This document shows, one piece after another, positions 1 to 64,000 of a DNA stretch of 64,000 nucleotides; positions within the stretch are counted from its first letter, which is position 1; each line of letters begins with the position of its first letter. The notes below the pieces were generated by a model that had not been told where the DNA came from, did not search any database, and was given only the letters and a program-made list of their open reading frames with translations. Location of the stretch: the NCBI GenBank assembly GCA_035546035.1, contig DASZXC010000008.1, forward strand, positions 188,265-252,264, read 5' to 3'. This DNA comes from Minisyncoccota bacterium (GTDB lineage: Bacteria > Patescibacteriota > Minisyncoccia > Phycocordibacterales > UBA6065). The position numbers and the translations under genes were made by a program.

Positions 1-1091
1 GAAACGCCTGCGTGCTCGAAATATTCTATGAATGATTCGAAATGCTGGGTCGCGAGTATCTCCGTCGGGGCCATGTATGCGACCTGGAGGGCGCCGTAGT
101 CTTTGCCGTTAGGCCTGGTCATGATCGCGGCATACGCTGTCGTAGCAGCGACAGCCGTCTTGCCCGAGCCCACGTCGCCTTCAAGGAGGCGCGACATGGC
201 ATGCCCCTTTTTAAAATCGTTCATGATGTCCGCGACCGACCGCGACTGAGCATCGGTGAACGGAAAAGGGAATCGAGACACGAATTTCTGCATCAGCTCC
301 TGCTTCGGCTCGATGACGAATGCGAGATTCTTCTGCCACGCCTTTCGTTCGCGCTGGCGCTCGAGCTGGATAAAGAATACCTCTTCGAATGCGAAGCGCT
401 TTCGTGCCGCGGCCGCGTCATCGGCATTTTGCGGAGCATGGATCCATACGAGGGCGGTCGTCAGAGAGGGGAGATTGTATTTTTTGAGGATGTCTTCGGG
501 CAAAGGATCGGCGAGCGTATCGAGGATGCCGCTTTTAAAGACAGCCTGGATCTTATGATATATCCAGTCAGACGAAACGCCGCGCGATTCGGGGTATACG
601 GGGTATAACGTGCGCGCGCCGCCGTCTTTTCCAAAAAGAGAATCACCGACAGCCGTCGGAAGCTCGGACACCTGCTCTATCTTCGGATTCGAGAGATATA
701 AGTCGCCGTCTGTCGCGCCTGACCGCGCGCGTCTTTGAGAGACCTTTCCTTCGATGCGGACCATCGCTCCGTCAGGGATCATTTTGGCAAGGTACGGCTG
801 ATTGAACCAGACGGCTTTGATCGAGCCCGAACCGTCGTCTATGATGCCGTCAGCCATGGCGATCTTGGTACGGAAGCCTTTCGATGTCTTCAGTTTCGAT
901 ATCGTGCCGAAGATGACGGCCGCATCGCCTTTGCGGAGGCTCTCGATATTGCGCGATTCAGCCGTATCGCCATATCTGACGGGGAAGTGGCAGAGGAGAT
1001 CTTCAATGGTCTTTATTCCAAGACGCTTGAGGGCCGCTTTGACGGGACCCTGCAATCGGAACTGCTCTTCCAGGATATGGCTCAAATTCAC
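1..1091 (-). CDS. recG: ATP-dependent DNA helicase RecG (5' part; gene continues past window start)
   Basis: Minus-strand translation gives ...LGIKTIEDLLCHFPVRYGD (RecG wedge-domain N-terminus) and later the Walker A motif GDVGSGKT. One frame stays open from about 1091 to position 1. The plus-strand ORFs in the track look spurious (R-rich). Start at GTG 1089-1091 is approximate. Confidence 0.7.
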   Translation of the reverse strand, partial: MNLSHILEEQFRLQGPVKAALKRLGIKTIEDLLCHFPVRYGDTAESRNIESLRKGDAAVIFGTISKLKTSKGFRTKIAMADGIIDDGSGSIKAVWFNQPYLAKMIPDGAMVRIEGKVSQRRARSGATDGDLYLSNPKIEQVSELPTAVGDSLFGKDGGARTLYPVYPESRGVSSDWIYHKIQAVFKSGILDTLADPLPEDILKKYNLPSLTTALVWIHAPQNADDAAAARKRFAFEEVFFIQLERQRERKAWQKNLAFVIEPKQELMQKFVSRFPFPFTDAQSRSVADIMNDFKKGHAMSRLLEGDVGSGKTAVAATTAYAAIMTRPNGKDYGALQVAYMAPTEILATQHFESFIEYFEHAGV

Positions 1092-1116
1092 GGGGTAATT
1101 GTATATGCGCGGAGCA

Positions 1117-1150
1117 TTAAACAAAAGAGCCGCTGTGCGGCTCTTTTGCC
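1117..1150. terminator. bidirectional hairpin terminator (AAGAGCCGC-tgt-GCGGCTCTT with flanking A/T runs)
   Basis: Perfect 9-bp stem followed by TTTTG on the plus strand and TTTGTTT on the minus strand. It lies downstream of the 1166..1408(-) small protein and upstream of the recG start. Confidence 0.5.
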
Positions 1151-1165
1151 CTGTCCGGAATCAAT

Positions 1166-1408
1166 CTAGTAGACGTTCACCGATCCGTTGGCGCTCGTTC
1201 CTGAAGCAGCTCCCGGACACTGCGCAAACTCGCAGTTGGGACCGGTTCGACCGACAGAGCTGCCGTCGGGGCAGAGCTTGGCGTCCATGGTGCAGAAGAC
1301 CTGTTCCTGCGTATTACTGGGACGCGTGGTCGCATAATAGGCCCAGATCCCTCCGCCTATGATGAGCGCCGCCACTATCGTTATTATCGCTGTTTTCATA
1401 TCGTTCAT
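1166..1408 (-). CDS. small Cys-rich membrane-anchored/secreted protein (hypothetical)
   Basis: 80-aa ORF with an N-terminal hydrophobic helix (AIITIVAALIIGGGIWAYY) followed by 4 Cys (CTMDAKLCPDG...CEFAQCPG). Confidence 0.45.
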   Translation of the reverse strand: MNDMKTAIITIVAALIIGGGIWAYYATTRPSNTQEQVFCTMDAKLCPDGSSVGRTGPNCEFAQCPGAASGTSANGSVNVY

Positions 1409-1409
1409 A

Positions 1410-2243
1410 TTACGCTTCGTATCCGCTTTTTGTTTTCTTCATGAAGCCTTCGCGGACGAGGGCGGCGATATTTTTCTCTATGTCATGAGGCGTGTCACCG
1501 ATTTTTGTCGCGATATATTTTTTTATATCGACCTTGGTCCGGGCTCCGCCGAGTACGAATCGCACGATAGCGGCGCGGATTTCGCGGTTGGAGCCTTTGA
1601 ACGCAGACTGCTTGACGTGATGCTTGCTCCGGCGAGAAGGGTTTGGAAGCGTCTGTTTGAGGTGCGCGCCATAATCCATGAGGGCATAATACCAAGAGCG
1701 AGGATCTTTTCGGTCCAGGGTTTCTTCTATGAGAGGCAATATCTTTGCGTCAGGCACCTTCTTTTTATCTTTAAAAAAGCAATGAAGAAAGACGGCGCGG
1801 ATGTTTGTCTCTATGAATACGCTCGGAATGCCATACGCGAATGCGAGGATAGCACCGCGGGTAGACTGGCCTATGCCGGGGAGTGATTCCAATTCGTCTG
1901 CACCGCGCGGAAATGCGCCGTTATGGTCGCGGACGACGGATTCGGCCGCGCGCTTCAGGAGAAGCGCGCGGCGATTGTATCCTAGGCCTTGCCATGCACG
2001 CAGGACCTGCGCCGCCGTCGCTCCGGCGAGCGCTTCCGCATCGGGAAACTCCTTCAGGAACTCGTCGTATCTCTTCAGGACCCGCGATACCTGGGTCTGC
2101 TGGAGCATCATTTCGGAGACGAATATCCGATACGGGTCGCGGAAGCCGTTCGAATCGGCAGGCAGGTCTCTCCACGGCAGATCGTGCCTGCCGCTCTTCC
2201 TGAAATAATCCATAACTAGCGATTTAAACCTTTGCCTATCCAT
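1410..2243 (-). CDS. HhH-GPD superfamily DNA glycosylase (endonuclease III / MutY-like)
   Basis: LPWR motif near the N-terminus and HhH-GPD motifs (LESLPGIGQSTRGAILAFAYG). No C-terminal Cys cluster is visible. Confidence 0.8.
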   Translation of the reverse strand: MDRQRFKSLVMDYFRKSGRHDLPWRDLPADSNGFRDPYRIFVSEMMLQQTQVSRVLKRYDEFLKEFPDAEALAGATAAQVLRAWQGLGYNRRALLLKRAAESVVRDHNGAFPRGADELESLPGIGQSTRGAILAFAYGIPSVFIETNIRAVFLHCFFKDKKKVPDAKILPLIEETLDRKDPRSWYYALMDYGAHLKQTLPNPSRRSKHHVKQSAFKGSNREIRAAIVRFVLGGARTKVDIKKYIATKIGDTPHDIEKNIAALVREGFMKKTKSGYEA

Positions 2244-2281
2244 GTTCGTACTATATCATTAGAGGGTTTCTTCAAAACGAT

Positions 2282-3067
2282 ATGATCAAAGTAAACAACC
2301 TTATAAAGAAATTCGGGGACTTCACCGCCGTGGACGGCATATCATTCGATGTGGCTGCGGGGGAGATCTTCGCGTTTCTCGGCCCGAACGGCGCAGGCAA
2401 GTCCACGACCATTAAGATACTGACGACGCTCCTTCATCCGACGTCCGGCGATGTCGCTATAAACGGCCATGACCCGGTCCATCATCCGGATTCCGCCCGC
2501 CGATCCTTCGGCATCGTGTTCCAGGACCCGTCTACCGATGACGATCTCACCGCATGGGAGAACATGGATCTCCATGGCGTCCTCTATGACGTTCCCGACG
2601 ATATCCGCCGCAAGCGCATCGAAGAGCTCCTCAAGCTTGTCGACCTCTATGACCGCAAGGACAGCCCGGTAAAGGAGTTCTCCGGCGGCATGAAGCGCAG
2701 GCTCGAGATCGCCCGCGGCTTCCTCCATCATCCGAAGATCATATTCCTCGACGAGCCGACGCTCGGTCTCGATCCCCAGACGCGCAACCATATGTGGGAA
2801 TACCTGCGCCAGCTCAACAAGAACGAGGGCACCACGATCTTCTTCACCACCCATTATATGGAAGAAGCCGACCGCGCGGCCCAGAGGATCGCGGTTATAG
2901 ACCACGGCAAGATTATCGCCACAGGCACATCCGATGACCTCAAGAGCCAGACCAACTCAAAATCGCTCGAAGACGCGTTCCTCGCCCTCACCGGAAAGAC
3001 CATCCGCGAGCAGGGCGCCGACAATATGGCGTATGCGGCGATGCGAAGCATGAGAAGAGGACGCTAA
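2282..3067 (+). CDS. ABC transporter ATP-binding protein
   Basis: Walker A GPNGAGKST, ABC signature LSGGMKRRLEIA, Walker B IIFLDEPT. Confidence 0.85.
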   Translation: MIKVNNLIKKFGDFTAVDGISFDVAAGEIFAFLGPNGAGKSTTIKILTTLLHPTSGDVAINGHDPVHHPDSARRSFGIVFQDPSTDDDLTAWENMDLHGVLYDVPDDIRRKRIEELLKLVDLYDRKDSPVKEFSGGMKRRLEIARGFLHHPKIIFLDEPTLGLDPQTRNHMWEYLRQLNKNEGTTIFFTTHYMEEADRAAQRIAVIDHGKIIATGTSDDLKSQTNSKSLEDAFLALTGKTIREQGADNMAYAAMRSMRRGR

Positions 3068-3078
3068 ACGGAAATACA

Positions 3079-3825
3079 ATGAAAAAGATATACATACTTT
3101 GGCTCCGACAGGTTAAAAAATATTTCCGCTCGAAATCGCGCATCGCCGGGTCGCTTTTCCAGCCGATCCTCTACATGCTCGCGATGGGATACGGCCTCGG
3201 CTCGGTGTTCCAGCAGGCAGGACAGGGCAATTACATCGAATTCCTCGTTCCCGGCATCGTGGGCATGAATATCATATTCACGAGCATGTTCTCCGGCATG
3301 GAAGTGATCTGGGACCGTCAGTTCGGCTTCCTGAAAGAGACGCTCGTCGCGCCGATGTCGCGATTCAATATCATGCTCGGCAGGACGCTCGGCTCCGCGA
3401 CCATCGCGGCGGGGCAGGGGCTCGTCGTGCTCCTTTTGGCGACGCTTCTCGGCTTCCGCCTCGAAAATTGGCTCATGATCGTCCCGGCATTCCTCATCAT
3501 GTTCGTCATATCCCTTCTCTTCACGTCGCTCTCGACCATGATCGGTTCGGTACTGAAAGATATGCAGGGATTCCAAGCCGTCATGAACTTCCTCATCATG
3601 CCGCTATTCCTTCTGTCGGGCGCGATGTTCCCGCTGACCAATCTGCCGAAGCTGCTCCAGTTCGCTACCAATATCGACCCGCTCTCGTACGGCATCGACG
3701 CTATGCGCGCCGTGCTTATCGATCAAGGGCATTTCAGTCTGACCCTCTCCGCTTCAGTCCTCTCTGTGCTCGCTGTCGCATTCTTGTTCCTGGGCGCTCA
3801 TTATTTCAAGAAGATAGAGATATAG
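3079..3825 (+). CDS. ABC-2 family transporter permease
   Basis: Multi-TM protein immediately downstream of the ATPase, with an ABC-2-type hydrophobic profile. Confidence 0.75.
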   Translation: MKKIYILWLRQVKKYFRSKSRIAGSLFQPILYMLAMGYGLGSVFQQAGQGNYIEFLVPGIVGMNIIFTSMFSGMEVIWDRQFGFLKETLVAPMSRFNIMLGRTLGSATIAAGQGLVVLLLATLLGFRLENWLMIVPAFLIMFVISLLFTSLSTMIGSVLKDMQGFQAVMNFLIMPLFLLSGAMFPLTNLPKLLQFATNIDPLSYGIDAMRAVLIDQGHFSLTLSASVLSVLAVAFLFLGAHYFKKIEI

Positions 3826-3860
3826 GAAAGAGAGCGCCGGTATGGTATCGTCTCTTTTAC

Positions 3861-3949
3861 GGAGACGTGGCTGAGTGGTCGAAAGCGGCACCGTGCTAAG
3901 GTGTTAACCGGGTAAAACTGGTTCCAGGGTTCGAATCCCTGCGTCTCCG
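3861..3949 (+). tRNA. tRNA-Ser (anticodon GCT)
   Basis: Acceptor stem GGAGACG/CGTCTCC, anticodon stem GCACC/GGTGT with loop GTGCTAA (anticodon GCT), long variable arm, T-arm CCAGGGTTCGAATCCCTG. Confidence 0.8.
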
Positions 3950-4068
3950 CATTGACAACTTAGTATCGGCATGACCTAATATCTTTTGATAGAAGGGCGA
4001 CCCGAGTGCTCGGTTGGAAGACAAAAAGAGCGGATCAGTCCGCTCTTTTTGTTTGCTATACTTTTCAC

Positions 4069-5091
4069 ATGATTACCATCTCTCGCCCAACACCAGAAGA
4101 CGCAGAAGGCATGAATGAGGTCATCAAGCTCTCGTGGTATGCGACCTACGTCACTCCCGAGATAGGTGTCACAAAAGAAGATATCGACCTCATGTATGCG
4201 AAAAGCGAGAAGGGTCAGATGGAAGCGTTCCGCCGCCGAGCCGGACTCTCGAAGAATGACGACATCACGCTCGTCGCAAAGGGCGGCGAGAAGGTTATTG
4301 GCATCATCCGTCTCGTTGATTTTCCCGATCACATTCGGGTAAGAACACTCTATGTGCATCCTCTGCATGTAGGAAAAGGAATCGGGACAAAATTATGGAA
4401 TGAGGCCATCAGACTGATGCCTTCCTACAAGCCCGTGATCACGTATCCTGCCGAGCACACCAAATCAGTCGATTGGTACAAGAAGATGGGTTTTGTCGAG
4501 ACGGGCGAAAAGCTTGTGGGCCAAGAATCAATGGAGAAAAGCGCCGCGAGACTGGTCGGGATAAAAATGATATTTAAGCGGACAATAGAAAGGATCCTGG
4601 TCATGGGAAGGTCGGGATCAGGAAAGTCGATATTGGCTGGAAGGCTCGGAGAGAAATTCGGCCTGCCCGTCTTTCATATGGATAGACTGTTCTGGCTCCC
4701 TGGCTGGGTCGAGCGTCCGAAGACAGAGATGGCTATCGATGTCGAGAAGATATTGGTAGATAACAAAGGCTGGGTCATCGATGGCAATTACAGGCGCGTC
4801 GCTCTGGAGTCCCGCATTCGCGCCGCTGACCTCATCATCATTCTCGACTTCGGTTTCCTCGTATCGATCTGGAGAGTGCTGAAAAGGAACATCATCCATT
4901 GGAACAAGACGAGGCCAGACATGCAGGACGACTGCGTCGAGAGGTTCAACTTCGAGTTCGTGAAATACATCTGGACGTACCCGGAGAGGACGCTTCGGCC
5001 TATTGAGAATGATCTGTCACGCTTCCCGGAGAAGACCGTGTTGAGGTTCAATAGCCAGCGTGCGCTCGATAGGTGGATGAAGAGTTTATAG
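4069..5091 (+). CDS. GNAT acetyltransferase fused to a P-loop NTPase/kinase domain (adenylate-kinase/FlaR-like)
   Basis: N-terminal GNAT motifs (VIGIIRLV...HVGKGIGTKLWNEA) and a C-terminal Walker A VMGRSGSGKSILAGRL. The track ORF starts at 4006; the ATG at 4069 (MITISRP) is more plausible. Confidence 0.55.
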   Translation: MITISRPTPEDAEGMNEVIKLSWYATYVTPEIGVTKEDIDLMYAKSEKGQMEAFRRRAGLSKNDDITLVAKGGEKVIGIIRLVDFPDHIRVRTLYVHPLHVGKGIGTKLWNEAIRLMPSYKPVITYPAEHTKSVDWYKKMGFVETGEKLVGQESMEKSAARLVGIKMIFKRTIERILVMGRSGSGKSILAGRLGEKFGLPVFHMDRLFWLPGWVERPKTEMAIDVEKILVDNKGWVIDGNYRRVALESRIRAADLIIILDFGFLVSIWRVLKRNIIHWNKTRPDMQDDCVERFNFEFVKYIWTYPERTLRPIENDLSRFPEKTVLRFNSQRALDRWMKSL

Positions 5092-5097
5092 CACCCA

Positions 5098-6294
5098 TTG
5101 GGCTATAATGGCCCCATGATCAAAGTCGGTCAAAAAGACAGCCTCCTTATTCTGACCTATTCCCCGAGGGCACCTTGGGTTTTGAGTGGGTTTGAGAGAG
5201 CTGATGAAGTCTCCATAAAAAATGGGATTTTCACATTCTTTAAAAGTGACTTGTATTCGCCTGATCGCATAGATGAGGACGAAAGCGAGGTCGAGTTCGT
5301 CATTGGCCGCACGGAGGGCGACTACTTCAAAATCGAGCCGAGAATCCTGGGTATTAAACAGAGGATCTATATCCATAAAAGTATGGATATAACCGACCGC
5401 TTCTTCGTGGTCGCGAGCGATATTTCCATTTTCAAGAAAATAGCGGAGGTCGTCAGCGAGGACATATACATCGGCGGAGACGCGCCGACCTCGTTACCCG
5501 AGAGCGAGTTCCGAAAGCTCCTCAAAGATTTTCCCAATCCTTATGAGGTCAAGAAATACGTTCATGCCCGCATCGGTTCGGTCCTGAGCAACTATTACGA
5601 CTCCGCCTCGGACGTAGAGGAGAAATACGACCGCTACATGAACAAGCGCAAGAGCGTGAAGAGCGAAGACCTCCTGGAGGAGTTCAAGCAAGACGAGCTC
5701 GTAAAATACCAGACGTTGCTCGATAGGCTTCAAGTGATGCTCGAGCGCGAGACCGCCTATAACGAGAAGCAGTGGCAGAACGAGATCCTCGACATCATCC
5801 TGCTCCTCTATCCGAAATACCTCTTCGCGTTCAAGGAGGCTCCTGTGCGGGACGCTTACAACGAGAAAGACAGGCAGCTCGATTTCCTCCTCGTCGACGC
5901 GAACGGGAGCATTGATATCGTCGAGATAAAGCGGCCGCTCGGCAAGCAGATAATCACCCAGGGCAAGTATCGCGATAACCACATACCCCTTCGTGATCTG
6001 TCGGGCACGGTGATGCAGATCGAGAAGTATATCTTTCACCTTAACAAATCAGGCAAGAAGGGTGAAGAAAAGCTGACCGAGAAATACAAGGATAAGCTTC
6101 CGAAGGATTTCAAGATCAAGATCATAAACCCGTGCGGCATGATCATCATGGGCAGGGACAATGACCTGTCGACGGCCCAGAAGGAGGATCTCGAGGTCGT
6201 GAAGAGGAAATATAAGAGCGTGATCGATATCATCACGTACGACGACCTTTTGAGGCGTCTGAAAGCGATGATCGCCGCCATTAAAAAGCGTTAG
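5098..6294 (+). CDS. Shedu-like DUF4263 nuclease-fold protein (candidate anti-phage defence protein)
   Basis: C-terminal region carries a PD-(D/E)xK-like core DFLLVDANGSIDIVEIKRP ... QIEKY and a C-terminal IIMGRD...ITYDDLL pattern typical of DUF4263/SduA. It lies right after the tRNA integration hotspot. Confidence 0.5.
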   Translation: MGYNGPMIKVGQKDSLLILTYSPRAPWVLSGFERADEVSIKNGIFTFFKSDLYSPDRIDEDESEVEFVIGRTEGDYFKIEPRILGIKQRIYIHKSMDITDRFFVVASDISIFKKIAEVVSEDIYIGGDAPTSLPESEFRKLLKDFPNPYEVKKYVHARIGSVLSNYYDSASDVEEKYDRYMNKRKSVKSEDLLEEFKQDELVKYQTLLDRLQVMLERETAYNEKQWQNEILDIILLLYPKYLFAFKEAPVRDAYNEKDRQLDFLLVDANGSIDIVEIKRPLGKQIITQGKYRDNHIPLRDLSGTVMQIEKYIFHLNKSGKKGEEKLTEKYKDKLPKDFKIKIINPCGMIIMGRDNDLSTAQKEDLEVVKRKYKSVIDIITYDDLLRRLKAMIAAIKKR

Positions 6295-6326
6295 CAATTA
6301 CGTTTCGGTCAAGTTATAGTTATTCC

Positions 6327-6938
6327 ATGATCTGGATCGTAATCGCCGCCGCCGTCGTCTGGTGGATATATAAGCAGCGCAACACGCCTAAACAAGCGCA
6401 GGTGGTAGAGGACGTTCCCTTGTTAAAAGATGAAGGGATAAGCGAAGAAGCCGTACTTCAGGCGCAGACGAGCTTTGAGAAGAATCTCGAAGACACTTTT
6501 CTGCCCGATGCCATCACACGAAGGGATCTGTATATCTATCGCAAGCTCATGCGGGTCTGGTTCGCGAAGCTCGCAGGAGAGAACCGATTCGACGAGACGA
6601 TGACGCAAAAACTGAGGAGAGACTGGCTCGATTACATGTACGCGTTGCGAGACGCCAAGACGTCACACTACCTCTCGATGGAGACGTACGGCGAAGACAA
6701 GGAGAGGTCGGATTCGTACGACCAGGAAAGCACGATCGCTCACAGAAAAGCGTTCGCTATCGAGGACGGCTTTGCTTTTGCCGTAGGAAAAGAGGCGGTC
6801 GCTGAACTTGCCCGTATACGCGCCCTCGAATTTAGCGAGATAAGCAGAGACGGGGAACTCGCCCCGGATGGCATGGAGTTCGATTTCGAAGACAAGCCCC
6901 GCCGTAAGAAGAAAGCGAAGCCGTCTAAGATGGTCTAG
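6327..6938 (+). CDS. hypothetical membrane-anchored protein
   Basis: 203-aa ORF with an N-terminal TM helix (IWIVIAAAVVWWIY), an acidic soluble domain and a basic C-terminal tail. Confidence 0.4.
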   Translation: MIWIVIAAAVVWWIYKQRNTPKQAQVVEDVPLLKDEGISEEAVLQAQTSFEKNLEDTFLPDAITRRDLYIYRKLMRVWFAKLAGENRFDETMTQKLRRDWLDYMYALRDAKTSHYLSMETYGEDKERSDSYDQESTIAHRKAFAIEDGFAFAVGKEAVAELARIRALEFSEISRDGELAPDGMEFDFEDKPRRKKKAKPSKMV

Positions 6939-6941
6939 CTC

Positions 6942-7409
6942 CTATTGCCTGATAAATTCGGTTAGGAGCACAACATATTTTTCCTGAAGTTCTTTCGATA
7001 CCAGATCCTCTGATAATTTTGTTGGCACCGCTTCTGTTTTTATGAGATCCGTGCACTTGTCAAAATAGAACCCCGCAGGCGTCGCTATAAATATCCACGC
7101 GAGCTTCCACCTGTCACAGATAGCCTGAGCGTTCTTTTGGATGTCGTCCATATCGACCCTTGATCGATACTTCACTTCGACGAGTGATACCTCTTTCGGC
7201 TCGTGCGACACGAGGGCGAAGTCGGGAGCATTCCGTATATTATCGAGGATGCTCCTGTCGAGGCCTTTGGTGTATTGCATGAGCTCTGGCACGACGGACT
7301 CATAGCCGAAAGGGATGACCGTATACTCTCCGGCTTCGCGGAACATCTGGTCGAACACGAGCTCGGCGATCTTGCCCTTGATGAGCTGCTTTGAGAAGTC
7401 TTTTTGCAT
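6942..7409 (-). CDS. hypothetical protein with a PD-(D/E)xK-like motif (restriction-endonuclease-like fold?)
   Basis: Motif PDFALVSHEPKEVSLVEVKYRS (D...E-x-K). The track ORF extends to 7481, but that stretch overlaps the IS256 left inverted repeat. Start taken at the internal ATG (MQKDFSK); the IS may have truncated the true N-terminus. Confidence 0.4.
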   Translation of the reverse strand: MQKDFSKQLIKGKIAELVFDQMFREAGEYTVIPFGYESVVPELMQYTKGLDRSILDNIRNAPDFALVSHEPKEVSLVEVKYRSRVDMDDIQKNAQAICDRWKLAWIFIATPAGFYFDKCTDLIKTEAVPTKLSEDLVSKELQEKYVVLLTEFIRQ

Positions 7410-7440
7410 GGAATCATTGTATCGCTTAATGTCGGGATCG

Positions 7441-8647
7441 GATACCGAATCTTTGACGCGGGCATAACCACAAACAACCATGAAAACAATGCTCTCATAC
7501 GCAGAATATCAGCGAAAAATAAGGTCCATCCGCACTCCCGAAGATGCCAAAGCGTTCGCCGAGGAACTCATTGCACCGGCAGAGGCAGTCGAAGAAAAGC
7601 CTCCTGTAGCGGTCGCGATCGAGCCTAAGCGCCCTGAACCGATCCAAGTCGAAGCACCTCGGAGGGAAAAGGATGTCGACGTGGCATCGACTCCCTGGTA
7701 TGACATCGCAGGAAACGACAACGAGGCAATGGTCATTACACTATACGCCAAAGGCCTCACGACCCGCGACATCTCAAGCTACATGAAACTCCATCATGGA
7801 GCGGACATCTCACAGCCAGGAATATCAGCCATAACCGACAAGGTGTTTCCACTGGTCAAAGAGTGGCAATCCCGCCCGCTCTCATCCTGCTATCCCGTCG
7901 TATACATGGACGGGCTCCACTTCAAGGTACGAGAGGCGGGAAAGATATCGTCCAAGGTTGCATACATCGCTCTCGGCATCAACCAGTACGGGTACAGGGA
8001 GATCCTTGGTATATGGATCTCCGAGAGCGAGGGCTCAAAGTTCTGGCTCCACGTCATGAACGACATGAAGAACAGGGGCGTAGAGGATGTCATATTCGCC
8101 TGTATCGACGGCTTAAGGGGCTTTCCGGAGGCCGTGAAGGCAGTATTCCCCGAGACGGACGTACAAGTATGCATTGTCCATCAGATACGCCATACCATCA
8201 TGTTCATTCCTTTCAAAGATCGAGAGGAATTCTGCGCCGATCTCAAAGAGGTGTATACAGCTCCGAGCGAGGAAGCAGGAATGCAGGCACTCAAAGACAT
8301 GATGTCGAGGTGGCCCCGCTATGCCATGTATCTCAAATCTTGGGAGCAGAAGTGGCACGATCTCGCGCCCTTCTTCAGCTTCCCTGAAGCCATCCGCCGC
8401 ATCATATACACTACGAACACGATAGAGAATCTCAATCGGCAGTTTAGGAAGGTGACGAAGACCACGACGGTCTTCCCGCATGACGATGCACTACTCAAGC
8501 TCCTCTGGCTCGCCCAGGCCGACATCACGCAGAACTGGACTTTAGCTACGAGAAACTGGGCCGAAGTGATGGCCCAGCTCTCGATCCTTTATCCCGACCG
8601 CATCCGCATCTAAAGATTAACACATAGCCCGCGGCAAACTCGGTATC
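7441..8647 (+). mobile_element. IS256-family insertion sequence (about 1.2 kb) with imperfect terminal inverted repeats
   Basis: Left end GATACCGAATCTTTGACGCGGGCAT (7441-7465) against the reverse complement of the right end ATAGCCCGCGGCAAACTCGGTATC (8624-8647): GATACCGA..GCGGGC match. Encloses one Mutator/IS256-type transposase. Confidence 0.5.
7480..8613 (+). CDS. IS256-family transposase
   Basis: 377 aa with a conserved IS256/Mutator core: VVYMDGLHFKVRE...YIALGINQYGYREILG...VIFACIDGLRGF...CIVHQIRHT. Confidence 0.85.
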   Translation: MKTMLSYAEYQRKIRSIRTPEDAKAFAEELIAPAEAVEEKPPVAVAIEPKRPEPIQVEAPRREKDVDVASTPWYDIAGNDNEAMVITLYAKGLTTRDISSYMKLHHGADISQPGISAITDKVFPLVKEWQSRPLSSCYPVVYMDGLHFKVREAGKISSKVAYIALGINQYGYREILGIWISESEGSKFWLHVMNDMKNRGVEDVIFACIDGLRGFPEAVKAVFPETDVQVCIVHQIRHTIMFIPFKDREEFCADLKEVYTAPSEEAGMQALKDMMSRWPRYAMYLKSWEQKWHDLAPFFSFPEAIRRIIYTTNTIENLNRQFRKVTKTTTVFPHDDALLKLLWLAQADITQNWTLATRNWAEVMAQLSILYPDRIRI

Positions 8648-8648
8648 T

Positions 8649-8672
8649 GCAAAGGCCGCATGCGGCCTTTGC
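8649..8672. terminator. perfect 12-bp palindromic hairpin GCAAAGGCCGCA/TGCGGCCTTTGC
   Basis: Sits between the converging transposase (ends 8613) and the APH-like gene (ends 8691). No strong U-tract. Confidence 0.4.
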
Positions 8673-8690
8673 TAGTCTGGGTGAGGTCGA

Positions 8691-9662
8691 TTAATTTTCT
8701 AAAACACTCCTTCTGTCCGCAAGGTATTTTTGGATATTGGAAACCATTTCGGTTCTTCCTTTCTTGTGAGAGTACGGGAGCTTCATGGTTGCATTGATCA
8801 AAACTGCAGCCTGAAGCGCTTTCGCGTTATACGGTTCACCTCCAAAATATCCCTCGATCAGTTGCTCTATCTGCGAGGCCGCTTGTCCTGTGGCAAGCAT
8901 GACGATGCTTCGTCCTAAATCTAGGTATCCGTTATTAAAACGTGGATTCGGATCGAACACGGTGATCGGGTCCGTGTCAAAAATGTTCGATGTTCCGAAA
9001 TCGTCGTGGCAAAAACTACTGCGATTTTCCGACTCGACGTGAGCGGTCATTATTTCGTACGCAGTCGACAATGATCCGTGCTCCGTACCGAGCAGCTTGT
9101 GCTCTTTCACGTAATCGACGCGTTTCTTCATGTCTGGCCCGTTGATCCAGTCGCTGAATCGGGAATATTCCGCCTTGCCGTCCACGACGCCGCCAAAGCC
9201 TTCCGCTTTCGGCGCATGCATTGTTCTCAGTGTCTTTCCGAGGTCGACATATATTTTCTTCTTAAGCGACTCTTCCGGGCTGTACCTGCCAGTGATCACT
9301 GGCGCGTCGATGTATTCCATGAGGATGTAGGAGAGCTCGCCAAACGAGCCTTCCTCATATACGCGAGGCACTTTCACCCCTGCGTTCTCCCATGTCTTAA
9401 GGAAGAGGCCTTCGCCCTTTGAGAAAGCCAGGCTTAGAGGCACCTTGAGGATGAGTTTCTCATCGTTCGTTTCGATTTTAGCCACGAGAGAGCCCGCGCC
9501 TTTCTCGATAAAGTAGATACTCACGTCCTTGCCTTTGAAGAGATCGTGCTTCGAGACGTACTCTTCTATCATTGGGACAAGGCCCGTCCGACGGTCGTTG
9601 AACTTTCTGTCCACGTCGTGTAGAGAGAGTTCGGGTTTGTTAAGGAGGGTCACGTTTGGCAT
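8691..9662 (-). CDS. aminoglycoside/choline-kinase-like phosphotransferase (APH family fold)
   Basis: Brenner-type catalytic motif HDDFGTSNIF and a downstream DPNPRF..GYLDLG, as in APH/ChoK-like kinases. Confidence 0.65.
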   Translation of the reverse strand: MPNVTLLNKPELSLHDVDRKFNDRRTGLVPMIEEYVSKHDLFKGKDVSIYFIEKGAGSLVAKIETNDEKLILKVPLSLAFSKGEGLFLKTWENAGVKVPRVYEEGSFGELSYILMEYIDAPVITGRYSPEESLKKKIYVDLGKTLRTMHAPKAEGFGGVVDGKAEYSRFSDWINGPDMKKRVDYVKEHKLLGTEHGSLSTAYEIMTAHVESENRSSFCHDDFGTSNIFDTDPITVFDPNPRFNNGYLDLGRSIVMLATGQAASQIEQLIEGYFGGEPYNAKALQAAVLINATMKLPYSHKKGRTEMVSNIQKYLADRRSVLEN

Positions 9663-9710
9663 TGGTGTAATTATATCAGGATTTCACATCCCGATTCTTA
9701 ATTCACGGTC

Positions 9711-11042
9711 CTATTCCGCGACAAACGATATCTTCTTGTCCTTGTAGCAGAGCCTGCTCCGCAGATTCGCCAAAAGCTCTCGCTTCTCCGATACGCTTCC
9801 TTCACGCAGGAGGTATTTGGCATACTCTCTCGTATTGATCTCGGTCTCGTCGATGGTCTGCTTTTTGACCGATTTGGTCGCAAGTCTCTGGAGGACGTTG
9901 TATCGCTTGATCTCCTCTTCGAGCTTCATCCTCATGCCGAGTTCGTTTAAGCTCACCTTGTCCATGATCTTGAGGAGCTCGTCTATTAGCTCCTCCTCGC
10001 GGATGTACTTGTTCTTGCAATTTCGGTCTCGCGCTCGGGAACATCCGTAGTATATGTATTTTTGGGACGTACCGTTTTTGAGTAGTTTCCACTTCTCTTC
10101 GGCCGATATACCCGACTGACAGTATCCGCAGGTGAAGAGCTTGGTGAAGGCGAACTCCTTGTTCTCTCGCACGATCTTGTCGCGCTTCAGCTGTTCCTGC
10201 GCCTTGTCGAAGAGGTCTTTGGTGATGATGGGCTCGTGCTTGCCCGTGTACCAGTTGCCGCTATTTCGTGGACGCTCGAAGATGCCGTAATAGAAGGGGT
10301 TTTGGATGATGCGGTATACGCCTGAGAGAGTGAGAGGCTTGTTGCCTCGGGTATAGAAGTTAAGCTCGAAGCGGAGCCAGTTATATATCTTCCGTCCGCT
10401 CCATTGCTCGAAGGCAACCTTTTCATACATCTTCTTTATGATCGGCGCACGGACGGGGTCGATAATGACCTGGCACTTCTTGTCCATGAGCTTTTGATTG
10501 AGGTACCCAAGTGGCGCTGTGCCTGCCCATAATCCCATCTCGGCTCGGGTGCGGAGGCCGCGCTTCACGTTGATGCCTCGGTTGTCGTTTTCAAGCTTTG
10601 CCTGCCCGCAGAGGATCATGAGCATGAACTTGTCGTTCGGGCTATTCGAGAACCTCTGACTGAACGTCCTGATATCCTGAAGCAAGCTCGCATCCATGAG
10701 GTCTACGATGCGGCCGAGGTCGCCTGCGTTTCGAGAAATGCGGTCAGGAGCCCATGTCAGTATTCCATTATACTTCCCAAGCTTGAGTTCCTCGATGATC
10801 TCGTTGAATACGGGCCTCTGGCCAGTCTCCTTGGCCGAGTGCGATTCGCGTTTCATCTCGACGATCTCGAGGCCGTCTCGCTCGGCTAATTGGAGCATCT
10901 CCTTGATCTGACTATCAATCGACAGGATCTGACGCTCCTCGGATTCCGTCGACTTCCTGGCATACAGACAATATTTCACTTTCACGGGGACCGCTACTTT
11001 GGCCAGGGTCCCTAATGGCGCTTGGGCTATATTGTTATTCAT
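9711..11042 (-). CDS. large serine recombinase (phage-type integrase)
   Basis: N-terminal resolvase domain YCLYARKSTESEERQILSIDSQ (catalytic Ser), a recombinase domain and a C-terminal zinc ribbon CGYCQSG...YYGCSRARDRNCKN. Paralog of 28598..29923. Confidence 0.85.
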   Translation of the reverse strand: MNNNIAQAPLGTLAKVAVPVKVKYCLYARKSTESEERQILSIDSQIKEMLQLAERDGLEIVEMKRESHSAKETGQRPVFNEIIEELKLGKYNGILTWAPDRISRNAGDLGRIVDLMDASLLQDIRTFSQRFSNSPNDKFMLMILCGQAKLENDNRGINVKRGLRTRAEMGLWAGTAPLGYLNQKLMDKKCQVIIDPVRAPIIKKMYEKVAFEQWSGRKIYNWLRFELNFYTRGNKPLTLSGVYRIIQNPFYYGIFERPRNSGNWYTGKHEPIITKDLFDKAQEQLKRDKIVRENKEFAFTKLFTCGYCQSGISAEEKWKLLKNGTSQKYIYYGCSRARDRNCKNKYIREEELIDELLKIMDKVSLNELGMRMKLEEEIKRYNVLQRLATKSVKKQTIDETEINTREYAKYLLREGSVSEKRELLANLRSRLCYKDKKISFVAE

Positions 11043-11069
11043 ACATCACAAGGAATGACGCAACGCGCC

Positions 11070-11432
11070 CTAGGAGTCCAGAGCATCCCGAGAGCTAGTT
11101 GTTGGTAACTCGAAGAGATTAAAATCCTCGATTTCTTTCCTGTATTCGTCCATATCGCGCACCACTTTCTTGTATATCTCCGAAACCCGCTTCAGCCTCT
11201 CTTCGCTGGAGACCGAGTTGCTATCAAGGAGAAAATCCACAGCATCGTCGTCGACGAACGTGGCAAGAGAGATATAGCATGCGGCGAGAAAGCTCATGCG
11301 CTCCTTGATGCTTCGCTTAAGGTCGCTTTTCGGCTCGGAGAGGAGCGAGAGCTTATTCAATGTCATGCTCCTTGGCGGTTTGCCGTATCGCATATGTTCT
11401 GTGGCCTTTATAACTGCTTCGATGTCGTCCAC
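11070..11432 (-). CDS. hypothetical protein upstream of the serine recombinase (possible accessory/directionality factor)
   Basis: 120-aa ORF with no recognisable motif. The assignment rests on position only. Confidence 0.3.
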   Translation of the reverse strand: MDDIEAVIKATEHMRYGKPPRSMTLNKLSLLSEPKSDLKRSIKERMSFLAACYISLATFVDDDAVDFLLDSNSVSSEERLKRVSEIYKKVVRDMDEYRKEIEDFNLFELPTTSSRDALDS

Positions 11433-11452
11433 GCATCAAGGAATGACGCCGA

Positions 11453-12139
11453 TTGGGGCGGAAGTCCAGACCTGATTCCGTGTGCTACACTTTTAATGTA
11501 AAGGCAATTGCAGCCAACAAGTCTATGGAATCCTTCTCAAAAGTCATCAACGGAATGCTGGCGATATCTATCGTTCCGTTCATCATGCTCAATGTCTTGG
11601 GAAGCATAGTAAGTACCATTTGGCTTTTGTTTCTCGGCGAATGGCGGCTTGTCGTGATGGGTGTGATCTTCATATTGATCTCGTCGTTTGTCATTTCGAT
11701 ACTCCTCCTTCCAACCATGGGCTTCATGTACCTCATCCTAAAATCGCTTGAGAAAAACAGGAGGGTCTTGGTCGCCATTGTAGGTTGGCTGAATCTCACA
11801 TACACGCATGTGATTGGCCTGGTGTGGACGATAGGAATTTTCATACTGATGTTCAACATCGCTGGAGACGGGAATGTCTTTCCGTATCTGCTCTTCGGAT
11901 ACGGATTAGCGACGGGCCCATACGCGTACATGGCTTCGAAAGAGGATCGAGAAGCGACTGGCTCGCACATGACTGTTTGGCTCTTACAATTTGCATATGC
12001 GCTCCTTTTCCTTTTCTACTACGTCAGCTCGACGCTCATAGCCCTCCCGATCATCCTTATCGTCACTCTCTTGGTCGAGATATGGCTTCTGAAGATTGGT
12101 ATGATCTATCACAAATTGGATACTCAACATGCGCAATAA
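11453..12139 (+). CDS. hypothetical polytopic membrane protein
   Basis: Six or more hydrophobic helices. The true start may be the ATG at about 11525 (MESFSK). Confidence 0.4.
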   Translation: MGRKSRPDSVCYTFNVKAIAANKSMESFSKVINGMLAISIVPFIMLNVLGSIVSTIWLLFLGEWRLVVMGVIFILISSFVISILLLPTMGFMYLILKSLEKNRRVLVAIVGWLNLTYTHVIGLVWTIGIFILMFNIAGDGNVFPYLLFGYGLATGPYAYMASKEDREATGSHMTVWLLQFAYALLFLFYYVSSTLIALPIILIVTLLVEIWLLKIGMIYHKLDTQHAQ

Positions 12140-12428
12140 AGGCTATTCAGGAACGCTCTCGACCGTTTCCGGCATAATGCTCCTGGCTGCTATTCCGTTC
12201 GGCTGGCCGTATTTCTATTTCCAGTTACTCAGATGGGTAGTGTGCACAACTGCGATAGTGAACGCGTACGAGGCGAATAAGAAGCAGAGGAGGAGATGGG
12301 TCTTCATCATGGCGGGAATCGCCGTGCTCTTCAATCCGATCGCGCCGATATTCCTGAGCCGGGGCGTCTGGGCAATTATCGACCTGGCCGCCGCTGTCTG
12401 CATGTTCGTGATCCTCGATAACGAATAG
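12129..12428 (+). CDS. hypothetical small membrane protein
   Basis: 99 aa with 3 predicted TM helices. Overlaps the previous gene by 11 nt. Confidence 0.35.
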   Translation: MRNKGYSGTLSTVSGIMLLAAIPFGWPYFYFQLLRWVVCTTAIVNAYEANKKQRRRWVFIMAGIAVLFNPIAPIFLSRGVWAIIDLAAAVCMFVILDNE

Positions 12429-12433
12429 ATCGA

Positions 12434-13529
<1,096 letters not shown>

Positions 13530-13880
13530 ATGAACGACCTAGACATTCCCATATTCAAGAAATCCTATAATCTCTACAAAGATTTCTATGCTCTCCGCCT
13601 ATCGGTGCCGAAGCAAGATCGCTATACTCTCTGGCAGAAATGCGAGAGTCTACTCGTTGAAGTGCTCGAAGGCATCCTTTTCGCGAGCCAACAGTCGAAA
13701 TTGGAGAAATTACCGACTTTGGAGAAGACGAGTGTCAAACTGAACTTTCTCCGCGTCTGTATCCGTCTCATGAAGGACATCAAGGCAATCGATTCCAAGA
13801 AGTACATCGTGATCGAGGCGAATCTCGATGAGATCGGAAGAATGCTCGGAGGCTGGATAAAATCCACGAAGGGACTCTAA
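13530..13880 (+). CDS. avd: DGR accessory variability determinant (Avd; four-helix-bundle / 23S-IVS protein family)
   Basis: 116 aa with a C-terminus ANLDEIGRMLGGWIKS that closely resembles the Avd/IVS-protein signature. It is transcribed divergently, back-to-back with the RT (CATATG shared by both start codons). Confidence 0.65.
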   Translation: MNDLDIPIFKKSYNLYKDFYALRLSVPKQDRYTLWQKCESLLVEVLEGILFASQQSKLEKLPTLEKTSVKLNFLRVCIRLMKDIKAIDSKKYIVIEANLDEIGRMLGGWIKSTKGL

Positions 13881-13883
13881 CAG

Positions 13884-13905
13884 AAAACCCACATATGTGG
13901 GTTTT
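13884..13905 (+). terminator. hairpin AAAACCCACATATGTGGGTTTT downstream of avd
   Basis: Perfect palindrome, T-rich on both sides. Confidence 0.5.
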
Positions 13906-13926
13906 CTCGGGATAGAGCTATGACTG

Positions 13927-14042
13927 CCGGGCAGCCGACACGCCGATGTTGCCATTGTGGTTGTCGTCGTTCCAGTTGTTGACGTTGAGACCCTTGGAAT
14001 CGAAGTTGCCGACGTTGACACGATTGCCGTCCGAGTCGAGAT
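13927..14042 (-). repeat. DGR template repeat (TR)
   Basis: 116 bp matching the VR at 14402..14517. Its coding-sense strand is adenine/AAC-rich (encodes ...NVGNFDSKGLNVNNWNDDNHNGNIGVSAAR). It is not part of any intact ORF. Confidence 0.8.
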
Positions 14043-14322
14043 ATTGCCCGTTTCCGTCCATGACACCGAGATTTGAGGTTTACTACCTTTGCAGGTCTAT
14101 ATCCTCTCATCTCTGAATTTTATTCGAGAGTAGCTTTCGTCTGAAAGCACCTCCTCTAGAAACGGGCAAGAAGTTCTCTCTATCCTCAAATCGCGCTCTG
14201 CCGTAATCCATAGACTACTAGCACTCTGGCGACACCAAAAAGGTGAGATATCTCGCGAACTTGAACCGTGATCCAAGCTACATGAGCAAGATGCGGATAT
14301 GATACCAAATTTTTATAAAAAA

Positions 14323-14354
14323 GAGGCTTCGCAAAAAAATTTTCGCGAAGCCTC
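14323..14354 (-). terminator. rho-independent terminator of the DGR target gene (10-bp stem GAGGCTTCGC/GCGAAGCCTC plus U-tract)
   Basis: Perfect stem followed by a T-run on the minus strand, downstream of the stop at 14393. Confidence 0.55.
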
Positions 14355-14392
14355 AAGGATTCAAGAGGGACAAGCCCTCAAGGGATCAAGAA

Positions 14393-15199
14393 TCACTGCT
14401 TCCGGGCAGCCGACACGCCGATGTGGCCATGGTGGAGGCCGTCGCTCCAGTCGCCGACGTTGAGACCCTCGGAATCGAAGCCGCCGACGCGGACACGACC
14501 GCCGCCCGAGTCGAGACTGGAAGTCCGAACGTAGACGTCTTCGAAGAGTCGGACACCACGAACCTCGAAATAGGTCGTGATGAACCAGCTCATCTCGGCG
14601 GCGTTCGGCACAATCTCGACTTTGGACAGGAGCTTGGTCTGCTCCTTCCACGTTTTGTTGGTCGAATTCGAGACGGGCGTCTTCTTGATGGCCATCCATC
14701 CCGACGACGTTTTGTCCTCGCGAGCGAACGTCTCCTTGTCTTCGGCATACCATCCGCCCGACTTCGAGTAGAAGTGGGCTGACTGGATCTCCCGAATATC
14801 GAGTGTCGACAGTGCCGTGGGCGGTGCGGGGATGACGGCGTAGCCGTTCTCCTTGCACCACGTGAGCACTTCTTCCGACGGCAGACTTTCGGCGAGGGCC
14901 GTGATCTGTTCGTCGGTGTAGACGATCCCTTTGCGAGCCTTGGCGACTTCCTCCGGCGTGATGAAATCCTCGCCGAGGATTGACTGTGCCAGTGCGTAGT
15001 CGGGTGCTTTGGCCGAGAAGCGACGGATGCCCTGTGCAAGATACGCGGCGAAGCCGGCATTCTCGTTCAGGCGTTGTGCGCTGTCGTCGTCGAGGTTTGC
15101 TTTGTCATATGCAGACCCGACGGTGGACATGAACTTGAGACCTTTGGGGTCCCGATGCGTAACGGTAACAGACGGGGACAATGGTTTCATTGGCGACAT
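14393..15199 (-). CDS. DGR variable (target) protein with a C-terminal lectin-like VR-encoded tail
   Basis: The C-terminal 40 aa (…GGRVRVGGFDSEGLNVGDWSDGLHHGHIGVSAARKQ) are encoded by the VR. This segment aligns with the TR with 17 mismatches, all at TR adenines. No N-terminal signal peptide is seen; the start is uncertain. Confidence 0.75.
   Translation of the reverse strand: MSPMKPLSPSVTVTHRDPKGLKFMSTVGSAYDKANLDDDSAQRLNENAGFAAYLAQGIRRFSAKAPDYALAQSILGEDFITPEEVAKARKGIVYTDEQITALAESLPSEEVLTWCKENGYAVIPAPPTALSTLDIREIQSAHFYSKSGGWYAEDKETFAREDKTSSGWMAIKKTPVSNSTNKTWKEQTKLLSKVEIVPNAAEMSWFITTYFEVRGVRLFEDVYVRTSSLDSGGGRVRVGGFDSEGLNVGDWSDGLHHGHIGVSAARKQ
14402..14517 (-). repeat. DGR variable repeat (VR) at the 3' end of the target gene
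   Basis: Base-by-base alignment with the TR. The substitutions occur only where the TR has A on the coding strand (plus-strand T changed to G, C or A at 17 sites). Confidence 0.8.
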
Positions 15200-15379
15200 C
15201 TTCTAGGTTTGCCGAAAACGTTCGGTACGACTTGCCTCAGTTGAGACGAGCTCTTTGGTGCCTAAGGATATAGGCCGCAAAAAGCTCGTCTCAAACAGTG
15301 ATTTTGTATCAAAGAACTTATCCGATGAACCAACAAATTTCTTTGCGGGTTCAATAGGATGCCGTACGAATACGGCACA

Positions 15380-15401
15380 GAGAGTATTTAGCCAGACTCT
15401 C
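15380..15401 (-). repeat. conserved 3' stem-loop motif, copy 1 (GAGAGT-ctggctaaat-ACTCTC in gene sense)
   Basis: Immediately downstream of 15413..15712(-). Followed by a second hairpin GCCGTAcgaaTACGGC (15361-15376). Confidence 0.5.
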
Positions 15402-15412
15402 AAGAAACTGGT

Positions 15413-15712
15413 TTACATGAAGCCCTCGATTCCGCCTTCTTCCACTTCGCGGAAACGATCTCGAAAGACCTTCATCTGCGCCTTGCCTTCGGGTGTTTTC
15501 AGATGATCCTCGGCCACAATGAATTCCATCGTAGCCTGGGAACAGTCGGGACAGGAGCGCAGGTGAGCGAGGAAGGCCTCCTGCTGTTCTTCGGAGGCGA
15601 GCTCGTTCATTAGGTTAATGTGATCGACCGAATGGAGGCACGGACCTACTGGATTTTTAGGGGAGAAGCAGATTGCCTCAATGAGCTTCTTCTCCATTGA
15701 TTCGGAGAGCAT
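15413..15712 (-). CDS. hypothetical Cys-containing (CPDC) small protein, possible zinc-finger / anti-sigma-like
   Basis: 99 aa with HLRSCPDC and additional Cys/His residues. It is preceded by a conserved palindromic leader and followed by a conserved stem-loop. Confidence 0.35.
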   Translation of the reverse strand: MLSESMEKKLIEAICFSPKNPVGPCLHSVDHINLMNELASEEQQEAFLAHLRSCPDCSQATMEFIVAEDHLKTPEGKAQMKVFRDRFREVEEGGIEGFM

Positions 15713-15718
15713 GGGTTT

Positions 15719-15769
15719 GAAAGAGCGACTCTACAGATCAACAACGTCGTGTTGCGGATCTGATTGAGT
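15719..15769 (-). promoter_or_regulatory. conserved palindromic 5' leader element, copy 1 (core GATC-N17-GATC dyad)
   Basis: About 50 nt that are roughly 80% identical to 16628..16680, immediately upstream of the start of 15413..15712. Confidence 0.3.
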
Positions 15770-15827
15770 AGAGAAGGTTTTTAAGCTTCTCTATTTGGAT
15801 GGCGTTTGCAGGTAACCATCTCATTAC

Positions 15828-16244
15828 CTATGAACGTTCTCCCTCGGCGAATGGCTTGTTAGCCTTTGCCGCTTGGTAGGCCTTACGATAAGGTATGCCT
15901 TTCCACGAGTTATGGAAGAACTGGACAAGCCCTGGTGCGTTGAGTTCGGACTCGACCATATTCTGGTTGAGCCTTCGAACCGACTTCAGGGTAGCCATGA
16001 CACGGCGAGTAGCATCGTATACGTCTCGAGGCGAAATCTTCTCAAGATTCTTGGGGAGCGCCGTAACATTCCGTGCATCCTCGCATACGACAATAGGGAC
16101 TCTCACGAGACGTAGGCTGAAGACAAGTCTTTCGCCTGCATCCACGATTCGGTTCGCTTCCGCCCATGCGGCTAGTTCCTTTTCGATCTCGGCAGCTTTT
16201 TGCTTTATGAGCTCATCTGCCGAAACGGTTGTCGTCGTATTCAT
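15828..16244 (-). CDS. hypothetical protein (translationally coupled to the upstream XRE regulator)
   Basis: 138 aa. Overlaps the XRE gene stop by 4 nt (ATGA-type coupling). Confidence 0.4.
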   Translation of the reverse strand: MNTTTTVSADELIKQKAAEIEKELAAWAEANRIVDAGERLVFSLRLVRVPIVVCEDARNVTALPKNLEKISPRDVYDATRRVMATLKSVRRLNQNMVESELNAPGLVQFFHNSWKGIPYRKAYQAAKANKPFAEGERS

Positions 16245-16621
16245 GCTTGCGGTTGCGTTGAGGGTTGTTGACGACGTTTGAGCAGCTCGCGGATTAGCGA
16301 GATGTTCAAAGGCGCTTTCAGTCCTTCGGCTACCGTAAGGAGGAATTTGAGGTCATCGGCTGTCACCGCGATCTCAATATCCGCCTCGTAGCCGGGAACT
16401 CCGTCCATATCGTAGCCACACATGTTGGCGAGCTCAGTTGCTGGCACTCCATACGCCTGCGCAATGCGGGTAAGTTTAGAGCGCTTGATGCACGTATCGC
16501 CTCTTTCCATGCGGTCGATGGTCGTTCGGTTACAACCAATCTCCATTCCCATCTCCTGGCTTGTGAGGCCAAGAGCAGTCCTTTTTGCGGCAAGGAGCGC
16601 GCCGATTTTCTTTTTGTCCAT
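16241..16621 (-). CDS. XRE-family helix-turn-helix transcriptional regulator
   Basis: N-terminal Cro/C1-type HTH: LTSQEMGMEIGCNRTTIDRMERG. Confidence 0.7.
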   Translation of the reverse strand: MDKKKIGALLAAKRTALGLTSQEMGMEIGCNRTTIDRMERGDTCIKRSKLTRIAQAYGVPATELANMCGYDMDGVPGYEADIEIAVTADDLKFLLTVAEGLKAPLNISLIRELLKRRQQPSTQPQA

Positions 16622-16627
16622 AAAATC

Positions 16628-16680
16628 AAAGAGCTGTGACTCTATAGATCAACGACACCATGTCGCGGATCTAATGGAGT
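16628..16680 (-). promoter_or_regulatory. conserved palindromic 5' leader element, copy 2 (upstream of the XRE regulator; candidate operator)
   Basis: Same motif (GACTCTAnAGATCAAC...GCGGATCT) directly upstream of the XRE HTH gene start at 16621. Confidence 0.3.
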
Positions 16681-16707
16681 GGACGATATTTTATAATCGT
16701 CCATTTG

Positions 16708-16729
16708 GAGAGTATTTAACCAGACTCTC
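16708..16729 (-). repeat. conserved 3' stem-loop motif, copy 2 (GAGAGT-ctggttaaat-ACTCTC)
   Basis: Overlaps the stop of 16732..17187(-). Followed by a second hairpin GGACGATtataaaatATCGTCC (16681-16702). Confidence 0.5.
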
Positions 16730-16731
16730 AA

Positions 16732-17187
16732 TTAACTGAAACGGGAAACGCCCGTCATCGACCGATTTGGCGGCGAAGCGACAGCCTCGATTTCGGCTTG
16801 GTAGCCGAGGCTCGTGAGAGCCCACCGAAGATCCTTTGCGGCATCCGCCACCATCTGGCGCGAATTCTGCTTGAGAAGCTTGGTGTCGATGTGCTGGATC
16901 GTCACCGTCGTGGTCTCGCGCCCGACGCGCACCATGGCCCACACCAGATCGGGTCCTTTGCTGGTCTCACCAAGGACCAGATAGAGATACTCAATGGTGT
17001 CGTCGTCAACGAAGCGATGGCGATTTTCATAGCCCTTCGATTCGATGATGTGGCGAGCGGTCTCGAGCGCCATCCTCCGCTCGTTCCGACGGCGTTTGAT
17101 CGCGCTCAGCCAGAAGCCTCCGAAGAGGGCGACGATGGTGAACGTCCACACACCGAGGATGAGGAGAATTGAAGTCATTGGTTTCAT
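16732..17187 (-). CDS. hypothetical membrane protein
   Basis: Start taken at the internal ATG (MKPMTSILLILGVWTFTIVALFGGFWL), which has one TM helix. The track ORF extends upstream to 17505 through low-complexity sequence. Confidence 0.35.
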   Translation of the reverse strand: MKPMTSILLILGVWTFTIVALFGGFWLSAIKRRRNERRMALETARHIIESKGYENRHRFVDDDTIEYLYLVLGETSKGPDLVWAMVRVGRETTTVTIQHIDTKLLKQNSRQMVADAAKDLRWALTSLGYQAEIEAVASPPNRSMTGVSRFS

Positions 17188-17408
17188 AAGTAAGTTGAGT
17201 TTAGTGAGGAAATCTACGATTCGCTTGGCAACGAGCCAGCAAGTCAATCGCTTCTTTCCTTCCAAACTCAACAAGTCAAAGAACATTCTGTTTCGTCCTT
17301 TTGGACTCGTCAGTCGGGATACGCATCCCGATACAGAGACCGGATTGGAGTCTCCGGTGTTTTTGATTCTGTTGCCAAGATGGTTTTCTCCATCTCCGTC
17401 ACATCGTC

Positions 17409-17663
17409 TCAGGGCAATCCCTGGACGATGGCAACTCTGGTTCCCTTTGAAAGAGGGAAACTCAGCGGGCTCCCGTAAACCCCGATAACCCCGTTGCTGC
17501 GCCACTCCGTGAGGCCGTCATGTTCTTCAGACACATGAGGCAGATCCAGATCCGCCTTGATGGCCTCGTTCGAGTCCGCAACACGTGATTTCTTGGGGAG
17601 GGAACCCTTAAAGTCCTTTTGGGACTTGAATGACTTTTTCGTAACGATGATTTTGGTGGTCAT
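17409..17663 (-). CDS. hypothetical small protein
   Basis: 84-aa ORF in the same orientation as its neighbours, with no motif. Confidence 0.25.
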   Translation of the reverse strand: MTTKIIVTKKSFKSQKDFKGSLPKKSRVADSNEAIKADLDLPHVSEEHDGLTEWRSNGVIGVYGSPLSFPLSKGTRVAIVQGLP

Positions 17664-17798
17664 AGGAATAAAAGAGTAAGTATTTATTCCCTTATTCCTA
17701 TGACCGTCTTAAATTCAAAGAGCTGTACTTTATGAATCCGCGATATCGCTATCGTGAACTCAATGAAGTGGGGAATCTTGTTTAAGGATTCCCCAATT

Positions 17799-17822
17799 TG
17801 AGGGTGTTTAACCAGACCCTCA
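17799..17822 (-). repeat. conserved 3' stem-loop motif, copy 3 (TGAGGGT-ctggttaaac-ACCCTCA; stem covaries, loop is conserved)
   Basis: Overlaps the stop of 17820..18488(-). Followed by a second hairpin GGGGAATCcttaaacaaGATTCCCC (17770-17794). Confidence 0.5.
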
Positions 17823-18488
17823 GTTAACTGGTGAACGGAAGACGAACTTCACCCACTTGAGCTCCGTTTTTAGGCGGTGGCTCTCGAAGTGGAGATGATC
17901 GGCAGTGAGACAGCAGGCGTAGCTCTTGTTCGGTGCATCGCCCTCAGAGCACACGGTCCAATACTCTCCCTCCTTGAGCTCTTCCTCTGGACGACATTCC
18001 GCACCCTTCTTCATATGCTCAGCGAGGCTGATCATATGAGAATAATGCGGGAGTCGCAGGAAGCTCGAGCTCGCGGCGATCTCTACAGCTTCGAACCAAG
18101 TCATTTTCATGGGCTCGGTCGGAAGCCACTGTTCACCCGGCTGAAGGCCGAGGTTCTTGTAGTAGAGCCTGTGCTTGACGATGATGTCCATCACCAGTTT
18201 CTGCGCATCAGTCCAACTGATGAAGAATCCTTCGCTTCGCACCGGCTCCGTGAGGAGCATCGCCTTGTCTCCGAGCGCAAGCCTGACTTTCGCGAGAAAG
18301 TCGCCTTGCGTCGCCTGCTTGAGGAGAGCGCTCGTCCAATCATTGCGACGGAGCGCCATCTCGAGTTCATGTCCCTGGCCTTGGCCCAATACGAACGTGT
18401 CATTCATGACGTGTTTTCCTGGTTTTGCAACGATGTACTTGCGTACGGTGTTGCGTTTTGCCTCTGGCCAACCGACGTGGTTTGCCAT
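17820..18488 (-). CDS. hypothetical protein
   Basis: 222-aa ORF. Its stop lies inside a conserved stem-loop motif. Confidence 0.4.
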   Translation of the reverse strand: MANHVGWPEAKRNTVRKYIVAKPGKHVMNDTFVLGQGQGHELEMALRRNDWTSALLKQATQGDFLAKVRLALGDKAMLLTEPVRSEGFFISWTDAQKLVMDIIVKHRLYYKNLGLQPGEQWLPTEPMKMTWFEAVEIAASSSFLRLPHYSHMISLAEHMKKGAECRPEEELKEGEYWTVCSEGDAPNKSYACCLTADHLHFESHRLKTELKWVKFVFRSPVN

Positions 18489-19012
18489 AGCTCCGAAACA
18501 CCTGCATTAGGAGGCTCGGAGCTATGGCAAACGTGGGGCTTATCAAGGTTCTATTCTCATGCAATTATACACCATAATATGGCTCTCTGTCAAGCTCAAT
18601 CGTGCAGGCACCTTTCGACTCTCCAAGAACTAGCCCTCAACCAAGCCACCCCATAGAAATACCCTTAAAAGCCCTAGTTTAAGCCCTTTTTGGGCCATCA
18701 AAATGGCTCTGTTGAGCTGTTGGCAACGGGGCTTCGCAAAGCCCTCCTTTCGAGCTAAGGTACATGACTGATATTCGCTTTCGGGGTATCATGGTCAATG
18801 ACAATTTAATAGGAAAGCCTAACCTCTAGGAAAATCACGTTTTTCTAGAGCATGGTCAAAAAATCTCCCGCTAGAGATCAAAGGACTCCCAGTCAGAGTC
18901 GCTCTAGCGGGTCGTGTCTGGAAACGGATACGGGCGGGCCGAAAGGTTCGCCGCGATGGCTGGGAGCCCTTTGTTATTCGGTCTCTCAGTCACATTAAAA
19001 ACCCGCTAGAAA

Positions 19013-19678
19013 ATGGAAAATAATAAACAGTCTTCTGAGGTTAAGACTAAAAATATAACCTTCGGCCTCGTATTCGGTTGGATCCTCGGCGTCATCTTTG
19101 TCATCCTCGGCATCACGAACATCGCAATCCATCCCGTATCAGGCATTCTTTTTATCCTCACTGCTCTCATCGCTTTGCCTCCGATGAACAAACTTCTGAG
19201 GGATAAAGCGCACGTCAATCTCTCAAAGGGCCTTCGTGTCATCATCGTTCTCATACTCATGATCTCCGGCTTTGCCTTCATCGGGTCGAGCGCGGTGAAG
19301 GAAGCGGAGACGAATACTGTCGCTGATGCTTCGAATACAGCTCCTGCGCCCACTCCGGTTCCAACCATAAAAATATCCGCCGATAAGATCATGGATGACT
19401 ACACCGCCAACGAAGTAGCCGCCGATGCCAAGTACAAGAACAACGTTGTCTCGGTCACGGGCATCGTCGACTCCATAGGCAAGGATATCGTTGATACACC
19501 ATACATCGCTTTGAAAACCGGAGGACAGTATTCCATATCGGTCGTGCAGTGCATGTTCCCAAGATCAGCAGAATCAATTCTCGCTAATATCTCGAAGGGT
19601 GAATATATGACACTTCAGGGCAAGGTCACGGGCAAGCTCGGAAATATCATCTTGAGCGGCTGTTCTATCGCGAAGTAG
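19013..19678 (+). CDS. hypothetical membrane protein with a C-terminal OB-fold-like domain
   Basis: Four N-terminal TM helices, then a soluble domain (…NVVSVTGIVDSIGKD…MTLQGKVTGKLGNIILSGC). Confidence 0.35.
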   Translation: MENNKQSSEVKTKNITFGLVFGWILGVIFVILGITNIAIHPVSGILFILTALIALPPMNKLLRDKAHVNLSKGLRVIIVLILMISGFAFIGSSAVKEAETNTVADASNTAPAPTPVPTIKISADKIMDDYTANEVAADAKYKNNVVSVTGIVDSIGKDIVDTPYIALKTGGQYSISVVQCMFPRSAESILANISKGEYMTLQGKVTGKLGNIILSGCSIAK

Positions 19679-21205
19679 CTAAAGGAAATATATCCTCGGA
19701 AGCACGGGTGCGTGCTCGGTGACGCTCTGGACGAGGATGGAGAAAGCGTCGACGAGATCGTCGTGCTTCTCGACCCCAAAGTGAACGATCTGCTGAATCA
19801 GTTCCTCCGCGCCCTCCTTGGGAAAGAGTATCTTTCCTGTCTTGATGAGATTCGCCGTGAGGGCAAGCCTTGATCTCTTGTCTTGGTTTCCTGGCCTTGT
19901 CGGAATGACGTTATGGAGACCCTCTTCCTTGAGCTGTTGTGGCAGAGCTTTCTGATATGCAACGTCTTCCACGATGAAGGTTGGCCTCTCATCGCTTGCC
20001 TTGGTATATGCCACGTCGAGAGCCTTGCAGAGGTCGACAGTCTCGGGGAAATTGAGTCTTCGATTGATGATTTTAGGTAGGATATAGATGCGATAGCCGC
20101 TATAGAGCTCGTAGAGCATGCCGGGAACCATGGCGGTGTAGTCGGCGGCGTCGCTTTTCGATATGGCAAGGTCGACACCGATACGGACTTCCATGTGGGT
20201 CATATACCCGCCGAAGCCCTTCTCGGGAGGCGGAATTACGTCATAGTATTGGATCCATTCGCGATGTATCGCTTGTTCTTCGTCAGCGACGATACGGAGA
20301 AGGTATTCGCGTTCCCATGCGAACTCGTTTCCGGCCTTTTTCTTTTCATCCTCTATATCCTCAAGAGACGCATACTTTCCAGGCCAGAGAATCTTCTCAT
20401 TTTGAATCAAGGGATATTCGCGAAACGTACCCGTGAGCTTTCCACGGCCTATGTCTTCTTTCATCCTCATCAAAAGCGAATCCTCGTGGAGGAGGTTTCC
20501 GACGATGACAAGCCTCGTATCGCGATCTCCTGCGGGGATGACCTCGGCCGTGAGCCACTGATATGTCTTGCTTCGGCCTTCGCGGGTTTTGGTCGAGGCG
20601 AGATCCTCTATGTCGTCGCAGACGATTAGATCGGGGCGGTGCTGATTGTGACGGAGGCCACGAATCGATTGCTCGGTCGATACGGCCGTGATGCGGGCAT
20701 CGAGTTGCGAGAATACCAAGGACGACGATCCCCATTGATCTGACTCTTCTTGAAATGGCCCAAGGTCATTCTTGAGGATGGTATTGTTTTCAAGTTCACG
20801 TCGAAGGTTCATCATATGCTGCTTGGCCTGGCTCTGGGTCTGACAGGCGATAAGCACAAATCTTTTTGACTGCTCGCCGAGAATGGCCCACAGAGGATAC
20901 GAGGTCGTGAGGATGGTCGACTTGCCGCATCCTCGAAAAGCCACGATGAAGAGATTGCTGTTATCGCTTTTCTCGGTGAGCCTGAATATCTCCTCATGAA
21001 AAGGAGCCGTCCTGTATTTGACGTAGTGGGAGAGGTAGAAATGGAAGAAGTAATGGTGACTCTTCCTAGTGATTGCCGTCCTCACTTTTCTGTCCTTGAG
21101 CATCGCCTCCACCAATTGGGGCGGCATCGCTCTTTTCGGTTGTATCGTTTGGTTTTCCATTGTCGTTAATGTCGACCGCGACCGCTGTCTCTGTCTCGAC
21201 CTCAC
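19679..21205 (-). CDS. phage terminase large subunit
   Basis: Walker A VAFRGCGKSTILT, Walker B LIVCDDIEDL, and a C-terminal RNaseH-like nuclease region. The true start is probably an internal Met (MENQ at about 21160), because the track ORF overlaps the small-subunit gene. Confidence 0.75.
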   Translation of the reverse strand: MRSRQRQRSRSTLTTMENQTIQPKRAMPPQLVEAMLKDRKVRTAITRKSHHYFFHFYLSHYVKYRTAPFHEEIFRLTEKSDNSNLFIVAFRGCGKSTILTTSYPLWAILGEQSKRFVLIACQTQSQAKQHMMNLRRELENNTILKNDLGPFQEESDQWGSSSLVFSQLDARITAVSTEQSIRGLRHNQHRPDLIVCDDIEDLASTKTREGRSKTYQWLTAEVIPAGDRDTRLVIVGNLLHEDSLLMRMKEDIGRGKLTGTFREYPLIQNEKILWPGKYASLEDIEDEKKKAGNEFAWEREYLLRIVADEEQAIHREWIQYYDVIPPPEKGFGGYMTHMEVRIGVDLAISKSDAADYTAMVPGMLYELYSGYRIYILPKIINRRLNFPETVDLCKALDVAYTKASDERPTFIVEDVAYQKALPQQLKEEGLHNVIPTRPGNQDKRSRLALTANLIKTGKILFPKEGAEELIQQIVHFGVEKHDDLVDAFSILVQSVTEHAPVLPRIYFL

Positions 21206-21572
21206 CCGAAGCCAAGCGTAGAGCCTCTCGGACGAGGGCTTCTTGTTCGGGAGTGAGCTCTTCCTGGCGAGTAACGGCGGTTACTTCGAGCTTGTTTTTG
21301 TATTCAGGATGGTGGTGACGGAGCCACTGCATGATGGCCGTCATGTTCTTGTCCTTGATGGCCGATATGAGCTGGCTTTCGGCCAGGTCGTTCACCATGA
21401 GCTTGCCTTCGGCGAGGGCTTCAAGAGCGAGCTTCTCGAATTCCTTGTCCTCTTTGAGCCAGCGGTAGTAGGTCATGCGGGAAACGCCCGTCTTTTCGCA
21501 GGCGATTTGGATCACGGGCGTTTTTCTGAATTGCTCAAGCAATATCTCTTTGTTTTTGTCGGTCTTGTTCAT
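21066..21572 (-). CDS. terminase small subunit-like HTH DNA-binding protein
   Basis: HTH PVIQIACEKTGVSRMTYYRWLKEDKEF. It sits directly upstream of the large terminase. There is a paralog at 31884..32603. Confidence 0.5.
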   Translation of the reverse strand: MNKTDKNKEILLEQFRKTPVIQIACEKTGVSRMTYYRWLKEDKEFEKLALEALAEGKLMVNDLAESQLISAIKDKNMTAIMQWLRHHHPEYKNKLEVTAVTRQEELTPEQEALVREALRLASGEVETETAVAVDINDNGKPNDTTEKSDAAPIGGGDAQGQKSEDGNH

Positions 21573-22342
21573 ATTTTTTCTGCTTTAAGGCTCGTCACAT
21601 GCTCCCACCGTGCGATGATTGTTCTGCAATACTCCAAATCCTCTTCGACCATGAAGCATCTGCGCTTCGTTTGCTCACAAGCAATCAAAGTCGTACCCGA
21701 TCCGCCAAATGGGTCGTATACGGCATCGCCAATCGAGGTTGAATTCATGATGAGGTGGGCCACGAGAGGCACTGGTTTCATCGTTGGATGGAGCGAACTG
21801 CTATTGGGCTTTGGATAGCAGAGGATGGATTTGTCCTTGCTTCGCCTGAACGCATGAGTGCCGTACCAACCGAAAAGAATAAGCTCGTGTTGAGGCATGT
21901 AGTCCTTGCGGCCGATGACCGCTTGGCTTTTGACCCAGATCACGAGCTGGGAGAAGAAGATGCCGACATCATCGAGAGCGTTTCGTAGAGTGAAGAGCAT
22001 TTTGTCCGAGTTGAATATGTATATGCTGTTCTTTCGGGCGAGACGAGGTATGACGGGCAGAAGCCACTTCTTCGAGAATTCTCGGTACTCGCTCTCCGAT
22101 GAGATATTGTCATTGAGGATTACTTTGTTTACTTTCGGCGTGCCGACGTTCGTCTTGTTCTCCGCATACGAGACGCCATATGGCGGATCGGTCACGATGG
22201 CCTGGATATTTGCACTCGAAAGGAAGCTCGTGACAAGCTTTTCGTCGCAGGCGTTGCCGCACAAAAGGCGGTGGTCGCCAAGCTTCCAGACTTGGCCCTG
22301 TTTAACTGATCTTTCGTGCTTTATTTCCAGTGAGTTTTTCAT
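21569..22342 (-). CDS. DNA N6-adenine/N4-cytosine methyltransferase (DPPY type)
   Basis: Motif IVTDPPYGVSY and a C-terminal AdoMet-binding region DPFGGSGTTLIACE. Confidence 0.8.
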   Translation of the reverse strand: MKNSLEIKHERSVKQGQVWKLGDHRLLCGNACDEKLVTSFLSSANIQAIVTDPPYGVSYAENKTNVGTPKVNKVILNDNISSESEYREFSKKWLLPVIPRLARKNSIYIFNSDKMLFTLRNALDDVGIFFSQLVIWVKSQAVIGRKDYMPQHELILFGWYGTHAFRRSKDKSILCYPKPNSSSLHPTMKPVPLVAHLIMNSTSIGDAVYDPFGGSGTTLIACEQTKRRCFMVEEDLEYCRTIIARWEHVTSLKAEKI

Positions 22343-23576
22343 AACGGCGGATTATTAAATCAACGAATATCGGCTCGCGTTCGACCAAGTATGCTTTGCG
22401 CTTCAGCTGTTCGCAGGCGATGAGAAGGCTCCCTGAACCACCGAAGAGGTCAAGAACAACATCACCGGCTTTTGAGCACCTCCGGAGGGCTTTCTCATGC
22501 AGGGTCGGAGGCTTTTCCGTGGGGTGCTCATAGTCGGCCCCGCTTATGCGCTTGGCGAGCCAAATGTCGATCATGTCGAAGATATCGTCTATGGTGCGAT
22601 TGCCCGTGCCGACTTCCTTGTTCATGATCTCCGAGAGGTTGAGCACTTTTTCGGAGATATATGGCTTGCCGATAGTTCCATACACGCACGGTTCATACTG
22701 CTTGTTGAATGCGATCTGAGGAGTCGGCGTCGAGTTGTTTTTCACCCAGAGACACACTCGCTTGTTCGCTATGCCAAGCTCTTGATACAGGGTTTGCAAG
22801 AGCCAGATGTACCGTTGGTCGCAGTATGTGAAGATGTGAGCGTTGGGCTTCGTGTGGGCGAGAGCGTTTCCGAGAGCAGATTTTAGAAACTTTTTGTACT
22901 CGACATCCGATTTTGAATCATCAACGTTGCCACCATACGATTTCTTGCCACCCATACCTTTGTCGTATGAGAGGCCGATGTTGTATGGAGGGTCGGTATC
23001 GATTACATCGACCTTGGTCGTGCTGAGGAGCTTTTTCAGGGTCTTTGGGTCACAGCTATCGGCACAGATGAGGCGATGCTCGCCGAGGGCGTATATATCA
23101 CCGAGTTTCGCTTTCGGTTTCTTGATCTTTTCAAGCTCCTTATCAATGTCAAAGTCATCGTTCTCGATCGAGAGGTCGTCAAAAAGATGGGTGAGATCGG
23201 TGTCGTCAAAGCCGCTCGACAGGAGCGTACCTATGTCGAAGTCGGCGGCGAGTTTCTCCCAGTCCCAATCGCCGTGGACGCGGTTCGATGTGAGGAGATA
23301 CTGGTCATATTCGCTTTTCGTGAGCTTCCTATTTGGCACGCGTACCTCGATTTTCTCATCGCCACGGCCGAGAAGCTTCAAAACCATGAGCCTCTGATGG
23401 CCTGCTATGACCTTGCCATCCGTGTCGATAACGGGGATCTCGACCACGTTAAACTTTGTGAGGCTCTTTTTGAGGTCATCTACCTGCTTTTCGCTCATCA
23501 TTCTCGGGTTCTTGTTATTTGGGACAAGCTCCGAGATTGTGTGGCTCTCGGTATGCCAAATTAATTTGTTTTTCAT
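22302..23576 (-). CDS. ParB-like nuclease domain fused to a DNA methyltransferase
   Basis: N-terminal ParB/Srx motif VIAGHQRLMVLKLLG, then VIDTDPPYNIGLSY and a C-terminal DLFGGSGSLLIACE. Confidence 0.75.
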   Translation of the reverse strand: MKNKLIWHTESHTISELVPNNKNPRMMSEKQVDDLKKSLTKFNVVEIPVIDTDGKVIAGHQRLMVLKLLGRGDEKIEVRVPNRKLTKSEYDQYLLTSNRVHGDWDWEKLAADFDIGTLLSSGFDDTDLTHLFDDLSIENDDFDIDKELEKIKKPKAKLGDIYALGEHRLICADSCDPKTLKKLLSTTKVDVIDTDPPYNIGLSYDKGMGGKKSYGGNVDDSKSDVEYKKFLKSALGNALAHTKPNAHIFTYCDQRYIWLLQTLYQELGIANKRVCLWVKNNSTPTPQIAFNKQYEPCVYGTIGKPYISEKVLNLSEIMNKEVGTGNRTIDDIFDMIDIWLAKRISGADYEHPTEKPPTLHEKALRRCSKAGDVVLDLFGGSGSLLIACEQLKRKAYLVEREPIFVDLIIRRYEKLTGNKARKIS

Positions 23577-23724
23577 ATATTTCGAGATGCCTTTAGCGGC
23601 TTTCTCATAGATATATGGTCATTAATGACACTCAACATTTTTTCTTGTGGTGATGACAGAAAAAACGCCTTATTCAAGGCGACTTTTGGTGTCGATAAAA
23701 AATGAGTTAGCTCACTAGCTCCGA

Positions 23725-24498
23725 TTAAATGACGTTTTCGTCGTCGAATGGGTGTTTATCGGCTTCTGAAATCAGGGAGAACTTGGGATAGTAGCCCTCG
23801 CTCTTGCGGTAAGGGTGGAAGGGATTCTCTGCTATGCCGAGGAAAGTCTTGAGCCGTTCTGAAGTTTCGTATTTCACATTGCGGCTATATCTCGCATCGA
23901 ACTGAGATACAGGTAGACTGCCTCCGTTATCGGCTATGGCTCGGAGAAACTCCCATTTCGTATCCGGATTCTGAGTCTTTCGATCAAGGAACCCGACATC
24001 TTTATAGTCGAACTTAATAGTAGGCATGCCCGGATATTTCATCTTGACCGTATGTCCGTCGACGAACTTAATTTTGAGGCGTTCAAGCTTCGCTCCATTG
24101 GGCAAAGGATATGCCGCACGATTACGATTCTCCTTCGTCGTCCGCAGAAGGCCTGCGATGTCTTCCGCGAGGGCCTTTCGATCATCGGGATGAAGTCGTA
24201 CGCTGACATTGTCGTTACGCATGACGATCGTATTTTGGCGAAAGACTACGGTATCGAATTTCGGCACGGCGAACGCTTTTGAAATATCCTGTACCATGGC
24301 TTGAATGCGCTGGATATTTTCTAGATACGGTCCCATCGTCTTACGGACGTTTTCTATGGTTTCGAGCACAGGAGCCATCGACTCGATGATAGGGGTTATG
24401 GATTCAAGCGCACTTTCTCTTTGTATAGCAAAGCGTTCGAGGCTTTCTCGGGCGTCTTTAATGACGGATAGCTCCATGTGAGGGAATTGCTCTGACAT
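23725..24498 (-). CDS. hypothetical protein (divergent from the LexA-like/CBASS operon)
   Basis: 257-aa ORF with no recognisable motif. Confidence 0.4.
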   Translation of the reverse strand: MSEQFPHMELSVIKDARESLERFAIQRESALESITPIIESMAPVLETIENVRKTMGPYLENIQRIQAMVQDISKAFAVPKFDTVVFRQNTIVMRNDNVSVRLHPDDRKALAEDIAGLLRTTKENRNRAAYPLPNGAKLERLKIKFVDGHTVKMKYPGMPTIKFDYKDVGFLDRKTQNPDTKWEFLRAIADNGGSLPVSQFDARYSRNVKYETSERLKTFLGIAENPFHPYRKSEGYYPKFSLISEADKHPFDDENVI

Positions 24499-24539
24499 GG
24501 CCCTATTATAGCCCTATTTGCAAAAAAGGCCACTTTGGT

Positions 24540-24555
24540 GTATACTTGTTTATAC
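24540..24555 (+). promoter_or_regulatory. candidate operator palindrome GTATA-N6-TATAC overlapping the RBS region of the LexA-like gene
   Basis: Inverted repeat GTATActtgttTATAC, 3 nt upstream of the ATG at 24558. Confidence 0.3.
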
Positions 24556-24557
24556 CT

Positions 24558-25193
24558 ATGCTTCAATATCTAAGCGACAAGGATAAAGAGGTCTATGTGC
24601 TCGTCCGTAACAGGATAGTCCACGGCCTTAAGACTCCCACTCTCGAAGAGATAAACAAAGTGACAGGTAAGTCGTCCCCACGATCGGCGGTTCTTGCGCT
24701 CGAAAGGCTCGAAAAGGCCGGTCTTCTGAGGAGGATGGGAGGAAAAATCCGACTTATGAGTCAGAGCTTAACTCCAAACGCTTCCATCTCTACCATTGAG
24801 GTACCGCTTGTCGGCACGATTGCCGCAGGTGCTCCGATCCTCGCAGAAGAGAATGTCGAAGCGATGATTCCCGTATCGACCGCTATAGCGAAACCTGGCT
24901 CGAAGTACTTCTTGCTTCGCGTCACGGGCACGTCGATGAACATGGCGAAAGTGAATGGGGTCAAAATCGACGAAGGTAGCATCGTCTTGGTCAGGCGACA
25001 GGAGACTGCGGATGATGGGGACATTGTAGTGGCGCTTATCGACGACAGCGCGACAGTCAAGGTCCTCGAACGAAAGAATGGCATGGTCATTCTTCGCCCA
25101 AAGTCTTCCGACCCGCACAAGCCGATCATATTAACAAATAATTGTATCGTTCAGGGGGTGGTAGTCGGAGTATTGCCGTCTGATCTCTATTAA
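24558..25193 (+). CDS. LexA-like repressor (winged HTH plus S24 self-cleaving peptidase domain)
   Basis: N-terminal wHTH (LEEINKVTGKSSPRSAVLALERLEKAGLL), Ala-Gly cleavage site VGTIAAGAPI, catalytic Ser in GTSMNMA and Lys in ATVKVL. The track ORF starts at TTG 24546. Confidence 0.75.
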   Translation: MLQYLSDKDKEVYVLVRNRIVHGLKTPTLEEINKVTGKSSPRSAVLALERLEKAGLLRRMGGKIRLMSQSLTPNASISTIEVPLVGTIAAGAPILAEENVEAMIPVSTAIAKPGSKYFLLRVTGTSMNMAKVNGVKIDEGSIVLVRRQETADDGDIVVALIDDSATVKVLERKNGMVILRPKSSDPHKPIILTNNCIVQGVVVGVLPSDLY

Positions 25194-25211
25194 CAGCTAT
25201 GAAAAATAACT

Positions 25212-26339
25212 ATGCCTGAACGCCCAAGCATACCCGATCAGGTAAAGCTCAAGCTCTGGGCGCTTTCTGGTGCGCGTTGCGAGTTCCCGGGCTGTAACAA
25301 GTATGTCTGGCGAGACGGCCTTACCCTCAAAGACGATAATTTCGCTCACATGGCTCATATCATTGCGGCGAACCCTGGCGGTCCCCGTGGCGATGAGGTC
25401 GCTTCTCCAGAGTTAGCTACCGACTATGACAACCTTATGCTCCTATGCTTTGATCACTCGAAGCTCGTAGACGGCAAAAACAAATGCGATTACACCATCG
25501 AGTATCTGCGAGAATACAAACGATCTCATGAGGACAGAATTCGCCGTCAGACAGAGCTGTCGCCAGAGATGACGACCACGGTCTTGAGATTCTCAGCGAA
25601 TATCGGTGATCGTCCTGTGGAGGTTTCCACAAAACAAGCTTATCAGGCGATACTGCCACGTTATCCCGCAGATGACCGCGGCATAGCCCTCGATTTCACT
25701 AACCGCCCAGGCCGAGGCAAGGCGGACTTTTGGACGTCTTTCGCGTCGGAGATAAGCGAACGAGTCGAGAAAGAGCTAAGGGCGGGCAACGACCGTTCTC
25801 GGCCAAGTCATATCTCCGTATTCGCACTTGGTCCTATTCCTCTGCTTGTCCACTTGGGCAATGCCATAGGTAATACCATCTCCGCCGATCTGTATCAGCG
25901 ACACCGCGATACTGAGAACTGGACATGGAAGAATGAGGCTCAAGATGATCTCGCCTATGAGGTCAAGGAAACGAAAGGAGAAACTGGAGGCGATATAGCC
26001 GTGGTCTTGTCCCTGAGCGGTAAGATCCATTACGATGAGGTGTATAAGCTCTTTGCTAAAAAACCTCATCTCTATGAGATAACCATTGCCACTCCTGCGC
26101 CTGGCTTCCTTGCCTCAAGACCGAAGCTCGAAAAGTTTCGATTGGCCTATCGTGAGCTTCTCACCAAAATCAGGACTCTTCACGGCGGAGGAACAGTAAT
26201 TCATCTCTTTCCGGCTATTCCCGCGCCGATTGCGGTCGTCTGCGGACGAGAGATACTGCCGAAGTCAGACCCGAAAATGACGGTCTACGATCACGAAAAC
26301 GCTCAAGGTGGATTTATTCCGATTCTAACAATTAATTAA
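25212..26339 (+). CDS. HNH endonuclease fused to a SAVED-like sensor domain (Cap5-like CBASS effector)
   Basis: N-terminal HNH (CEFPGCNKY...AHMAHII...LLCFDHSK) followed by a C-terminal domain of about 280 aa. This architecture and its adjacency to a CD-NTase match Cap5. The SAVED call is by architecture and context, not by explicit alignment. Confidence 0.55.
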   Translation: MPERPSIPDQVKLKLWALSGARCEFPGCNKYVWRDGLTLKDDNFAHMAHIIAANPGGPRGDEVASPELATDYDNLMLLCFDHSKLVDGKNKCDYTIEYLREYKRSHEDRIRRQTELSPEMTTTVLRFSANIGDRPVEVSTKQAYQAILPRYPADDRGIALDFTNRPGRGKADFWTSFASEISERVEKELRAGNDRSRPSHISVFALGPIPLLVHLGNAIGNTISADLYQRHRDTENWTWKNEAQDDLAYEVKETKGETGGDIAVVLSLSGKIHYDEVYKLFAKKPHLYEITIATPAPGFLASRPKLEKFRLAYRELLTKIRTLHGGGTVIHLFPAIPAPIAVVCGREILPKSDPKMTVYDHENAQGGFIPILTIN

Positions 26340-26340
26340 C

Positions 26341-27234
26341 ATGGATATACAAAAATTTCTTAACAGCCTGCTTGCCTCGCAAGATCTGCTCATCGAGCAG
26401 GAAAACTCGCTTCAGACGCACAAAAAAGAGGTGACCGATTTCCTTGTCGCTGAATTTGGCAATAAGCCCAAGATCAAATACGCGGGGTCCCGAGAGAAAG
26501 GCACAATGATCCGCGACAGCTACGACCTCGACATCGTGTGCTACTTCCCGAGCACCGATACACGAAGTCTCAAGGAAATCCGTCAGGAGGTGTCGGATCA
26601 TTTGAGCCAACGCTACGTCATGCAGGACAAGGCATCAGCTGAGAGGATAACCAATCTCAAAGGTGCTAAGACGCCTGAGAGCTATCACATAGACGTTGTG
26701 CCGGGCCGATTCATAGAGGGTAGCAACGATGTATTCATCCATGTCGCCTATGGAGACAAGGAGCGCATGCAGACGAATCTCAAGACGCATATCGACCATA
26801 TTGCCAAGAGCGGATGCGTGCCAGTAATCAGGCTCGTAAAACTCTGGAGTGTCCGAAATAACGTATCAATCAAGACCTTCATTCTCGAGCTCTTCGTTGT
26901 CGAGGTACTCAAAGGTAGTCAGAACAAGGGCGATCTTCGTAGCGGCTTCATCAAAGTCATGGAAGCTCTCCGAGATAATTTTGGATCAATGCAACTTGTT
27001 GATCCTGCAAACTCGAACAACGTCGTTTCAAGGACGATAGATTCATCCCAGCGTGTCATGGTTTCTCACGTCGCGGATGAGACACTCTCTAAAATAGAGG
27101 ATTCCACTAATCTCTCTGATTGGAGGGCGGTATTTCATGAGGAAAATGATCGAGGTACTACCGCTTCACGCTCATATACTCCAGATGCTGGCCCGACTAT
27201 CATCAACAATCCTTCAAAACCATGGGCGTGGTAG
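26341..27234 (+). CDS. cGAS/DncV-like nucleotidyltransferase (CD-NTase / SMODS)
   Basis: Pol-beta NTase signature GSREKGTMIRDSYDLDIV (GS-x10-DxD), a third acidic residue in HIDVVP, and a helical C-terminal domain. The start codon lies 2 nt after the Cap5-like stop. Confidence 0.6.
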   Translation: MDIQKFLNSLLASQDLLIEQENSLQTHKKEVTDFLVAEFGNKPKIKYAGSREKGTMIRDSYDLDIVCYFPSTDTRSLKEIRQEVSDHLSQRYVMQDKASAERITNLKGAKTPESYHIDVVPGRFIEGSNDVFIHVAYGDKERMQTNLKTHIDHIAKSGCVPVIRLVKLWSVRNNVSIKTFILELFVVEVLKGSQNKGDLRSGFIKVMEALRDNFGSMQLVDPANSNNVVSRTIDSSQRVMVSHVADETLSKIEDSTNLSDWRAVFHEENDRGTTASRSYTPDAGPTIINNPSKPWAW

Positions 27235-27950
27235 ACGGTAGTGTGACGCGGTACGTTTTCACACCAGAAGAGATAGCAGAAATCGGGCAAAGGTATGGCC
27301 TTGAGCTCATCACACCAAGTGTTTGGAAAGGAACGCTCAACATCTATGCCTCGTATAACGGCCTGCCGCTGAAGGATAAGTTCGAGATAAAAATCGGGAT
27401 ACCTTTTAACTATCCGAATTCGACTCCAGTTATGTCGGAAGTGGGAGGCCGTACTGCGACCATAATTAAAAAGTATAAGATCAAGGATCCGCGCGATCTC
27501 CACTTCAACATCGGTAGCGAGACGGCCTGTCTCTGTGTGCGCCAAGAGGAAAAGAAAAAGTTTCCGCCAGGCTCGTCACTATCGGTCTTCATAGAGAATC
27601 TCGTGATTCCGTATCTTTACGGCCTGAGTCATTTCGATATGTATCGAAAATGGCCATGGGGAGAAAGGTCGCATGGTGTCCTCGGCATGCTTGAGTTTTA
27701 TGGAGAAAATCCCGACAAACAGACAGAGGAAAGTATGAGGGAAATTACCGCCGCTTTACGACCAGAGAAAAATTGGAAGGAATACGATAAACAGCTACGA
27801 AATCCTCGTCCGCATGGTCGGTGTGTTTGTGGTAAAGATAAATCATTTGAGAAATGTCATTTCGCGGCTTTTCAGGGTGTAGTCTGCTTCAACGAAGACC
27901 TCAAACGTCTAGGCATCACCACCGCAAAACTGTTTCAGTCACGACCCTAA
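27222..27950 (+). CDS. E2 ubiquitin-conjugating-enzyme-like protein (type II-short CBASS Cap2-like, E2 only)
   Basis: UBC-like HPN-type motif HFNIGSETACLCV with a candidate catalytic Cys. Overlaps the CD-NTase gene by 13 nt. Confidence 0.45.
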   Translation: MGVVDGSVTRYVFTPEEIAEIGQRYGLELITPSVWKGTLNIYASYNGLPLKDKFEIKIGIPFNYPNSTPVMSEVGGRTATIIKKYKIKDPRDLHFNIGSETACLCVRQEEKKKFPPGSSLSVFIENLVIPYLYGLSHFDMYRKWPWGERSHGVLGMLEFYGENPDKQTEESMREITAALRPEKNWKEYDKQLRNPRPHGRCVCGKDKSFEKCHFAAFQGVVCFNEDLKRLGITTAKLFQSRP

Positions 27951-28273
27951 CTGCGTTTCGCAATATCTTTCCCAAGCGGCCCCTCGACGAGCTCCTCAAC
28001 CGTTTTCACAAGATCGCTCCACGGCATGATCCCTCGGTACCACATGAGCAGATTGTCCGTCCTGTAGTGGAGTAGGTGCATGAACTTGGCCCACGTGAAG
28101 CCTTGCGCTTTGAGTTTGTCTTTCCACGAGTCCCAAAAGTACTTGGGCATCTGATTCATATGCCACACGACCATCGATTCCCAGTTAACGCCTGGATCCG
28201 CGCCTAATGAAGCGTGAACGGCTTTCATCTGCTGTTTGATGGCCTTGGGTTCGGGGAGGGTAGCTAGTTTCAT
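27947..28273 (-). CDS. hypothetical protein
   Basis: 108-aa Trp-rich ORF converging on the CBASS operon. Confidence 0.3.
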   Translation of the reverse strand: MKLATLPEPKAIKQQMKAVHASLGADPGVNWESMVVWHMNQMPKYFWDSWKDKLKAQGFTWAKFMHLLHYRTDNLLMWYRGIMPWSDLVKTVEELVEGPLGKDIAKRS

Positions 28274-28543
28274 ACCCCTAATATATACCCTATGATAAAG
28301 CTGTCAACAGAGCCAATGTTACAGTCCAAAAAGGCCTTTATGCTGTAACATTTGTAACATTCCTGTGAATGAGACATGATCCGAACTAGCCCTTTCCGTG
28401 TCTCATTTGTCTCATTCACAAAATTCGACCCCGACCCACGTACCTCATTTCCGCCTGCCGAAAAATGCTATTATGCCCTTACGGGGTCTTACCTCATGGG
28501 TACTTAACCCGACTACACCGCATAGTGAATAAGGTATCGGACA

Positions 28544-28559
28544 AACCCACGTACCTAAA
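28544..28559 (+). repeat. 16-bp direct repeat AACCCACGTACCTAAA (left copy; right copy at 35374..35389)
   Basis: Exact 16-bp match. The two copies bracket the second serine-recombinase module. Confidence 0.5.
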
Positions 28560-28570
28560 ATTAGGCAAAC

Positions 28571-28596
28571 AAAAAATCCCAAATATGGGATTTTTT
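28571..28596. terminator. bidirectional terminator AAAAAATCCCAaataTGGGATTTTTT
   Basis: Stem flanked by an A-run and a T-run, immediately after the stop of recombinase 2. Confidence 0.55.
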
Positions 28597-28597
28597 G

Positions 28598-29923
28598 TTA
28601 CTGAGCGAGAGCCAGGGTTTTGTCTTTGTAAATTATTCTCGACTTCAAGCTACCCAATAATTCTCGTTTCTCTATAATCGAACCCTCTTTCAGAATATAT
28701 TTTGCATAATTTTTAATATCAGTCTCGGTATTATTTTTGACTTTATCTTGGCTTCCTAAGACCGATCTTTGGAAGATGTTGAATCGGCTGATTTCTTCCT
28801 CGAGTTTTCGTCTCATACCAAGTTCGTTTATATCAAGAAGATCTATTATCTTCAGGAGCCCGGAAATTAGCTCCTCCTCTCGTATATAAGTATTCTTGCA
28901 ATTGCGATCTCGCGCTCTGCTGCAACCATAGTAGACATAGCGATGAGAACCGCCATTTTTACGCTCCTTCCATTTCTCTTCGGCAGACACTCCTGAACCG
29001 CAATGACCGCAGCTGAATAATTTTGTGAAAGCGAACTCTTTGTTTTCACGGACAATCTTATCTCTGGTCAGCTGAGCCTGCGCTTTATCGAAGAGCTCTT
29101 TTGATATCAGGGGAGCGTGTTTGCCCGTATACCAATTGCCGCTGTTCTTCGGACGCTCGAAGACTCCGTAATAGAAAGGGTTGTCGAGTGTGCGATAGAT
29201 GCCGCTCAGGGTGAACGGCTTGTTGCCTCGGGTGTGGAAGTTTAATTCAAATTTCAGCCAGTTGTAGAGCTTCATCCCGCTCCAGTTTTCATACGCGACT
29301 TTTTCGAACATCTGTTTGATGATTGGCGCTCTGATCGGATCAGGTACAACCTGACACTTTTTATCCATCATGTACTGGTTGAGATATCCGAGGGGAGCTA
29401 AGCCTGCCCATAATCCCATCTCCGCTCGAGTTCTGAGTCCGCGCTTCACATTCAGACCTCGATTATCGTTCTCAAGCTTTGCCTGTGATCCCAAGATCAT
29501 GAGGAGGAATTTGTCACTCGGACTATTCGTGAATCGTTGCCCGAACGTTTGGATTTCTTTGAGTTTTCCTGAATCGAGGAGATCGACAACCTTTCCCAGG
29601 TCTCCTGCGTTCCTCGAGATTCGATCTGGAGCCCATGTCAGGATGCTGTTGAATTTCCCTTTACCGATATCATCGATAATCTCATTGAAGATCGGCCGTT
29701 GACCTGTCTCTTTGGCGGAATGCGACTCACGCTTTATTTCTACGACTTCGAGATTATCGCGCGAGGCGAGCTCCAGCATCTCTTTAATCTGCGAATCTAT
29801 GGAAAGCACCTGTCTTTCCTCGGATTCGGTGCTTTTACGCGCGTAAAGGCAGTATTTTGCCTTTATAGGGGCTTGTAAGGGCTTGATAATGACTCCGGCT
29901 GGGGCTTGGGCTATATTGCTCAT
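28598..29923 (-). CDS. large serine recombinase (second copy)
   Basis: YCLYARKSTESEERQVLSIDSQ and a zinc ribbon CGHCGSG...YYGCSRARDRNCKN. About 75% aa identity to 9711..11042. Confidence 0.85.
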   Translation of the reverse strand: MSNIAQAPAGVIIKPLQAPIKAKYCLYARKSTESEERQVLSIDSQIKEMLELASRDNLEVVEIKRESHSAKETGQRPIFNEIIDDIGKGKFNSILTWAPDRISRNAGDLGKVVDLLDSGKLKEIQTFGQRFTNSPSDKFLLMILGSQAKLENDNRGLNVKRGLRTRAEMGLWAGLAPLGYLNQYMMDKKCQVVPDPIRAPIIKQMFEKVAYENWSGMKLYNWLKFELNFHTRGNKPFTLSGIYRTLDNPFYYGVFERPKNSGNWYTGKHAPLISKELFDKAQAQLTRDKIVRENKEFAFTKLFSCGHCGSGVSAEEKWKERKNGGSHRYVYYGCSRARDRNCKNTYIREEELISGLLKIIDLLDINELGMRRKLEEEISRFNIFQRSVLGSQDKVKNNTETDIKNYAKYILKEGSIIEKRELLGSLKSRIIYKDKTLALAQ

Positions 29924-30156
29924 ATAGCAATCAATGCCGCATCCCGCCCAAAGAGGCTAGTTGGTAACTAATTCCGAGAGATGTTTAATCTTTTGTTAAG
30001 ATTGCTACGCAAAAACATGAAAGAAGAGTGGTATACAAATCATATAAAACAGATCAGGGTAATCGCGGACGCTCGTTATACTCCTGAGTTAAACGTAGAT
30101 CTTCCAATCTCTGATAGATATTCAACAGGGTTACAGAGATTGGTTACGACCCAAAA

Positions 30157-31257
30157 TTGCATGGTGAATTCGATTCCAATGTAAATTATTACGATAGAAG
30201 TGGTAGATCGGAACATAAGGCAGAGAGAATAGGTAAAAAATATCAGTGGATCGCCTATCATGAGTTTATGGCGCTTGTGTCTGACCATTTTGAGTTCAGT
30301 GGCAGACGCTGGGGAGCAACCTCTGAACACTACAAAGGTCCGTGGACGCCTCGGATAAGAGATATTGATCCTTCTTTCATCATGCAAAATGATCGAACTA
30401 ATCAGAAAGTTGCAACGTTTGAAAATTGGAAGAGCAAATCTGGCAAGTACAATGCTTGGAATTTGTCACTAGACGACAAAAGTTGGTTGGAGGTAAAAGA
30501 TGATCTACTCGATCCTAAAAATATAATAGAAATCGCAGATGATGCGGGTAATAAGTGGCTAACTCTACAAGGAATATTCGTTTGGCAGGCAGAAACTGCT
30601 CCGGAGCATAAAAAATACGATATACCGACGCGAGAGGTCTTCTATATCCTCAAAAGTTTCATTATCAGAAAAAGTGACTATGAAAAAACACTATCCTGGC
30701 TTAATGCCAAGGGCTTCGGCAACTGGTTGCCAGAGTCTCACCAGTTCTACGAGACATTTATTGGTGAATACCCTAATTCTTTTGCCTTCGATGATTTAAG
30801 AGGCGACTATAATATTTGGAGGAAAGCAAATGATAAGCTTGATGTACCGCTCGTCGTTACTGACGATGCTTATCTAAATGAATTCACGCTCGACTGTTCG
30901 CATGAAGGGGCTGTATCTGTAAGAATGCCCTCAAAGTTTATAGTAAATGAGATGCAATTGGTGCAGAAAAATCTCGACGGTATTTTTTCTGACAAAGATA
31001 ATAAGATCATTTCCTATACGACTAACGTTTTCAAGGAATCTTTTCCGTCTGCGCTTCTAATAGATAAAAAGGCGCTCTTAAAGTTTCTTGATGATGCCGG
31101 ATACAAAATATTTTGGACGCTTCTCGGAGAAAAACAGATAATAGGAGGATCGTTAGCGGGAAGAGATTTCAAAGGGAGGTTAGATATTACGGGTACGTAT
31201 GGTTTTCCTGACGACTCCAAATTAAAAGGATCAATGGATACTAGATTTACCTCTTAA
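30157..31257 (+). CDS. hypothetical protein encoded in a low-GC segment (possibly the frameshifted C-terminal part of a larger gene)
   Basis: 366-aa ORF. A 67-aa ORF (29981..30184) overlaps its 5' end in another frame. GC is visibly lower than the surroundings. Confidence 0.35.
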   Translation: MHGEFDSNVNYYDRSGRSEHKAERIGKKYQWIAYHEFMALVSDHFEFSGRRWGATSEHYKGPWTPRIRDIDPSFIMQNDRTNQKVATFENWKSKSGKYNAWNLSLDDKSWLEVKDDLLDPKNIIEIADDAGNKWLTLQGIFVWQAETAPEHKKYDIPTREVFYILKSFIIRKSDYEKTLSWLNAKGFGNWLPESHQFYETFIGEYPNSFAFDDLRGDYNIWRKANDKLDVPLVVTDDAYLNEFTLDCSHEGAVSVRMPSKFIVNEMQLVQKNLDGIFSDKDNKIISYTTNVFKESFPSALLIDKKALLKFLDDAGYKIFWTLLGEKQIIGGSLAGRDFKGRLDITGTYGFPDDSKLKGSMDTRFTS

Positions 31258-31388
31258 ACACTAAGTCTTTGGAGGTATTACACAATCTTTTGTATCTAAG
31301 CTAAGGTACTGACTGGTATCTCTTTTTGGGATATCATGTAGTTACAACTGAATAAAAAAGTAGCCTAAACCCTCGAGAAATCGGCGGC

Positions 31389-31946
31389 ATGGCGAAGGAA
31401 ATCCGATTAAGTATAAAAAGGCCCCCATCAGGGCTACTTAATCGGTCATATCAGGAAACTGGTATGGATAGCCTTCGGGCTATCACCTGGTGTGGGGCTT
31501 TTTGTATTCAAAGAGCCTTCCGGGATTACCAGTTAGCAGGCTCTTATATGTTTTTCTTTATTTGGTTAGGGTTGTCTATGTTGGTGGGCGCGTATGCGAG
31601 CAACAGAAAAACTGCGGGAGGATTCTTCCTTGGATTTTTTGTCTCCATGGTTTTTTCTCCTCTTGTTGGTTTTGTGGCGGTAGCAGTCTCTAAGCCTAGT
31701 CAGAGCAGGGTCGAGGCGGGAATGAAGAAATGTATCCATTGCGCCGAGCTTGTTAAGAAGGAGGCGATCAAGTGCAGGTACTGCGGGGCGGATCTTCCAG
31801 TTCAAGAGGAATCTAAGGAGATTGTTGAACCTAAGACAGAGAAGAGTCCGGAGGAGAAGAAATCAGATAGAATCGCGGCCATTTCAGTGACGGGGTTTAT
31901 ACTGGTTCTTATTCTCATCTTCTATCTTCTGACGAAGTTCCGCTAG
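31389..31946 (+). CDS. hypothetical membrane protein with a zinc-ribbon (CxxC...CxxC)
   Basis: TM helices plus CIHCAELVKKEAIKCRYCG, and a C-terminal TM anchor. Confidence 0.35.
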   Translation: MAKEIRLSIKRPPSGLLNRSYQETGMDSLRAITWCGAFCIQRAFRDYQLAGSYMFFFIWLGLSMLVGAYASNRKTAGGFFLGFFVSMVFSPLVGFVAVAVSKPSQSRVEAGMKKCIHCAELVKKEAIKCRYCGADLPVQEESKEIVEPKTEKSPEEKKSDRIAAISVTGFILVLILIFYLLTKFR

Positions 31947-32603
31947 CTTGGCGTCTCGGTAGGGTTTGCTCGCAATGAGTTCTTGAAGATCCTTCTCTCG
32001 CTGTTCCATAAGAGCCTTCTGGATATTCAGTGAGAGGGTGTTTATATCTACATGACCTTGCATTGCATTGTGGAAGTCGAGCTTCTCTAGTAATTCTTTC
32101 TCACGAGGTGTTGTCCCATAGTCATTCGGCATGTATTTCTGCATGAACCATCGGGTTATCATCTTGTCGCCCTCGATCAGAAAGTTACGTACGTTCTCGG
32201 TTGCTATCGTAGTGGTTTCTTTTGCGGGATCTACTGTTTGATGGGGTTTTACTTCTTTCGCCTTCATATATCTTGGGTCGTTATGACTGAGCCAGAACGA
32301 TATGGCGGGCATCTTTCTCTCTCGGATAAGGGAGATGATTTGCGACTCGCACATATCGTTCATGAAGCGTCGGCTGTATTCGCCAGCCTCATCTGCCATC
32401 TTCTTGAACCTCTTGTCGGAGTGATACCAACGGTAAAAGGTCGCACGGGATATACCCGCTTTCTTGCACGCGACCTCTATTACGGGTGTCTCGCGGAGCT
32501 TCTCGAGAAGGAAAGTCTTCTCTTTTCTCTGGCGAGCCGCGATAGAGGCTCTGCGATGCTTTATTGAATCTTCGTGGCCTTGAGTCCCGTTAGATTCTCC
32601 CAT
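31884..32603 (-). CDS. terminase small subunit-like HTH protein (paralog of 21066..21572)
   Basis: HTH PVIEVACKKAGISRATFYRWYHSDKRF. Confidence 0.45.
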   Translation of the reverse strand: MGESNGTQGHEDSIKHRRASIAARQRKEKTFLLEKLRETPVIEVACKKAGISRATFYRWYHSDKRFKKMADEAGEYSRRFMNDMCESQIISLIRERKMPAISFWLSHNDPRYMKAKEVKPHQTVDPAKETTTIATENVRNFLIEGDKMITRWFMQKYMPNDYGTTPREKELLEKLDFHNAMQGHVDINTLSLNIQKALMEQREKDLQELIASKPYRDAKLAELRQKIEDENKNQYKPRH

Positions 32604-33895
32604 CGTTTTTTAATTACTTCTGCGTAGACGGGCGACTTTTCCATGAGGAAGCATCGGCGCTTGAGTCGTGTCGAGGCTATAAGCGTCGATCCGCTTCCTC
32701 CGAAGGGCTCGAGGACGAGCTGGCCACGCTTCGTGAGAACTTTGATGTACGGGATCAGTATCTCGACAGGCTTCGTGCCGAAGATGATGCTCTGGCCGGA
32801 CGATTTCTCGTCCGAAGCAACGCATTCGATGAAGTCGGTCGGGCAGTACTTGTTGCCTTTACCGTACGCCTCCCATTGAGGCTTGCCTTGGATGGCGAAG
32901 AGGGCGGTCTGATACTCGTTCTCGAGAAGCGAATCGTCCTCTGGCTCGAGATTGAGTCCAGAATGCTCCTCGCTCGTCCCGACCATGGCTATGTCGTGCT
33001 TGGAGAAGAACTTGAGCTTGCCCGCATAGCCCTGATTCCTGTTGGGGAGGTGCCAGACGAGCATGTTCCTGACCTTCCAATGCTTGGCTAGCTCGGACCA
33101 TATGACGGGAATGTTCTTCCAGTTCTCGTAGACGATGATCGAGAAGTTCTCGGCCTGTACTTTAGCGACGTTTCCCATCCAGAGCTCGGTGAAATCGTCG
33201 GGAATGGACTCGGTCTCGAGGTACCTACGGTTCTTCTTGGTTCCGAAGCCCGTTGTGGCCTCGCCGTTCTTTCCTTTGCCGTGCAGGTAGTCGAGGATGT
33301 ACGGTGGATCGGTCATGACCATGTCTATCTTCTCGTCTCCGCAGAGCTTCAGCATGTCGGCCTCGATAGTCGAGTCGCCGCACATAAGCTTTGAGCCGTC
33401 CAGATCGTAGACGTCGCCCTTCTTTATCTCGATGTTGTTTATATCGAGCTTCTCCAGCTCCTTCTGTAGGTCGAAGATCTCTTCTTTCTCGTCCTCACCG
33501 AAGATATTGTCGATCTCCTCTGACGAGAAGCCGACGTCTTGAAGGAAGATCTCGTCGAAATGCTCTTGAAGGAGTTCGAAGTCGAATTCGCCGACAGCTT
33601 TGTTCAAGCGGAGGGAGATCTCTCGCTCCTTGTCGAGATCGGTAATGTTAACGGAGACGACGGGGACGGTCTCAAAGCCCAGCTCCTTCATCATCTCCCA
33701 TTTGAATACGCCGCCAAGGATGACGTTCTCTCGGCTTGGGGCATTGTTGCAGAGCAGTGGATTGAGGCATCCGAACTTCCTCAGCGACTCCTTGAGCTGT
33801 TCGGCTACCTCGGTCGAATGCTTGCGGACGTAATACTCAGGCACTTTCAAGACGCTCGATGGAACATGGTCTACCTTCATGGTTTCTATAGACAT
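32561..33895 (-). CDS. ParB-like nuclease domain fused to a DNA methyltransferase (second copy)
   Basis: ParB-like N-terminus, then MVMTDPPYILDY and a C-terminal EPFGGSGSTLIAS. Confidence 0.75.
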   Translation of the reverse strand: MSIETMKVDHVPSSVLKVPEYYVRKHSTEVAEQLKESLRKFGCLNPLLCNNAPSRENVILGGVFKWEMMKELGFETVPVVSVNITDLDKEREISLRLNKAVGEFDFELLQEHFDEIFLQDVGFSSEEIDNIFGEDEKEEIFDLQKELEKLDINNIEIKKGDVYDLDGSKLMCGDSTIEADMLKLCGDEKIDMVMTDPPYILDYLHGKGKNGEATTGFGTKKNRRYLETESIPDDFTELWMGNVAKVQAENFSIIVYENWKNIPVIWSELAKHWKVRNMLVWHLPNRNQGYAGKLKFFSKHDIAMVGTSEEHSGLNLEPEDDSLLENEYQTALFAIQGKPQWEAYGKGNKYCPTDFIECVASDEKSSGQSIIFGTKPVEILIPYIKVLTKRGQLVLEPFGGSGSTLIASTRLKRRCFLMEKSPVYAEVIKKRWENLTGLKATKIQ

Positions 33896-34085
33896 ATTTT
33901 TACTGGCTTAACCGACGTGATAAGAGGTCATATGTGTTTGATGAATCCTTTTACAATTTAGGTGGTACAGCTAAGGTGAGACCCCTCTCGATTTCGGCGT
34001 ATGCGCATATGCCGATCCTTAACCTCGCATATTAAGTATAGCGGGGAGGGGTCGAATTTGTTCTTTCCCTCGGAAGGAGTAGAGT

Positions 34086-34535
34086 GTGTGGGCAAATAAG
34101 GCCCATGGCACCTACGTGTGTCTCATTTGTCTCATTTACCATCCCGTGAACGCAACCAGCACTGATTTCGCAAAGACTTTTCCAAGAGACGTCGCCAAAA
34201 TGATGATCGATGCTTTTGCGTCGGGTACTAAAATGGCCGCCGAGATGATCTGGGGAGTGGTACGTGAACTTCTTGCTCAACACTGGCTCGCTGTAATCGG
34301 TATCGTTCTCTTGATTTTGTTCATGGCTTTTGCTGAATACCTCTTCACAGGCCGCTGGAAGATGCTTGGTCAGGTCCTCTATAGGATTATCAACTGGGGA
34401 TCGTTGCTAGCCATAGTATCTATATTCGGTCTCGGCATATTCACGAGCGATTGGGCCGATATCTATCTCGCTCTCGTGGGTATAGCTAGCTATTTATTCG
34501 TGGGGTGGCTGTTGCGCCGCGTTGGTATTCGATAA
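34086..34535 (+). CDS. hypothetical membrane protein
   Basis: Three or four TM helices. The start is uncertain. Confidence 0.3.
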   Translation: MWANKAHGTYVCLICLIYHPVNATSTDFAKTFPRDVAKMMIDAFASGTKMAAEMIWGVVRELLAQHWLAVIGIVLLILFMAFAEYLFTGRWKMLGQVLYRIINWGSLLAIVSIFGLGIFTSDWADIYLALVGIASYLFVGWLLRRVGIR

Positions 34536-35388
34536 ATTTATGCCTCCAGAAAAACCCAAACGCAAAAGCCTCATAACCCAGTTCTACGTTCAGGCGAACG
34601 ACAGGACTTTTCACCAGCTCGTGAAGCTCATGGTCGATTTGGTCGACGGCGAGATGAACGAGATCAAGCTTATTTTAAAATATTCAGGCCTGAAGTATGG
34701 CCCGAGTCCGATGGTTGATACCGTTACCGGAAAGAAGTTTGGGCAAGATGGGCCAAGAATGCCTCTTCAAGGGGATCAGATCGAGATCTCATATCACAAA
34801 GATGGGGCTATTACATACAAAGACCCCGCGAAACAGGATGGTCATAAGCACATAAGCAAGCGCGCCTACATTCGACCTTTCAAAAAGATTAAGGAGCCGC
34901 AGATGTTTTTTAGTATCACAGGCTGGCAAATAAATTATCCGCCCGCTAAGGTACCGAAGCCTGGTAATGGGCGTGAAGAGATTGTGTTTGGACTCGGCCC
35001 TTCCTTTGCGCCAAGCGATAACATCAACTGTGTGATCTACATATCTAATGGATATGCGGCCTTCAATATCCCTGAGTGGAACGCTCATTTGTTTCCTGAT
35101 GCGCCAGAACATATTCAATTTCCGGTTGAGGGAACTAATTTGATCCTGACCTTCTTTTTCTGGAGGTTCCAAGGAAATTCGACAGAGGCCACATTCTCTA
35201 TTCGTACCGATACTTGGAAGGATAGGCTGAAGCGTCTTTATTTTGGGATTAAGCTGGGCCGCGCCTACCCGATGTTTCGAGATACGCTCATCAAGCTTCG
35301 CTACAAGATAGTTCCCAAAAAGATTCCGCCTGGCACCGTGCACCAATCTCAGGAATATAAACCACAGGACCCCAACCCACGTACCTAA
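34522..35388 (+). CDS. hypothetical protein (its stop codon lies inside the right-hand 16-bp direct repeat)
   Basis: 288-aa ORF with no motif recognised. Confidence 0.35.
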   Translation: MVFDKFMPPEKPKRKSLITQFYVQANDRTFHQLVKLMVDLVDGEMNEIKLILKYSGLKYGPSPMVDTVTGKKFGQDGPRMPLQGDQIEISYHKDGAITYKDPAKQDGHKHISKRAYIRPFKKIKEPQMFFSITGWQINYPPAKVPKPGNGREEIVFGLGPSFAPSDNINCVIYISNGYAAFNIPEWNAHLFPDAPEHIQFPVEGTNLILTFFFWRFQGNSTEATFSIRTDTWKDRLKRLYFGIKLGRAYPMFRDTLIKLRYKIVPKKIPPGTVHQSQEYKPQDPNPRT

Positions 35389-35389
35389 A
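35374..35389 (+). repeat. 16-bp direct repeat AACCCACGTACCTAAA (right copy)
   Basis: Identical to 28544..28559. Confidence 0.5.
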
Positions 35390-35558
35390 TTGCAGAGGCG
35401 AAATGGTGCTAAAATACCCTTACAACGGTTGGGCCTACATTTACTTAACCCGCCATCACCGCAACAAGGAAGATATCCGATGAGTCCCTCATGTCGAAAA
35501 TGGCATTCGCTGTAAAGAAAAAACACCGCGTAAGCGGTGTTTCGCCTTTAAAAAAGAC

Positions 35559-35975
35559 TTACGTCACTTTATCGAGGTCTTGCGTCCTGATCTTCTCGAC
35601 ATGGTGGGACGGGAGCGCGATCCTGTCGACTATATCCGAATCGTTGTCTTGCCGCGCATCCTCGAGTACGATAAATCTTTCGCCATTATCGGGATCTGTC
35701 ACGAGCCTTCCTTCCCAGACTTCGCCGTCGATGAGGTCGACACGTACCGTCTTGCCGACAAGCGCGCAAAGATTCTCTTCGCTGCCCGTTTCCTTTTCTT
35801 TGTCTTTCTTGCCGGGACTCGCCGCATGGAACATTATCGAGCTTCCGATGATGCCAATGAGGACGACTAGCAAGGCCGCGACATATTTCCAATTGACGCC
35901 GATAATCAACAAAGCTCCGCAAATCGAAGCCAGGAGAATGGCGATTCCAATAGATTTGAGCAGTTTGTTTTTCAT
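35559..35975 (-). CDS. hypothetical membrane-anchored protein
   Basis: Two N-terminal TM helices and a C-terminal soluble domain. A hairpin plus T-tract terminator at 35516-35545 follows the gene. Confidence 0.4.
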   Translation of the reverse strand: MKNKLLKSIGIAILLASICGALLIIGVNWKYVAALLVVLIGIIGSSIMFHAASPGKKDKEKETGSEENLCALVGKTVRVDLIDGEVWEGRLVTDPDNGERFIVLEDARQDNDSDIVDRIALPSHHVEKIRTQDLDKVT

Positions 35976-36134
35976 AAGATCGATCTAAAGAAAGATTAGC
36001 ACTGCATAGTGCAAAGTCAAAAACAGCTTAAGGGTCGCTTTTAAACTTAGATGAGAAAGGAGGGCTGCGTGATCGGCTAGTTGTATAAAAAAGCCCGAGA
36101 AGAACTCGGGCTCTGAGAAAGAACTATGAATGGC

Positions 36135-37349
36135 CTATAGGCCGGTCGCTTCTGCCGGTGCCGGATTCTGCGCTTCTGCAGCCGAGGCCGGCCGCATCGT
36201 TCGCTTTGTCGAACCTGATCCGTCAGGGAGATCGCCTGAAGGCACCGTCGAGAACCTGTCTTTGAGCTTCAGGAACGGCAGCTCGAACCACCGATAAGAT
36301 GCCATCGCGAGGGCGAGCGTCACGAACGCCGAGAGCCCAACGAAGGATCCGGCCCGCGCGATGCGCACCCACAAATCCCTGGTCCCTGCGTCTGGAAGGA
36401 GCGCATCGACCGCGAACAAGACCGGCGGATGGAATACGTACAGGCCGTAGCTGATCTTCCCGAGGTAGGATAATGATTCCGGGACCTTCACGAGCCGTTG
36501 CCCGTAAACTGCGCCGAACAGGCATAGGCAACAAAGGGCCGCGAGCGGGTAAAACGTCAACGCTCCCCATGCGACCCTGGTGCCCCAAGGCTGGAAGGAA
36601 TCCATGAATAGGAAGAGGAACGGAGGCCCGATCAGTCCCGCCGACAGAAGCAGGAGCCGGACGCGCCCTGATGGAGCCCATCCGCGTTTCCTGATCGCAT
36701 CGGCGAACCATATTCCGGCGAAGATCGCGTCGAGCCGCGCCGGAGAATTGATCCACAGGCCTATCCCTCTGGACACGCAGAACGCCTTGTACGCCGCCGA
36801 GAAGAGAAGGCCGTAAGCGCAGAGCTTGCCGATCCCGATCTCTTTCGGCTTGAACTTCAGCGTCAGCGCCCACACGAAATAGAATTGCTCCTCCATGCCG
36901 ATGGTCCACAAGTGGCCCGTCGTCCCGTTTATGCCGAAGAGCATGAACGAGAAATTGCCGAGGAAGAGCAGGTTCATGACTATGTGGACGCTGCGGATGC
37001 CCGGTTCGAGCGGCTGCCAGACCATGAACACCAGGATGAACCCGAAATACAATGGCCAAATCCGAAGCGCGCGCCTCCAGAAGAAATCGCCGAGACGGAA
37101 ATCGCCTCCGCGCATCTCGCGTTCCCTGAGGATGAGCGTGGTGATGAGAAAGGCGCTGATGCAGAAGAACAGGTCGACGCCGATCGATCCGGAACGGATG
37201 ATCGCGGCGAGCAGGCGCTGCGGCCCCGGCGGCAGGTTGGCGACGAATCCTCCTTTTCCCATGAACTGCACAGACGCATGCAGGGAAAAGACGGACGCGC
37301 ATGCCCAAAACCGGAGCGCGTCCAGTTCCGGACAATAGAATCTTTTCAT
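36135..37349 (-). CDS. acyltransferase family 3 (OafA-like) membrane protein
   Basis: N-terminal ELDALRFWACASV motif and about 10 TM helices. Locally very high GC. Confidence 0.7.
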   Translation of the reverse strand: MKRFYCPELDALRFWACASVFSLHASVQFMGKGGFVANLPPGPQRLLAAIIRSGSIGVDLFFCISAFLITTLILREREMRGGDFRLGDFFWRRALRIWPLYFGFILVFMVWQPLEPGIRSVHIVMNLLFLGNFSFMLFGINGTTGHLWTIGMEEQFYFVWALTLKFKPKEIGIGKLCAYGLLFSAAYKAFCVSRGIGLWINSPARLDAIFAGIWFADAIRKRGWAPSGRVRLLLLSAGLIGPPFLFLFMDSFQPWGTRVAWGALTFYPLAALCCLCLFGAVYGQRLVKVPESLSYLGKISYGLYVFHPPVLFAVDALLPDAGTRDLWVRIARAGSFVGLSAFVTLALAMASYRWFELPFLKLKDRFSTVPSGDLPDGSGSTKRTMRPASAAEAQNPAPAEATGL

Positions 37350-37604
37350 AATGAAGCTGTAAAAGAACTGGCACGTTCCGCCGCACCATGCGACGGTATC
37401 GAGTATGCATCAAAGAATACATCTATAATACAATTTTGTCAATATAAGGCCGAGGAAAGCGGCCCCCGCCTCTCGGCCTCACGCGCTCGATGGGGGGGTT
37501 ACCGGCATGGCATCGGGGTCGGTCGCCTGATGCCCGCGGCCATACACAGGATCGCTTTCCTGTCCTGCTGTGGTGGGACAGGCTAGGTCTGTTAGAATGC
37601 CTCT

Positions 37605-37853
37605 ATGGCCAAGAGAATATCACAAGGCGTCGTGCATACATTGCCCCGGGATATGCGGAAAGCCCTTGCTTCATCCAAAGCGGCTCTTGAGGCGTGGGAA
37701 AGCCTCACGCCCCTCGCGAGGAACGAATGGATCTGCTGGGTCGAGTCGGTCAAGAAGCAAGAGACGAGGGACAATCATGTGAGGAGGGTCCGCGAGGAGC
37801 TCGTCGAAGGCAAGCGCAGGCCGTGCTGCTGGGCGGGATGCCCTCATCGCTGA
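37605..37853 (+). CDS. YdeI/OmpD-associated family small protein
   Basis: LTPLARNEWICWVESVKKQETR pattern. Confidence 0.45.
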   Translation: MAKRISQGVVHTLPRDMRKALASSKAALEAWESLTPLARNEWICWVESVKKQETRDNHVRRVREELVEGKRRPCCWAGCPHR

Positions 37854-37856
37854 TAT

Positions 37857-38600
37857 ATGCGGCCGGATCTCGACAAAAGCATCTTTCCTATCGACGGCTT
37901 CCAGGCGCTCGATAATTTCTCCGCTCACGCGATCGCTCTCTGGGGCAGGGAGTTTCCGACCGCAGAGCATGCGTTCCAATGGAAGAAATTCTCCTATATC
38001 CGTCCGGACATAGCGGAGAGAATCTTTTCTGCGAAGAGTCCGGACGAAGCGAAGTCTATCGCGAAGGCTTCCAAAGCCGATCGTTCCGCAGATTGGAATG
38101 AAAGGAAAGTCTCGGTCATGGAGGAAATACTCAAGGCAAAGGTTTCGCAACACGCCGATGTCCGAGAGACTCTGATCGAGACGGGTGAGCGTACTATAAT
38201 AGAGAACTCTCCCGCGGATAGTTTCTGGGGAATCGGTCCGAATAAGGACGGACAGAATATGGTCGGCAAGATATGGATGGACATAAGGAATTCATATATG
38301 AAAAACACGCAAAAGAAGATCTGGTTCAGGCGCAAGATATTCGGCTGGGGCTGGACCCCGGTGACATGGCAGGGCTGGGCGGTCACGTTCGGGTATGTCG
38401 CTGCCCTCATAGGCTTATCCTTTTTTATAAACGGACAGGCGTCATCGCGCCAAACGGCATCCGTGTTCGCTATTTCGGCGGCGATTCTTACGTTTCTGAT
38501 GATCTTCATCGCCTACAGAACCGGCGAAAAGCCGCGCTGGCAGTGGGGCCGGGATATGGGCGATCCTTCTGGCGCCTCGTCTGACAAAGACGCGCGCTGA
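37857..38600 (+). CDS. NADAR (YbiA-like, DUF1768) domain protein with a C-terminal membrane anchor
   Basis: LDNFSAHAIALWGREFPTAEHAFQWKKF motif, then a predicted TM segment. Confidence 0.6.
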   Translation: MRPDLDKSIFPIDGFQALDNFSAHAIALWGREFPTAEHAFQWKKFSYIRPDIAERIFSAKSPDEAKSIAKASKADRSADWNERKVSVMEEILKAKVSQHADVRETLIETGERTIIENSPADSFWGIGPNKDGQNMVGKIWMDIRNSYMKNTQKKIWFRRKIFGWGWTPVTWQGWAVTFGYVAALIGLSFFINGQASSRQTASVFAISAAILTFLMIFIAYRTGEKPRWQWGRDMGDPSGASSDKDAR

Positions 38601-38612
38601 TATAATCGATGC

Positions 38613-39536
38613 ATGCGTCTCCTTAAGAACGTCCTGTTGCTCGCCGTCGCCGGAGGCTTGTTCGCCGGGACATACTTCATCCTGACGAAGAGCCCGTGCT
38701 CGTCGGCGTTAACGTACAAGATCGGCGATTTCGATTCCCGATTCGGCATAGGCAGAGACGAATTCCTCGCGGACATAGCCGCCGCGGAAGCGGTCTGGGA
38801 AAAGCCGTTCCATGATCTCGGAAGGAAGGGGAACCTCTTCGCATATGATCCGGCCGGCGCCTTGCCGGTAAATCTTATCTATGACGTCCGCCAGGCGATG
38901 TCAGATAAAAATAAGATCCTGTCCGCGAACATAGATGATACGGTCGCCTCGGCGAATGCGATCAAGGCCCAGTTCCAATCGCTGAAAGACGAATATGCGG
39001 CCGATAAAAGCGAATACACAAACCTTTCTTCGCAATTCGAAGCGAGTCTTACGACATACAACAAAGAGACCGCCCGCTGGAATGCGGAGGGCGGCGCTCC
39101 GCAGGCCGAATATGATCGGCTCCAGGCCGAGAAAGCCCGTCTCGAGGCTCTCCGGAATCGGGTCAATGCCAAGGCCGATGCGTTGAACGGCCTAGGCGAT
39201 CAGATAAACGCTCTTATCGACAAATACAATTGGCTCGTGAATTCGGCGAACGAAACCGTAGACAAGATAAACCAGTCGGCGGAGAAGGAATTCGAAGAGG
39301 GCGATTACGTCTCCGACGCGGCCGGGCAGAGGATCGATGTCTATGAATTCGACGGCAAGACGCGGCTCGTCAGGCTCCTCGCGCATGAATTGGGGCATGC
39401 TCTGGGCATAGATCACAACGACGATCCGCAATCGATCATGTATTATCTGAACAAGGGGACGTCTCTTGTGCCTTCGGTCGAAGATATCGCCGCATTGAAA
39501 TCCGCCTGCGCTATCGTCCCAGCGCAAGGGTTATGA
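38613..39536 (+). CDS. secreted zinc metalloprotease (metzincin / matrixin-like) with a coiled-coil region
   Basis: Signal/TM N-terminus, a long coiled coil, and HELGHALGIDH plus a Met-turn (SIMYY). Confidence 0.6.
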   Translation: MRLLKNVLLLAVAGGLFAGTYFILTKSPCSSALTYKIGDFDSRFGIGRDEFLADIAAAEAVWEKPFHDLGRKGNLFAYDPAGALPVNLIYDVRQAMSDKNKILSANIDDTVASANAIKAQFQSLKDEYAADKSEYTNLSSQFEASLTTYNKETARWNAEGGAPQAEYDRLQAEKARLEALRNRVNAKADALNGLGDQINALIDKYNWLVNSANETVDKINQSAEKEFEEGDYVSDAAGQRIDVYEFDGKTRLVRLLAHELGHALGIDHNDDPQSIMYYLNKGTSLVPSVEDIAALKSACAIVPAQGL

Positions 39537-40179
39537 TTTTTTCTGCGCCCCCTTCGGCCAGCGCGCGCCTCGCCTCACCGAGCGTCGCTCCCGTCGTCAC
39601 GATATCGTCTATGACGACGACGGTCTTGCCCGCGAGGAAGGGCGGCGCGCCGCGATCCCCGCGCGATCTTTGTATGGCGAGCGTGTTTCGCACGTTCTCG
39701 AAACGCTCTATCTTATTTTTGCCGACCTGATCGGCGGTCTCGCGAGTCTTTATGAGGATATCCGTCCGTACTTCGAACCGGTCGTGGATGTCGGCTCGGG
39801 CCAAGCCTTCGACGATGAGGTCGCACTGGTTCCAGCCGCGGGTGAGCCGCTTCTTTTTGGTTATGGGAGTGGGGATGACGATAGATCCTTCAGGCATTTC
39901 CATCGCTTTAAGCTCGTCGAAGAGGATCTTTCCGAGAAGGTCGGCGATACGGCGGTTGGAGCGTTCTTTGATCTCCACGAGAGCTGCTTTGGCGGCGGCG
40001 GAGCGGTAGGGGAACAGCGAGATGACGCCGTCATGCTCGGCCCGGCCGGACGCGGCGTCCGGCCGGGCCTTTTTCAGGAATTCCTCCGTCGTCATGCGCT
40101 CTATCGCCGCTATGTCCGGATCCGCCGGCGCGACGACATCGGCTGCTAATACAAGAATCGATTTAAATAGCTTGAGCAT
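39511..40179 (-). CDS. comFC: ComF-family phosphoribosyltransferase (competence protein ComFC-like)
   Basis: C-terminal PRTase motif KTVVVIDDIVTTGATL. Confidence 0.65.
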   Translation of the reverse strand: MLKLFKSILVLAADVVAPADPDIAAIERMTTEEFLKKARPDAASGRAEHDGVISLFPYRSAAAKAALVEIKERSNRRIADLLGKILFDELKAMEMPEGSIVIPTPITKKKRLTRGWNQCDLIVEGLARADIHDRFEVRTDILIKTRETADQVGKNKIERFENVRNTLAIQRSRGDRGAPPFLAGKTVVVIDDIVTTGATLGEARRALAEGGAEKIITLALGR

Positions 40180-40238
40180 TCAGAAACCATACCTAAACGG
40201 CCTGAATAAAAACTGAAGCAGTGGTATAATCGGACCGT

Positions 40239-41372
40239 ATGGCCATTTCTTTTCTTAAAAATCTGTTTTCGGGCCTTTCTAAGAATACGGGACAGAGCGT
40301 TCTCGGCATAGACATCGGCTCTTCCTCCATAAAAGTCGTCCAGCTCCGCAAGAAAGGCGGCAAGGCGACTCTCGAAACGTACGGCGAACTGGCCCTTGGC
40401 CCGTACGCGGGCGTCGAGATCGGCCGCGCCACGAATCTGCCGAACGAAAAGATCGTCGAAGCCCTTCGCGACCTCCTCAAGGAGTCGAACGTGACGACGC
40501 GCTCGTGCGGCATCTCCATCGCCGCCGCGTCGAGCCTGCTCTCCTTCATCCGCATGCCGGATATGGACCAGAAGCAGCTTGCGACTATGATCCCGATCGA
40601 AGCGCGCAAATACATCCCGGTTCCGATAGCCGAAGTCGCCCTCGACTGGTGGGTCATCCCGAAGGAAGAGAGCTCTTTCTCCGAATTCGAAAAGGCTCCC
40701 GCTTCCGGCGCAGCTCCGCAGGACAAGGGTGTGGACGTGCTCCTCGTCGTCATCCATAACGACGTCCTCAATCGCCTCAATCAGATATCGCAGAGCGCCG
40801 AAGTCGCCGCGTCGTTCTATGAGATCGAGATATTCAGCTCGATGCGCTCCGTCGTGGACCAGGGGCTCGAATCGGTCATGGTATTCGATATGGGCGCAGG
40901 CTCGACCAAGCTCTACGTCATCGAGCGCGGCATACTGCGCGCGTCGCACACCATCAACCGCGGCTCGCAGGAGATCACGCTCGCGCTGTCGCGCTCGCTC
41001 GGATCGTCGATAGGGGACGCGGAGCACATAAAACGGACCATCGGTCTTTCGTCCGAACCGGACAATCAGAATATAAAAGAAGTCATCACTCTCAACCTCG
41101 ACTACATCTTCTCGGAGACGAATCGCGTCATCGGCAGCTACGAGCGCAAATACAATAAGAGCATATCGAAAGTCATACTCACGGGCGGCGGCTCGCTCCT
41201 AAAAGGCTTCCTCGACCTAGCCCGCGTCAAATTTCAGACCGAAGTCGTTCTCGGCGACCCGTTCGGAAAGACCGAATCTCCCGCCTTTTTGGAACCCGTT
41301 CTCCGCACGGCCGGTCCGGAATTCGCCGTCGCCATAGGGATCGCCCTCCGAAAGCTCCAGGAGTCGGAGTAA
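40239..41372 (+). CDS. pilM: type IV pilus assembly protein PilM
   Basis: Actin-like ATPase fold (VLGIDIGSSSIKVVQL); first gene of the pilMNO cluster. Confidence 0.8.
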   Translation: MAISFLKNLFSGLSKNTGQSVLGIDIGSSSIKVVQLRKKGGKATLETYGELALGPYAGVEIGRATNLPNEKIVEALRDLLKESNVTTRSCGISIAAASSLLSFIRMPDMDQKQLATMIPIEARKYIPVPIAEVALDWWVIPKEESSFSEFEKAPASGAAPQDKGVDVLLVVIHNDVLNRLNQISQSAEVAASFYEIEIFSSMRSVVDQGLESVMVFDMGAGSTKLYVIERGILRASHTINRGSQEITLALSRSLGSSIGDAEHIKRTIGLSSEPDNQNIKEVITLNLDYIFSETNRVIGSYERKYNKSISKVILTGGGSLLKGFLDLARVKFQTEVVLGDPFGKTESPAFLEPVLRTAGPEFAVAIGIALRKLQESE

Positions 41373-41412
41373 TGGGGATAGCGGACGAGGGTCGCGTAGT
41401 ATAATAATTCCG

Positions 41413-42081
41413 ATGGATCCCCAATTCCGCACATCTTTCATACCCAAGAAACCGATCGTAGCCGCTCCGACGAGGTCATCTTCGTCTATCGGCCTTTTCT
41501 CCCTCCTCGCGACGGTGCTCTTCATCGTGACCGTCGCGGTCTCTGGCGGCATATTCTTCTACCAGAAGCTCCTCAATCAGCAGATAGATACGGACAAGGC
41601 ATCCCTCGACCGCGCTCGCGGAGCGTTCGAGCCCGATATCATCAACCAGATCATCCGCCTCGACTCGCGCATAGAGACGGGTAAGAAGCTCCTCGCGTCG
41701 CACCTCGCGGTGACGCCGTTCTTCGATTTCCTCGGCGGCGTGACGCTCAAGAGCGTCCGCTTCAAGGACTTCAATTTCTCATATATATCTCCCGACAAGA
41801 TCGTCGTCCTCATGAAAGGGCAGGCGACGAGCTATGCCGCGGTCGCCCTCGAATCCGATCTGCTCAATGCTCAGAAGAAGCTTTCTAGCACGATCATCTC
41901 CGACCTCGCTCTCGATCCGCAGGGGACGGTATCGTTCAGCGTCTCGACCGTCCTCGATCCGAGCCTCGTCTCGTTCTCGTCCATAGCGTCGGCGCAGCCT
42001 GTTCAGACCGCGCCTGCGGACGCTACTGCTTCGACGGCGCAGGCTTCGGGAACGACGACCTCTAATAGCAAAGCCCAATGA
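41413..42081 (+). CDS. pilN: PilN-like pilus assembly protein
   Basis: Short cytoplasmic N-terminus, one TM helix, a periplasmic domain; sits between pilM and pilO. Confidence 0.5.
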   Translation: MDPQFRTSFIPKKPIVAAPTRSSSSIGLFSLLATVLFIVTVAVSGGIFFYQKLLNQQIDTDKASLDRARGAFEPDIINQIIRLDSRIETGKKLLASHLAVTPFFDFLGGVTLKSVRFKDFNFSYISPDKIVVLMKGQATSYAAVALESDLLNAQKKLSSTIISDLALDPQGTVSFSVSTVLDPSLVSFSSIASAQPVQTAPADATASTAQASGTTTSNSKAQ

Positions 42082-42611
42082 GCAATATCATCTCCATAGT
42101 ACTCATACTCGCTTCATTCGGCCTCTTCTTCGGCTATATAGACCCGACATATACCAAGGTCCAGGGATTGCGCGTGGATAAAGCCGACTATGACAAGGCT
42201 CTCTCGAATTCGAAAGAGCTTCAGGCCGAGAGGGACAAGCTCCTCGAGAAGTTCAACCAGATGGACAAAGGCGACCTCGACAAGCTGTCCAAGCTCCTCC
42301 CGGACAACATCGACAACATCCGCCTCATCATAGACATAGACAACATGGCGCGAAACTACGGCATGAGGATCAGGAACTTCAAGACCGATACGGGAGCCAA
42401 GACGGACACCATCGGCAAGGACCTCACGCCGTACGGCACGCTGACGCTCACGTTCACGACGACGGCGCCGTATAACACGTTCCTGGCATTCCTTCACGAT
42501 CTCGAAAAGAGCCTTCGCGTCATAGACGTCACCGCGGCGCAGTTCTCGGTGAACGATACGAACCAGCTCTATGATTACAATGTCACCGTAAAGACCTATT
42601 GGCTAAAATAA
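42078..42611 (+). CDS. pilO: PilO-like pilus assembly protein
   Basis: N-terminal TM helix plus coiled coil; position in the cluster. Confidence 0.5.
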   Translation: MSNIISIVLILASFGLFFGYIDPTYTKVQGLRVDKADYDKALSNSKELQAERDKLLEKFNQMDKGDLDKLSKLLPDNIDNIRLIIDIDNMARNYGMRIRNFKTDTGAKTDTIGKDLTPYGTLTLTFTTTAPYNTFLAFLHDLEKSLRVIDVTAAQFSVNDTNQLYDYNVTVKTYWLK

Positions 42612-42612
42612 T

Positions 42613-42951
42613 ATGAGCAACGGATCAAGCAAAAGGAATCTCTTCATAGCCCTGGCGCTCATCATAGCGGTCGGCGTCGCGGGCTATCTCTATACCACTC
42701 GCGACAGGTCGTCTAGCGACCTTCTGGTCGAAGACTTCATCGCCACCTCGACCGTCTCTGTGGACAGCGACCTCCTCGCGACGCTCCGCCAGCTCAAAAA
42801 GCTCCGTCTCGACGACGCGATATTCTCGAGCCCAGCATGGCTCTCTCTGAAGGATTTCGGCCAAGTCATCCCGCCGCAGGCGCCGGGCAGGCCGAATCCG
42901 TTCGCGCCTATAGACGGCGGGGTGACGGCTGCGACGAGCACAGTCCGATAG
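42613..42951 (+). CDS. hypothetical TM protein (PilP-like position)
   Basis: 112 aa with an N-terminal TM helix. Confidence 0.3.
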   Translation: MSNGSSKRNLFIALALIIAVGVAGYLYTTRDRSSSDLLVEDFIATSTVSVDSDLLATLRQLKKLRLDDAIFSSPAWLSLKDFGQVIPPQAPGRPNPFAPIDGGVTAATSTVR

Positions 42952-42988
42952 CCTGCCCCTGCCGTTTCCGTCTCGCATTTCATATCGT

Positions 42989-44698
42989 ATGAGCGTACTC
43001 GACATACTCGTAAACAATAAGGTCATACAGAAAAAGGACGCCGCATCGGCTTCTGAAGAGGCGCGTATGACGGGCGCGCCCGTCGAAGCGATCCTCAAGA
43101 AGAAGGGCATATCCGACGACCAGCTCCTCGCTGCCAAGGGCGAGTATCTCGGCGTGCCGGTGAGATCCCTCAAAGACCAGACGATCCCGTTCGACATACT
43201 CAAATTCATCCCCGAAGAATCGGCGAACCATTATCAGTTCGTTCCGGTCGCGGTCAAGGATAACGTGCTCGAAGTCGGCGTGGTGGATCCTGACGACATC
43301 GAGGCGCGCGACGCGCTGAACTTTATCGCGGCCAAGGTCAATATGCCGTTCAAGGTCTTCCTCATATCAGAGGCGGATTTCAAGAGCGCGCTCACGCTCT
43401 ATAAAGGCCTTTCGGGCGAAGTGACCAAGGCGCTCTCTGAGCTCGAGACCGACATTGCCGACATAGACGGCGACGGCGCCCCTGAAGACAAAGCGCCTTC
43501 GAAGGGTGAGACCCGCATCATCGAAGACGCTCCGGTCACGAAGATCGTGGCGACTATGCTCCGCTATGCCGTCGAAGGCAACGCGTCGGATATCCATGTC
43601 GAGCGGCTTTCCGACAAGGTGCGCGTCCGCTTCCGCGTGGACGGCGACCTTCACACCTCGCTCGTCCTCCCGGTGAAAGTCCACGACGCCGTCATGGCCC
43701 GCATCAAGATCCTCTCGAATATGAAGCTCGACGAGAAGCGAAAGCCGCAGGACGGGCGCTTCTCGGCGCGTATCGAGGGCCGAAAAGTAGACTTCCGCGT
43801 CTCCACATTCCCGGCATATTATGGCGAAAAAGTGGTGATGCGCATCCTCGACCAGGAAAGGGGGATCAAATCGCTCGAAGACATCGGCTTCTCCGATCGG
43901 AACCTCACGGCCATCAGGACCGCTATGAAGCGCCCTTACGGGCTTATCCTCATCTCAGGCCCTACGGGCTCTGGCAAGTCCACGACGCTCTACGCGATGC
44001 TCAACGAGATAAACGACGAGGCCAAGAACGTGCTCTCGCTCGAAGATCCGATCGAATACAATATGGAAGGCGTGTCGCAGTCGCAGGTCCGGCCCGAGAT
44101 CGGCTACACGTTCGCGTCCGGCCTTCGCACCACGCTCCGCCAGGACCCCGATATCATCATGGTGGGCGAGATCCGCGACAAGGAGACGGCCCAGCTCGCC
44201 ATCCAGGCCGCGCTCACCGGCCATCTCGTGCTCTCGACGATCCATACCAATACGGCGATCGGCGTCATCCCGCGCCTCATAGACATGGGCGTCGATCCAT
44301 ACCTCATCGCTCCGACGCTTATATTGAGCATGGCCCAGCGCTTAGCGTCGCGCATATGCGAAGGCGGCAAGGAGCTCCCTGTCGAAGGGGCGATAGACAT
44401 GATGATAGACAAGCAGTTCTCCGATCTTCCGGCCGAATTCAAGAAAGCGGTGGTCAAGCCCAAGGCGGTCCTCGAAGCCCAGGCTTCCTCTGTCTGCCCG
44501 AACGGGGTCCGCGGCCGCATGGCCGTCGCCGAGGTGGTCGAAATGGACCACGAGCTCGAGCGCGCCATCCTTTCGAACGCCACCGAAGACGCCATATACA
44601 AGCTCGCGCGCGGCAGGGGCATGATCACCATGAAAGAAGACGCCATGCTCAAAGCCTTCAAGGGCGAGATCCCGTGGAGCGAAGTGAATAAGCTCTAA
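42989..44698 (+). CDS. pilB: type IV pilus assembly ATPase PilB (GspE family)
   Basis: N-terminal GSPII_E_N domain and Walker A LISGPTGSGKSTTLYAML. Confidence 0.85.
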   Translation: MSVLDILVNNKVIQKKDAASASEEARMTGAPVEAILKKKGISDDQLLAAKGEYLGVPVRSLKDQTIPFDILKFIPEESANHYQFVPVAVKDNVLEVGVVDPDDIEARDALNFIAAKVNMPFKVFLISEADFKSALTLYKGLSGEVTKALSELETDIADIDGDGAPEDKAPSKGETRIIEDAPVTKIVATMLRYAVEGNASDIHVERLSDKVRVRFRVDGDLHTSLVLPVKVHDAVMARIKILSNMKLDEKRKPQDGRFSARIEGRKVDFRVSTFPAYYGEKVVMRILDQERGIKSLEDIGFSDRNLTAIRTAMKRPYGLILISGPTGSGKSTTLYAMLNEINDEAKNVLSLEDPIEYNMEGVSQSQVRPEIGYTFASGLRTTLRQDPDIIMVGEIRDKETAQLAIQAALTGHLVLSTIHTNTAIGVIPRLIDMGVDPYLIAPTLILSMAQRLASRICEGGKELPVEGAIDMMIDKQFSDLPAEFKKAVVKPKAVLEAQASSVCPNGVRGRMAVAEVVEMDHELERAILSNATEDAIYKLARGRGMITMKEDAMLKAFKGEIPWSEVNKL

Positions 44699-44721
44699 AT
44701 ATTCTGGTATATAATAGTCCT

Positions 44722-45138
44722 ATGCCGCCAGCAGCGAACGTTCCGAAGAAAAACATAAAGGTGCTCATCGTCGACGACGACAAGTTCCTCTTGGGCATGT
44801 ACTCGCTCAAATTCTCCAATAACGGATACGACGTCGATACGGGCGTAGGCTCGCAGGCCGCTCTCGACAAGCTCCGCGGAGGGTTCAAGCCCGACATCAT
44901 GCTCTTCGACATCGTCATGCCGTACATGGACGGCCTCGAGCTCCTCAAGACCGTGCGCGACGAGAAGCTCGCTCCCGAATCCGTCGTCGTCATGCTCACG
45001 AATCAGAGCCAGTCGTCGGATATCGAGCGCGCGAAAGAGCTCGGCGTCGACGGCTATATCGTCAAGGCGGCGACTATCCCGTCGGAAGTCCTCCATGAGG
45101 TCGAAAAGATATACGCGGTCAAGAAGGGGAAGAAATAA
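44722..45138 (+). CDS. response regulator receiver domain protein (CheY/PilH-like)
   Basis: VLIVDDDKFLL...DIMLFDIVMPYMDGLEL with the phospho-acceptor Asp context. Confidence 0.7.
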   Translation: MPPAANVPKKNIKVLIVDDDKFLLGMYSLKFSNNGYDVDTGVGSQAALDKLRGGFKPDIMLFDIVMPYMDGLELLKTVRDEKLAPESVVVMLTNQSQSSDIERAKELGVDGYIVKAATIPSEVLHEVEKIYAVKKGKK

Positions 45139-46205
45139 TGGCACTCGACTATAAAAAAGAATTCGAAGAGCTGGTAGAGACGGTGATGAAAGAGGCCGCA
45201 TCGGACCTGCATCTTTCCGTCGGCCGCTATCCGACCGTGCGCGTGAACGGATTCCTTATCCCTTTGATGAATCGCAAGGTGCTCACCAAAGAGGACATGC
45301 TCGGATTCCTCAAAGTCGTGCTCTCGGCGGAAGACCAGGAGCTCTTCGAAAGGAATAAAGAGATAGATTTTTCATACGACTATCACGATAAGGCGCGCTT
45401 CCGCGGCAACGGCTATTTCCAGCAGGGGAATATCTCGTTCGCGTTCCGCCTCATTCCTAAGAAGATCAGGTCGTTCGGCGAGCTCAATCTGCCGCCGATC
45501 CTCGAGACGTTCTGCGAGAAACAGCAGGGGTTCTTCCTCGTGGTCGGTCCCGTAGGGCACGGCAAGACGACGACCTTGGCCGCCATGGTCGAATGCATCA
45601 ACGAGCGCCGCGCCGAGCACATCATCACCATCGAAGACCCGATCGAATACGTGTATGAGCAGAAGAAGTCCATGATAGACCAGCGTGAAGTGCGCCTTGA
45701 CACCGTGGATTTCGGCTCGGCCCTCCGGTCGGTGTTCCGCGAGGACGTGGACGTCATCCTGATCGGCGAGATGCGCGGCATAGACACCATGGCGACAGCC
45801 GTGACCGCCGCAGAGACCGGCCATCTCGTCCTTTCGACCCTGCATACCAATAATGCGGCGCAGACCATAAACCGCATCATAGACTCGTTCCCGGCGAACC
45901 AGCAGGACCAGATCCGCATCCAGCTCGCGGCGACGCTTACCGGCATATTCTCTCAGCGCCTCATCCCGTCCATTTCGGGCGGGCTCGTCCCGGCATACGA
46001 ATTGCTCATCTCGACGCCGGCCGTCCAGAATCTCATCCGCGAGAAGCGCGTCCACGAGATCAACACCGTCATCGAAACGGGCGTAGACCAGGGAATGATA
46101 GACATGAACAGGTCGCTCGCCGAGCTCGTCCGAAAGGGGGAGATCACGGCAGAGAACGCATATCTCTTTTCGCCGAATCCGAAGGTCCTGGAAAGGCTCA
46201 TGTAA
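45138..46205 (+). CDS. pilT: twitching-motility ATPase PilT
   Basis: Walker A VVGPVGHGKTTTLAAMV, a His box and the PilT length. Confidence 0.85.
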   Translation: MALDYKKEFEELVETVMKEAASDLHLSVGRYPTVRVNGFLIPLMNRKVLTKEDMLGFLKVVLSAEDQELFERNKEIDFSYDYHDKARFRGNGYFQQGNISFAFRLIPKKIRSFGELNLPPILETFCEKQQGFFLVVGPVGHGKTTTLAAMVECINERRAEHIITIEDPIEYVYEQKKSMIDQREVRLDTVDFGSALRSVFREDVDVILIGEMRGIDTMATAVTAAETGHLVLSTLHTNNAAQTINRIIDSFPANQQDQIRIQLAATLTGIFSQRLIPSISGGLVPAYELLISTPAVQNLIREKRVHEINTVIETGVDQGMIDMNRSLAELVRKGEITAENAYLFSPNPKVLERLM

Positions 46206-46211
46206 CGCGCC

Positions 46212-47423
46212 ATGCTTTTTAATTACACAGCGGTAGACGACAAGGGGGCGGAATCGAAGGGGTCCATAGACGCTATATCCTTGGATGTCGCCATCTCCTC
46301 TTTGCAGCGTCGAGGACTGGTCATCAAGGAAGTGAATCCTGCCGAGAAGAGCGGCTCGTTCTTCGGCCGCGAGATATCCCTCTTCTCCGGCGTCTCGAAT
46401 AAGGAGGTCGTCGTGCTCTCGCGCCAGCTCGCGACGCTCTTCGAGGCGCAGGTCTCGGCGCTCCGCGTCTTCCGCCTGATCGCATCCGAAACGGAGAATC
46501 GCGCGCTGGGCCGCGCCCTCACCGAGGTCGCTGACGACCTTCAGGCGGGCTCCTCGATATCGAAAGCCCTTGCCAAGCATCCGAAGATATTCAGCGAATT
46601 CTATACGAACATGGTGCGTTCGGGCGAAGAGTCAGGCAAGCTCGACGAGGTGTTCATCTTTCTCGCCGACCACCTCGACCGATCATATGAAGTGAACTCC
46701 AAGGCGCGAAACGCACTCATCTATCCTGCCTTCGTCATCTTCACGTTCGTAACGGTCATGATACTCATGCTCACCGTCGTCATACCGAAGATCAGCACCA
46801 TCCTCACCGAGTCGGGCCAGGAGGTGCCGATATATACTAAGATCGTCATCGGCTTCTCGCATCTCCTCGTCACTTACGGCATATTCCTTCTCGTCGCGGC
46901 CATCATCGGCGGATTCTTCCTCTATCGCTTCCTCCGCACGCCGGCAGGGAAGACGTCTCTCGACAATGCTAAAATCGAGATGCCTTTCGTGAAAAACCTC
47001 TATCAGAAGCTCTATCTGTCGCGCATATCCGATAATATGAACACTATGCTCGTATCCGGCATCCCTATGGTGCGCGCGCTCGAGCTGACGGCCGACGTCG
47101 TCGGGAACGAAGTCTATAAGAAAGTCCTCATGGACGCGACCGAAGACGTGAAGGGCGGCAAATCCGTATCCGACGCGCTCGTGAATAAGCGGATCATTCC
47201 CGGCATCATGCTCCAGATGATCAAGGTGGGCGAGGAGTCGGGCGAGCTCGGCAAGATTCTCAAGACTCTTTCGGTGTTCTATGCCCGCGAGGTCGTGAAC
47301 GCCGTGGATACGCTCGTCGACCTCATAGAACCTGCCATGATCGTGCTTCTAGGCCTCGGCGTAGGCTTCCTTCTGGCGTCGGTCCTCATTCCTATCTATA
47401 ACATCTCCTCGAATATCTCGTAG
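46212..47423 (+). CDS. pilC: type IV pilus platform protein PilC (GspF family)
   Basis: Two T2SSF repeats and three TM helices. Confidence 0.8.
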   Translation: MLFNYTAVDDKGAESKGSIDAISLDVAISSLQRRGLVIKEVNPAEKSGSFFGREISLFSGVSNKEVVVLSRQLATLFEAQVSALRVFRLIASETENRALGRALTEVADDLQAGSSISKALAKHPKIFSEFYTNMVRSGEESGKLDEVFIFLADHLDRSYEVNSKARNALIYPAFVIFTFVTVMILMLTVVIPKISTILTESGQEVPIYTKIVIGFSHLLVTYGIFLLVAAIIGGFFLYRFLRTPAGKTSLDNAKIEMPFVKNLYQKLYLSRISDNMNTMLVSGIPMVRALELTADVVGNEVYKKVLMDATEDVKGGKSVSDALVNKRIIPGIMLQMIKVGEESGELGKILKTLSVFYAREVVNAVDTLVDLIEPAMIVLLGLGVGFLLASVLIPIYNISSNIS

Positions 47424-47625
47424 CCGTCCCGATATCCGGTTATCCCCACGGCCTATTAGGCGTGAAAAAAAGCGTTTTGTATAATTGAAAGACCGGAATG
47501 GACCCATTTCGGTCGCTTCCCGGCCCGCCCAAGCGTTGAAGGATTCTGCTTGAAGCATTATTTTTGAGCCTTTGAGCGGAGCGGGAATCGGTCCGCATTA
47601 TCAGATCACTTTTAGAAAGATAGAT

Positions 47626-48081
47626 ATGAACAAGACAAAGGGCTTCACTCTCATCGAACTCCTCGTCGTGATCGCTATCATCGGCATCCTCTCGTCTGTC
47701 GTCTTGGCATCGCTCAATACGGCTCGAGGAAAGGGTTCTGATGCGGCTATCAAGTCGCAGCTCGCGGCTATCCGCCCGCAGGCTGAAATTTATTACGATA
47801 CGAACGGCAACTACGGTGCTGCGGCGGCGGCAACGTCGAACGGCCAGTGCGTAGTTTCGGGCACCATGTTCGCCGCTGACTCGACCATCGCTAATCAGAT
47901 CGCAGGCGTGAAGAACACCTCTGGCGCGACGCAGGTCATCTGCGGTACCAACGCGAACCCGGCGACCGCTTGGGCTATCTCGGCTCGCCTCGTTTCGAAC
48001 ACCGGGCAGTACTGGTGCGTAGACTCGACGGGCGCTTCGAAGCAGGAATCGGCTGCTATCACCGGTTCTGCCTGCCAGTAA
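47626..48081 (+). CDS. type IV pilin (major pilin candidate)
   Basis: Prepilin leader MNKTKG/FTLIELLVVIAIIG and a C-terminal Cys pair. The track ORF starts at 47572; the internal ATG is preferred. Confidence 0.75.
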   Translation: MNKTKGFTLIELLVVIAIIGILSSVVLASLNTARGKGSDAAIKSQLAAIRPQAEIYYDTNGNYGAAAAATSNGQCVVSGTMFAADSTIANQIAGVKNTSGATQVICGTNANPATAWAISARLVSNTGQYWCVDSTGASKQESAAITGSACQ

Positions 48082-48154
48082 TCGGATCCTCTTACGCAAA
48101 GCCGCCCCTCACGGGGTGGTTTTGTTTTGCATGAGCATTGTTTATAATATCTGC

Positions 48155-48583
48155 ATGATCAAAAGAGGATTCACCCTGATCGAGCTCCTGGTCGTGATAT
48201 CGATCATCTCGCTTTTGTCGTCAGTCGTCATATCCACGCTCTCCGCGGCCCGCACCAAGGGCGCCGACGGGGCAGTGAAGGCGGCGATGAAGCAGATGCA
48301 TACCCAGGCGCAGAATTACCTTGATTCCAACACAGACTTGGGGACAAGCCTTTCGGCCTGCACGTCGGGCGTATTCGCGGATACTCAATTCGCCGCTATC
48401 CGCGCGAACGTGCTTTCGAATGCCGCTCCCGGCGCGACCATGACTTGCGCGACCGATTCGACGGGCAGCAAATGGGCGGTCGGGGTTTCGGCATTGAAGG
48501 GCGGCGGCACGTGGTGCACCGACAACAGCCAGGGCTGGTTCAAGGCCGGAACGGTCAATGCCGCGAACGGCGTCTGCCAATAA
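48155..48583 (+). CDS. type IV pilin
   Basis: MIKRG/FTLIELLVVISIIS and a C-terminal Cys pair. Confidence 0.7.
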   Translation: MIKRGFTLIELLVVISIISLLSSVVISTLSAARTKGADGAVKAAMKQMHTQAQNYLDSNTDLGTSLSACTSGVFADTQFAAIRANVLSNAAPGATMTCATDSTGSKWAVGVSALKGGGTWCTDNSQGWFKAGTVNAANGVCQ

Positions 48584-48589
48584 CCTGCC

Positions 48590-48976
48590 ATGCGAAACAC
48601 TCGCGCTTTCACTCTCGTCGAGATACTCATCGTGCTCTCGATCGTCGGCGTCCTTACGGCGATCGTCATAGATTCTACGACAGCGTCGCGCTCGAAGGCG
48701 CGCGATACGCGCCGCATCTCCGACATGAAAGAGATCCAGATCGGCCTCGCGCTCTATTACGACGTCAACCGCGCCTATCCGTCAGACCTTGCGACGCTCG
48801 AGGCCCAGAAATACCTGCCGTCGATCCCGACCGACCCTCTCGGCTCTTCCTATGAATACGCGCAGGGGACCGATACGTACTGCCTCGGCGTGACGCTCGA
48901 AGGCGCCGTCCCTGCAGATTCGGCGTCGTGCACGAGCGGTCCGTCGGCGAACTACAAGGCGCTCCCTCCGCAGTAA
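48590..48976 (+). CDS. type IV pilin
   Basis: MRNTRA/FTLVEILIVLSIVG. Confidence 0.7.
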   Translation: MRNTRAFTLVEILIVLSIVGVLTAIVIDSTTASRSKARDTRRISDMKEIQIGLALYYDVNRAYPSDLATLEAQKYLPSIPTDPLGSSYEYAQGTDTYCLGVTLEGAVPADSASCTSGPSANYKALPPQ

Positions 48977-48977
48977 T

Positions 48978-49787
48978 ATGGAATATCTCGCCGTATTCGT
49001 TTTCGGTCTCATCGTCGGAAGCTTCCTGAACGTCGTCATTCTCCGCTTCAATACGGGCATGACCGTGTCCGACGGCAGGTCGCGATGCTTTTCCTGCGGG
49101 GAAGAATTGACCTGGAGCGAGCTCGTTCCGGTATTGAGCTATGCCTTCCAAGGCGGCGCATGCAGAAAATGCGGCTCGCGCATATCGCCGCAGTATCCGC
49201 TGGTCGAGATCGCGGGCGGCATGGCGTTCATCGCGGCATATACGATGGTTCCCGGCGCGCTTTCCGGCGCGATGCCGTTCGCCGCATTCGCCCTCACCGC
49301 CATCCTCCTGTGCCTCTACGTCGTCATCGTCGCATACGACCTCAAGCATAAAATAATCCCTGATTTTTTTTCGTACCTCGCGGGATTCGCGGCGCTCGGC
49401 CTCGTCGCCGTCGATTCCGCTACGACAGGCTCGGTCGATTTCATGCGCGTCATCGGCGGTCCGGCGCTCTTCCTCTTCTTCTGGTTCTTCTGGAAAGTAT
49501 CGAAAGGCAGGTGGATGGGTCTGGGCGACGGAAAGCTGGCGCTCTCCATAGGCTGGACGCTCGGCTTGGTCCAAGGGCTGGCGGCGCTCCTCATATCCTT
49601 CTGGGCCGGAGCGGTCGTATCGCTCGCCGCCATGGGATATCAGAGGGTGTCGAAAAAGGGTCGAGAGGGAGCGGCGCTCGGCATGAAAAGCGAGATACCG
49701 TTCGGGCCGTTCTTGGTCATAGGATTTCTTGTCGTATTCTTCGGATTCATAGATATGCAGTCTATTTTGGCGTATTTGGCGCTATAA
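48978..49787 (+). CDS. pilD: prepilin peptidase PilD (A24 family)
   Basis: N-terminal CxxC...CxxC zinc motif plus a polytopic A24 peptidase profile. Confidence 0.8.
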   Translation: MEYLAVFVFGLIVGSFLNVVILRFNTGMTVSDGRSRCFSCGEELTWSELVPVLSYAFQGGACRKCGSRISPQYPLVEIAGGMAFIAAYTMVPGALSGAMPFAAFALTAILLCLYVVIVAYDLKHKIIPDFFSYLAGFAALGLVAVDSATTGSVDFMRVIGGPALFLFFWFFWKVSKGRWMGLGDGKLALSIGWTLGLVQGLAALLISFWAGAVVSLAAMGYQRVSKKGREGAALGMKSEIPFGPFLVIGFLVVFFGFIDMQSILAYLAL

Positions 49788-49794
49788 TAGAGGC

Positions 49795-50373
49795 ATGGTT
49801 TCGGATCATTCCCAACAGGGCTTCACCCTCGTCGAGCTTCTCGTCTCGATCGGCATATTCACGGTCATAACGACCGTAGCCATTTTCAGCAATGCTCAAT
49901 TCAACGGCAGCGTGCTCCTCACCAACCTCGCATACGAGATCGCTCTCTCCATACGCCAGGCGCAATATTACGGGATCTCTGTCAGGCAGGATTCGTCCCA
50001 GGCATTCGATTCGGGCTATGGCGTCAGCTTCAAGACTTCGACCCCGACCTCGTATTCCATATTCGAAGACAAGGCCGGCGGTTCGATGCATATATATGAC
50101 GGCAGCGATCCGATAGTCAAAGCATATTCGGTCGCGAAGGGTAACAGGGTGTCCAAGATATGCGTAGACGGCGACTGCTCGAAGACGACCGTGGACATCA
50201 CGTTCGTCCGTCCCGAACCGGACGCGTTCATAACGGCGAACGCCGCAACGTCTCCCTTCTACGGCAAGGCCGAGGTCTGCGTCCTCTCGCCCCAGAACCT
50301 GAAAAGGAAGATCGTGGTCGAGTCTACGGGGCAGATATCGGTTGGAACGGATGATTCGGGCGTCTGCAATTAA
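49795..50373 (+). CDS. minor pilin / pseudopilin
   Basis: Class III leader QQG/FTLVELLVSIGIF. Confidence 0.6.
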   Translation: MVSDHSQQGFTLVELLVSIGIFTVITTVAIFSNAQFNGSVLLTNLAYEIALSIRQAQYYGISVRQDSSQAFDSGYGVSFKTSTPTSYSIFEDKAGGSMHIYDGSDPIVKAYSVAKGNRVSKICVDGDCSKTTVDITFVRPEPDAFITANAATSPFYGKAEVCVLSPQNLKRKIVVESTGQISVGTDDSGVCN

Positions 50374-50376
50374 CAT

Positions 50377-50961
50377 ATGAAGAATAGCGCGAACAATCAG
50401 GGATTCACGCTCATCGAGGTTCTCGTCTCGGTATCCATATTCGCCATGGTGATGCTCATCGCGACCGGGTCGGTGTTCTCGATCGTCGCGGCGAACAAGA
50501 AGACTCATGCCATAAAGTCGGTGATGACGAACCTGAACTTCGCCCTCGAAAGCATGATGCGCGACATGCGCCTCGGCTCGCGCTATGCCTGCGGGGCGTC
50601 GGTACCGCTTTCGAGCCCCTCTGACTGCGCCTCGGGCGATGTTGTATTCAGGTTCAAGGCGAATCGCGACGTTTCCGGCGATGCCGTCTATGACCCGTCG
50701 GGAATAAACGATCAGATAGAATACAGGCTCCAGGACGGGCGTATCATGAAGAAGATATACGACAACACGACCTCGGACTACGCCATCACCGCGACGGAAG
50801 TCCATGTGACGTCCCTTATGTTCTACGTGACCGGATCGGGAACCGGCGACGGCAAGCAGCCGAAGGTCGTCGTCACGGTCCAGGGATATTCGGGATCCGG
50901 CGCGACCCAGTCGAATTTCAACATCCAGACCATGGTGACCCAGCGCGCCATCGATTCATAG
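50377..50961 (+). CDS. minor pilin / pseudopilin
   Basis: NQG/FTLIEVLVSVSIF. Confidence 0.6.
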   Translation: MKNSANNQGFTLIEVLVSVSIFAMVMLIATGSVFSIVAANKKTHAIKSVMTNLNFALESMMRDMRLGSRYACGASVPLSSPSDCASGDVVFRFKANRDVSGDAVYDPSGINDQIEYRLQDGRIMKKIYDNTTSDYAITATEVHVTSLMFYVTGSGTGDGKQPKVVVTVQGYSGSGATQSNFNIQTMVTQRAIDS

Positions 50962-50976
50962 CATGCGATCCTCCGT

Positions 50977-51522
50977 ATGAAAAAACGCTCTGAAAACAAA
51001 GGCAACAAAGGATTCACGCTCGTCGAGGCCATGGTGGCGATCTCGATACTTTCGCTTGCGGTCACAGGGCCTCTCATCATCGCGCAGAAAGGCCTCGGCT
51101 CCGCCGTATACGCCAAAGACCAGATCATCGCGGCATATCTGGCGCAGGAAGCGGTCGAATACGTCCGAAATGCCCGCGATACCAACCGCATCACTGGCGC
51201 CGCATGGCTCAACGGGCTTTCGGCCTGCATGGTGAGCGGCGGCTCGGAAGCGTGCGAGATAGACGCGCGAAAGACGGATTTTCTCGCGACGGGCGCGGTG
51301 CAGTCGTGCCCGGGCGGCGCCTGCGACAAGGTCTCGTTCGATCCGTCGAGCGGCCTCTATGGCTACGGTATCGGCAGCGCGACGAAATTCACTCGCTCGA
51401 TATCCATAGACAACCGCGCTTCGGCAAAAGAGGCGACTATGACCGTGACGGTGTCGTGGGCGACGAATCTCTTCCTGCCGGTCCGAACGTTCACGGTACG
51501 CGAGACGATATTCAACTTCTAG
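50977..51522 (+). CDS. minor pilin (PilV-like)
   Basis: KG/FTLVEAMVAISIL. Confidence 0.6.
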   Translation: MKKRSENKGNKGFTLVEAMVAISILSLAVTGPLIIAQKGLGSAVYAKDQIIAAYLAQEAVEYVRNARDTNRITGAAWLNGLSACMVSGGSEACEIDARKTDFLATGAVQSCPGGACDKVSFDPSSGLYGYGIGSATKFTRSISIDNRASAKEATMTVTVSWATNLFLPVRTFTVRETIFNF

Positions 51523-51523
51523 C

Positions 51524-52084
51524 ATGAAAACAGATGCTCTGATCCAGAATAGGACTCCATCGCAGAAGGCCGGTTTTGCCATGCTCTTTGCCGTCCTCGT
51601 ATCGAGCGTGCTTCTGGCCGTCGGCATTTCCATATTCAACCTGACGGTGAAAGAGCTCATATTGTCGGCTTCCGGCCGTGAATCGCAGTTCGCATTCTAT
51701 GCCGCCGACACGGGCGCCGAGTGCGCCCTATATTGGGATTTCAAGGGCGTCGACGTCTTCGCGACTTCCACGGGCGACCGAACTCCGTCGCCGGCGAGCC
51801 CTGACTGCGTAGACGCTGCAGGACAGGCGGCGCAGACCATAAACGTATCGAATTACGTCGCGTATTCCGGCTATCCCGTGGCGCGAACGAGCAATTCAGC
51901 CGTGACGCAATTCACGCTCAATATCCCGAGCGTAGGCCCGCAGTACTGCGCGATCGTGACGGTGGTCAAAGACTCTTCCTCTGGCATTCAAAAGACCGTG
52001 ATCGATTCGCGAGGGTACAATTTGCCGTGCTCGGCGACTACTGATCCAAACAGGGTGGAGCGAGCTTTGAAGATCACATACTAG
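51524..52084 (+). CDS. PilX-like minor pilin
   Basis: Non-canonical N-terminus GFAMLFAVLVSSVLL; last gene of the cluster. Confidence 0.45.
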   Translation: MKTDALIQNRTPSQKAGFAMLFAVLVSSVLLAVGISIFNLTVKELILSASGRESQFAFYAADTGAECALYWDFKGVDVFATSTGDRTPSPASPDCVDAAGQAAQTINVSNYVAYSGYPVARTSNSAVTQFTLNIPSVGPQYCAIVTVVKDSSSGIQKTVIDSRGYNLPCSATTDPNRVERALKITY

Positions 52085-52107
52085 TCTTTGGAGCCTAAAA
52101 ATCGTAA

Positions 52108-54144
<2,037 letters not shown>

Positions 54145-54193
54145 AATAGGTTGTGGATAATTCAGTCGCCGTTTCTGTGCGATAATCATACCC

Positions 54194-57100
54194 ATGAGAC
54201 CAGTCAGGTGCTTTAATTGGCTGTGGTGCATTTTTGTCTTCACGCTCGTCGTCCCTTCGACTGGATTTGCCGCAACCGCTATCTATAGGTCCGTATCGCC
54301 GAGCAACACCTCGGTCCTCGATTCTGCCGGCGGGTCGAAATCCCTGACCATCAGCGGCTCTACCGCGACGTTCGGCGGCGCCATAGCGAATAACGTGGGC
54401 GTCGGCGACGTTATCCAGTACGATTCCGCGTCCAACGGAACTATCAATGCCGTCGCTTTCATATACGGCCGCACGGATTCGACGCACTATACCGTGAAGA
54501 ACGCGTCCGGCGGCACGCCGACCGCCGTTACGGGAAGCACTGCATGGTCTATCTATCGAGCATATACTTCTCTGGGCGAAGGCTTCGTAGGTTCCGAGAA
54601 CACTGGTATCAATTCGTCCGTCCGGGATTTCGATACTACGTATTCAGGTACCGACGGTAAGGATCTCACGGTCCTCGATCAGCAGTGGAATTTCGCCGCA
54701 TACGGCAATGGCACGACCCGTGATCACACTCCTAACCCATATCTTATCGGCTGGACGACGGGGCCTACCACATACATCAGGATATATACGCCGACATCGA
54801 CTGCGGAAGTAGGCACGAGCCAGAGGGCGAATGGAGGCAAATGGGATCCGAATAAATACGGGGTCAGCTCTCCCTGCCAGGGTCTTTGGCTTCAGGTCAA
54901 TTATGCCCGAATCGACGGCATCCAGATGGACCTGTTGCATACGCAGGCGTCCACGAGCGGGGCCGGCGAGTATCAGATATCTAATAATCTCATAGATCCG
55001 GTCGTCGCAGATAATTTCGGTTGTTTCTTCAGCTATTTCGATGAATCCGCATCAAATGGAGCTAGTGTCGGCCTGAAGTTCTGGAACAATATCGTCGCAA
55101 ACAGCGGCCCGGCCGGAGGCGCTGTAGACCTCCGCTATCTCGGCGGGCAGGTGACGCTGTATAATAACACCTTCTATAACGATGCGTATCCTTTCTTTGT
55201 GGGTGCTTCGAATATGCTGCTTAAGAACAACATATTCGCATCGACTACGGAGATCTTCAGGTTCGGCGGATCAGCTTCTGCGTCTTCCGACTACAACTCC
55301 TTCAGCGCGTCTTCGGTAAGCGGGTATACGAACAATACCCATGACCGTTTCTCTCAGACGTTCTCATTAAACGACCCTGCCAATTATGACTATAACCTCA
55401 CAGGCTCTGATACTGCTGCCCGCGACCGCGGCGTCGACCTCTCCGGCGACAGCCTGATCCCGTTCTCCATAGACCAAACCGGCAGCACCCGTCCCGGCAA
55501 CTCTATCTGGGATATAGGCGCGCTCGAATATTTTCCCGCTCCCGATACGACGCCGCCCGGCCGTTCGGCAGGCGCTCCTTCCGGTAGGATAGCGACTTCG
55601 ACGACTTCTACCAATATCACGCTCAATACGAACGAGAGCTCCACCTGCAAGTATTCGACGACCCCGAACACGGCCTATGGATCGATGACGAACACGTTCA
55701 CCACCACCGGCGGCACGAGCCATTCGACTGCCGTGAGCGTGTCGAGCGGACACCCGTACACCTATTACATCCGCTGCCAGGACGGCGCATCGAATGCGAA
55801 TACGGACGACTATACCATCCAGTTCTTCGTGAATCAGGCGGGTACCGTGTACGCCGACAGTTGTTCTGTCTCTGACGTGAATACGGCGTATAGCTATACC
55901 TATGCCGGAGATACGCTCAAGCTCCCTGCGGGTACCTGCACCGGATGGACATCGTCGTCCGGTCTTGCCATCGGCAAGGCCATAACGCTTCAGGGCGCGG
56001 GTATCGACCAGACGATCCTGGAGATCGCATCTACGACCGGGACGTACAATTCAGCCGCGATACCGATCTTCGCGCCGGCGACTGTCCGCGATCTTACGGT
56101 CCGCACGGAAACGTCGGGAAACAGCGGCACCTGGTTCGCCGCGAGCGCCGACGGATTCCATTTCACGAACGTCAAGTATGTAGACAGGACTTCGACCACC
56201 GGCGGCTACTTCCTCTATGCGAGCGCGTATGGCCTCGTCGACAACAGCGATATCACGAGTGCGGCGGGCGACATGGAGCTCATACTGGTCCGCGGCCCTT
56301 CGAACTCTTGGCAGACCGCGAATTCGATGGGCTCTTCGTCGGCAGTCTTCATCGAGAACTCCATATTCCGCGGGCCGGGATACGTGACGGACTGTAACTC
56401 GAACGCGCGCTGCGTCGTCCGCAACATCTCCATCACCGGTCAAATGAAGGTAGACGGCCACGGCTTGGCTTCGAACACGCCTGCCCGCGGCGTCCGCCAG
56501 TATGAGCTCTATAACACGACGTGGAGCGCGGCCGACGGCGCGTGGACGGCGATCGAAATGCGCGGCGGCACCGGCATGATATTCGGCAACAGATCGACCG
56601 GCGGCAATTTCCTTTTCAATGAATACTGCGCGACTGCGGTTTGGGCGAATTGCGGGGGCGTCCAGCTGACGGCGGCTGACTATCCGATATCCGATCAGAT
56701 CGGCGTGGGCAAGGATCCCAAAGCAGCCCATAGCGAGCCGTATTATGTCTGGGATACTTTGAAGAACGCCGCTCAATGGCCGATCAACCTCGGCTATGGC
56801 GAAGAAGCCCTCTTGAGCGGCCTCATCGTCGCGAATAGGGATTACTATATATCCTCGACCTCCGTAGCTTTCAACGGAACGGCGAACGGTACCTCTGCCG
56901 GCGTCGGCACCGGCCTCCTCGCGGCCCGTCCGGCGACCTGCACGACGGGCGTTGCCTATTGGGCGACCGATCAGGGCGGCAGCTGGAATACGATAAACGG
57001 CACCGGAGCCGACGGCGCTCTCTATACATGTATCTCCACGAATACCTGGAGGAAGTCGTATGTCCCGTACGCCCTGCCTCATTATCTTGCCGCCGCTTCG

Positions 57101-58861
57101 ACTACCGGCACGAGCCTCGTCGACAGGGGAATGGGCGCGCGCTTCTTCGGCGTCGGAACGTTCTATGGCGTCGCCACGTCTTCCGCTTCCGGCACGTATG
57201 CCGATATGGCTATCAATCCTTCCTCTACCTCGGCCGACACCTGGCTCGATGTCTCCATCTCCCTCTGGAACAATACGGGAACGAGGCATAAGACGTGGAC
57301 GGAATCATCGGAGAACGCTACGACGACGCTGCACACCATCGGCGACCTCGCGGCTAACACGGGCTATAACGTCAAGGTAGACAACGTCCTCGGATCGGGC
57401 ATAACGGGCGGCTCGTGCTCGGGCGGCGTCTGCACCTCGAACGGCTCCGGCAAGATCACTTTCACGTATTCGGGAGGATATTCTACCCACACGTTCGACG
57501 TCGAAGACGTCTCGGCTTCGTCCGCGTCCGCGCCTTCGGTGACGACCTCCGCGGCTTCGTCCATCGCTGCTACGACCGCTATCCTTAACGGCTCGATAAC
57601 CAACAATGGGGGAGCGGACGCCACCCAGTCGGGCTTCGCATACGGCACGGTCTCGACGCTCCAGTCAGGCGTCATCGCGACCTCGACCCTCGGATCGCAG
57701 ACGGGCAACGCCTCGTTCAATTCGTCGATATCGTCTTTGACCTGCAATACCACGTATTATTTCCGCGCGTATGCTACGAATACCGGCGGAACCGGATACG
57801 GATCGATCCTCTCGTTCACGTCGGGAGCATGCACCCCGACCGTCACTACCCAGGCCGCTTCGTCCATCACTAATTCTTCTGCGACCGCGAACGGCACGAT
57901 CACCGCGACCGGCGGAGCGAATGCGACCTCTCGCGGAGCCGTATACGGCGTCACGACCGCGTATGGCGCGACCACGACTGAAGCCGGATCGTTCTCCACG
58001 GGAGCCTTCACCGCTTCTTTGAGCGGCCTCGCCTGCAATACCCTCTACCATGTAAAGGCGTATGCGATCAATTCCGGCGGTGCGGCGTACGGCTCTGACG
58101 TCACGTTCACCTCGTCGGCCTGCGCATCGCCGTCCGTGACGACCTCCGCCGCTTCATCGATCGGCCAGACCTCTGCGACCTTGAACGCTCTCATCACCGC
58201 GACCGGCGGCCAGAACGCCACCCAGTCGGGCTTCGCGTACGGCACGTCGTCGGCGCTTTCGACCGTCATCGCGACCTCGACCCTCGGATCGCAGACGGGC
58301 GCCGTCGCATTCTCTTCCTCCGTATCGTCTCTCACCTGCGAAACCACCTACTACTTCCGCGCGTACGCGACGAATCCGACGGGAACCTCGTACGGATCGG
58401 TCGTTTCGTTCACTGCGGCGTCCTGCGTGACCGTTTCCGAGCCGACGCCCGTCTCTTCCGCTTCGCGTCCTTCCTCCCAGACCCATAGGGAGACGGCTGT
58501 CGCCGCGCCTTCGTCCGTCGTGACCGTCTCAAGCCCTGTCCTTCTCCCGACCCTCCGTCAATTCATCGATGCCCTCATATCGGCGGGCGTCATACCGGCA
58601 GACAAGGCAGAGACGGCTCGCGCGGCGCTCCTCAACACCGCTCCGGCATCCACCCCGTCGGTCAACCTCGCATACCATGACCAGGGAGACGCGGTGAAGT
58701 CGCTCCAGACGATACTCGCGTCCAAGGGCTTTTTGACCGCGACGCCGAACGGCGTATTCGGTCCCGCGACCCTCGCGGCGCTTAAAGCCTTCCAGAAGGC
58801 CAACGGCGTGCCCGCTACGGGCTTCTACGGGCCTCTTACCAGGGCGGCGATGGGACAGTAA
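54194..58861 (+). CDS. giant secreted cell-surface protein (beta-helix-like region, tandem Fn3-like repeats, C-terminal peptidoglycan-binding domain)
   Basis: Signal peptide (CIFVFTLVVPSTGFAATA), Gly/Thr/Ser-rich repeats (…TTSAASSI..T.A.LNG.IT..GG..AT..GFAYGT…, 4 copies), and a C-terminal PG_binding_1-like SLQTILASKGFL...LAALKAFQKANGV. Confidence 0.7.
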   Translation: MRPVRCFNWLWCIFVFTLVVPSTGFAATAIYRSVSPSNTSVLDSAGGSKSLTISGSTATFGGAIANNVGVGDVIQYDSASNGTINAVAFIYGRTDSTHYTVKNASGGTPTAVTGSTAWSIYRAYTSLGEGFVGSENTGINSSVRDFDTTYSGTDGKDLTVLDQQWNFAAYGNGTTRDHTPNPYLIGWTTGPTTYIRIYTPTSTAEVGTSQRANGGKWDPNKYGVSSPCQGLWLQVNYARIDGIQMDLLHTQASTSGAGEYQISNNLIDPVVADNFGCFFSYFDESASNGASVGLKFWNNIVANSGPAGGAVDLRYLGGQVTLYNNTFYNDAYPFFVGASNMLLKNNIFASTTEIFRFGGSASASSDYNSFSASSVSGYTNNTHDRFSQTFSLNDPANYDYNLTGSDTAARDRGVDLSGDSLIPFSIDQTGSTRPGNSIWDIGALEYFPAPDTTPPGRSAGAPSGRIATSTTSTNITLNTNESSTCKYSTTPNTAYGSMTNTFTTTGGTSHSTAVSVSSGHPYTYYIRCQDGASNANTDDYTIQFFVNQAGTVYADSCSVSDVNTAYSYTYAGDTLKLPAGTCTGWTSSSGLAIGKAITLQGAGIDQTILEIASTTGTYNSAAIPIFAPATVRDLTVRTETSGNSGTWFAASADGFHFTNVKYVDRTSTTGGYFLYASAYGLVDNSDITSAAGDMELILVRGPSNSWQTANSMGSSSAVFIENSIFRGPGYVTDCNSNARCVVRNISITGQMKVDGHGLASNTPARGVRQYELYNTTWSAADGAWTAIEMRGGTGMIFGNRSTGGNFLFNEYCATAVWANCGGVQLTAADYPISDQIGVGKDPKAAHSEPYYVWDTLKNAAQWPINLGYGEEALLSGLIVANRDYYISSTSVAFNGTANGTSAGVGTGLLAARPATCTTGVAYWATDQGGSWNTINGTGADGALYTCISTNTWRKSYVPYALPHYLAAASTTGTSLVDRGMGARFFGVGTFYGVATSSASGTYADMAINPSSTSADTWLDVSISLWNNTGTRHKTWTESSENATTTLHTIGDLAANTGYNVKVDNVLGSGITGGSCSGGVCTSNGSGKITFTYSGGYSTHTFDVEDVSASSASAPSVTTSAASSIAATTAILNGSITNNGGADATQSGFAYGTVSTLQSGVIATSTLGSQTGNASFNSSISSLTCNTTYYFRAYATNTGGTGYGSILSFTSGACTPTVTTQAASSITNSSATANGTITATGGANATSRGAVYGVTTAYGATTTEAGSFSTGAFTASLSGLACNTLYHVKAYAINSGGAAYGSDVTFTSSACASPSVTTSAASSIGQTSATLNALITATGGQNATQSGFAYGTSSALSTVIATSTLGSQTGAVAFSSSVSSLTCETTYYFRAYATNPTGTSYGSVVSFTAASCVTVSEPTPVSSASRPSSQTHRETAVAAPSSVVTVSSPVLLPTLRQFIDALISAGVIPADKAETARAALLNTAPASTPSVNLAYHDQGDAVKSLQTILASKGFLTATPNGVFGPATLAALKAFQKANGVPATGFYGPLTRAAMGQ

Positions 58862-58915
58862 GGCGCGACGGGAGAAAGCTTTGAACCGCAGGCGCGCAAT
58901 GGTATAGTCATCCCC

Positions 58916-59221
58916 ATGATAACCCGCGCCGATATAGACAAGCTTTCCGCGCTCTCGCGGCTCAAGCTCACCGAAGACGAGGCCGTACGCATGCAGGGCG
59001 ATATGACCTCGATTTTGGCATATGTAGATAAGCTGAAGGCGGCTGTGGGGACGGAAACGGGCCCGATCATGTCGGCGAACAAGAACGTCATGCGCGAGGA
59101 CGCCGACCCGCATCAGAGCGGCGAATTCACCGACAGGCTGGTCGCTCTCGCTCCGCGGCGCGAGACGACGAAAGAGGGGAGTTTCGTCAAAGTGAAGAAG
59201 ATACTCGGCGGATCGCAATAA
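58916..59221 (+). CDS. gatC: Asp/Glu-tRNA amidotransferase subunit C
   Basis: About 100 aa with a GatC-like N-terminus; immediately upstream of gatA. Confidence 0.75.
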   Translation: MITRADIDKLSALSRLKLTEDEAVRMQGDMTSILAYVDKLKAAVGTETGPIMSANKNVMREDADPHQSGEFTDRLVALAPRRETTKEGSFVKVKKILGGSQ

Positions 59222-59222
59222 T

Positions 59223-60641
59223 ATGATCGATATCGCCAATCTCACCATCAAAAAAGCGCATGAAGCTCTTGTACGGGGCGATTTCACCGTGCGCGACCTC
59301 GCCAAAGCATATTTGGAGGAGATCAAGAAAAAAGACGCCGATATCCATGCGTATCTCGAGGTCTATGAAGACGTCATGAAACAGGCTGACGAGGCGCAGA
59401 AGAAGGTCTCGGCTGAAAACGCGCTGGCTGGTATCCCTATCGCGGTGAAAGACAACATTATGATCGAAGGCAGGCGCGCGCAGTCCGCGTCGAAGATGCT
59501 CGAAGGCTATGTAGCTCCCTATGATGCGACGGCTATCAAGAAATTGAAGGAAGCGGGCGTCGTATTTATCGGTCGCGCGAATATGGATGAATTCGCCATG
59601 GGCGGCTCGACGGAGAACTCTGCGTACGGGGCGACTAAGAACCCTCATGACCTCGCGAGGGTCGCGGGAGGATCGTCGGGAGGATCGGCTGCCGCCGTAG
59701 GCGGCGGCCTAGCCCTGGCTGCGCTCGGCTCTGACACCGGCGGCTCGGTCCGCCAGCCCGCGTCGTATTGCGGCGTGGTCGGCCTTAAACCGACCTATGG
59801 CTCTATCTCGCGCCATGGCCTCATGGCTATGGGCTCGTCCCTCGATATCATCGGCCCTCTGACAAAAACCGTCGCCGATGCCGAAATCCTTTTCGACGCT
59901 ATGAAGGGAAAAGACCGCTATGACTCGACCTCTATCGACCCGATGCCTGAAAAGCCGGCGACGAAGAGGCTGGTCATCGGCATTCCGCGCCACTTCCTCA
60001 AGGGTGATGGCATCGATCCCGAAGTCATGCGCGCCTTCGAAGCGTCCGTCGAGAGATTCCGCAGCATGGGCTATGAGATCCGCGACGTCGAGCTTCCGAA
60101 TATCGAATACTCTCTCGCCGTCTACTATGTCCTCATGCCTGCAGAGGTATCTACGAACCTTGCGCGTTTCGACGGCGTAAAATACGGATTCCACAAGGAC
60201 GGCAAAGACCTTCTTGAAGACTACCTTCTCTCGCGCGGCGAAGGCTTCGGCCGCGAAGCGCGCCGCCGAATCATGCTCGGCGCCTACGTGCTTTCCTCCG
60301 GCTATTACGATGCCTATTACAACAAAGCATCCGCCGTGCGCGAGCTCCTCAAGCGCGATTTCGCTGACGCGTTCAAATCTGTAGATGCCATCCTCATCCC
60401 GACCGCTCCCGCCCCTGCGTTCAAGATAGGGGAGAAGGTCTCGGACCCGGTCGCTATGTATCTTGAGGACATATTCACCGTCACGGCGAACCTCGTCGGC
60501 GTGCCGGCCATATCCATTCCCGCAGGCGTCAAAAACGAAGGTAGCAAATCGCTCCCGATAGGCATCCAGCTCCTCGCCGATATGCGCCGCGAAGACGTCC
60601 TTTTCGCCCTCGGCAAGAAATTCCTCGGCGAGGTAGAATAA
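59223..60641 (+). CDS. gatA: Asp/Glu-tRNA amidotransferase subunit A (amidase)
   Basis: Amidase signature GGSSGGSAAAVGGGLALAALGSDTGGSVRQPASYCG. Confidence 0.9.
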   Translation: MIDIANLTIKKAHEALVRGDFTVRDLAKAYLEEIKKKDADIHAYLEVYEDVMKQADEAQKKVSAENALAGIPIAVKDNIMIEGRRAQSASKMLEGYVAPYDATAIKKLKEAGVVFIGRANMDEFAMGGSTENSAYGATKNPHDLARVAGGSSGGSAAAVGGGLALAALGSDTGGSVRQPASYCGVVGLKPTYGSISRHGLMAMGSSLDIIGPLTKTVADAEILFDAMKGKDRYDSTSIDPMPEKPATKRLVIGIPRHFLKGDGIDPEVMRAFEASVERFRSMGYEIRDVELPNIEYSLAVYYVLMPAEVSTNLARFDGVKYGFHKDGKDLLEDYLLSRGEGFGREARRRIMLGAYVLSSGYYDAYYNKASAVRELLKRDFADAFKSVDAILIPTAPAPAFKIGEKVSDPVAMYLEDIFTVTANLVGVPAISIPAGVKNEGSKSLPIGIQLLADMRREDVLFALGKKFLGEVE

Positions 60642-60657
60642 AGGGAGCACACATCCC

Positions 60658-61239
60658 ATGGACAGCGTCACATTTCTCAACGTCGAATACATATACCTCC
60701 GTATCGTCGACTTCTTCAAGAACTTCGATATCATCGCGATCCTCAACTGGATCATCCATTACATAAACCTCATCAAGCCGATCGCGATCATCGTCTCGCT
60801 CTTCATATTCTTCGTCATCCTCTATTCACACATGCGCCTGCGCCAGATAGGGAAGGAAGAGAAGGAAAAATTCGAAGCCAGGAAGCTGAAGGCGACCGCC
60901 CCTGAAGAGCATCACGACGAAGATCTAAGCAAGCGCTGGCATCAGGTCCTGACCCATATCAATTCGAACAATCCGTCGGACTGGAGGCTCGCGATCCTCG
61001 AGGCGGATATTATGCTCGATGACATTTTGGAAAAGCAGGGCTATCAGGGCGATTCGATCGGGGACAAATTGAAGGGCGTCCAAAAGGGCGATTTCCTAAC
61101 TATCGAGCAGGCCTGGACGGCGCATAAGGTGCGAAACCAGATAGCCCACCAGGGAACCGACTATCAGCTGAACGAGCGCGAAGCCAAGCAGGTCATAGAC
61201 CTCTACAAGCAGGTTTTCAGCGAGTTCTATCATATATAG
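60658..61239 (+). CDS. membrane-anchored protein with a DUF4145/HEPN-like C-terminal region
   Basis: N-terminal TM helix, then a C-terminal ...AILEADIMLDDIL...KVRNQIAHQG (an R-x4-H HEPN-like motif). Confidence 0.35.
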   Translation: MDSVTFLNVEYIYLRIVDFFKNFDIIAILNWIIHYINLIKPIAIIVSLFIFFVILYSHMRLRQIGKEEKEKFEARKLKATAPEEHHDEDLSKRWHQVLTHINSNNPSDWRLAILEADIMLDDILEKQGYQGDSIGDKLKGVQKGDFLTIEQAWTAHKVRNQIAHQGTDYQLNEREAKQVIDLYKQVFSEFYHI

Positions 61240-61342
61240 GGCTAAGGTCGGCCGCAGGATACCCCTTGATTCTAACTTTCACAGGTGGTATAATTGTCCT
61301 TACCTCGCATTAGGGACGTAGTACTACTGGAGGTCCAATATC

Positions 61343-61416
<74 letters not shown>

Positions 61417-61510
61417 AAGTCAGTGAGGCCTATCAAAGTGGGTCGAACAGGCAAAAAGCACCTGAAAGGGTGCTTTTTGTTTTTAGAAAACAGTACGGTT
61501 ATCAAGATGT

Positions 61511-62530
61511 ATGCTAGACTTACGTCATAATTCGTGGCCAAGATCAATGGAAGATGTAACTAAGAAATATCCAAATACTCCAAGAGGGGTAGATCTAAAA
61601 AAGATTTGCCTTAATCCGAACTTCGGCGATCTAACTTTTTCTGTATCACTTCCGATCTTGGAAAAGATGCAATCCGATGTTGTTGAGCTTGAAGATTTGG
61701 ACTACAAGCAATATCTCACTGATAGCGAGATAAATCAGATCACTAACGCTGTTAATACATATAACAACTATATTCAGCAAATACAGAGCTTTACTCTTAG
61801 TCAGGGGAATCCAAAACAGACGAGAGATAACATTGAGAATAGTATAAAGAGTTTCTATCAGAACTCTTTTGCTCAGCAAACAAGAAACTCACTAATTTAT
61901 CTCCGGCAGCAGGTAAAACTCGATGATAGAACACAGAAGGATCTTCAACAGGCTGTTGTTAACGCAAGGAAGATTGAGAAAGAGTTGAATGATCGTTTGT
62001 CTAGAATAAAAAAAGACGAGGAATCAGTATCAAAGAAAGCCGGAATAGTCTCAAGCAAGTATCTTTCTCAGGTGTTTAGAGAAGCGGCAGAGAGATCGCA
62101 AACAAGAGTTGCAAAGTGGTTCAAGGCCATAATCATCTTCTCAATTTTGCTTGCAATCGTCGCAGGTCTACTTTTCTACATATATGTAACGTCAATACAG
62201 GCAAGTGATGTAAATATAAAAACAGAATTCACAATTTTCAGCGTCCTCTTGATTGCTATTAGCTTTTATATACTTCGATTTTGCGTTAGGAACTTCAATG
62301 TTCTTAATCATCTCATTGAGTCAAACAAACATAGGGCAAATGTCGCTGAAACACTTGAGGCTTTCATCACTTCGGGAAATGGCGATTTAGATATTAAGGC
62401 TGCCTTATTGAAAGAAGCAGCCCCTGCTATGTTTGCTGCCGATTCAACAGGCTATCTTACTAAGGATCAGATGGAGATTTCCTCTCCAGTTCAAGAGTTG
62501 ATCACGACTTTTGTCTCTGATAAAAAATAA
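61511..62530 (+). CDS. hypothetical protein: N-terminal coiled-coil soluble domain, 2 TM helices, C-terminal tail (low-GC gene)
   Basis: 339-aa ORF with markedly lower GC than its neighbours. Confidence 0.4.
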   Translation: MLDLRHNSWPRSMEDVTKKYPNTPRGVDLKKICLNPNFGDLTFSVSLPILEKMQSDVVELEDLDYKQYLTDSEINQITNAVNTYNNYIQQIQSFTLSQGNPKQTRDNIENSIKSFYQNSFAQQTRNSLIYLRQQVKLDDRTQKDLQQAVVNARKIEKELNDRLSRIKKDEESVSKKAGIVSSKYLSQVFREAAERSQTRVAKWFKAIIIFSILLAIVAGLLFYIYVTSIQASDVNIKTEFTIFSVLLIAISFYILRFCVRNFNVLNHLIESNKHRANVAETLEAFITSGNGDLDIKAALLKEAAPAMFAADSTGYLTKDQMEISSPVQELITTFVSDKK

Positions 62531-62532
62531 AG

Positions 62533-62916
62533 ATGAGCAGAGAAATCTTTGAAGATAAGCGTAAACACGGTCTAGATGTTGAATTAGATTTCTTCAACAA
62601 ATGGTCAGTTCTCTCTGGCGGAACCTTTTCACTTCTTATTCCACTGGTTCAAAGCCTGGATAGATTGATTATCTTTAGGTATTTGCTAACCATTGGGGCA
62701 ATAAGTGTTTTGATCTCCTTACTCTCTTCTGTGCTGGGTCTTTTCTCTGCTACAGAATGGATTCGCAGAATAGATTTTTCATGGCCCAACTTTCCGACCG
62801 ATAGAGTATTCAAGTTTTTTCGCAGTTTAAAAAACTGGTCACGTATAATTGCACTTTTGGCATATATAATTGGCGTTGTGTTTATTGCTTTGTTTATTAA
62901 TAAAAATATTTTTTGA
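62533..62916 (+). CDS. hypothetical small polytopic membrane protein (low-GC; operonic with the previous gene)
   Basis: 127 aa with 3-4 TM helices. The start codon lies 3 nt after the previous stop. Confidence 0.4.
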   Translation: MSREIFEDKRKHGLDVELDFFNKWSVLSGGTFSLLIPLVQSLDRLIIFRYLLTIGAISVLISLLSSVLGLFSATEWIRRIDFSWPNFPTDRVFKFFRSLKNWSRIIALLAYIIGVVFIALFINKNIF

Positions 62917-63048
62917 CCTACCGAGACCCCTAAATCCCAAACCTCCGAAAGAGCCTAAATATCCTTACGGTGTCTGACCCCAGTCAGTACGAGACCGAGG
63001 TGCGCAACAAGAAAGCAAAAACCGCTCAAGATAAAATCTGGGCGGTTT

Positions 63049-63351
63049 TTGCTACACTTACCTGATATGAAAGCCCGCAATTCGGAGGCAGTGAAAAGAT
63101 TCCAGGATATACCGAACATCGGACCGGCCATGGCCGCTGATTTTAAGCTTCTCGGCCTTACGGATCCATCGGATCTAAAAGGGAATGACCCTTTCGCACT
63201 TTACAAGCGTCTGTGCGCGCTGACCGGATCCGTTCAAGACCCATGCGTGCTAGACACCTACATGGCCGCCATAGATTTCATGAACGGTGCCCCGGCAAGG
63301 CCGTGGTGGCACTATACTCCCGAGAGGAAGAAGAGATATTCTCGAGAGTAG
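63049..63351 (+). CDS. helix-hairpin-helix DNA-binding small protein (TfoX-C / Cdd1-like)
   Basis: DIPNIGPAMAADFKLLG HhH motif. Confidence 0.4.
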   Translation: MLHLPDMKARNSEAVKRFQDIPNIGPAMAADFKLLGLTDPSDLKGNDPFALYKRLCALTGSVQDPCVLDTYMAAIDFMNGAPARPWWHYTPERKKRYSRE

Positions 63352-63365
63352 CGAATCGGCCGTAT

Positions 63366-63857
63366 TTATCCCTTCCCCTGAAGCGTCACGCCGCTCGCAT
63401 TCTGATGGACGTCGAAGGTGAATCGATAGTCCTGGTCGGCGATCTTGGTGCTCGCGACTGCCTGCGGCTCGACAGAGATGAGCGATACGGTATATGCATC
63501 TATCGGCGTCGTGCTGCCGAGGCTTATAACGTCCTGTTGAGAGCCGCCGCTATCCAATACCGATCGGACGACGACGCGGACCGTTCCCGCCCATATGCAC
63601 TGGACGCCTGCCGCGCAGCGGCTGTCTTCGGAGACCGAGAGGGGAATGATCGTAATGCCCGGAAAGACCGCTTCCTGACCCAAGCCGACCGTAGCCGTGC
63701 CGTACGGATTGACCATGCTCGTTCCTGAAGGCGTAGAAGTCGAGCTCGGCGTCGTCGAGGCGCCGCGCGTATTCCAGAAATATATGCTTAATCCGACGAG
63801 AATCACTATGAGGACGACCACTGCCCACATCCCATAGTTCTTTTGGTTGTTGTCCAT
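63366..63857 (-). CDS. hypothetical membrane-anchored secreted protein
   Basis: N-terminal TM helix, then a Ser/Thr-rich linker and a beta-rich domain. Confidence 0.4.
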   Translation of the reverse strand: MDNNQKNYGMWAVVVLIVILVGLSIYFWNTRGASTTPSSTSTPSGTSMVNPYGTATVGLGQEAVFPGITIIPLSVSEDSRCAAGVQCIWAGTVRVVVRSVLDSGGSQQDVISLGSTTPIDAYTVSLISVEPQAVASTKIADQDYRFTFDVHQNASGVTLQGKG

Positions 63858-64000
63858 ATTTTATTAAGCTATTTATACAGATACTACAGGAAATCGAGGC
63901 CGGATTGTTTCAAATTATAAAAGCGCTTCTGGGCGGAGAAGCGCTTTTATCTGATCACTATTAGAAGGACACATAGGTATTACGGAGCAGGAGGCGTTTT

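Follow-up and report, generated by a model that had tools for sequence, protein, structure and literature searches.

A LexA-type repressor heads an E2-only CBASS operon on a putative phage-derived element of Candidatus Paceibacterota

What does a LexA-type repressor do at the head of an anti-phage operon? The locus raising this question lies in a 64-kb window (the whole stretch of DNA analysed) from a Candidatus Paceibacterota (CPR/Patescibacteria) MAG. It consists of four co-directional ORFs on the + strand (24546/24558-25193, 25212-26339, 26341-27234 and 27222-27950), respectively encoding a LexA repressor, a Cap5 effector, a CD-NTase and an E2-only protein. A first-pass annotation made from the sequence had proposed these four genes, a Patescibacteria host and a phage-like setting, and all three were borne out by the ORF coordinates, the source of the MAG and the terminase matches described below. 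The tight packing it described holds for the 13-nt overlap of the CD-NTase and E2 ORFs but not for a supposed 2-nt overlap of cap5 and the cyclase gene, which are separated by 1 nt (26339, 26341); lexA and cap5 are 18 nt apart. All four ORFs are full length compared with their homologues and retain every catalytic or diagnostic residue. We favor, with a probability of about 0.6, the reading that they form an autorepressed, damage-inducible E2-only CBASS operon on a small integrative, phage-derived Paceibacterota element, LexA and its promoter serving as a generic front end.

The lexA gene (24558-25193, + strand) encodes a 211-aa protein in which a winged HTH is joined to a self-cleaving S24 domain (Pfam LexA_DNA_bind, 6.3e-06; Peptidase_S24, 4.9e-27), which scores 138.9 bits against the NCBIfam LexA equivalog TIGR00498 (cut-off 110.95). 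The ATG at 24558 is more likely to be the start than the alternative TTG at 24546, because the 211-aa form is that of the NCBI annotation and of all close homologues. The protein was initially described as a full LexA-type repressor with wHTH, Ala-Gly site and Ser/Lys dyad, and indeed Ala-Gly86 (codons 24810-24815), Ser126 (24933-24935) and Lys168 (25059-25061) are all present; the cleavage-site Gly, the Ser and the Lys are invariant in an alignment of E. coli LexA with 20 repressors linked to such cassettes. Similar repressors are found across phyla: that of locus L012 (CPR) is 64% identical to Bacteroidota copies, and that of L002 (Paceibacterota) is 60% identical to that of L014 (Gemmatimonadales). 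Given this similarity, and since bona fide LexA is absent from Bacteroidetes (PMC8565304), the LexA of the operon does not appear to be a vertically inherited host LexA.

Upstream of lexA, a promoter scan predicted a sigma-70-type promoter (24518-24546, + strand) with a -35 element TTGCAA (24518-24523), a 17-nt spacer and a -10 element TATACT (24541-24546), matching the consensus at 9 of 12 positions. Because promoter-like sites in the region are not more numerous than expected by chance, this call rests on position and conservation; the -35/spacer/-10 layout is kept upstream of lexA in L026 and L028 despite their different cargo. The scan revealed no convincing internal promoter upstream of cap5, and a hairpin at the 3' end of lexA is as stable as shuffled sequence (z = -0.02). 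The -10 element overlaps a perfect direct repeat, TATAC-N5-TATAC (24541-24555, + strand), which is a candidate LexA operator. The first-pass annotation had rightly noticed a repeated site there, but its palindrome (GTATA-N6-TATAC, 24540-24555) is better read as this direct repeat, and work cited in PMC7739468 places Patescibacteria LexA among the LexAs recognizing direct repeats. The repeat is the sole zero-mismatch match in the window and was found, once per locus, in only six of the 30 loci compared (four distinct elements: L013, L026/27, L028/29 and L030). All six carry a LexA 72-75% identical to that of the window, and the repeat always starts 17 nt upstream of the lexA ATG; L028 retains both TATAC half-sites with a different spacer. 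No exact copy was detected at uvrA (L028), at recG (L030) or anywhere else than at lexA. In other repressor subfamilies, too, repeats overlap the -10 element, lying 7-10 nt upstream of the ATG. The repeat of the window may be an operator conserved for LexA, although it shares bases with the -10 element, so that the promoter could account for some of this conservation. As the repeat overlaps the -10 element and ends 2 nt before the ATG, the lexA mRNA is predicted to be leaderless.

The downstream genes encode an E2-only (type II-short) CBASS. Cap5 (25212-26339, + strand; 375 aa) is an HNH endonuclease fused to a SAVED sensor, as the first-pass annotation had suspected; the SAVED domain spans about 25758-26333 (Pfam SAVED, 5.3e-44; PADLOC Effector/SAVED_HNH, 5e-130), and the protein aligns end to end with solved Cap5 structures (8ysq, 2.1e-68; 7rwk, 2.2e-58). 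The 297-aa nucleotidyltransferase (26341-27234, + strand) groups with CD-NTases, rather than with MNT/antitoxin enzymes, by both profile (PADLOC cyclase PDLC00803, 1e-67) and fold (AlphaFold model pLDDT 83; best PDB matches CdnC, CdnD, CdnB and SmCdnG, TM 0.62-0.70). Its G49-S50 (26485-26490), D62/D64 (26524-26532) and D118 (26692-26694) are invariant in 38 homologues; the GS, DxD and acidic triad are thus as first described, except that GS and DxD are spaced by x11 and not x10. The protein ends in a C-terminal tail, GPTIINNPSKPWAW (27190-27231), which is a low-confidence linker in the model, terminates in ...NPSKPWAW and carries a motif conserved across homologues. Tails of this type also occur on TIR proteins, and cyclases and TIRs share them only where an E2 of the present family follows. 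This E2-only protein (27222-27950, + strand; 242 aa; PADLOC E2, 7.3e-33) had been recognized from its UBC-like motif, and no E1 or JAB partner gene lies within the operon. Its N-terminal ~135 residues adopt a UBC-like fold (model pLDDT 92.5) matching UFC1, UbcH7, Cdc34 and SmE2 over about 130 residues, with His94 (codon 27501-27503) and the catalytic-candidate Cys103 (27528-27530). A helical C-terminal extension bears a SEC-C-like C-x-C...C-H zinc knuckle (27822-27860); H94, C103, C201, C203, C212 and H213 are invariant in the family, and the L026 homologue gives a weak SEC-C Pfam match.

The closest characterized system is the type II-short SmCdnG-SmE2(-Cap5) of Serratia marcescens (PMC12948482; PDB 8hsb, 8yjy), which likewise combines a CD-NTase and an HNH-SAVED Cap5 with a UBC-like E2 that has a catalytic Cys and stands alone, without E1 or JAB. 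In structural comparison, the model of the window E2 resembles SmE2 (8hsb_B, TMt about 0.5) and that of the cyclase resembles SmCdnG (TM 0.63). Yet the cyclase and E2 are distinct from their Serratia counterparts: the cyclase has 297 instead of about 400 residues, shows no special affinity to clade G compared with CdnC, CdnD or CdnB, and has neither the terminal Gly nor the C-terminal helix/beta-sheet motif reported to bind E2, while the E2, at 242 aa, is longer than the 18-kDa SmE2 and has a helical extension and a SEC-C-like zinc knuckle. The effector-cyclase-E2 gene order also differs from Serratia. It is nevertheless normal within the present clade, where 24 of 25 loci have it, contrary to the earlier view that the regulator-effector-cyclase-E2 arrangement is atypical.

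Comparison of related genomes revealed that the neighborhood is conserved. A cleavage-competent S24 repressor abuts Cap5 in 15 of the clade's 24 evaluable loci (14 on the same strand, one divergent), which come from five phyla (Paceibacterota, other CPR, Bacteroidota, Gemmatimonadales and Omnitrophota), whereas no CBASS genes were found at about 85 loci encoding LexAs 35-56% identical to that of the window. Such linkage does not appear to be due to chance. The repressor is optional, being absent beside the other nine loci, and in several loci repressor and Cap5 are separated by a small gene, encoding DUF2188 or a basic protein of ~72 aa. The repressor slot of L003, and less clearly that of L023, holds a CapH/CapP-like HTH and Peptidase_M78 pair, and similar pairs are also found upstream of TIR-E2 systems. 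The proposal that LexA belongs with the operon as a one-protein counterpart of CapH/CapP is supported by this conservation, with the amendment that CBASS is not its dedicated partner, the cargo having proved interchangeable.

The genes divergent from lexA (19679-24498, - strand) form a backbone and encode TerL (19679-21205), TerS (21066-21572), a DNA methylase (21569-22342), a ParB_N-methylase (22302-23576) and a 257-aa protein (23725-24498) that is not conserved among loci. The terminase subunits match PHROGs families (large, 7.5e-79; small, 9.5e-10). The gene order of this backbone beside LexA is kept in six other loci (L026, L028, L030, L117, L121 and L123) and partially in L119, which has TerS and a methylase without TerL. 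All nine loci examined with a close LexA relative (67-79% identity) share one backbone consisting of a serine recombinase, TerL, TerS and methylases, then LexA, and host genes begin only beyond it. Cargo starts 2-18 bp after the lexA stop and comprises window-type CBASS, Cap15 CBASS, Thoeris-like TIR systems, TIR+E2 or a helicase system. By this comparison, LexA belongs, in the lineage of the window, to the backbone of a small mobile element, and CBASS is one cargo among several. That related elements retain the repressor and exchange defence systems suggests a switch by which DNA damage would control whichever immune cargo is present. Many loci have homologous serine recombinases beside the cassette; the large one in the window (28598-29923, - strand; 441 aa; Resolvase, Recombinase and Zn_ribbon_recom domains) is part either of the LexA-CBASS element or of a second one in tandem with it, and its paralogue (9711-11042, - strand) matches a PHROGs integrase (3.7e-62). 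The surroundings are a mosaic that also contains an IS256-type transposase, a second, incomplete backbone and a reverse transcriptase whose sequence is divided between two reading frames.

We propose that LexA would bind TATAC-N5-TATAC over its own -10 element and hold the leaderless transcript, with the packed downstream genes, at a low basal level. Upon infection, the CD-NTase would produce a cyclic-oligonucleotide signal sensed by the SAVED domain of Cap5, whose HNH domain would cut DNA and cause abortive infection, while the E2 could act via Cys103 on the cyclase tail (...NPSKPWA-W), priming or limiting the cyclase. DNA damage or phage replication would generate RecA-ssDNA filaments, prompting self-cleavage of LexA at Ala-Gly86, derepression of the operon and a rise in CBASS; DNA cutting by Cap5 could feed this loop forward. 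On related elements, other defence systems would occupy the same slot behind lexA and its promoter. A single promoter under negative autoregulation would also imply basal expression of CBASS alongside the repressor, hence damage induction is one of two possible emphases. If this is correct, a single self-cleaving LexA would couple swappable anti-phage cargos to DNA damage.

The lambda cI-rexA-rexB operon and the P2/P4-like defence hotspots suggest a different emphasis. LexA would mainly be a maintenance repressor silencing the leftward terminase and methylase genes, CBASS would be a co-transcribed 'moron' giving constitutive host protection, and cleavage would serve induction of the element rather than of CBASS. 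This model fits the predicted co-transcription, on an integrated element, of a self-cleaving S24 repressor with genes for abortive infection. It also fits the divergence of the repressor from TerS, TerL and the methylase genes, with an intergenic region of 59 bp between them, the nearby serine recombinase, and the constant backbone with variable cargo, as temperate phages and satellites show at their defence hotspots. The lambda cI mRNA made from PRM is leaderless, as predicted for lexA. Repressor types also vary on one backbone as in heteroimmune phages, LexA being 27-35% or 72% identical where the ParB-methylases are 52-59% identical. However, the window repressor is a LexA-type winged-HTH protein above the equivalog threshold, in a CPR host, and the repeat over its own -10 element predicts autorepression rather than CI-type positive autoregulation. 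Capsid, portal and tail genes were not detected in the 64-kb window, the L030 backbone stops at TerL and gives way to host genes, and no element of the LexA-terminase-methylase type was found in IMG/VR. Moreover, the repressor-Cap5-cyclase-E2 cassette also travels without the backbone, beside host or defence-island genes (L016, L002, L004, L006 and L014). We consider the lambda-like model possible but somewhat doubtful; it overlaps with damage-inducible CBASS and differs mainly in emphasis.

Could the gene instead be a housekeeping SOS LexA of the host, beside which defence genes merely piled up? Its LexA annotation and equivalog score, its numerous relatives in CPR genomes (65-79% identity) and the direct repeat, apparently the site type reported for Patescibacteria LexA in work cited by PMC7739468, would agree with this. 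It is nonetheless improbable in view of the backbone shared by all nine close relatives examined, the near-identical repressor types in different phyla (including Bacteroidota without bona fide LexA), the linkage in 15 of 24 loci against none of about 85, the confinement of the exact repeat to lexA and the cargo starting 2-18 nt past its stop codon. A decayed remnant, its sequence intact but its function or regulation lost, might be expected in a mosaic of dead mobile elements such as the transposase, two recombinases, partial backbone and split reverse transcriptase around the operon, but the four full-length ORFs with all their catalytic and diagnostic residues and the conserved promoter and repeat make this highly improbable.

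Under the preferred reading of a damage-inducible operon, LexA is best compared with CapH/CapP, which were shown to be DNA-damage-responsive CBASS regulators (bioRxiv 10.1101/2022.04.27.489752), and with CapW and CapK/CapS. These regulators too are encoded directly upstream of immune operons, are optional within a clade, associate with many unrelated defence systems and act by derepression through repressor proteolysis, which is predicted for LexA here. Unlike CapH/CapP, the S24/LexA protein unites DNA binding and protease in one polypeptide, its trigger would be RecA* instead of ssDNA binding to a metallopeptidase, and lexA is the same-strand first gene of the operon whereas capH/capP are usually divergent. 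Our literature search found no report of LexA or S24 regulators linked to CBASS. The TIR+E2 cargos, for their part, resemble Thoeris operons with Cap2/Cap3 ancillary genes (bioRxiv 10.64898/2025.12.03.692087), in which a CBASS-type conjugation enzyme is paired with a TIR signal synthase bearing a matching C-terminal tail. They differ in having an E2-only partner without E1 domain or JAB, and in a shared tail that ends in Pro-Trp-Ala-x rather than in the Gly-containing Cap2 tail.

Four co-directional plus-strand ORFs make up the operon: lexA (starting at a TTG at 24546 or an ATG at 24558 and ending at 25193), cap5 (25212-26339), a CD-NTase (cyclase) gene (26341-27234) and an E2 gene (27222-27950). 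Gaps of 18 nt and 1 nt follow lexA and cap5 respectively, and the cyclase and E2 genes overlap by 13 nt. The Cap5 protein joins an N-terminal HNH endonuclease domain to a C-terminus that the first-pass annotation had proposed to be a Cap5-type sensor and that is a SAVED domain, as judged from a strong Pfam match (5.3e-44) and an end-to-end alignment with the solved Cap5 structure 8ysq (2.1e-68); it also matches the PADLOC effector profile at 5e-130. The cyclase matches PADLOC profile PDLC00803 over its whole length (1e-67), and its catalytic residues G49-S50, D62, D64 and D118 are invariant among 38 homologues, while the Pfam SMODS score of 24.5 bits lies slightly below the 26.5-bit cut-off. 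In the PDB, its structural model (pLDDT 83) comes closest to CdnC, CdnD, CdnB and SmCdnG (TM-scores 0.62-0.70), and no antitoxin-type nucleotidyltransferase figures among the fold matches listed. Profile, catalytic residues and fold thus agree with the initial assignment to the CD-NTases rather than to the MNT/antitoxin nucleotidyltransferases. Searched as a single sequence against the PDB, the cyclase recovers CdnC alone (1.3e-04), and profile and fold searches were needed to obtain more; in the profile search, CdnC (1.1e-08) ranks ahead of SmCdnG (7.9e-06).

The last gene encodes a 242-aa protein matching the PADLOC E2 profiles (7.3e-33), with invariant His94 and Cys103 spaced as in the HPN...Cys motif of UBC enzymes. 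A sequence search of the PDB returned no significant match for it; in its structure model, built from an alignment of database homologues (pLDDT 92.5), some 130 residues at the N-terminus match UFC1, UbcH7, Cdc34 and 8hsb_B, the E2 of Serratia CBASS. The protein has no E1 region, and the operon contains no further gene and hence no JAB/Cap3 partner, all of which bears out the earlier E2-only (type II-short) call. The C-terminal part consists of a helical extension with an invariant C-x-C...C-H knuckle resembling SEC-C. By sequence and fold, Cap5, CD-NTase and E2 form a CBASS core, for which signal synthesis and phage protection are predicted; given the strong PADLOC matches, this core belongs to an already catalogued type.

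The core nonetheless differs from the characterised Serratia pair SmCdnG-SmE2, in which a long clade-G cyclase carries a C-terminal helix and three-stranded sheet as E2-binding motif, with a conserved terminal Gly, and the E2 is 18 kDa (PMC12948482). The window cyclase has only 297 residues, is no nearer to CdnG than to CdnC, CdnD or CdnB, and ends in PWAW, the terminal Gly being absent from the family; length, profile ranking and tail all place it outside the characterised CdnG-E2 subfamily. The window E2 is longer than its Serratia counterpart and adds the helical extension and SEC-C-like knuckle.

The cyclase tail deserves attention of its own. The last 30 residues are modelled as a low-confidence linker, with pLDDT under 50 between residues 270 and 285, and terminate in the conserved motif [F/I]-x-P-x-x-[P/Q]-W-[A/C/G/S], which reads GPTIINNPSKPWAW in the window. 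TIR proteins encoded 5' of homologous long zinc-knuckle E2s in other genomes end in the same type of tail, ...NPSxPWA-x: ...TGPTVINNPSGPWAY in L026 (TIR and E2 at 7064-8364), ...TGPTVINNPSGPWAQ in L030 (7434-8752), ...GPAVIRNPSKPWAR in L135 (5383-6726) and ...GPTIISNPSPPWAE in L136 (3486-4771). The TIR of L117 (TIR and E2 at 6575-7895) carries a variant, ...GF-x-P-H-S-P-H, also seen in some cyclases, and in L131 a SMODS cyclase with a long E2 (3815-5497) ends in ...GPTIIRNPSKPWAQ. The tail is absent from the TIRs and the one cyclase that lack an E2, and this restriction to E2-paired synthases points to the tail as the element that the E2 would recognize. Residues beyond its small residue would then be removed or variable. 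Thoeris operons with Cap2/Cap3 and Gly-tailed TIRs have been described (preprint, bioRxiv 10.64898/2025.12.03.692087) and provide a precedent for the principle of a tail with ancillary proteins; the E2-only version with a Pro-Trp-Ala tail was not found in the open-access literature searched. The TIRs paired with the long zinc-knuckle E2 are ThsB-like.

The first gene encodes a LexA-type repressor. In the public database, which lists the window proteins under a Candidatus Paceibacterota MAG, it is annotated at 211 aa, matching the ATG start at 24558. It has Peptidase_S24 (4.9e-27) and LexA_DNA_bind (6.3e-06) domains and a score of 138.9 bits against the NCBIfam equivalog cut-off of 110.95 (TIGR00498). 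Aligned with E. coli LexA, it retains the Gly of the cleavage site as well as the Ser nucleophile and the Lys general base, in keeping with the winged HTH, Ala-Gly site and Ser/Lys dyad originally described. Its gene is preceded by a predicted promoter (TTGCAA-17 nt-TATACT) whose layout is kept in L026 and L028. A direct repeat, TATAC-N5-TATAC (24541-24555), overlaps the -10 element and is the sole exact match in the 64-kb window. Among 30 loci, it occurs once per locus with a window-type LexA, always beginning 17 nt 5' of the ATG, and nowhere else; in L028 both half-sites are kept and the spacer differs. The palindrome GTATA-N6-TATAC suggested earlier for this site does not hold up, as it bears a consistent mismatch in the relatives while the direct repeat is perfect in all. 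The exact repeat is not found at uvrA or recG, where these are present, in the window and the 30 loci. Patescibacteria LexA is cited among the LexAs recognizing direct repeats in PMC7739468, a secondary source. Other repressor subfamilies carry their own repeats over the -10 element, 7-10 nt before the ATG. Since the ATG lies 2 nt past the repeat, a leaderless mRNA is predicted. We find no convincing promoter in front of cap5 and infer that lexA, cap5, the cyclase gene and the E2 gene would be read as a single transcript under negative autoregulation.

Two candidate signals were discarded. A terminator-like hairpin at 25156-25181, where lexA ends, does not exceed shuffled sequences in stability (z = -0.02), and six exact viral-contig matches to the operator-plus-ATG string are attributed to chance, as the contigs encode no LexA. 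A 108-aa ORF on the minus strand (27947-28307) is convergent with the E2 gene, the two sharing 4 nt at the E2 stop codon. Upstream of this ORF lies the region's best-scoring promoter-like site (TTGACA-16-TATATT, 11/12 matches), and its transcript, if read through, would run antisense to the last part of the operon. Neither this gene nor the 257-aa upstream gene has family matches or is conserved in the other loci.

To what extent the repressor belongs with this CBASS was assessed in 25 loci obtained by a scan for cyclase relatives, with one genome per species, in which relatives of all window genes were mapped. The order Cap5-cyclase-E2 recurs in 24 of them, so that the effector-cyclase-E2 order, thought atypical in the first-pass annotation, is the standard of the clade. 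The neighbourhood is also conserved: of the 24 loci for which upstream sequence exists, 15 have an S24 repressor adjoining the CBASS genes, directly 5' of Cap5 on the same strand in 14 and divergently in one. Hosts of these loci are labelled Paceibacterota, Zambryskibacteria, Saccharibacteria, Hanamia/Chitinophagaceae/Bacteroidetes, Gemmatimonadales and Omnitrophota, and the cleavage Gly, Ser and Lys are kept in all CBASS-linked repressors. A metagenome scan with the single LexA protein yielded one close relative and mostly proteins of 35-56% identity, and was reused as a negative control; Cap5, cyclase and E2 are absent near the approximately 85 loci so retrieved. A scan of viral-contig proteins yielded only LexAs of 37-41% identity.

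Many homologues at 70-79% identity first raised the suspicion of a host housekeeping LexA, an explanation that gene neighbourhoods and identities crossing phyla make unlikely. The repressor of the CPR locus L012 is 64% identical to three Bacteroidota copies, and that of L002 (Paceibacterota) is 60% identical to that of L014 (Gemmatimonadales). Conversely, the window and L004 share 65% identity in Cap5 and just 24% in the repressor; together these values indicate that repressor and cargo recombine independently. Bacteroidetes have been reported to lack a bona fide LexA and to possess HTH_3-type S24 regulators instead (PMC8565304). The cassette-borne repressors of Bacteroidota carry a LexA-type winged HTH. 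Judging from these comparisons, the window LexA is probably not a vertically inherited host gene. In L004, from a Hanamia MAG, a second SMODS gene (6591-7370, minus strand; 4.2e-09) lies directly upstream of the repressor-CBASS cassette, beside a TraG/TrwB-like ATPase.

The position 5' of Cap5 also accommodates other regulators. In L003 a small ORF and a Peptidase_M78 protein (27.3 bits; cut-off 22) occupy it, with a similar but weaker arrangement in L023, and a CapH/CapP-like pair also lies upstream of the TIR-E2 genes of L135 and L136. CapH/CapP are characterised CBASS regulators responding to DNA damage (bioRxiv 10.1101/2022.04.27.489752); their architecture in the slot of L003 and L023 implies that the slot accepts alternative regulators of the same logic. 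The window holds one S24 protein and no M78 gene, as the first-pass annotation had supposed, which makes its LexA an analogue of CapH/CapP and not a member. No paper tying LexA or S24 regulators to CBASS was found in open-access text, and a mention elsewhere is possible; the LexA-type front end with its conservation, its equivalence to CapH/CapP and the cargo-swapping CPR element appear to be new.

The LexA gene and its cargo, i.e., the defence genes 3' of lexA, are often separated by a DUF2188 gene, irrespective of cargo type (L013, ~8620-8870; L015, 8536-8811; L021, ~8590-8830; L028, 6647-6874; L117, 5899-6147; L123, 7644-7886). L009, L010 and L012 have a different basic protein of ~72 aa at this position, and the window has neither. 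DUF2188 is listed as a putative Thoeris effector (preprint, bioRxiv 10.64898/2025.12.03.692087); its position suggests that it belongs to the regulator module. L131 (1285-3150, minus strand) and, with the same gene, L132-L134 encode an unusual variant in which a methylase is joined to a self-cleaving repressor, a 621-aa protein with LexA winged-HTH, S24 peptidase and N6/N4 DNA methylase domains. The fusion gene is divergent from an operon encoding a membrane-like 177-aa protein, a SMODS protein and an E2, and adjoins an MvaI/BcnI restriction enzyme gene with an HTH controller. The collection lists the E2 linked to it in 94 blocks.

Comparison of nine independent loci with LexA homologues of 67-79% identity, window and L013 included, revealed a common backbone in all nine: [serine recombinase] - x - TerL - TerS - methylase(s)/ParB-methylase - small ORF, followed by the divergent LexA gene. 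The LexA gene of this lineage lies on the mobile backbone at every locus examined. The cargo begins 2-18 nt after the LexA stop codon and varies by locus: Cap5-cyclase-E2 in the window and in L013, the latter with DUF2188 before Cap5; DUF2188, a different CD-NTase and Cap15 in L028; ThsB-TIR and ThsA-Macro in L119; two TIRs flanking a 200-aa protein in L121; a PDC-M50-like small protein, TIR and E2 in L026, L030 and L117; and DUF2188, a DUF8370/8371 protein and a 901-aa helicase in L123. Host genes come directly after the cargo on these elements. In hosts outside the CPR, the repressor-CBASS cassette occurs without the terminase/methylase backbone: its neighbours are recJ and a methylase gene in L016 and an S1-domain gene in L002, and in L004, L006 and L014 the setting resembles a defence island or an ICE. 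The presence of the backbone in CPR and its absence elsewhere distinguish two units, the cassette of repressor and CBASS, four genes in all, and a cargo slot that is headed by the repressor on a small mobile element in CPR. TerL, TerS and serine recombinases are present in the window; the 20 neighbouring window ORFs searched against PHROGs, which may cover CPR phages poorly, gave no match to a capsid, portal or tail family, so the element may fall short of a complete prophage.

To our knowledge, the abortive-infection regulators described so far (CapW, CapH/CapP, CapK/CapS) are all DNA-damage responsive. More speculatively, two linked readings are compatible with the data, to which jointly we assign a probability of about 0.45. 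In the first, LexA/S24 would be a further class of single-protein DNA-damage switch beside these regulators, interchangeable with CapH/CapP at the slot and spread across phyla with its cassettes; in CPR, the repressor and its leaderless, autorepressed promoter would form a plug-in site for swappable defence cargo on a minimal terminase/methylase element. In the second, the long zinc-knuckle E2 and the short ...NPSxPWA-x tail would be a module attachable to CD-NTase or TIR synthases. In the mechanism that we propose, intact LexA would keep the operon at a basal level until RecA-ssDNA filaments, formed upon DNA damage or phage replication, promote its self-cleavage; derepression would then yield more cyclase, Cap5 and E2. 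Upon infection the cyclase would signal to Cap5, DNA would be degraded, and the breaks made by Cap5 might strengthen RecA activation. The regulatory steps, including operator binding and RecA*-stimulated cleavage, are all deduced from the architecture of the sequence and the known behaviour of the families. The closest rival, which we consider rather unlikely, resembles lambda cI-rexAB: the repressor would mainly maintain the element, and CBASS would be co-expressed in the quiescent state. Its difference from derepression through LexA cleavage is mostly one of emphasis. If the single-protein switch is real, LexA-first CBASS, Thoeris-like and other operons would tie immune expression directly to RecA/SOS through one protein. 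The loci also document CPR/Patescibacteria defence systems on a compact element with a recognizable cargo slot. Several cargos, like the genes of a second element, lack annotation, which makes the slot a promising place to look for new systems, and the tail common to cyclases and TIRs offers a handle on E2-only recognition.

That second element lies in tandem (28398-35988) and encodes a serine recombinase (28598-29923), a TerS-like protein (31884-32603) and a ParB-methylase (32561-33895). Its divergent ORFs of 149, 288 and 165 aa have no Pfam or PADLOC match, and ORF 34522-35388, the sole divergent ORF searched against PHROGs there, has none in that database; these ORFs may represent an unannotated regulator and cargo. 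The repeats 28427-28482/35368-35423 and 28398-28419/34118-34139 may be the ends of the element. From ~0.55, the G+C content declines to 0.46-0.52 over the stretch from about 4 to 36 kb, beyond which it reaches 0.58. The first part of the window contains a tRNA-Ser (3861-3950), genes for a GNAT-domain protein (4006-5091) and a Shedu SduA_C protein (5098-6294), and an IS256/Mutator-family transposase gene (7480-8613). A diversity-generating retroelement (12434-15199, minus strand) has a template repeat at 13924-14041 and, where ORF 14393-15199 has its 3' end, a variable repeat (14399-14516), with 17 of the 18 differences falling at adenines of the template; its reverse transcriptase is split over two reading frames (12873-13529 and 12434-12871, minus strand) and may, given the frame break, be inactive. 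Finally, three copies of a 31-nt element with the inverted repeat GAGAGT...ACTCTC (15380-15410, 16708-16738 and 17800-17830) fall between minus-strand genes without assigned function, in a region with an HTH regulator-like ORF at 16241-16621.

Follow-up and report, generated by a model that had tools for sequence, protein, structure and literature searches.

Direct repeats around a Patescibacteria serine recombinase module probably lie in attachment-site arms of tandem elements at a tRNA-Ser gene

The window (the whole stretch of 64,000 nucleotides that was analysed), from a candidate-phyla (Paceibacterota) bacterium, probably contains two related phage-like elements, E1 and E2, which lie in tandem at the end of a tRNA-Ser(GCT) gene and both encode a large serine recombinase (LSR). 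The direct repeats around the second recombinase gene would be located in the arms of the attachment sites and not at the crossover. The extents assigned to E1 and E2 (Table 1) would make 28427-28599 an attP-like hybrid junction (P1-O-P'2).

Results

Repeats in the window

Both repeat pairs are real and non-random. The 16-mer AACCCACGTACCTAAA is present exactly at 28544-28559 and 35374-35389 (three matches in 0 of 100 shuffles), and the 19-mer GTGTCTCATTTGTCTCATT at 28398-28416 and 34118-34136 (0 matches expected). The end of the upstream 16-mer is 38 nt from the stop of the recombinase 2 gene (28598-29923, minus strand), and the downstream 16-mer overlaps the TAA of ORF 34522-35388. Direct reading of the sequence also bore out the 13-nt inverted repeat TGTGAATGAGACA / TGTCTCATTCACA (28364-28376 and 28408-28420), which a first-pass annotation had reported together with these pairs and with a partial third copy of the 16-mer (28433-28448, 3 mismatches). 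The partial copy is the in-register homologue of the copy at 35374, a relationship missed in that annotation. The block 28427-28522 resembles 35368-35463 over ~100 nt with an offset of 6941 and ~71% identity, and weaker similarity runs on to about 28560/35500. The 9-mer TGTCTCATT has five copies in the window, all at the two places of the 19-mer, and within the window both motifs are restricted to the element ends.

Table 1. Features of the two elements; arm, attachment-site and border assignments are those of the proposed tandem arrangement
Feature	Position	Strand	Basis	Contents and remarks
tRNA-Ser(GCT)	3861..3950	+	ARAGORN, Rfam	Host attB-derived half (B); left border of the whole island
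P'1 arm of E1	3951..4054	+	Match to P' profile	Spacer TTGACAACTTAGTATCGG 3952-3969; hairpin; motif GCGACCCGAGTGC 3997-4009; terminator 4023-4054
Element E1	~3952-28522		Pfam, PHROGs, PADLOC; G+C; synteny with related loci	~24.6 kb; cargo: GNAT, Shedu, IS256 transposase, APH; from LSR1 on: DGR reverse transcriptase, LOOT RNA, large terminase (19679-21205), small terminase-like gene, two methylases, LexA-like gene, CBASS, 108-aa ORF
LSR1	9711-11042	-		Large serine recombinase of E1
E1 iteron/operator	28364..28420	+		Inverted AATGAGACA 28368-28376, then tandem TGTCTCATT x2 28399-28416
P1 arm unit of E1	28427..28522	+	nhmmer profile, E = 4e-22; 31-unit alignment	Motif GACCCCGACCCACGTACCT 28427-28445; -10-like TGCTATTAT 28466-28474; CCCTTAC 28476-28482; tRNA T-arm/acceptor mimic TGGGTACTTAACCCGACTACACCGCA 28497-28522
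Element E2	~28523-35463		Length equals offset of in-register arm homology	6,941 bp; LSR2, Avs2-C-terminal-like ORF 30157-31257, LOOT RNA 31362-31484, zinc-ribbon ORF, small terminase-like ORF 31884-32603, ParB-methylase 32561-33895, iteron, two unknown ORFs
P'2 arm of E2	28523..28599	+	Same register as tRNA-Ser and P'1: 18-nt spacer after CCGCA	Diverged spacer TAGTGAATAAGGTATCGG 28523-28540; 16-mer AACCCACGTACCTAAA 28544-28559; bidirectional terminator 28568-28599
LSR2	28598..29923	-	PF00239, PF07508, PF13408	Large serine recombinase, 441 aa
E2 iteron	34118..34136	+		Tandem TGTCTCATT x2; 223 nt from ParB-methylase start
Two unknown ORFs of E2	34086..35388	+		34086-34535 and 34522-35388; between iteron and P unit
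P2 arm unit of E2	35368..35463	+	nhmmer, E = 2e-21; alignment	16-mer 35374-35389; -10-like TGCTAAAAT 35407-35415; degenerate mimic ACATTTACTTAACCCGCCATCACCGCA 35437-35463
Presumed host B' flank	35464..35546	+		Intrinsic terminator about 35522-35546

Recombinases and gene content of the elements

LSR1 and LSR2 are 73% identical in amino acid sequence. In LSR2 the PF00239 resolvase catalytic domain with its serine nucleophile was matched at E = 1e-19 (71.6 bits; cut-off 23.3), and in the C-terminal half of both proteins the recombinase and zinc beta-ribbon domains scored above their cut-offs (PF07508, 50.9 bits; PF13408, 36.6 bits). The best PDB match of LSR2 is SPbeta SprA, with YARKS of LSR2 aligned with YLRRS of SprA; the nearest solved LSR reaches only about E = 4e-17. 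More than 565 relatives of LSR2 (67-78% amino acid identity) come almost all from Patescibacteria MAGs, and the ParB-methyltransferase/terS/terL/LSR synteny recurs in ~22 loci. Exact-protein look-ups of LSR2, the acyltransferase and a 138-aa ORF returned the same contig only and yielded no circular or excised form. Serine-type enzymes are the only recombinases found in the elements, in which no tyrosine integrase was detected, and no candidate for a recombination directionality factor was recognised among the E2 ORFs. For packaging, E1 encodes a large terminase (phrog_38, E = 7.5e-79) together with a small terminase-like product, and E2 has only a small terminase-like ORF; the Pfam and PHROGs annotation revealed no capsid, portal or tail genes in either element.

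Element E1 and the left border

The G+C content of E1 is below that of its flanks. Comparisons with related genomes place the left border at the tRNA 3' end: the site is occupied in the window and in L241, and empty in the congeneric genomes L237-L240, where the syntenic tRNA-Ser(GCT) is followed by unrelated DNA and no island. Homology between the window and L237 stops at 3958, 8 nt beyond the tRNA end, and the empty site of L237 lacks the P'1 arm. P'1 is 93% identical to the tRNA-Ser flank of L241 despite the different T-arms of the two tRNAs. The mimic at the distal end is in the same register as the tRNA end and terminates in CCGCA, with ~16/27 identical positions; it is not an identical repeat. 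The inverted and tandem iteron layout of E1 recurs at 12 genome loci and on many contigs from metagenomes.

Family-wide architecture of the arms

The architecture of these ends is conserved across the family. From the left end, tRNA-Ser is followed by a P' arm consisting of the spacer gACAAnTTAGTATCGG, the GACCC motif and a terminator, then by cargo, the LSR gene, the ParB-methylase gene, tandem TGTCTCATT, the P arm and host DNA. The P arm of the family contains GACCCCGACCCACGTACCT, a -10-like box and a mimic of the tRNA T-arm and acceptor ending in CCGC(C)A. P' arms were searched by profile, and the nhmmer profile for P units was rebuilt for divergent metagenome subfamilies.

The P' profile gave 68 matches, of which 50 directly adjoin a tRNA-Ser called by ARAGORN, one a tRNA-Asp and four a P unit; 12 of the other 13 adjoin uncalled or cut tRNA-like ends. 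All of these neighbours end in CGC(C)A, giving one fixed register in 67/68 cases. At the same loci, tRNA-Ser genes away from an LSR are without P' and have the terminator directly after them. The 32 P units are strongly conserved as far as CCGC(C)A, with a drop afterwards; 13 run into a P'-type flank, forming attP-like junctions as at 28427 in the window, and 18 into unrelated DNA, often a terminator. The conserved blocks of mimic and spacer together cover ~52 bp around CCGC(C)A.

Motif comparisons showed that P and P' arms match better within an element than between elements (10.2 vs. 9.4 of 14; permutation p = 2e-4, ignoring relatedness). Element-specific variants are common to both arms in L062, L039 and L015, and the best match among the elements is that of E2 (16/16). 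The 19-mer is found verbatim in 12 genome loci, three viral contigs and at least 120 metagenome contigs, always upstream of a unit with a tRNA-3'-end-like terminus that differs among contigs, and the iteron is often adjoined by a -10-like TATAGT, with inverted copies. The first-pass annotation had named membership in a generic repeat family as grounds for refutation; the wide occurrence of the 19-mer fits this only in a benign sense, as a cis-element that is conserved in a widespread family of mobile elements. A scan of viral contigs with TGGGTACTTAACCC gave 116 matches, 0 of them in the GACCC and -10-like context of a P unit.

Proposed attachment site and crossover position

The circular attP is proposed to run from the iteron (TGTCTCATT x2) through the P arm, the crossover and the P' arm to the LSR gene. 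The P arm would comprise the GACCC..ACCT motif, the -10-like box and the T-arm/acceptor mimic up to CCGC(C)A, and the P' arm the 18-nt spacer gACAAnTTAGTATCGG, the GACCC motif with or without a hairpin, and the terminator. Recombination with the tRNA-Ser 3' end would place P' beside the tRNA and leave the P arm at the far end, ahead of the original terminator of the tRNA. The exact 16-mers would be the P'-arm (28544) and P-arm (35374) copies of the GACCC..ACCT motif of E2 itself, flanking the crossover about 111 bp apart in the circular element.

The crossover would take place at, or within a few nucleotides of, the tRNA-3'-end-equivalent CCGCA (28518-28522 and 35459-35463), with the LSRs as the presumed catalysts at these sites. 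The predicted E2 circle junction is ...CCCGCCATCACCGCA|TAGTGAATAAGGTATCGG..., and the site after E2 loss would read ...CCCGACTACACCGCA|ACAAGGAAGATATCCG.... Since the family comparison puts the crossover at CCGCA, outside the 16-mer, the empty-site junction 28543|35390 suggested earlier is probably wrong, and ~28522|35464 is predicted in its place. Because the 16-mers co-vary within elements, we interpret them as accessory, arm-type sites for protein binding or as products of concerted evolution rather than the crossover core. The 19-mer is most likely an operator-type iteron that would bind a conserved regulator of transcription at the element end. The earlier suggestion of attachment-site remnants or binding sites holds in so far as the repeats lie in attachment-site regions and are plausible protein-binding sites, but neither would be the crossover. 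The left flank had also been read as a deleted copy of the right end. It is a cargo-less counterpart of that end, but it is assigned to E1, a separate element lying upstream (the recombinases differ as described above), as the right end of E1, and thus would not be a deletion product made in situ.

Alternatively, the 16-mer itself could be the attL/attR core of a 6.8-kb element (28544-35389), whose excision would join 28543 to 35390, leaving an empty site ...GGTATCGGACAAACCCACGTACCTAAATTGCAGAGG... and a circle ...GGACCCCAACCCACGTACCTAAAATTAGGCAAAC.... Cores of about this length are common to the att sites of some LSRs, for example SPbeta. The 16-mer is exact (16/16), with one copy ~40 nt from the LSR2 stop and the other where the module ends on the opposite side, and the linear sequence can be parsed equally well in this way. 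However, such an attP would be without the two blocks that are best conserved in the family, the mimic and the spacer, and its target would amount to a tandem pair of P-type units. Before insertion, the site would have to read tRNA-Ser, spacer, motif, -10 box, mimic, an order found at 0 of 78 tRNA-Ser genes and not in L237, and 18 related P units show conservation ~75 nt past the motif with a break only after CCGC(C)A. We regard a 16-mer core as improbable.

RNA structure and duplication

We give a similarly low probability to the ~100-nt unit being a small RNA gene carried by each element, with a -10 box of its own, a transcript resembling half a tRNA, and a terminator, in which the motifs would be conserved for RNA function; such a gene would be compatible with tandem insertion at tRNA-Ser. 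The extended -10-like TGCTAnAAT with the conserved CCCTTA downstream, the terminator next to the P unit directly or after P', and an inverted iteron copy at the -35 position in L025, L043, L067 and L202 are in its favour. However, one subfamily has a weak -10 box while CCCTTA and the mimic remain conserved, and the 16-mer at 35374 is upstream of the putative transcript start. Rfam gave no match over the repeats at the gathering threshold, nor at E <= 10 over 28300-28650. RNAalifold gave 0 pairs on the P units, and the covariation of a hand-drawn long-range helix (ACCCA/TGGGT) and T-arm-like helix was not above that of shuffles, and the reading of the P unit as a structured RNA was rejected. 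Thus, recognition at the DNA level is favoured.

The hairpin of the P' arms is modestly more stable than shuffles (mean z = -1.3), and a one-strand RNA test showed no bias between sense and antisense in stability or G-U counts; the hairpin may be RNA, a terminator or a palindromic DNA site. The main text of the literature on LOOT, an RNA present in both elements, offers no functional information.

A segmental duplication in situ followed by deletion, without site-specific recombination and with the repeats as relics, would account for the alignment of 28427-28560 with 35368-35500 and for the similar relative position of the 19-mer once the 1.2-kb ORF pair is removed, but it is very improbable: the ~71% identity of the blocks and 73% identity of the recombinases mean that the duplication is not recent, dozens of unrelated genomes have the same structures at their element ends, and the upstream block stands where a complete E1 starting from tRNA-Ser should end.

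Comparison with known systems

Like the LSR prophage integrases (SPbeta SprA, A118/LI Int, phiC31, Bxb1, TP901-1), the recombinases described here have resolvase, recombinase and zinc ribbon domains and are encoded at one end of a phage-like element beside the attachment site; a typical LSR attP of ~50 bp is comparable with the mimic of ~27 bp plus the spacer of ~25 bp. Unlike those systems, the target is the 3' end of tRNA-Ser rather than a protein-coding or intergenic site, an attP half mimics the tRNA T-arm and acceptor, and the core is flanked by an iteron and by direct repeats that co-vary. Against the proposed arrangement, classical LSR attP and attB sites are short (about 40-50 bp), have a central 2-bp crossover and do not need arms, and we know of no precedent for direct repeats flanking an LSR core.

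Islands of tyrosine integrases at tRNA genes (P4-like elements, ICEs, PICIs) similarly insert at the tRNA 3' end and leave the tRNA intact, carry a copy of the tRNA end, have the integrase beside attL, accumulate cargo and defence genes and form tandem arrays at one tRNA. However, the enzyme here is of the serine type, and the distal repeat is a diverged mimic (CCGC(C)A and register) rather than an identical copy of the tRNA end. SCCmec and other Ccr islands at the 3' end of rlmH (orfX) are likewise inserted by LSRs where a conserved gene ends (3' side), grow by serial accretion into tandem elements bounded by short direct repeats, and include cargo-rich and partly decayed members in their arrays; they differ from the present elements, which have a single LSR rather than the CcrAB pair, a Patescibacteria host, a tRNA target and phage-like gene content (terminase, ParB-methylase). 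The arm-type sites of lambda attP (P1, P2, P'1-3) are likewise short element-specific repeats in both arms, tens of bp from the crossover. They are bound by the N-terminal domain of a tyrosine integrase and are only an analogy for the putative sites here; to our knowledge, nothing comparable is established for LSRs.

Full-text literature searches found no description of such serine-recombinase elements. They apparently represent a widespread, undescribed CPR group with an easily recognised conserved target, the tRNA-Ser 3' end. More tentatively, and with some doubt on our part, they might form a large Patescibacteria LSR family with a tRNA-end-mimic attP, co-evolving arm repeats and an iteron, whose insertions regenerate landing pads. 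Since the P half is a mimic of the tRNA half-site, a resident element would present a distal junction (P-O-B') that still resembles attB, and each insertion would therefore regenerate a landing pad. This would allow serial accretion of elements, including LSR-less mini-cassettes, into defence-rich islands, and would place an LSR system under arm- or regulator-dependent control, against the classical arm-free paradigm. With its mimic, co-varying arm repeats and iteron, the attP architecture would depart from the simple model of LSR sites in a way that can be tested. The proposed arrangement would explain the repeats, correct the predicted excision junction and provide a rule by which the limits of prophages and defence islands could be set in poorly annotated CPR genomes; site-specific integration tools for these genetically very intractable organisms could follow.

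Element E2 and the right border

P'2 has no match to the P' profile at E <= 1 and is thus diverged. It lacks the hairpin of the P' arms, and its tail (CCTAAAATT..AAAC, then a hairpin and the LSR stop) agrees with those of P' arms at other loci. The E2 iteron has no inverted partner. The gap between iteron and P unit is only 0-58 nt in other elements, and the two unknown ORFs of E2 are therefore treated as a cargo insertion; they have no Pfam, PHROG or PADLOC match and no tblastn match in 80 related loci. The conserved GGG of the mimic reads TTT in P2, a loss that may have rendered E2 immobile.

The borders of E2 are assigned by analogy with related loci, where the P-unit conservation ends after CCGC(C)A and, in many, a terminator comes directly next, as after unoccupied tRNA-Ser. 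L237 has no DNA in common with 35464-37800 of the window, the 138-aa ORF to the right of E2 proved an orphan, and these comparisons yielded no empty site on the right-hand side. Beyond 35463 the sequence bears a faint likeness to the P' spacer, and because of this it may represent one more remnant instead of genuine host DNA.

Repeats flanking LSR2

The gene first annotated as recombinase 2 encodes a large serine recombinase (LSR2). Its resolvase, recombinase and zinc-ribbon domains each exceed the Pfam cut-offs, and among solved structures SPbeta SprA comes nearest to it; the paralogue LSR1 (9711-11042) shares 73% protein identity with LSR2. The repeats that the first-pass annotation reported on both sides of LSR2 are present: the 16-mer AACCCACGTACCTAAA occurs in two exact copies (28544-28559 and 35374-35389), the 19-mer GTGTCTCATTTGTCTCATT occurs at 28398-28416 and 34118-34136 where chance would give none, and the 13-nt inverted repeat (arms 28364-28376 and 28408-28420) was confirmed by direct reading of the sequence. 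With the copy at 28433, which has 3 mismatches, the 16-mer reaches three matches, a number attained by 0 of 100 shuffles. TGTCTCATT has five copies in the window, every one at the two 19-mer places. A longer relation had been overlooked: 28427-28522 matches 35368-35463 in register (offset 6941, ~71% identity), with weaker similarity on to about 28560/35500. Thus, the copy at 28433, previously taken as a partial third copy, is the true positional homologue of 35374, and the exact 16-mer at 28544 sits 111 nt to its right.

Recurrent end features of related elements

Relatives of LSR2 (67-78% amino acid identity) number more than 565 in the species-representative genome collection, nearly all in Patescibacteria MAGs. 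In about 22 of 80 LSR loci, the gene order ParB-methylase, small terminase, (large terminase), ..., LSR is repeated. Three noncoding features recur in the LSR loci, namely the 19-mer, the P unit and the P' arm (P and P' denote the element halves of the attachment site, B and B' the host halves, and O the crossover point). The 19-mer, verbatim in 12 loci and often close to an inverted AATGAGACA, lies at the methylase end of the element or, in minimal elements, ~250 bp upstream of the LSR. The P unit, mostly 0-58 nt downstream of the 19-mer tandem repeat (iteron), comprises ~100 nt with GACCCCGACCCAC.T.CCT, a -10-like GCTAnAAT, CCCTTA and then tGGGTACTTAACCCnnnTACACCGC(C)A. The P' arm, 0.1-8 kb downstream of the LSR stop, consists, from the LSR side, of a terminator, the reverse complement of GACCC..CCTAAAA, usually a hairpin, and CCGATAnTAAATTGTC, immediately followed by a tRNA-Ser gene antisense to the LSR. 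A profile search yielded 68 P' copies, 50 of which adjoin a tRNA-Ser called by ARAGORN (anticodons GCT, TGA, CGA, GGA and ACT), one a tRNA-Asp and four a P unit; 12 of the remaining 13 adjoin uncalled or cut tRNA-like ends. (C)CGC(C)A precedes P' in 67 of the 68 copies in a single fixed register. The tRNA-Ser genes of the same loci that lie away from any LSR lack P' and are directly followed by an intrinsic terminator.

Element borders and putative crossover

Congeneric genomes (L237-L240) present an empty site without the island, keeping the flanking order ABC transporter, tRNA-Ser(GCT), M10 peptidase, phosphoribosyltransferase and pilus genes, with an ABC permease 85% identical. Homology of the window DNA to these genomes spans the tRNA and stops at 3958, 8 nt past the tRNA 3' end. 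In L241, a more distantly related genome, the T-arm of tRNA-Ser(GCT) differs from that of the window, and the P' arm behind this tRNA shares 93% identity with the window's. Because of this homology end and this contrast, P' is element DNA, with the left junction at the tRNA 3' end. Comparison of 32 gathered P units showed high conservation as far as CCGC(C)A and its collapse thereafter: 18 units run on into unrelated DNA, often a terminator, as do unoccupied tRNA-Ser genes, and 13 run straight into a P'-type flank, forming attP-like P-O-P' junctions. From this break and the differing flanks beyond it, we infer that crossover occurs at the counterpart of the tRNA 3' end and that the P arm carries a same-register mimic of the tRNA T-arm and acceptor. 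The conserved blocks around this point, the mimic (~27 bp) and a spacer (~25 bp) up to the first GACCC, together reach the size usual for an LSR attP. Searches for an excised circle and for a right-hand empty site found neither.

Side-by-side P units 0.6-1.2 kb apart without an intervening LSR occur in three loci (L067 1-2057, L078 8362-9677 and L060 14430-15130). L067 has three P units, the first two each followed by a P'-type spacer, and L078 has an identical terminator sequence after two P units; these series look like LSR-less mini-cassettes or serial-insertion scars. In some tRNA-Ser flanks (L005, L016, L017 and L042), a tRNA T-loop fragment, GTTCGAATC...CGCCA, comes directly after the second GACCC motif of P' and is succeeded by a further P' spacer, resembling compact P-O-P' scars without the -10-box segment.

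Proposed arrangement of E1 and E2

In the proposed arrangement, 28427-28599 would be a hybrid P1-O-P'2 junction joining two tandem elements, E1 and E2, with the CCGCA ends of the mimics (28518-28522 and 35459-35463) as putative recombination points and the E2 16-mers placed in its P' arm (28544) and P arm (35374). The bracketing of E2 by two direct-repeat pairs makes the repeats appear interleaved. Between its iteron and P unit, where the gap is usually short, E2 carries two unknown ORFs (34086-35388), which have no relatives in the 80 loci and are treated as a cargo insertion. Because of this filling and the hybrid junction, the left flank does resemble a deleted copy of the right end, as had been suggested, but it would instead be the junction of tandem elements. 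E2 may be decaying, as P'2 has diverged and the conserved GGG is gone from the E2 mimic. Beyond 35463, the sequence to the right has a faint likeness to a P' spacer. A less parsimonious model, with which this sequence by itself would also agree, takes the 16-mer, not the mimic end, as the recombination core of E2; however, it would leave the E2 attP without the most conserved blocks of the element family, and the unoccupied site that it predicts was found at 0 of 78 tRNA-Ser genes.

Features of the tandem elements E1 and E2
Feature	Position	Strand	Details
E1 left junction (putative B-O-P'1)	3861-3950 + 3951-4054		tRNA-Ser (3861-3950)
E1	about 3952-28522
Cargo between E1 P' terminator and LSR1	4006-9662		GNAT, Shedu, two unknown ORFs, IS256/Mutator transposase, APH-type kinase
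Shedu (SduA_C)	5098-6294
IS256/Mutator transposase	7480-8613
CBASS SAVED effector	25212-26339	+
CBASS CD-NTase/SMODS	26341-27234	+
CBASS E2-like protein	27222-27950	+
E1 iteron	28364-28420
P1 arm	28427-28522
P'2 arm	28523-28599		spacer 28523-28540, 16-mer 28544-28559, terminator 28568-28599
LSR2	28598-29923	-
E2	about 28523-35463		6,941 bp, equal to the repeat offset
E2 iteron	34118-34136
P2 arm	35368-35463		16-mer 35374-35389
Presumed host flank B' with terminator	35464-35546

Putative roles of the repeats

The GACCC..ACCT motif, to which the 16-mer belongs, is present on both arms of each element. The two copies match better within than between elements (mean 10.2 vs. 9.4 of 14; permutation p = 2e-4, relatedness ignored), and idiosyncratic variants are common to both arms in L062, L039 and L015, E2 being the extreme with 16/16. 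Because of this co-variation and of the P unit having no detectable conserved RNA structure, a DNA-level role is favoured for the 16-mer, as putative accessory "arm-type" binding sites or through concerted evolution, which would act in attP between direct repeats spaced by 111 bp. The P' hairpin shows compensatory changes, no strand bias and modest stability; it could function at the RNA level, as a terminator or as a palindromic site in the DNA, and may simply replace the displaced tRNA terminator.

Judged by its sequence, the 19-mer behaves like an operator iteron. Its tandem 9-10-bp repeats change in concert among element lineages (TGTCTCATT, TGTCTACTT, TGTCGCATT, TTGGCATTTG and others), a -10-like TATAGT often adjoins them, and inverted copies lie upstream, in some elements at -35 relative to the -10 box of the P arm. 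The exact 19-mer occurs in at least 120 metagenome contigs, and the units downstream of it have varied tRNA-end-like ends (CTCCGCCA, GCTCAGCCA, GCCAGCCA, GGGAGCCA and others), suggesting a superfamily with several tRNA targets and one common putative regulator site. In five metagenome contigs (L246, L266, L284, L303 and L310), the 19-mer belongs to an array of four tandem copies, TGTCTCATT TGTCTCATT TGTCTCCAT TGTCTCATT, that follows an A-run; the surroundings look different, with no recognisable P unit beside these arrays. A viral contig (L202, IMGVR_UViG_3300020195_001307) has an exact 9,117-bp period over 14.5 kb; the repeated unit contains the 19-mer, methylases and terminase genes, and the contig may represent concatenated copies of a small circular genome or a perfect tandem duplication.

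The system works like tRNA-targeting prophages and genomic islands, and its tandem accretion resembles that of SCC-type composite islands; it differs from both in combining an LSR with a tRNA-end mimic in attP. Full-text literature searches turned up no account of LSR elements at patescibacterial tRNA-Ser genes. The 16-mer and 19-mer are themselves ordinary end-structures of the element family.

Gene content of the island

The host is a Candidatus Paceibacterota MAG. G+C is lower over ~4-36 kb of the window than in the flanks, starting directly after the tRNA-Ser(GCT). The gene order is GNAT, Shedu, IS256-type transposase, APH, LSR1, DGR reverse transcriptase, LOOT RNA, large terminase, small terminase-like gene, two methylases, LexA-like gene, CBASS operon, LSR2, Avs2-C-terminal-like ORF, second LOOT RNA, small terminase-like ORF, ParB-methylase and two unknown ORFs. 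The slot between the E1 P' terminator and LSR1 holds 0.1-8 kb of variable DNA in related loci. The E1 DGR (12434-15199, minus strand) has a template repeat (13924-14041) and a variable repeat (14399-14516) located 3'-terminally in ORF 14393-15199, with 17 of 18 mismatches at template adenines; its reverse transcriptase is divided between two ORFs (12873-13529 and 12434-12871), the break falling at a GA-rich repeat encoding (RE)n. Each element has one LOOT RNA motif (Rfam RF03000; 18816-18952 and 31362-31484, both plus strand; 71 and 81 bits), positioned shortly before or across the start of a plus-strand ORF, a tRNA_anti-like OB-fold gene at 19013 and a zinc-ribbon ORF at 31389. The LexA/S24-like repressor gene and the CBASS operon (24546-27950, plus strand) lie inside E1 just left of its iteron.

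In E2, the match of the stand-alone ORF 30157-31257 (plus strand, 366 aa) to Avs2 defence proteins is confined to their C-terminal ~365 residues (PADLOC, E = 2e-97; positions 1133-1497 of a profile of 1504). This ORF has neither a Pfam or PHROG match nor a relative among the 80 LSR loci, and may represent a truncation relic or a sensor-like domain existing on its own. Well outside the island, a 1555-aa ORF (54194-58861) contains internal ~290-nt repeats of 76% identity (57531-58413).
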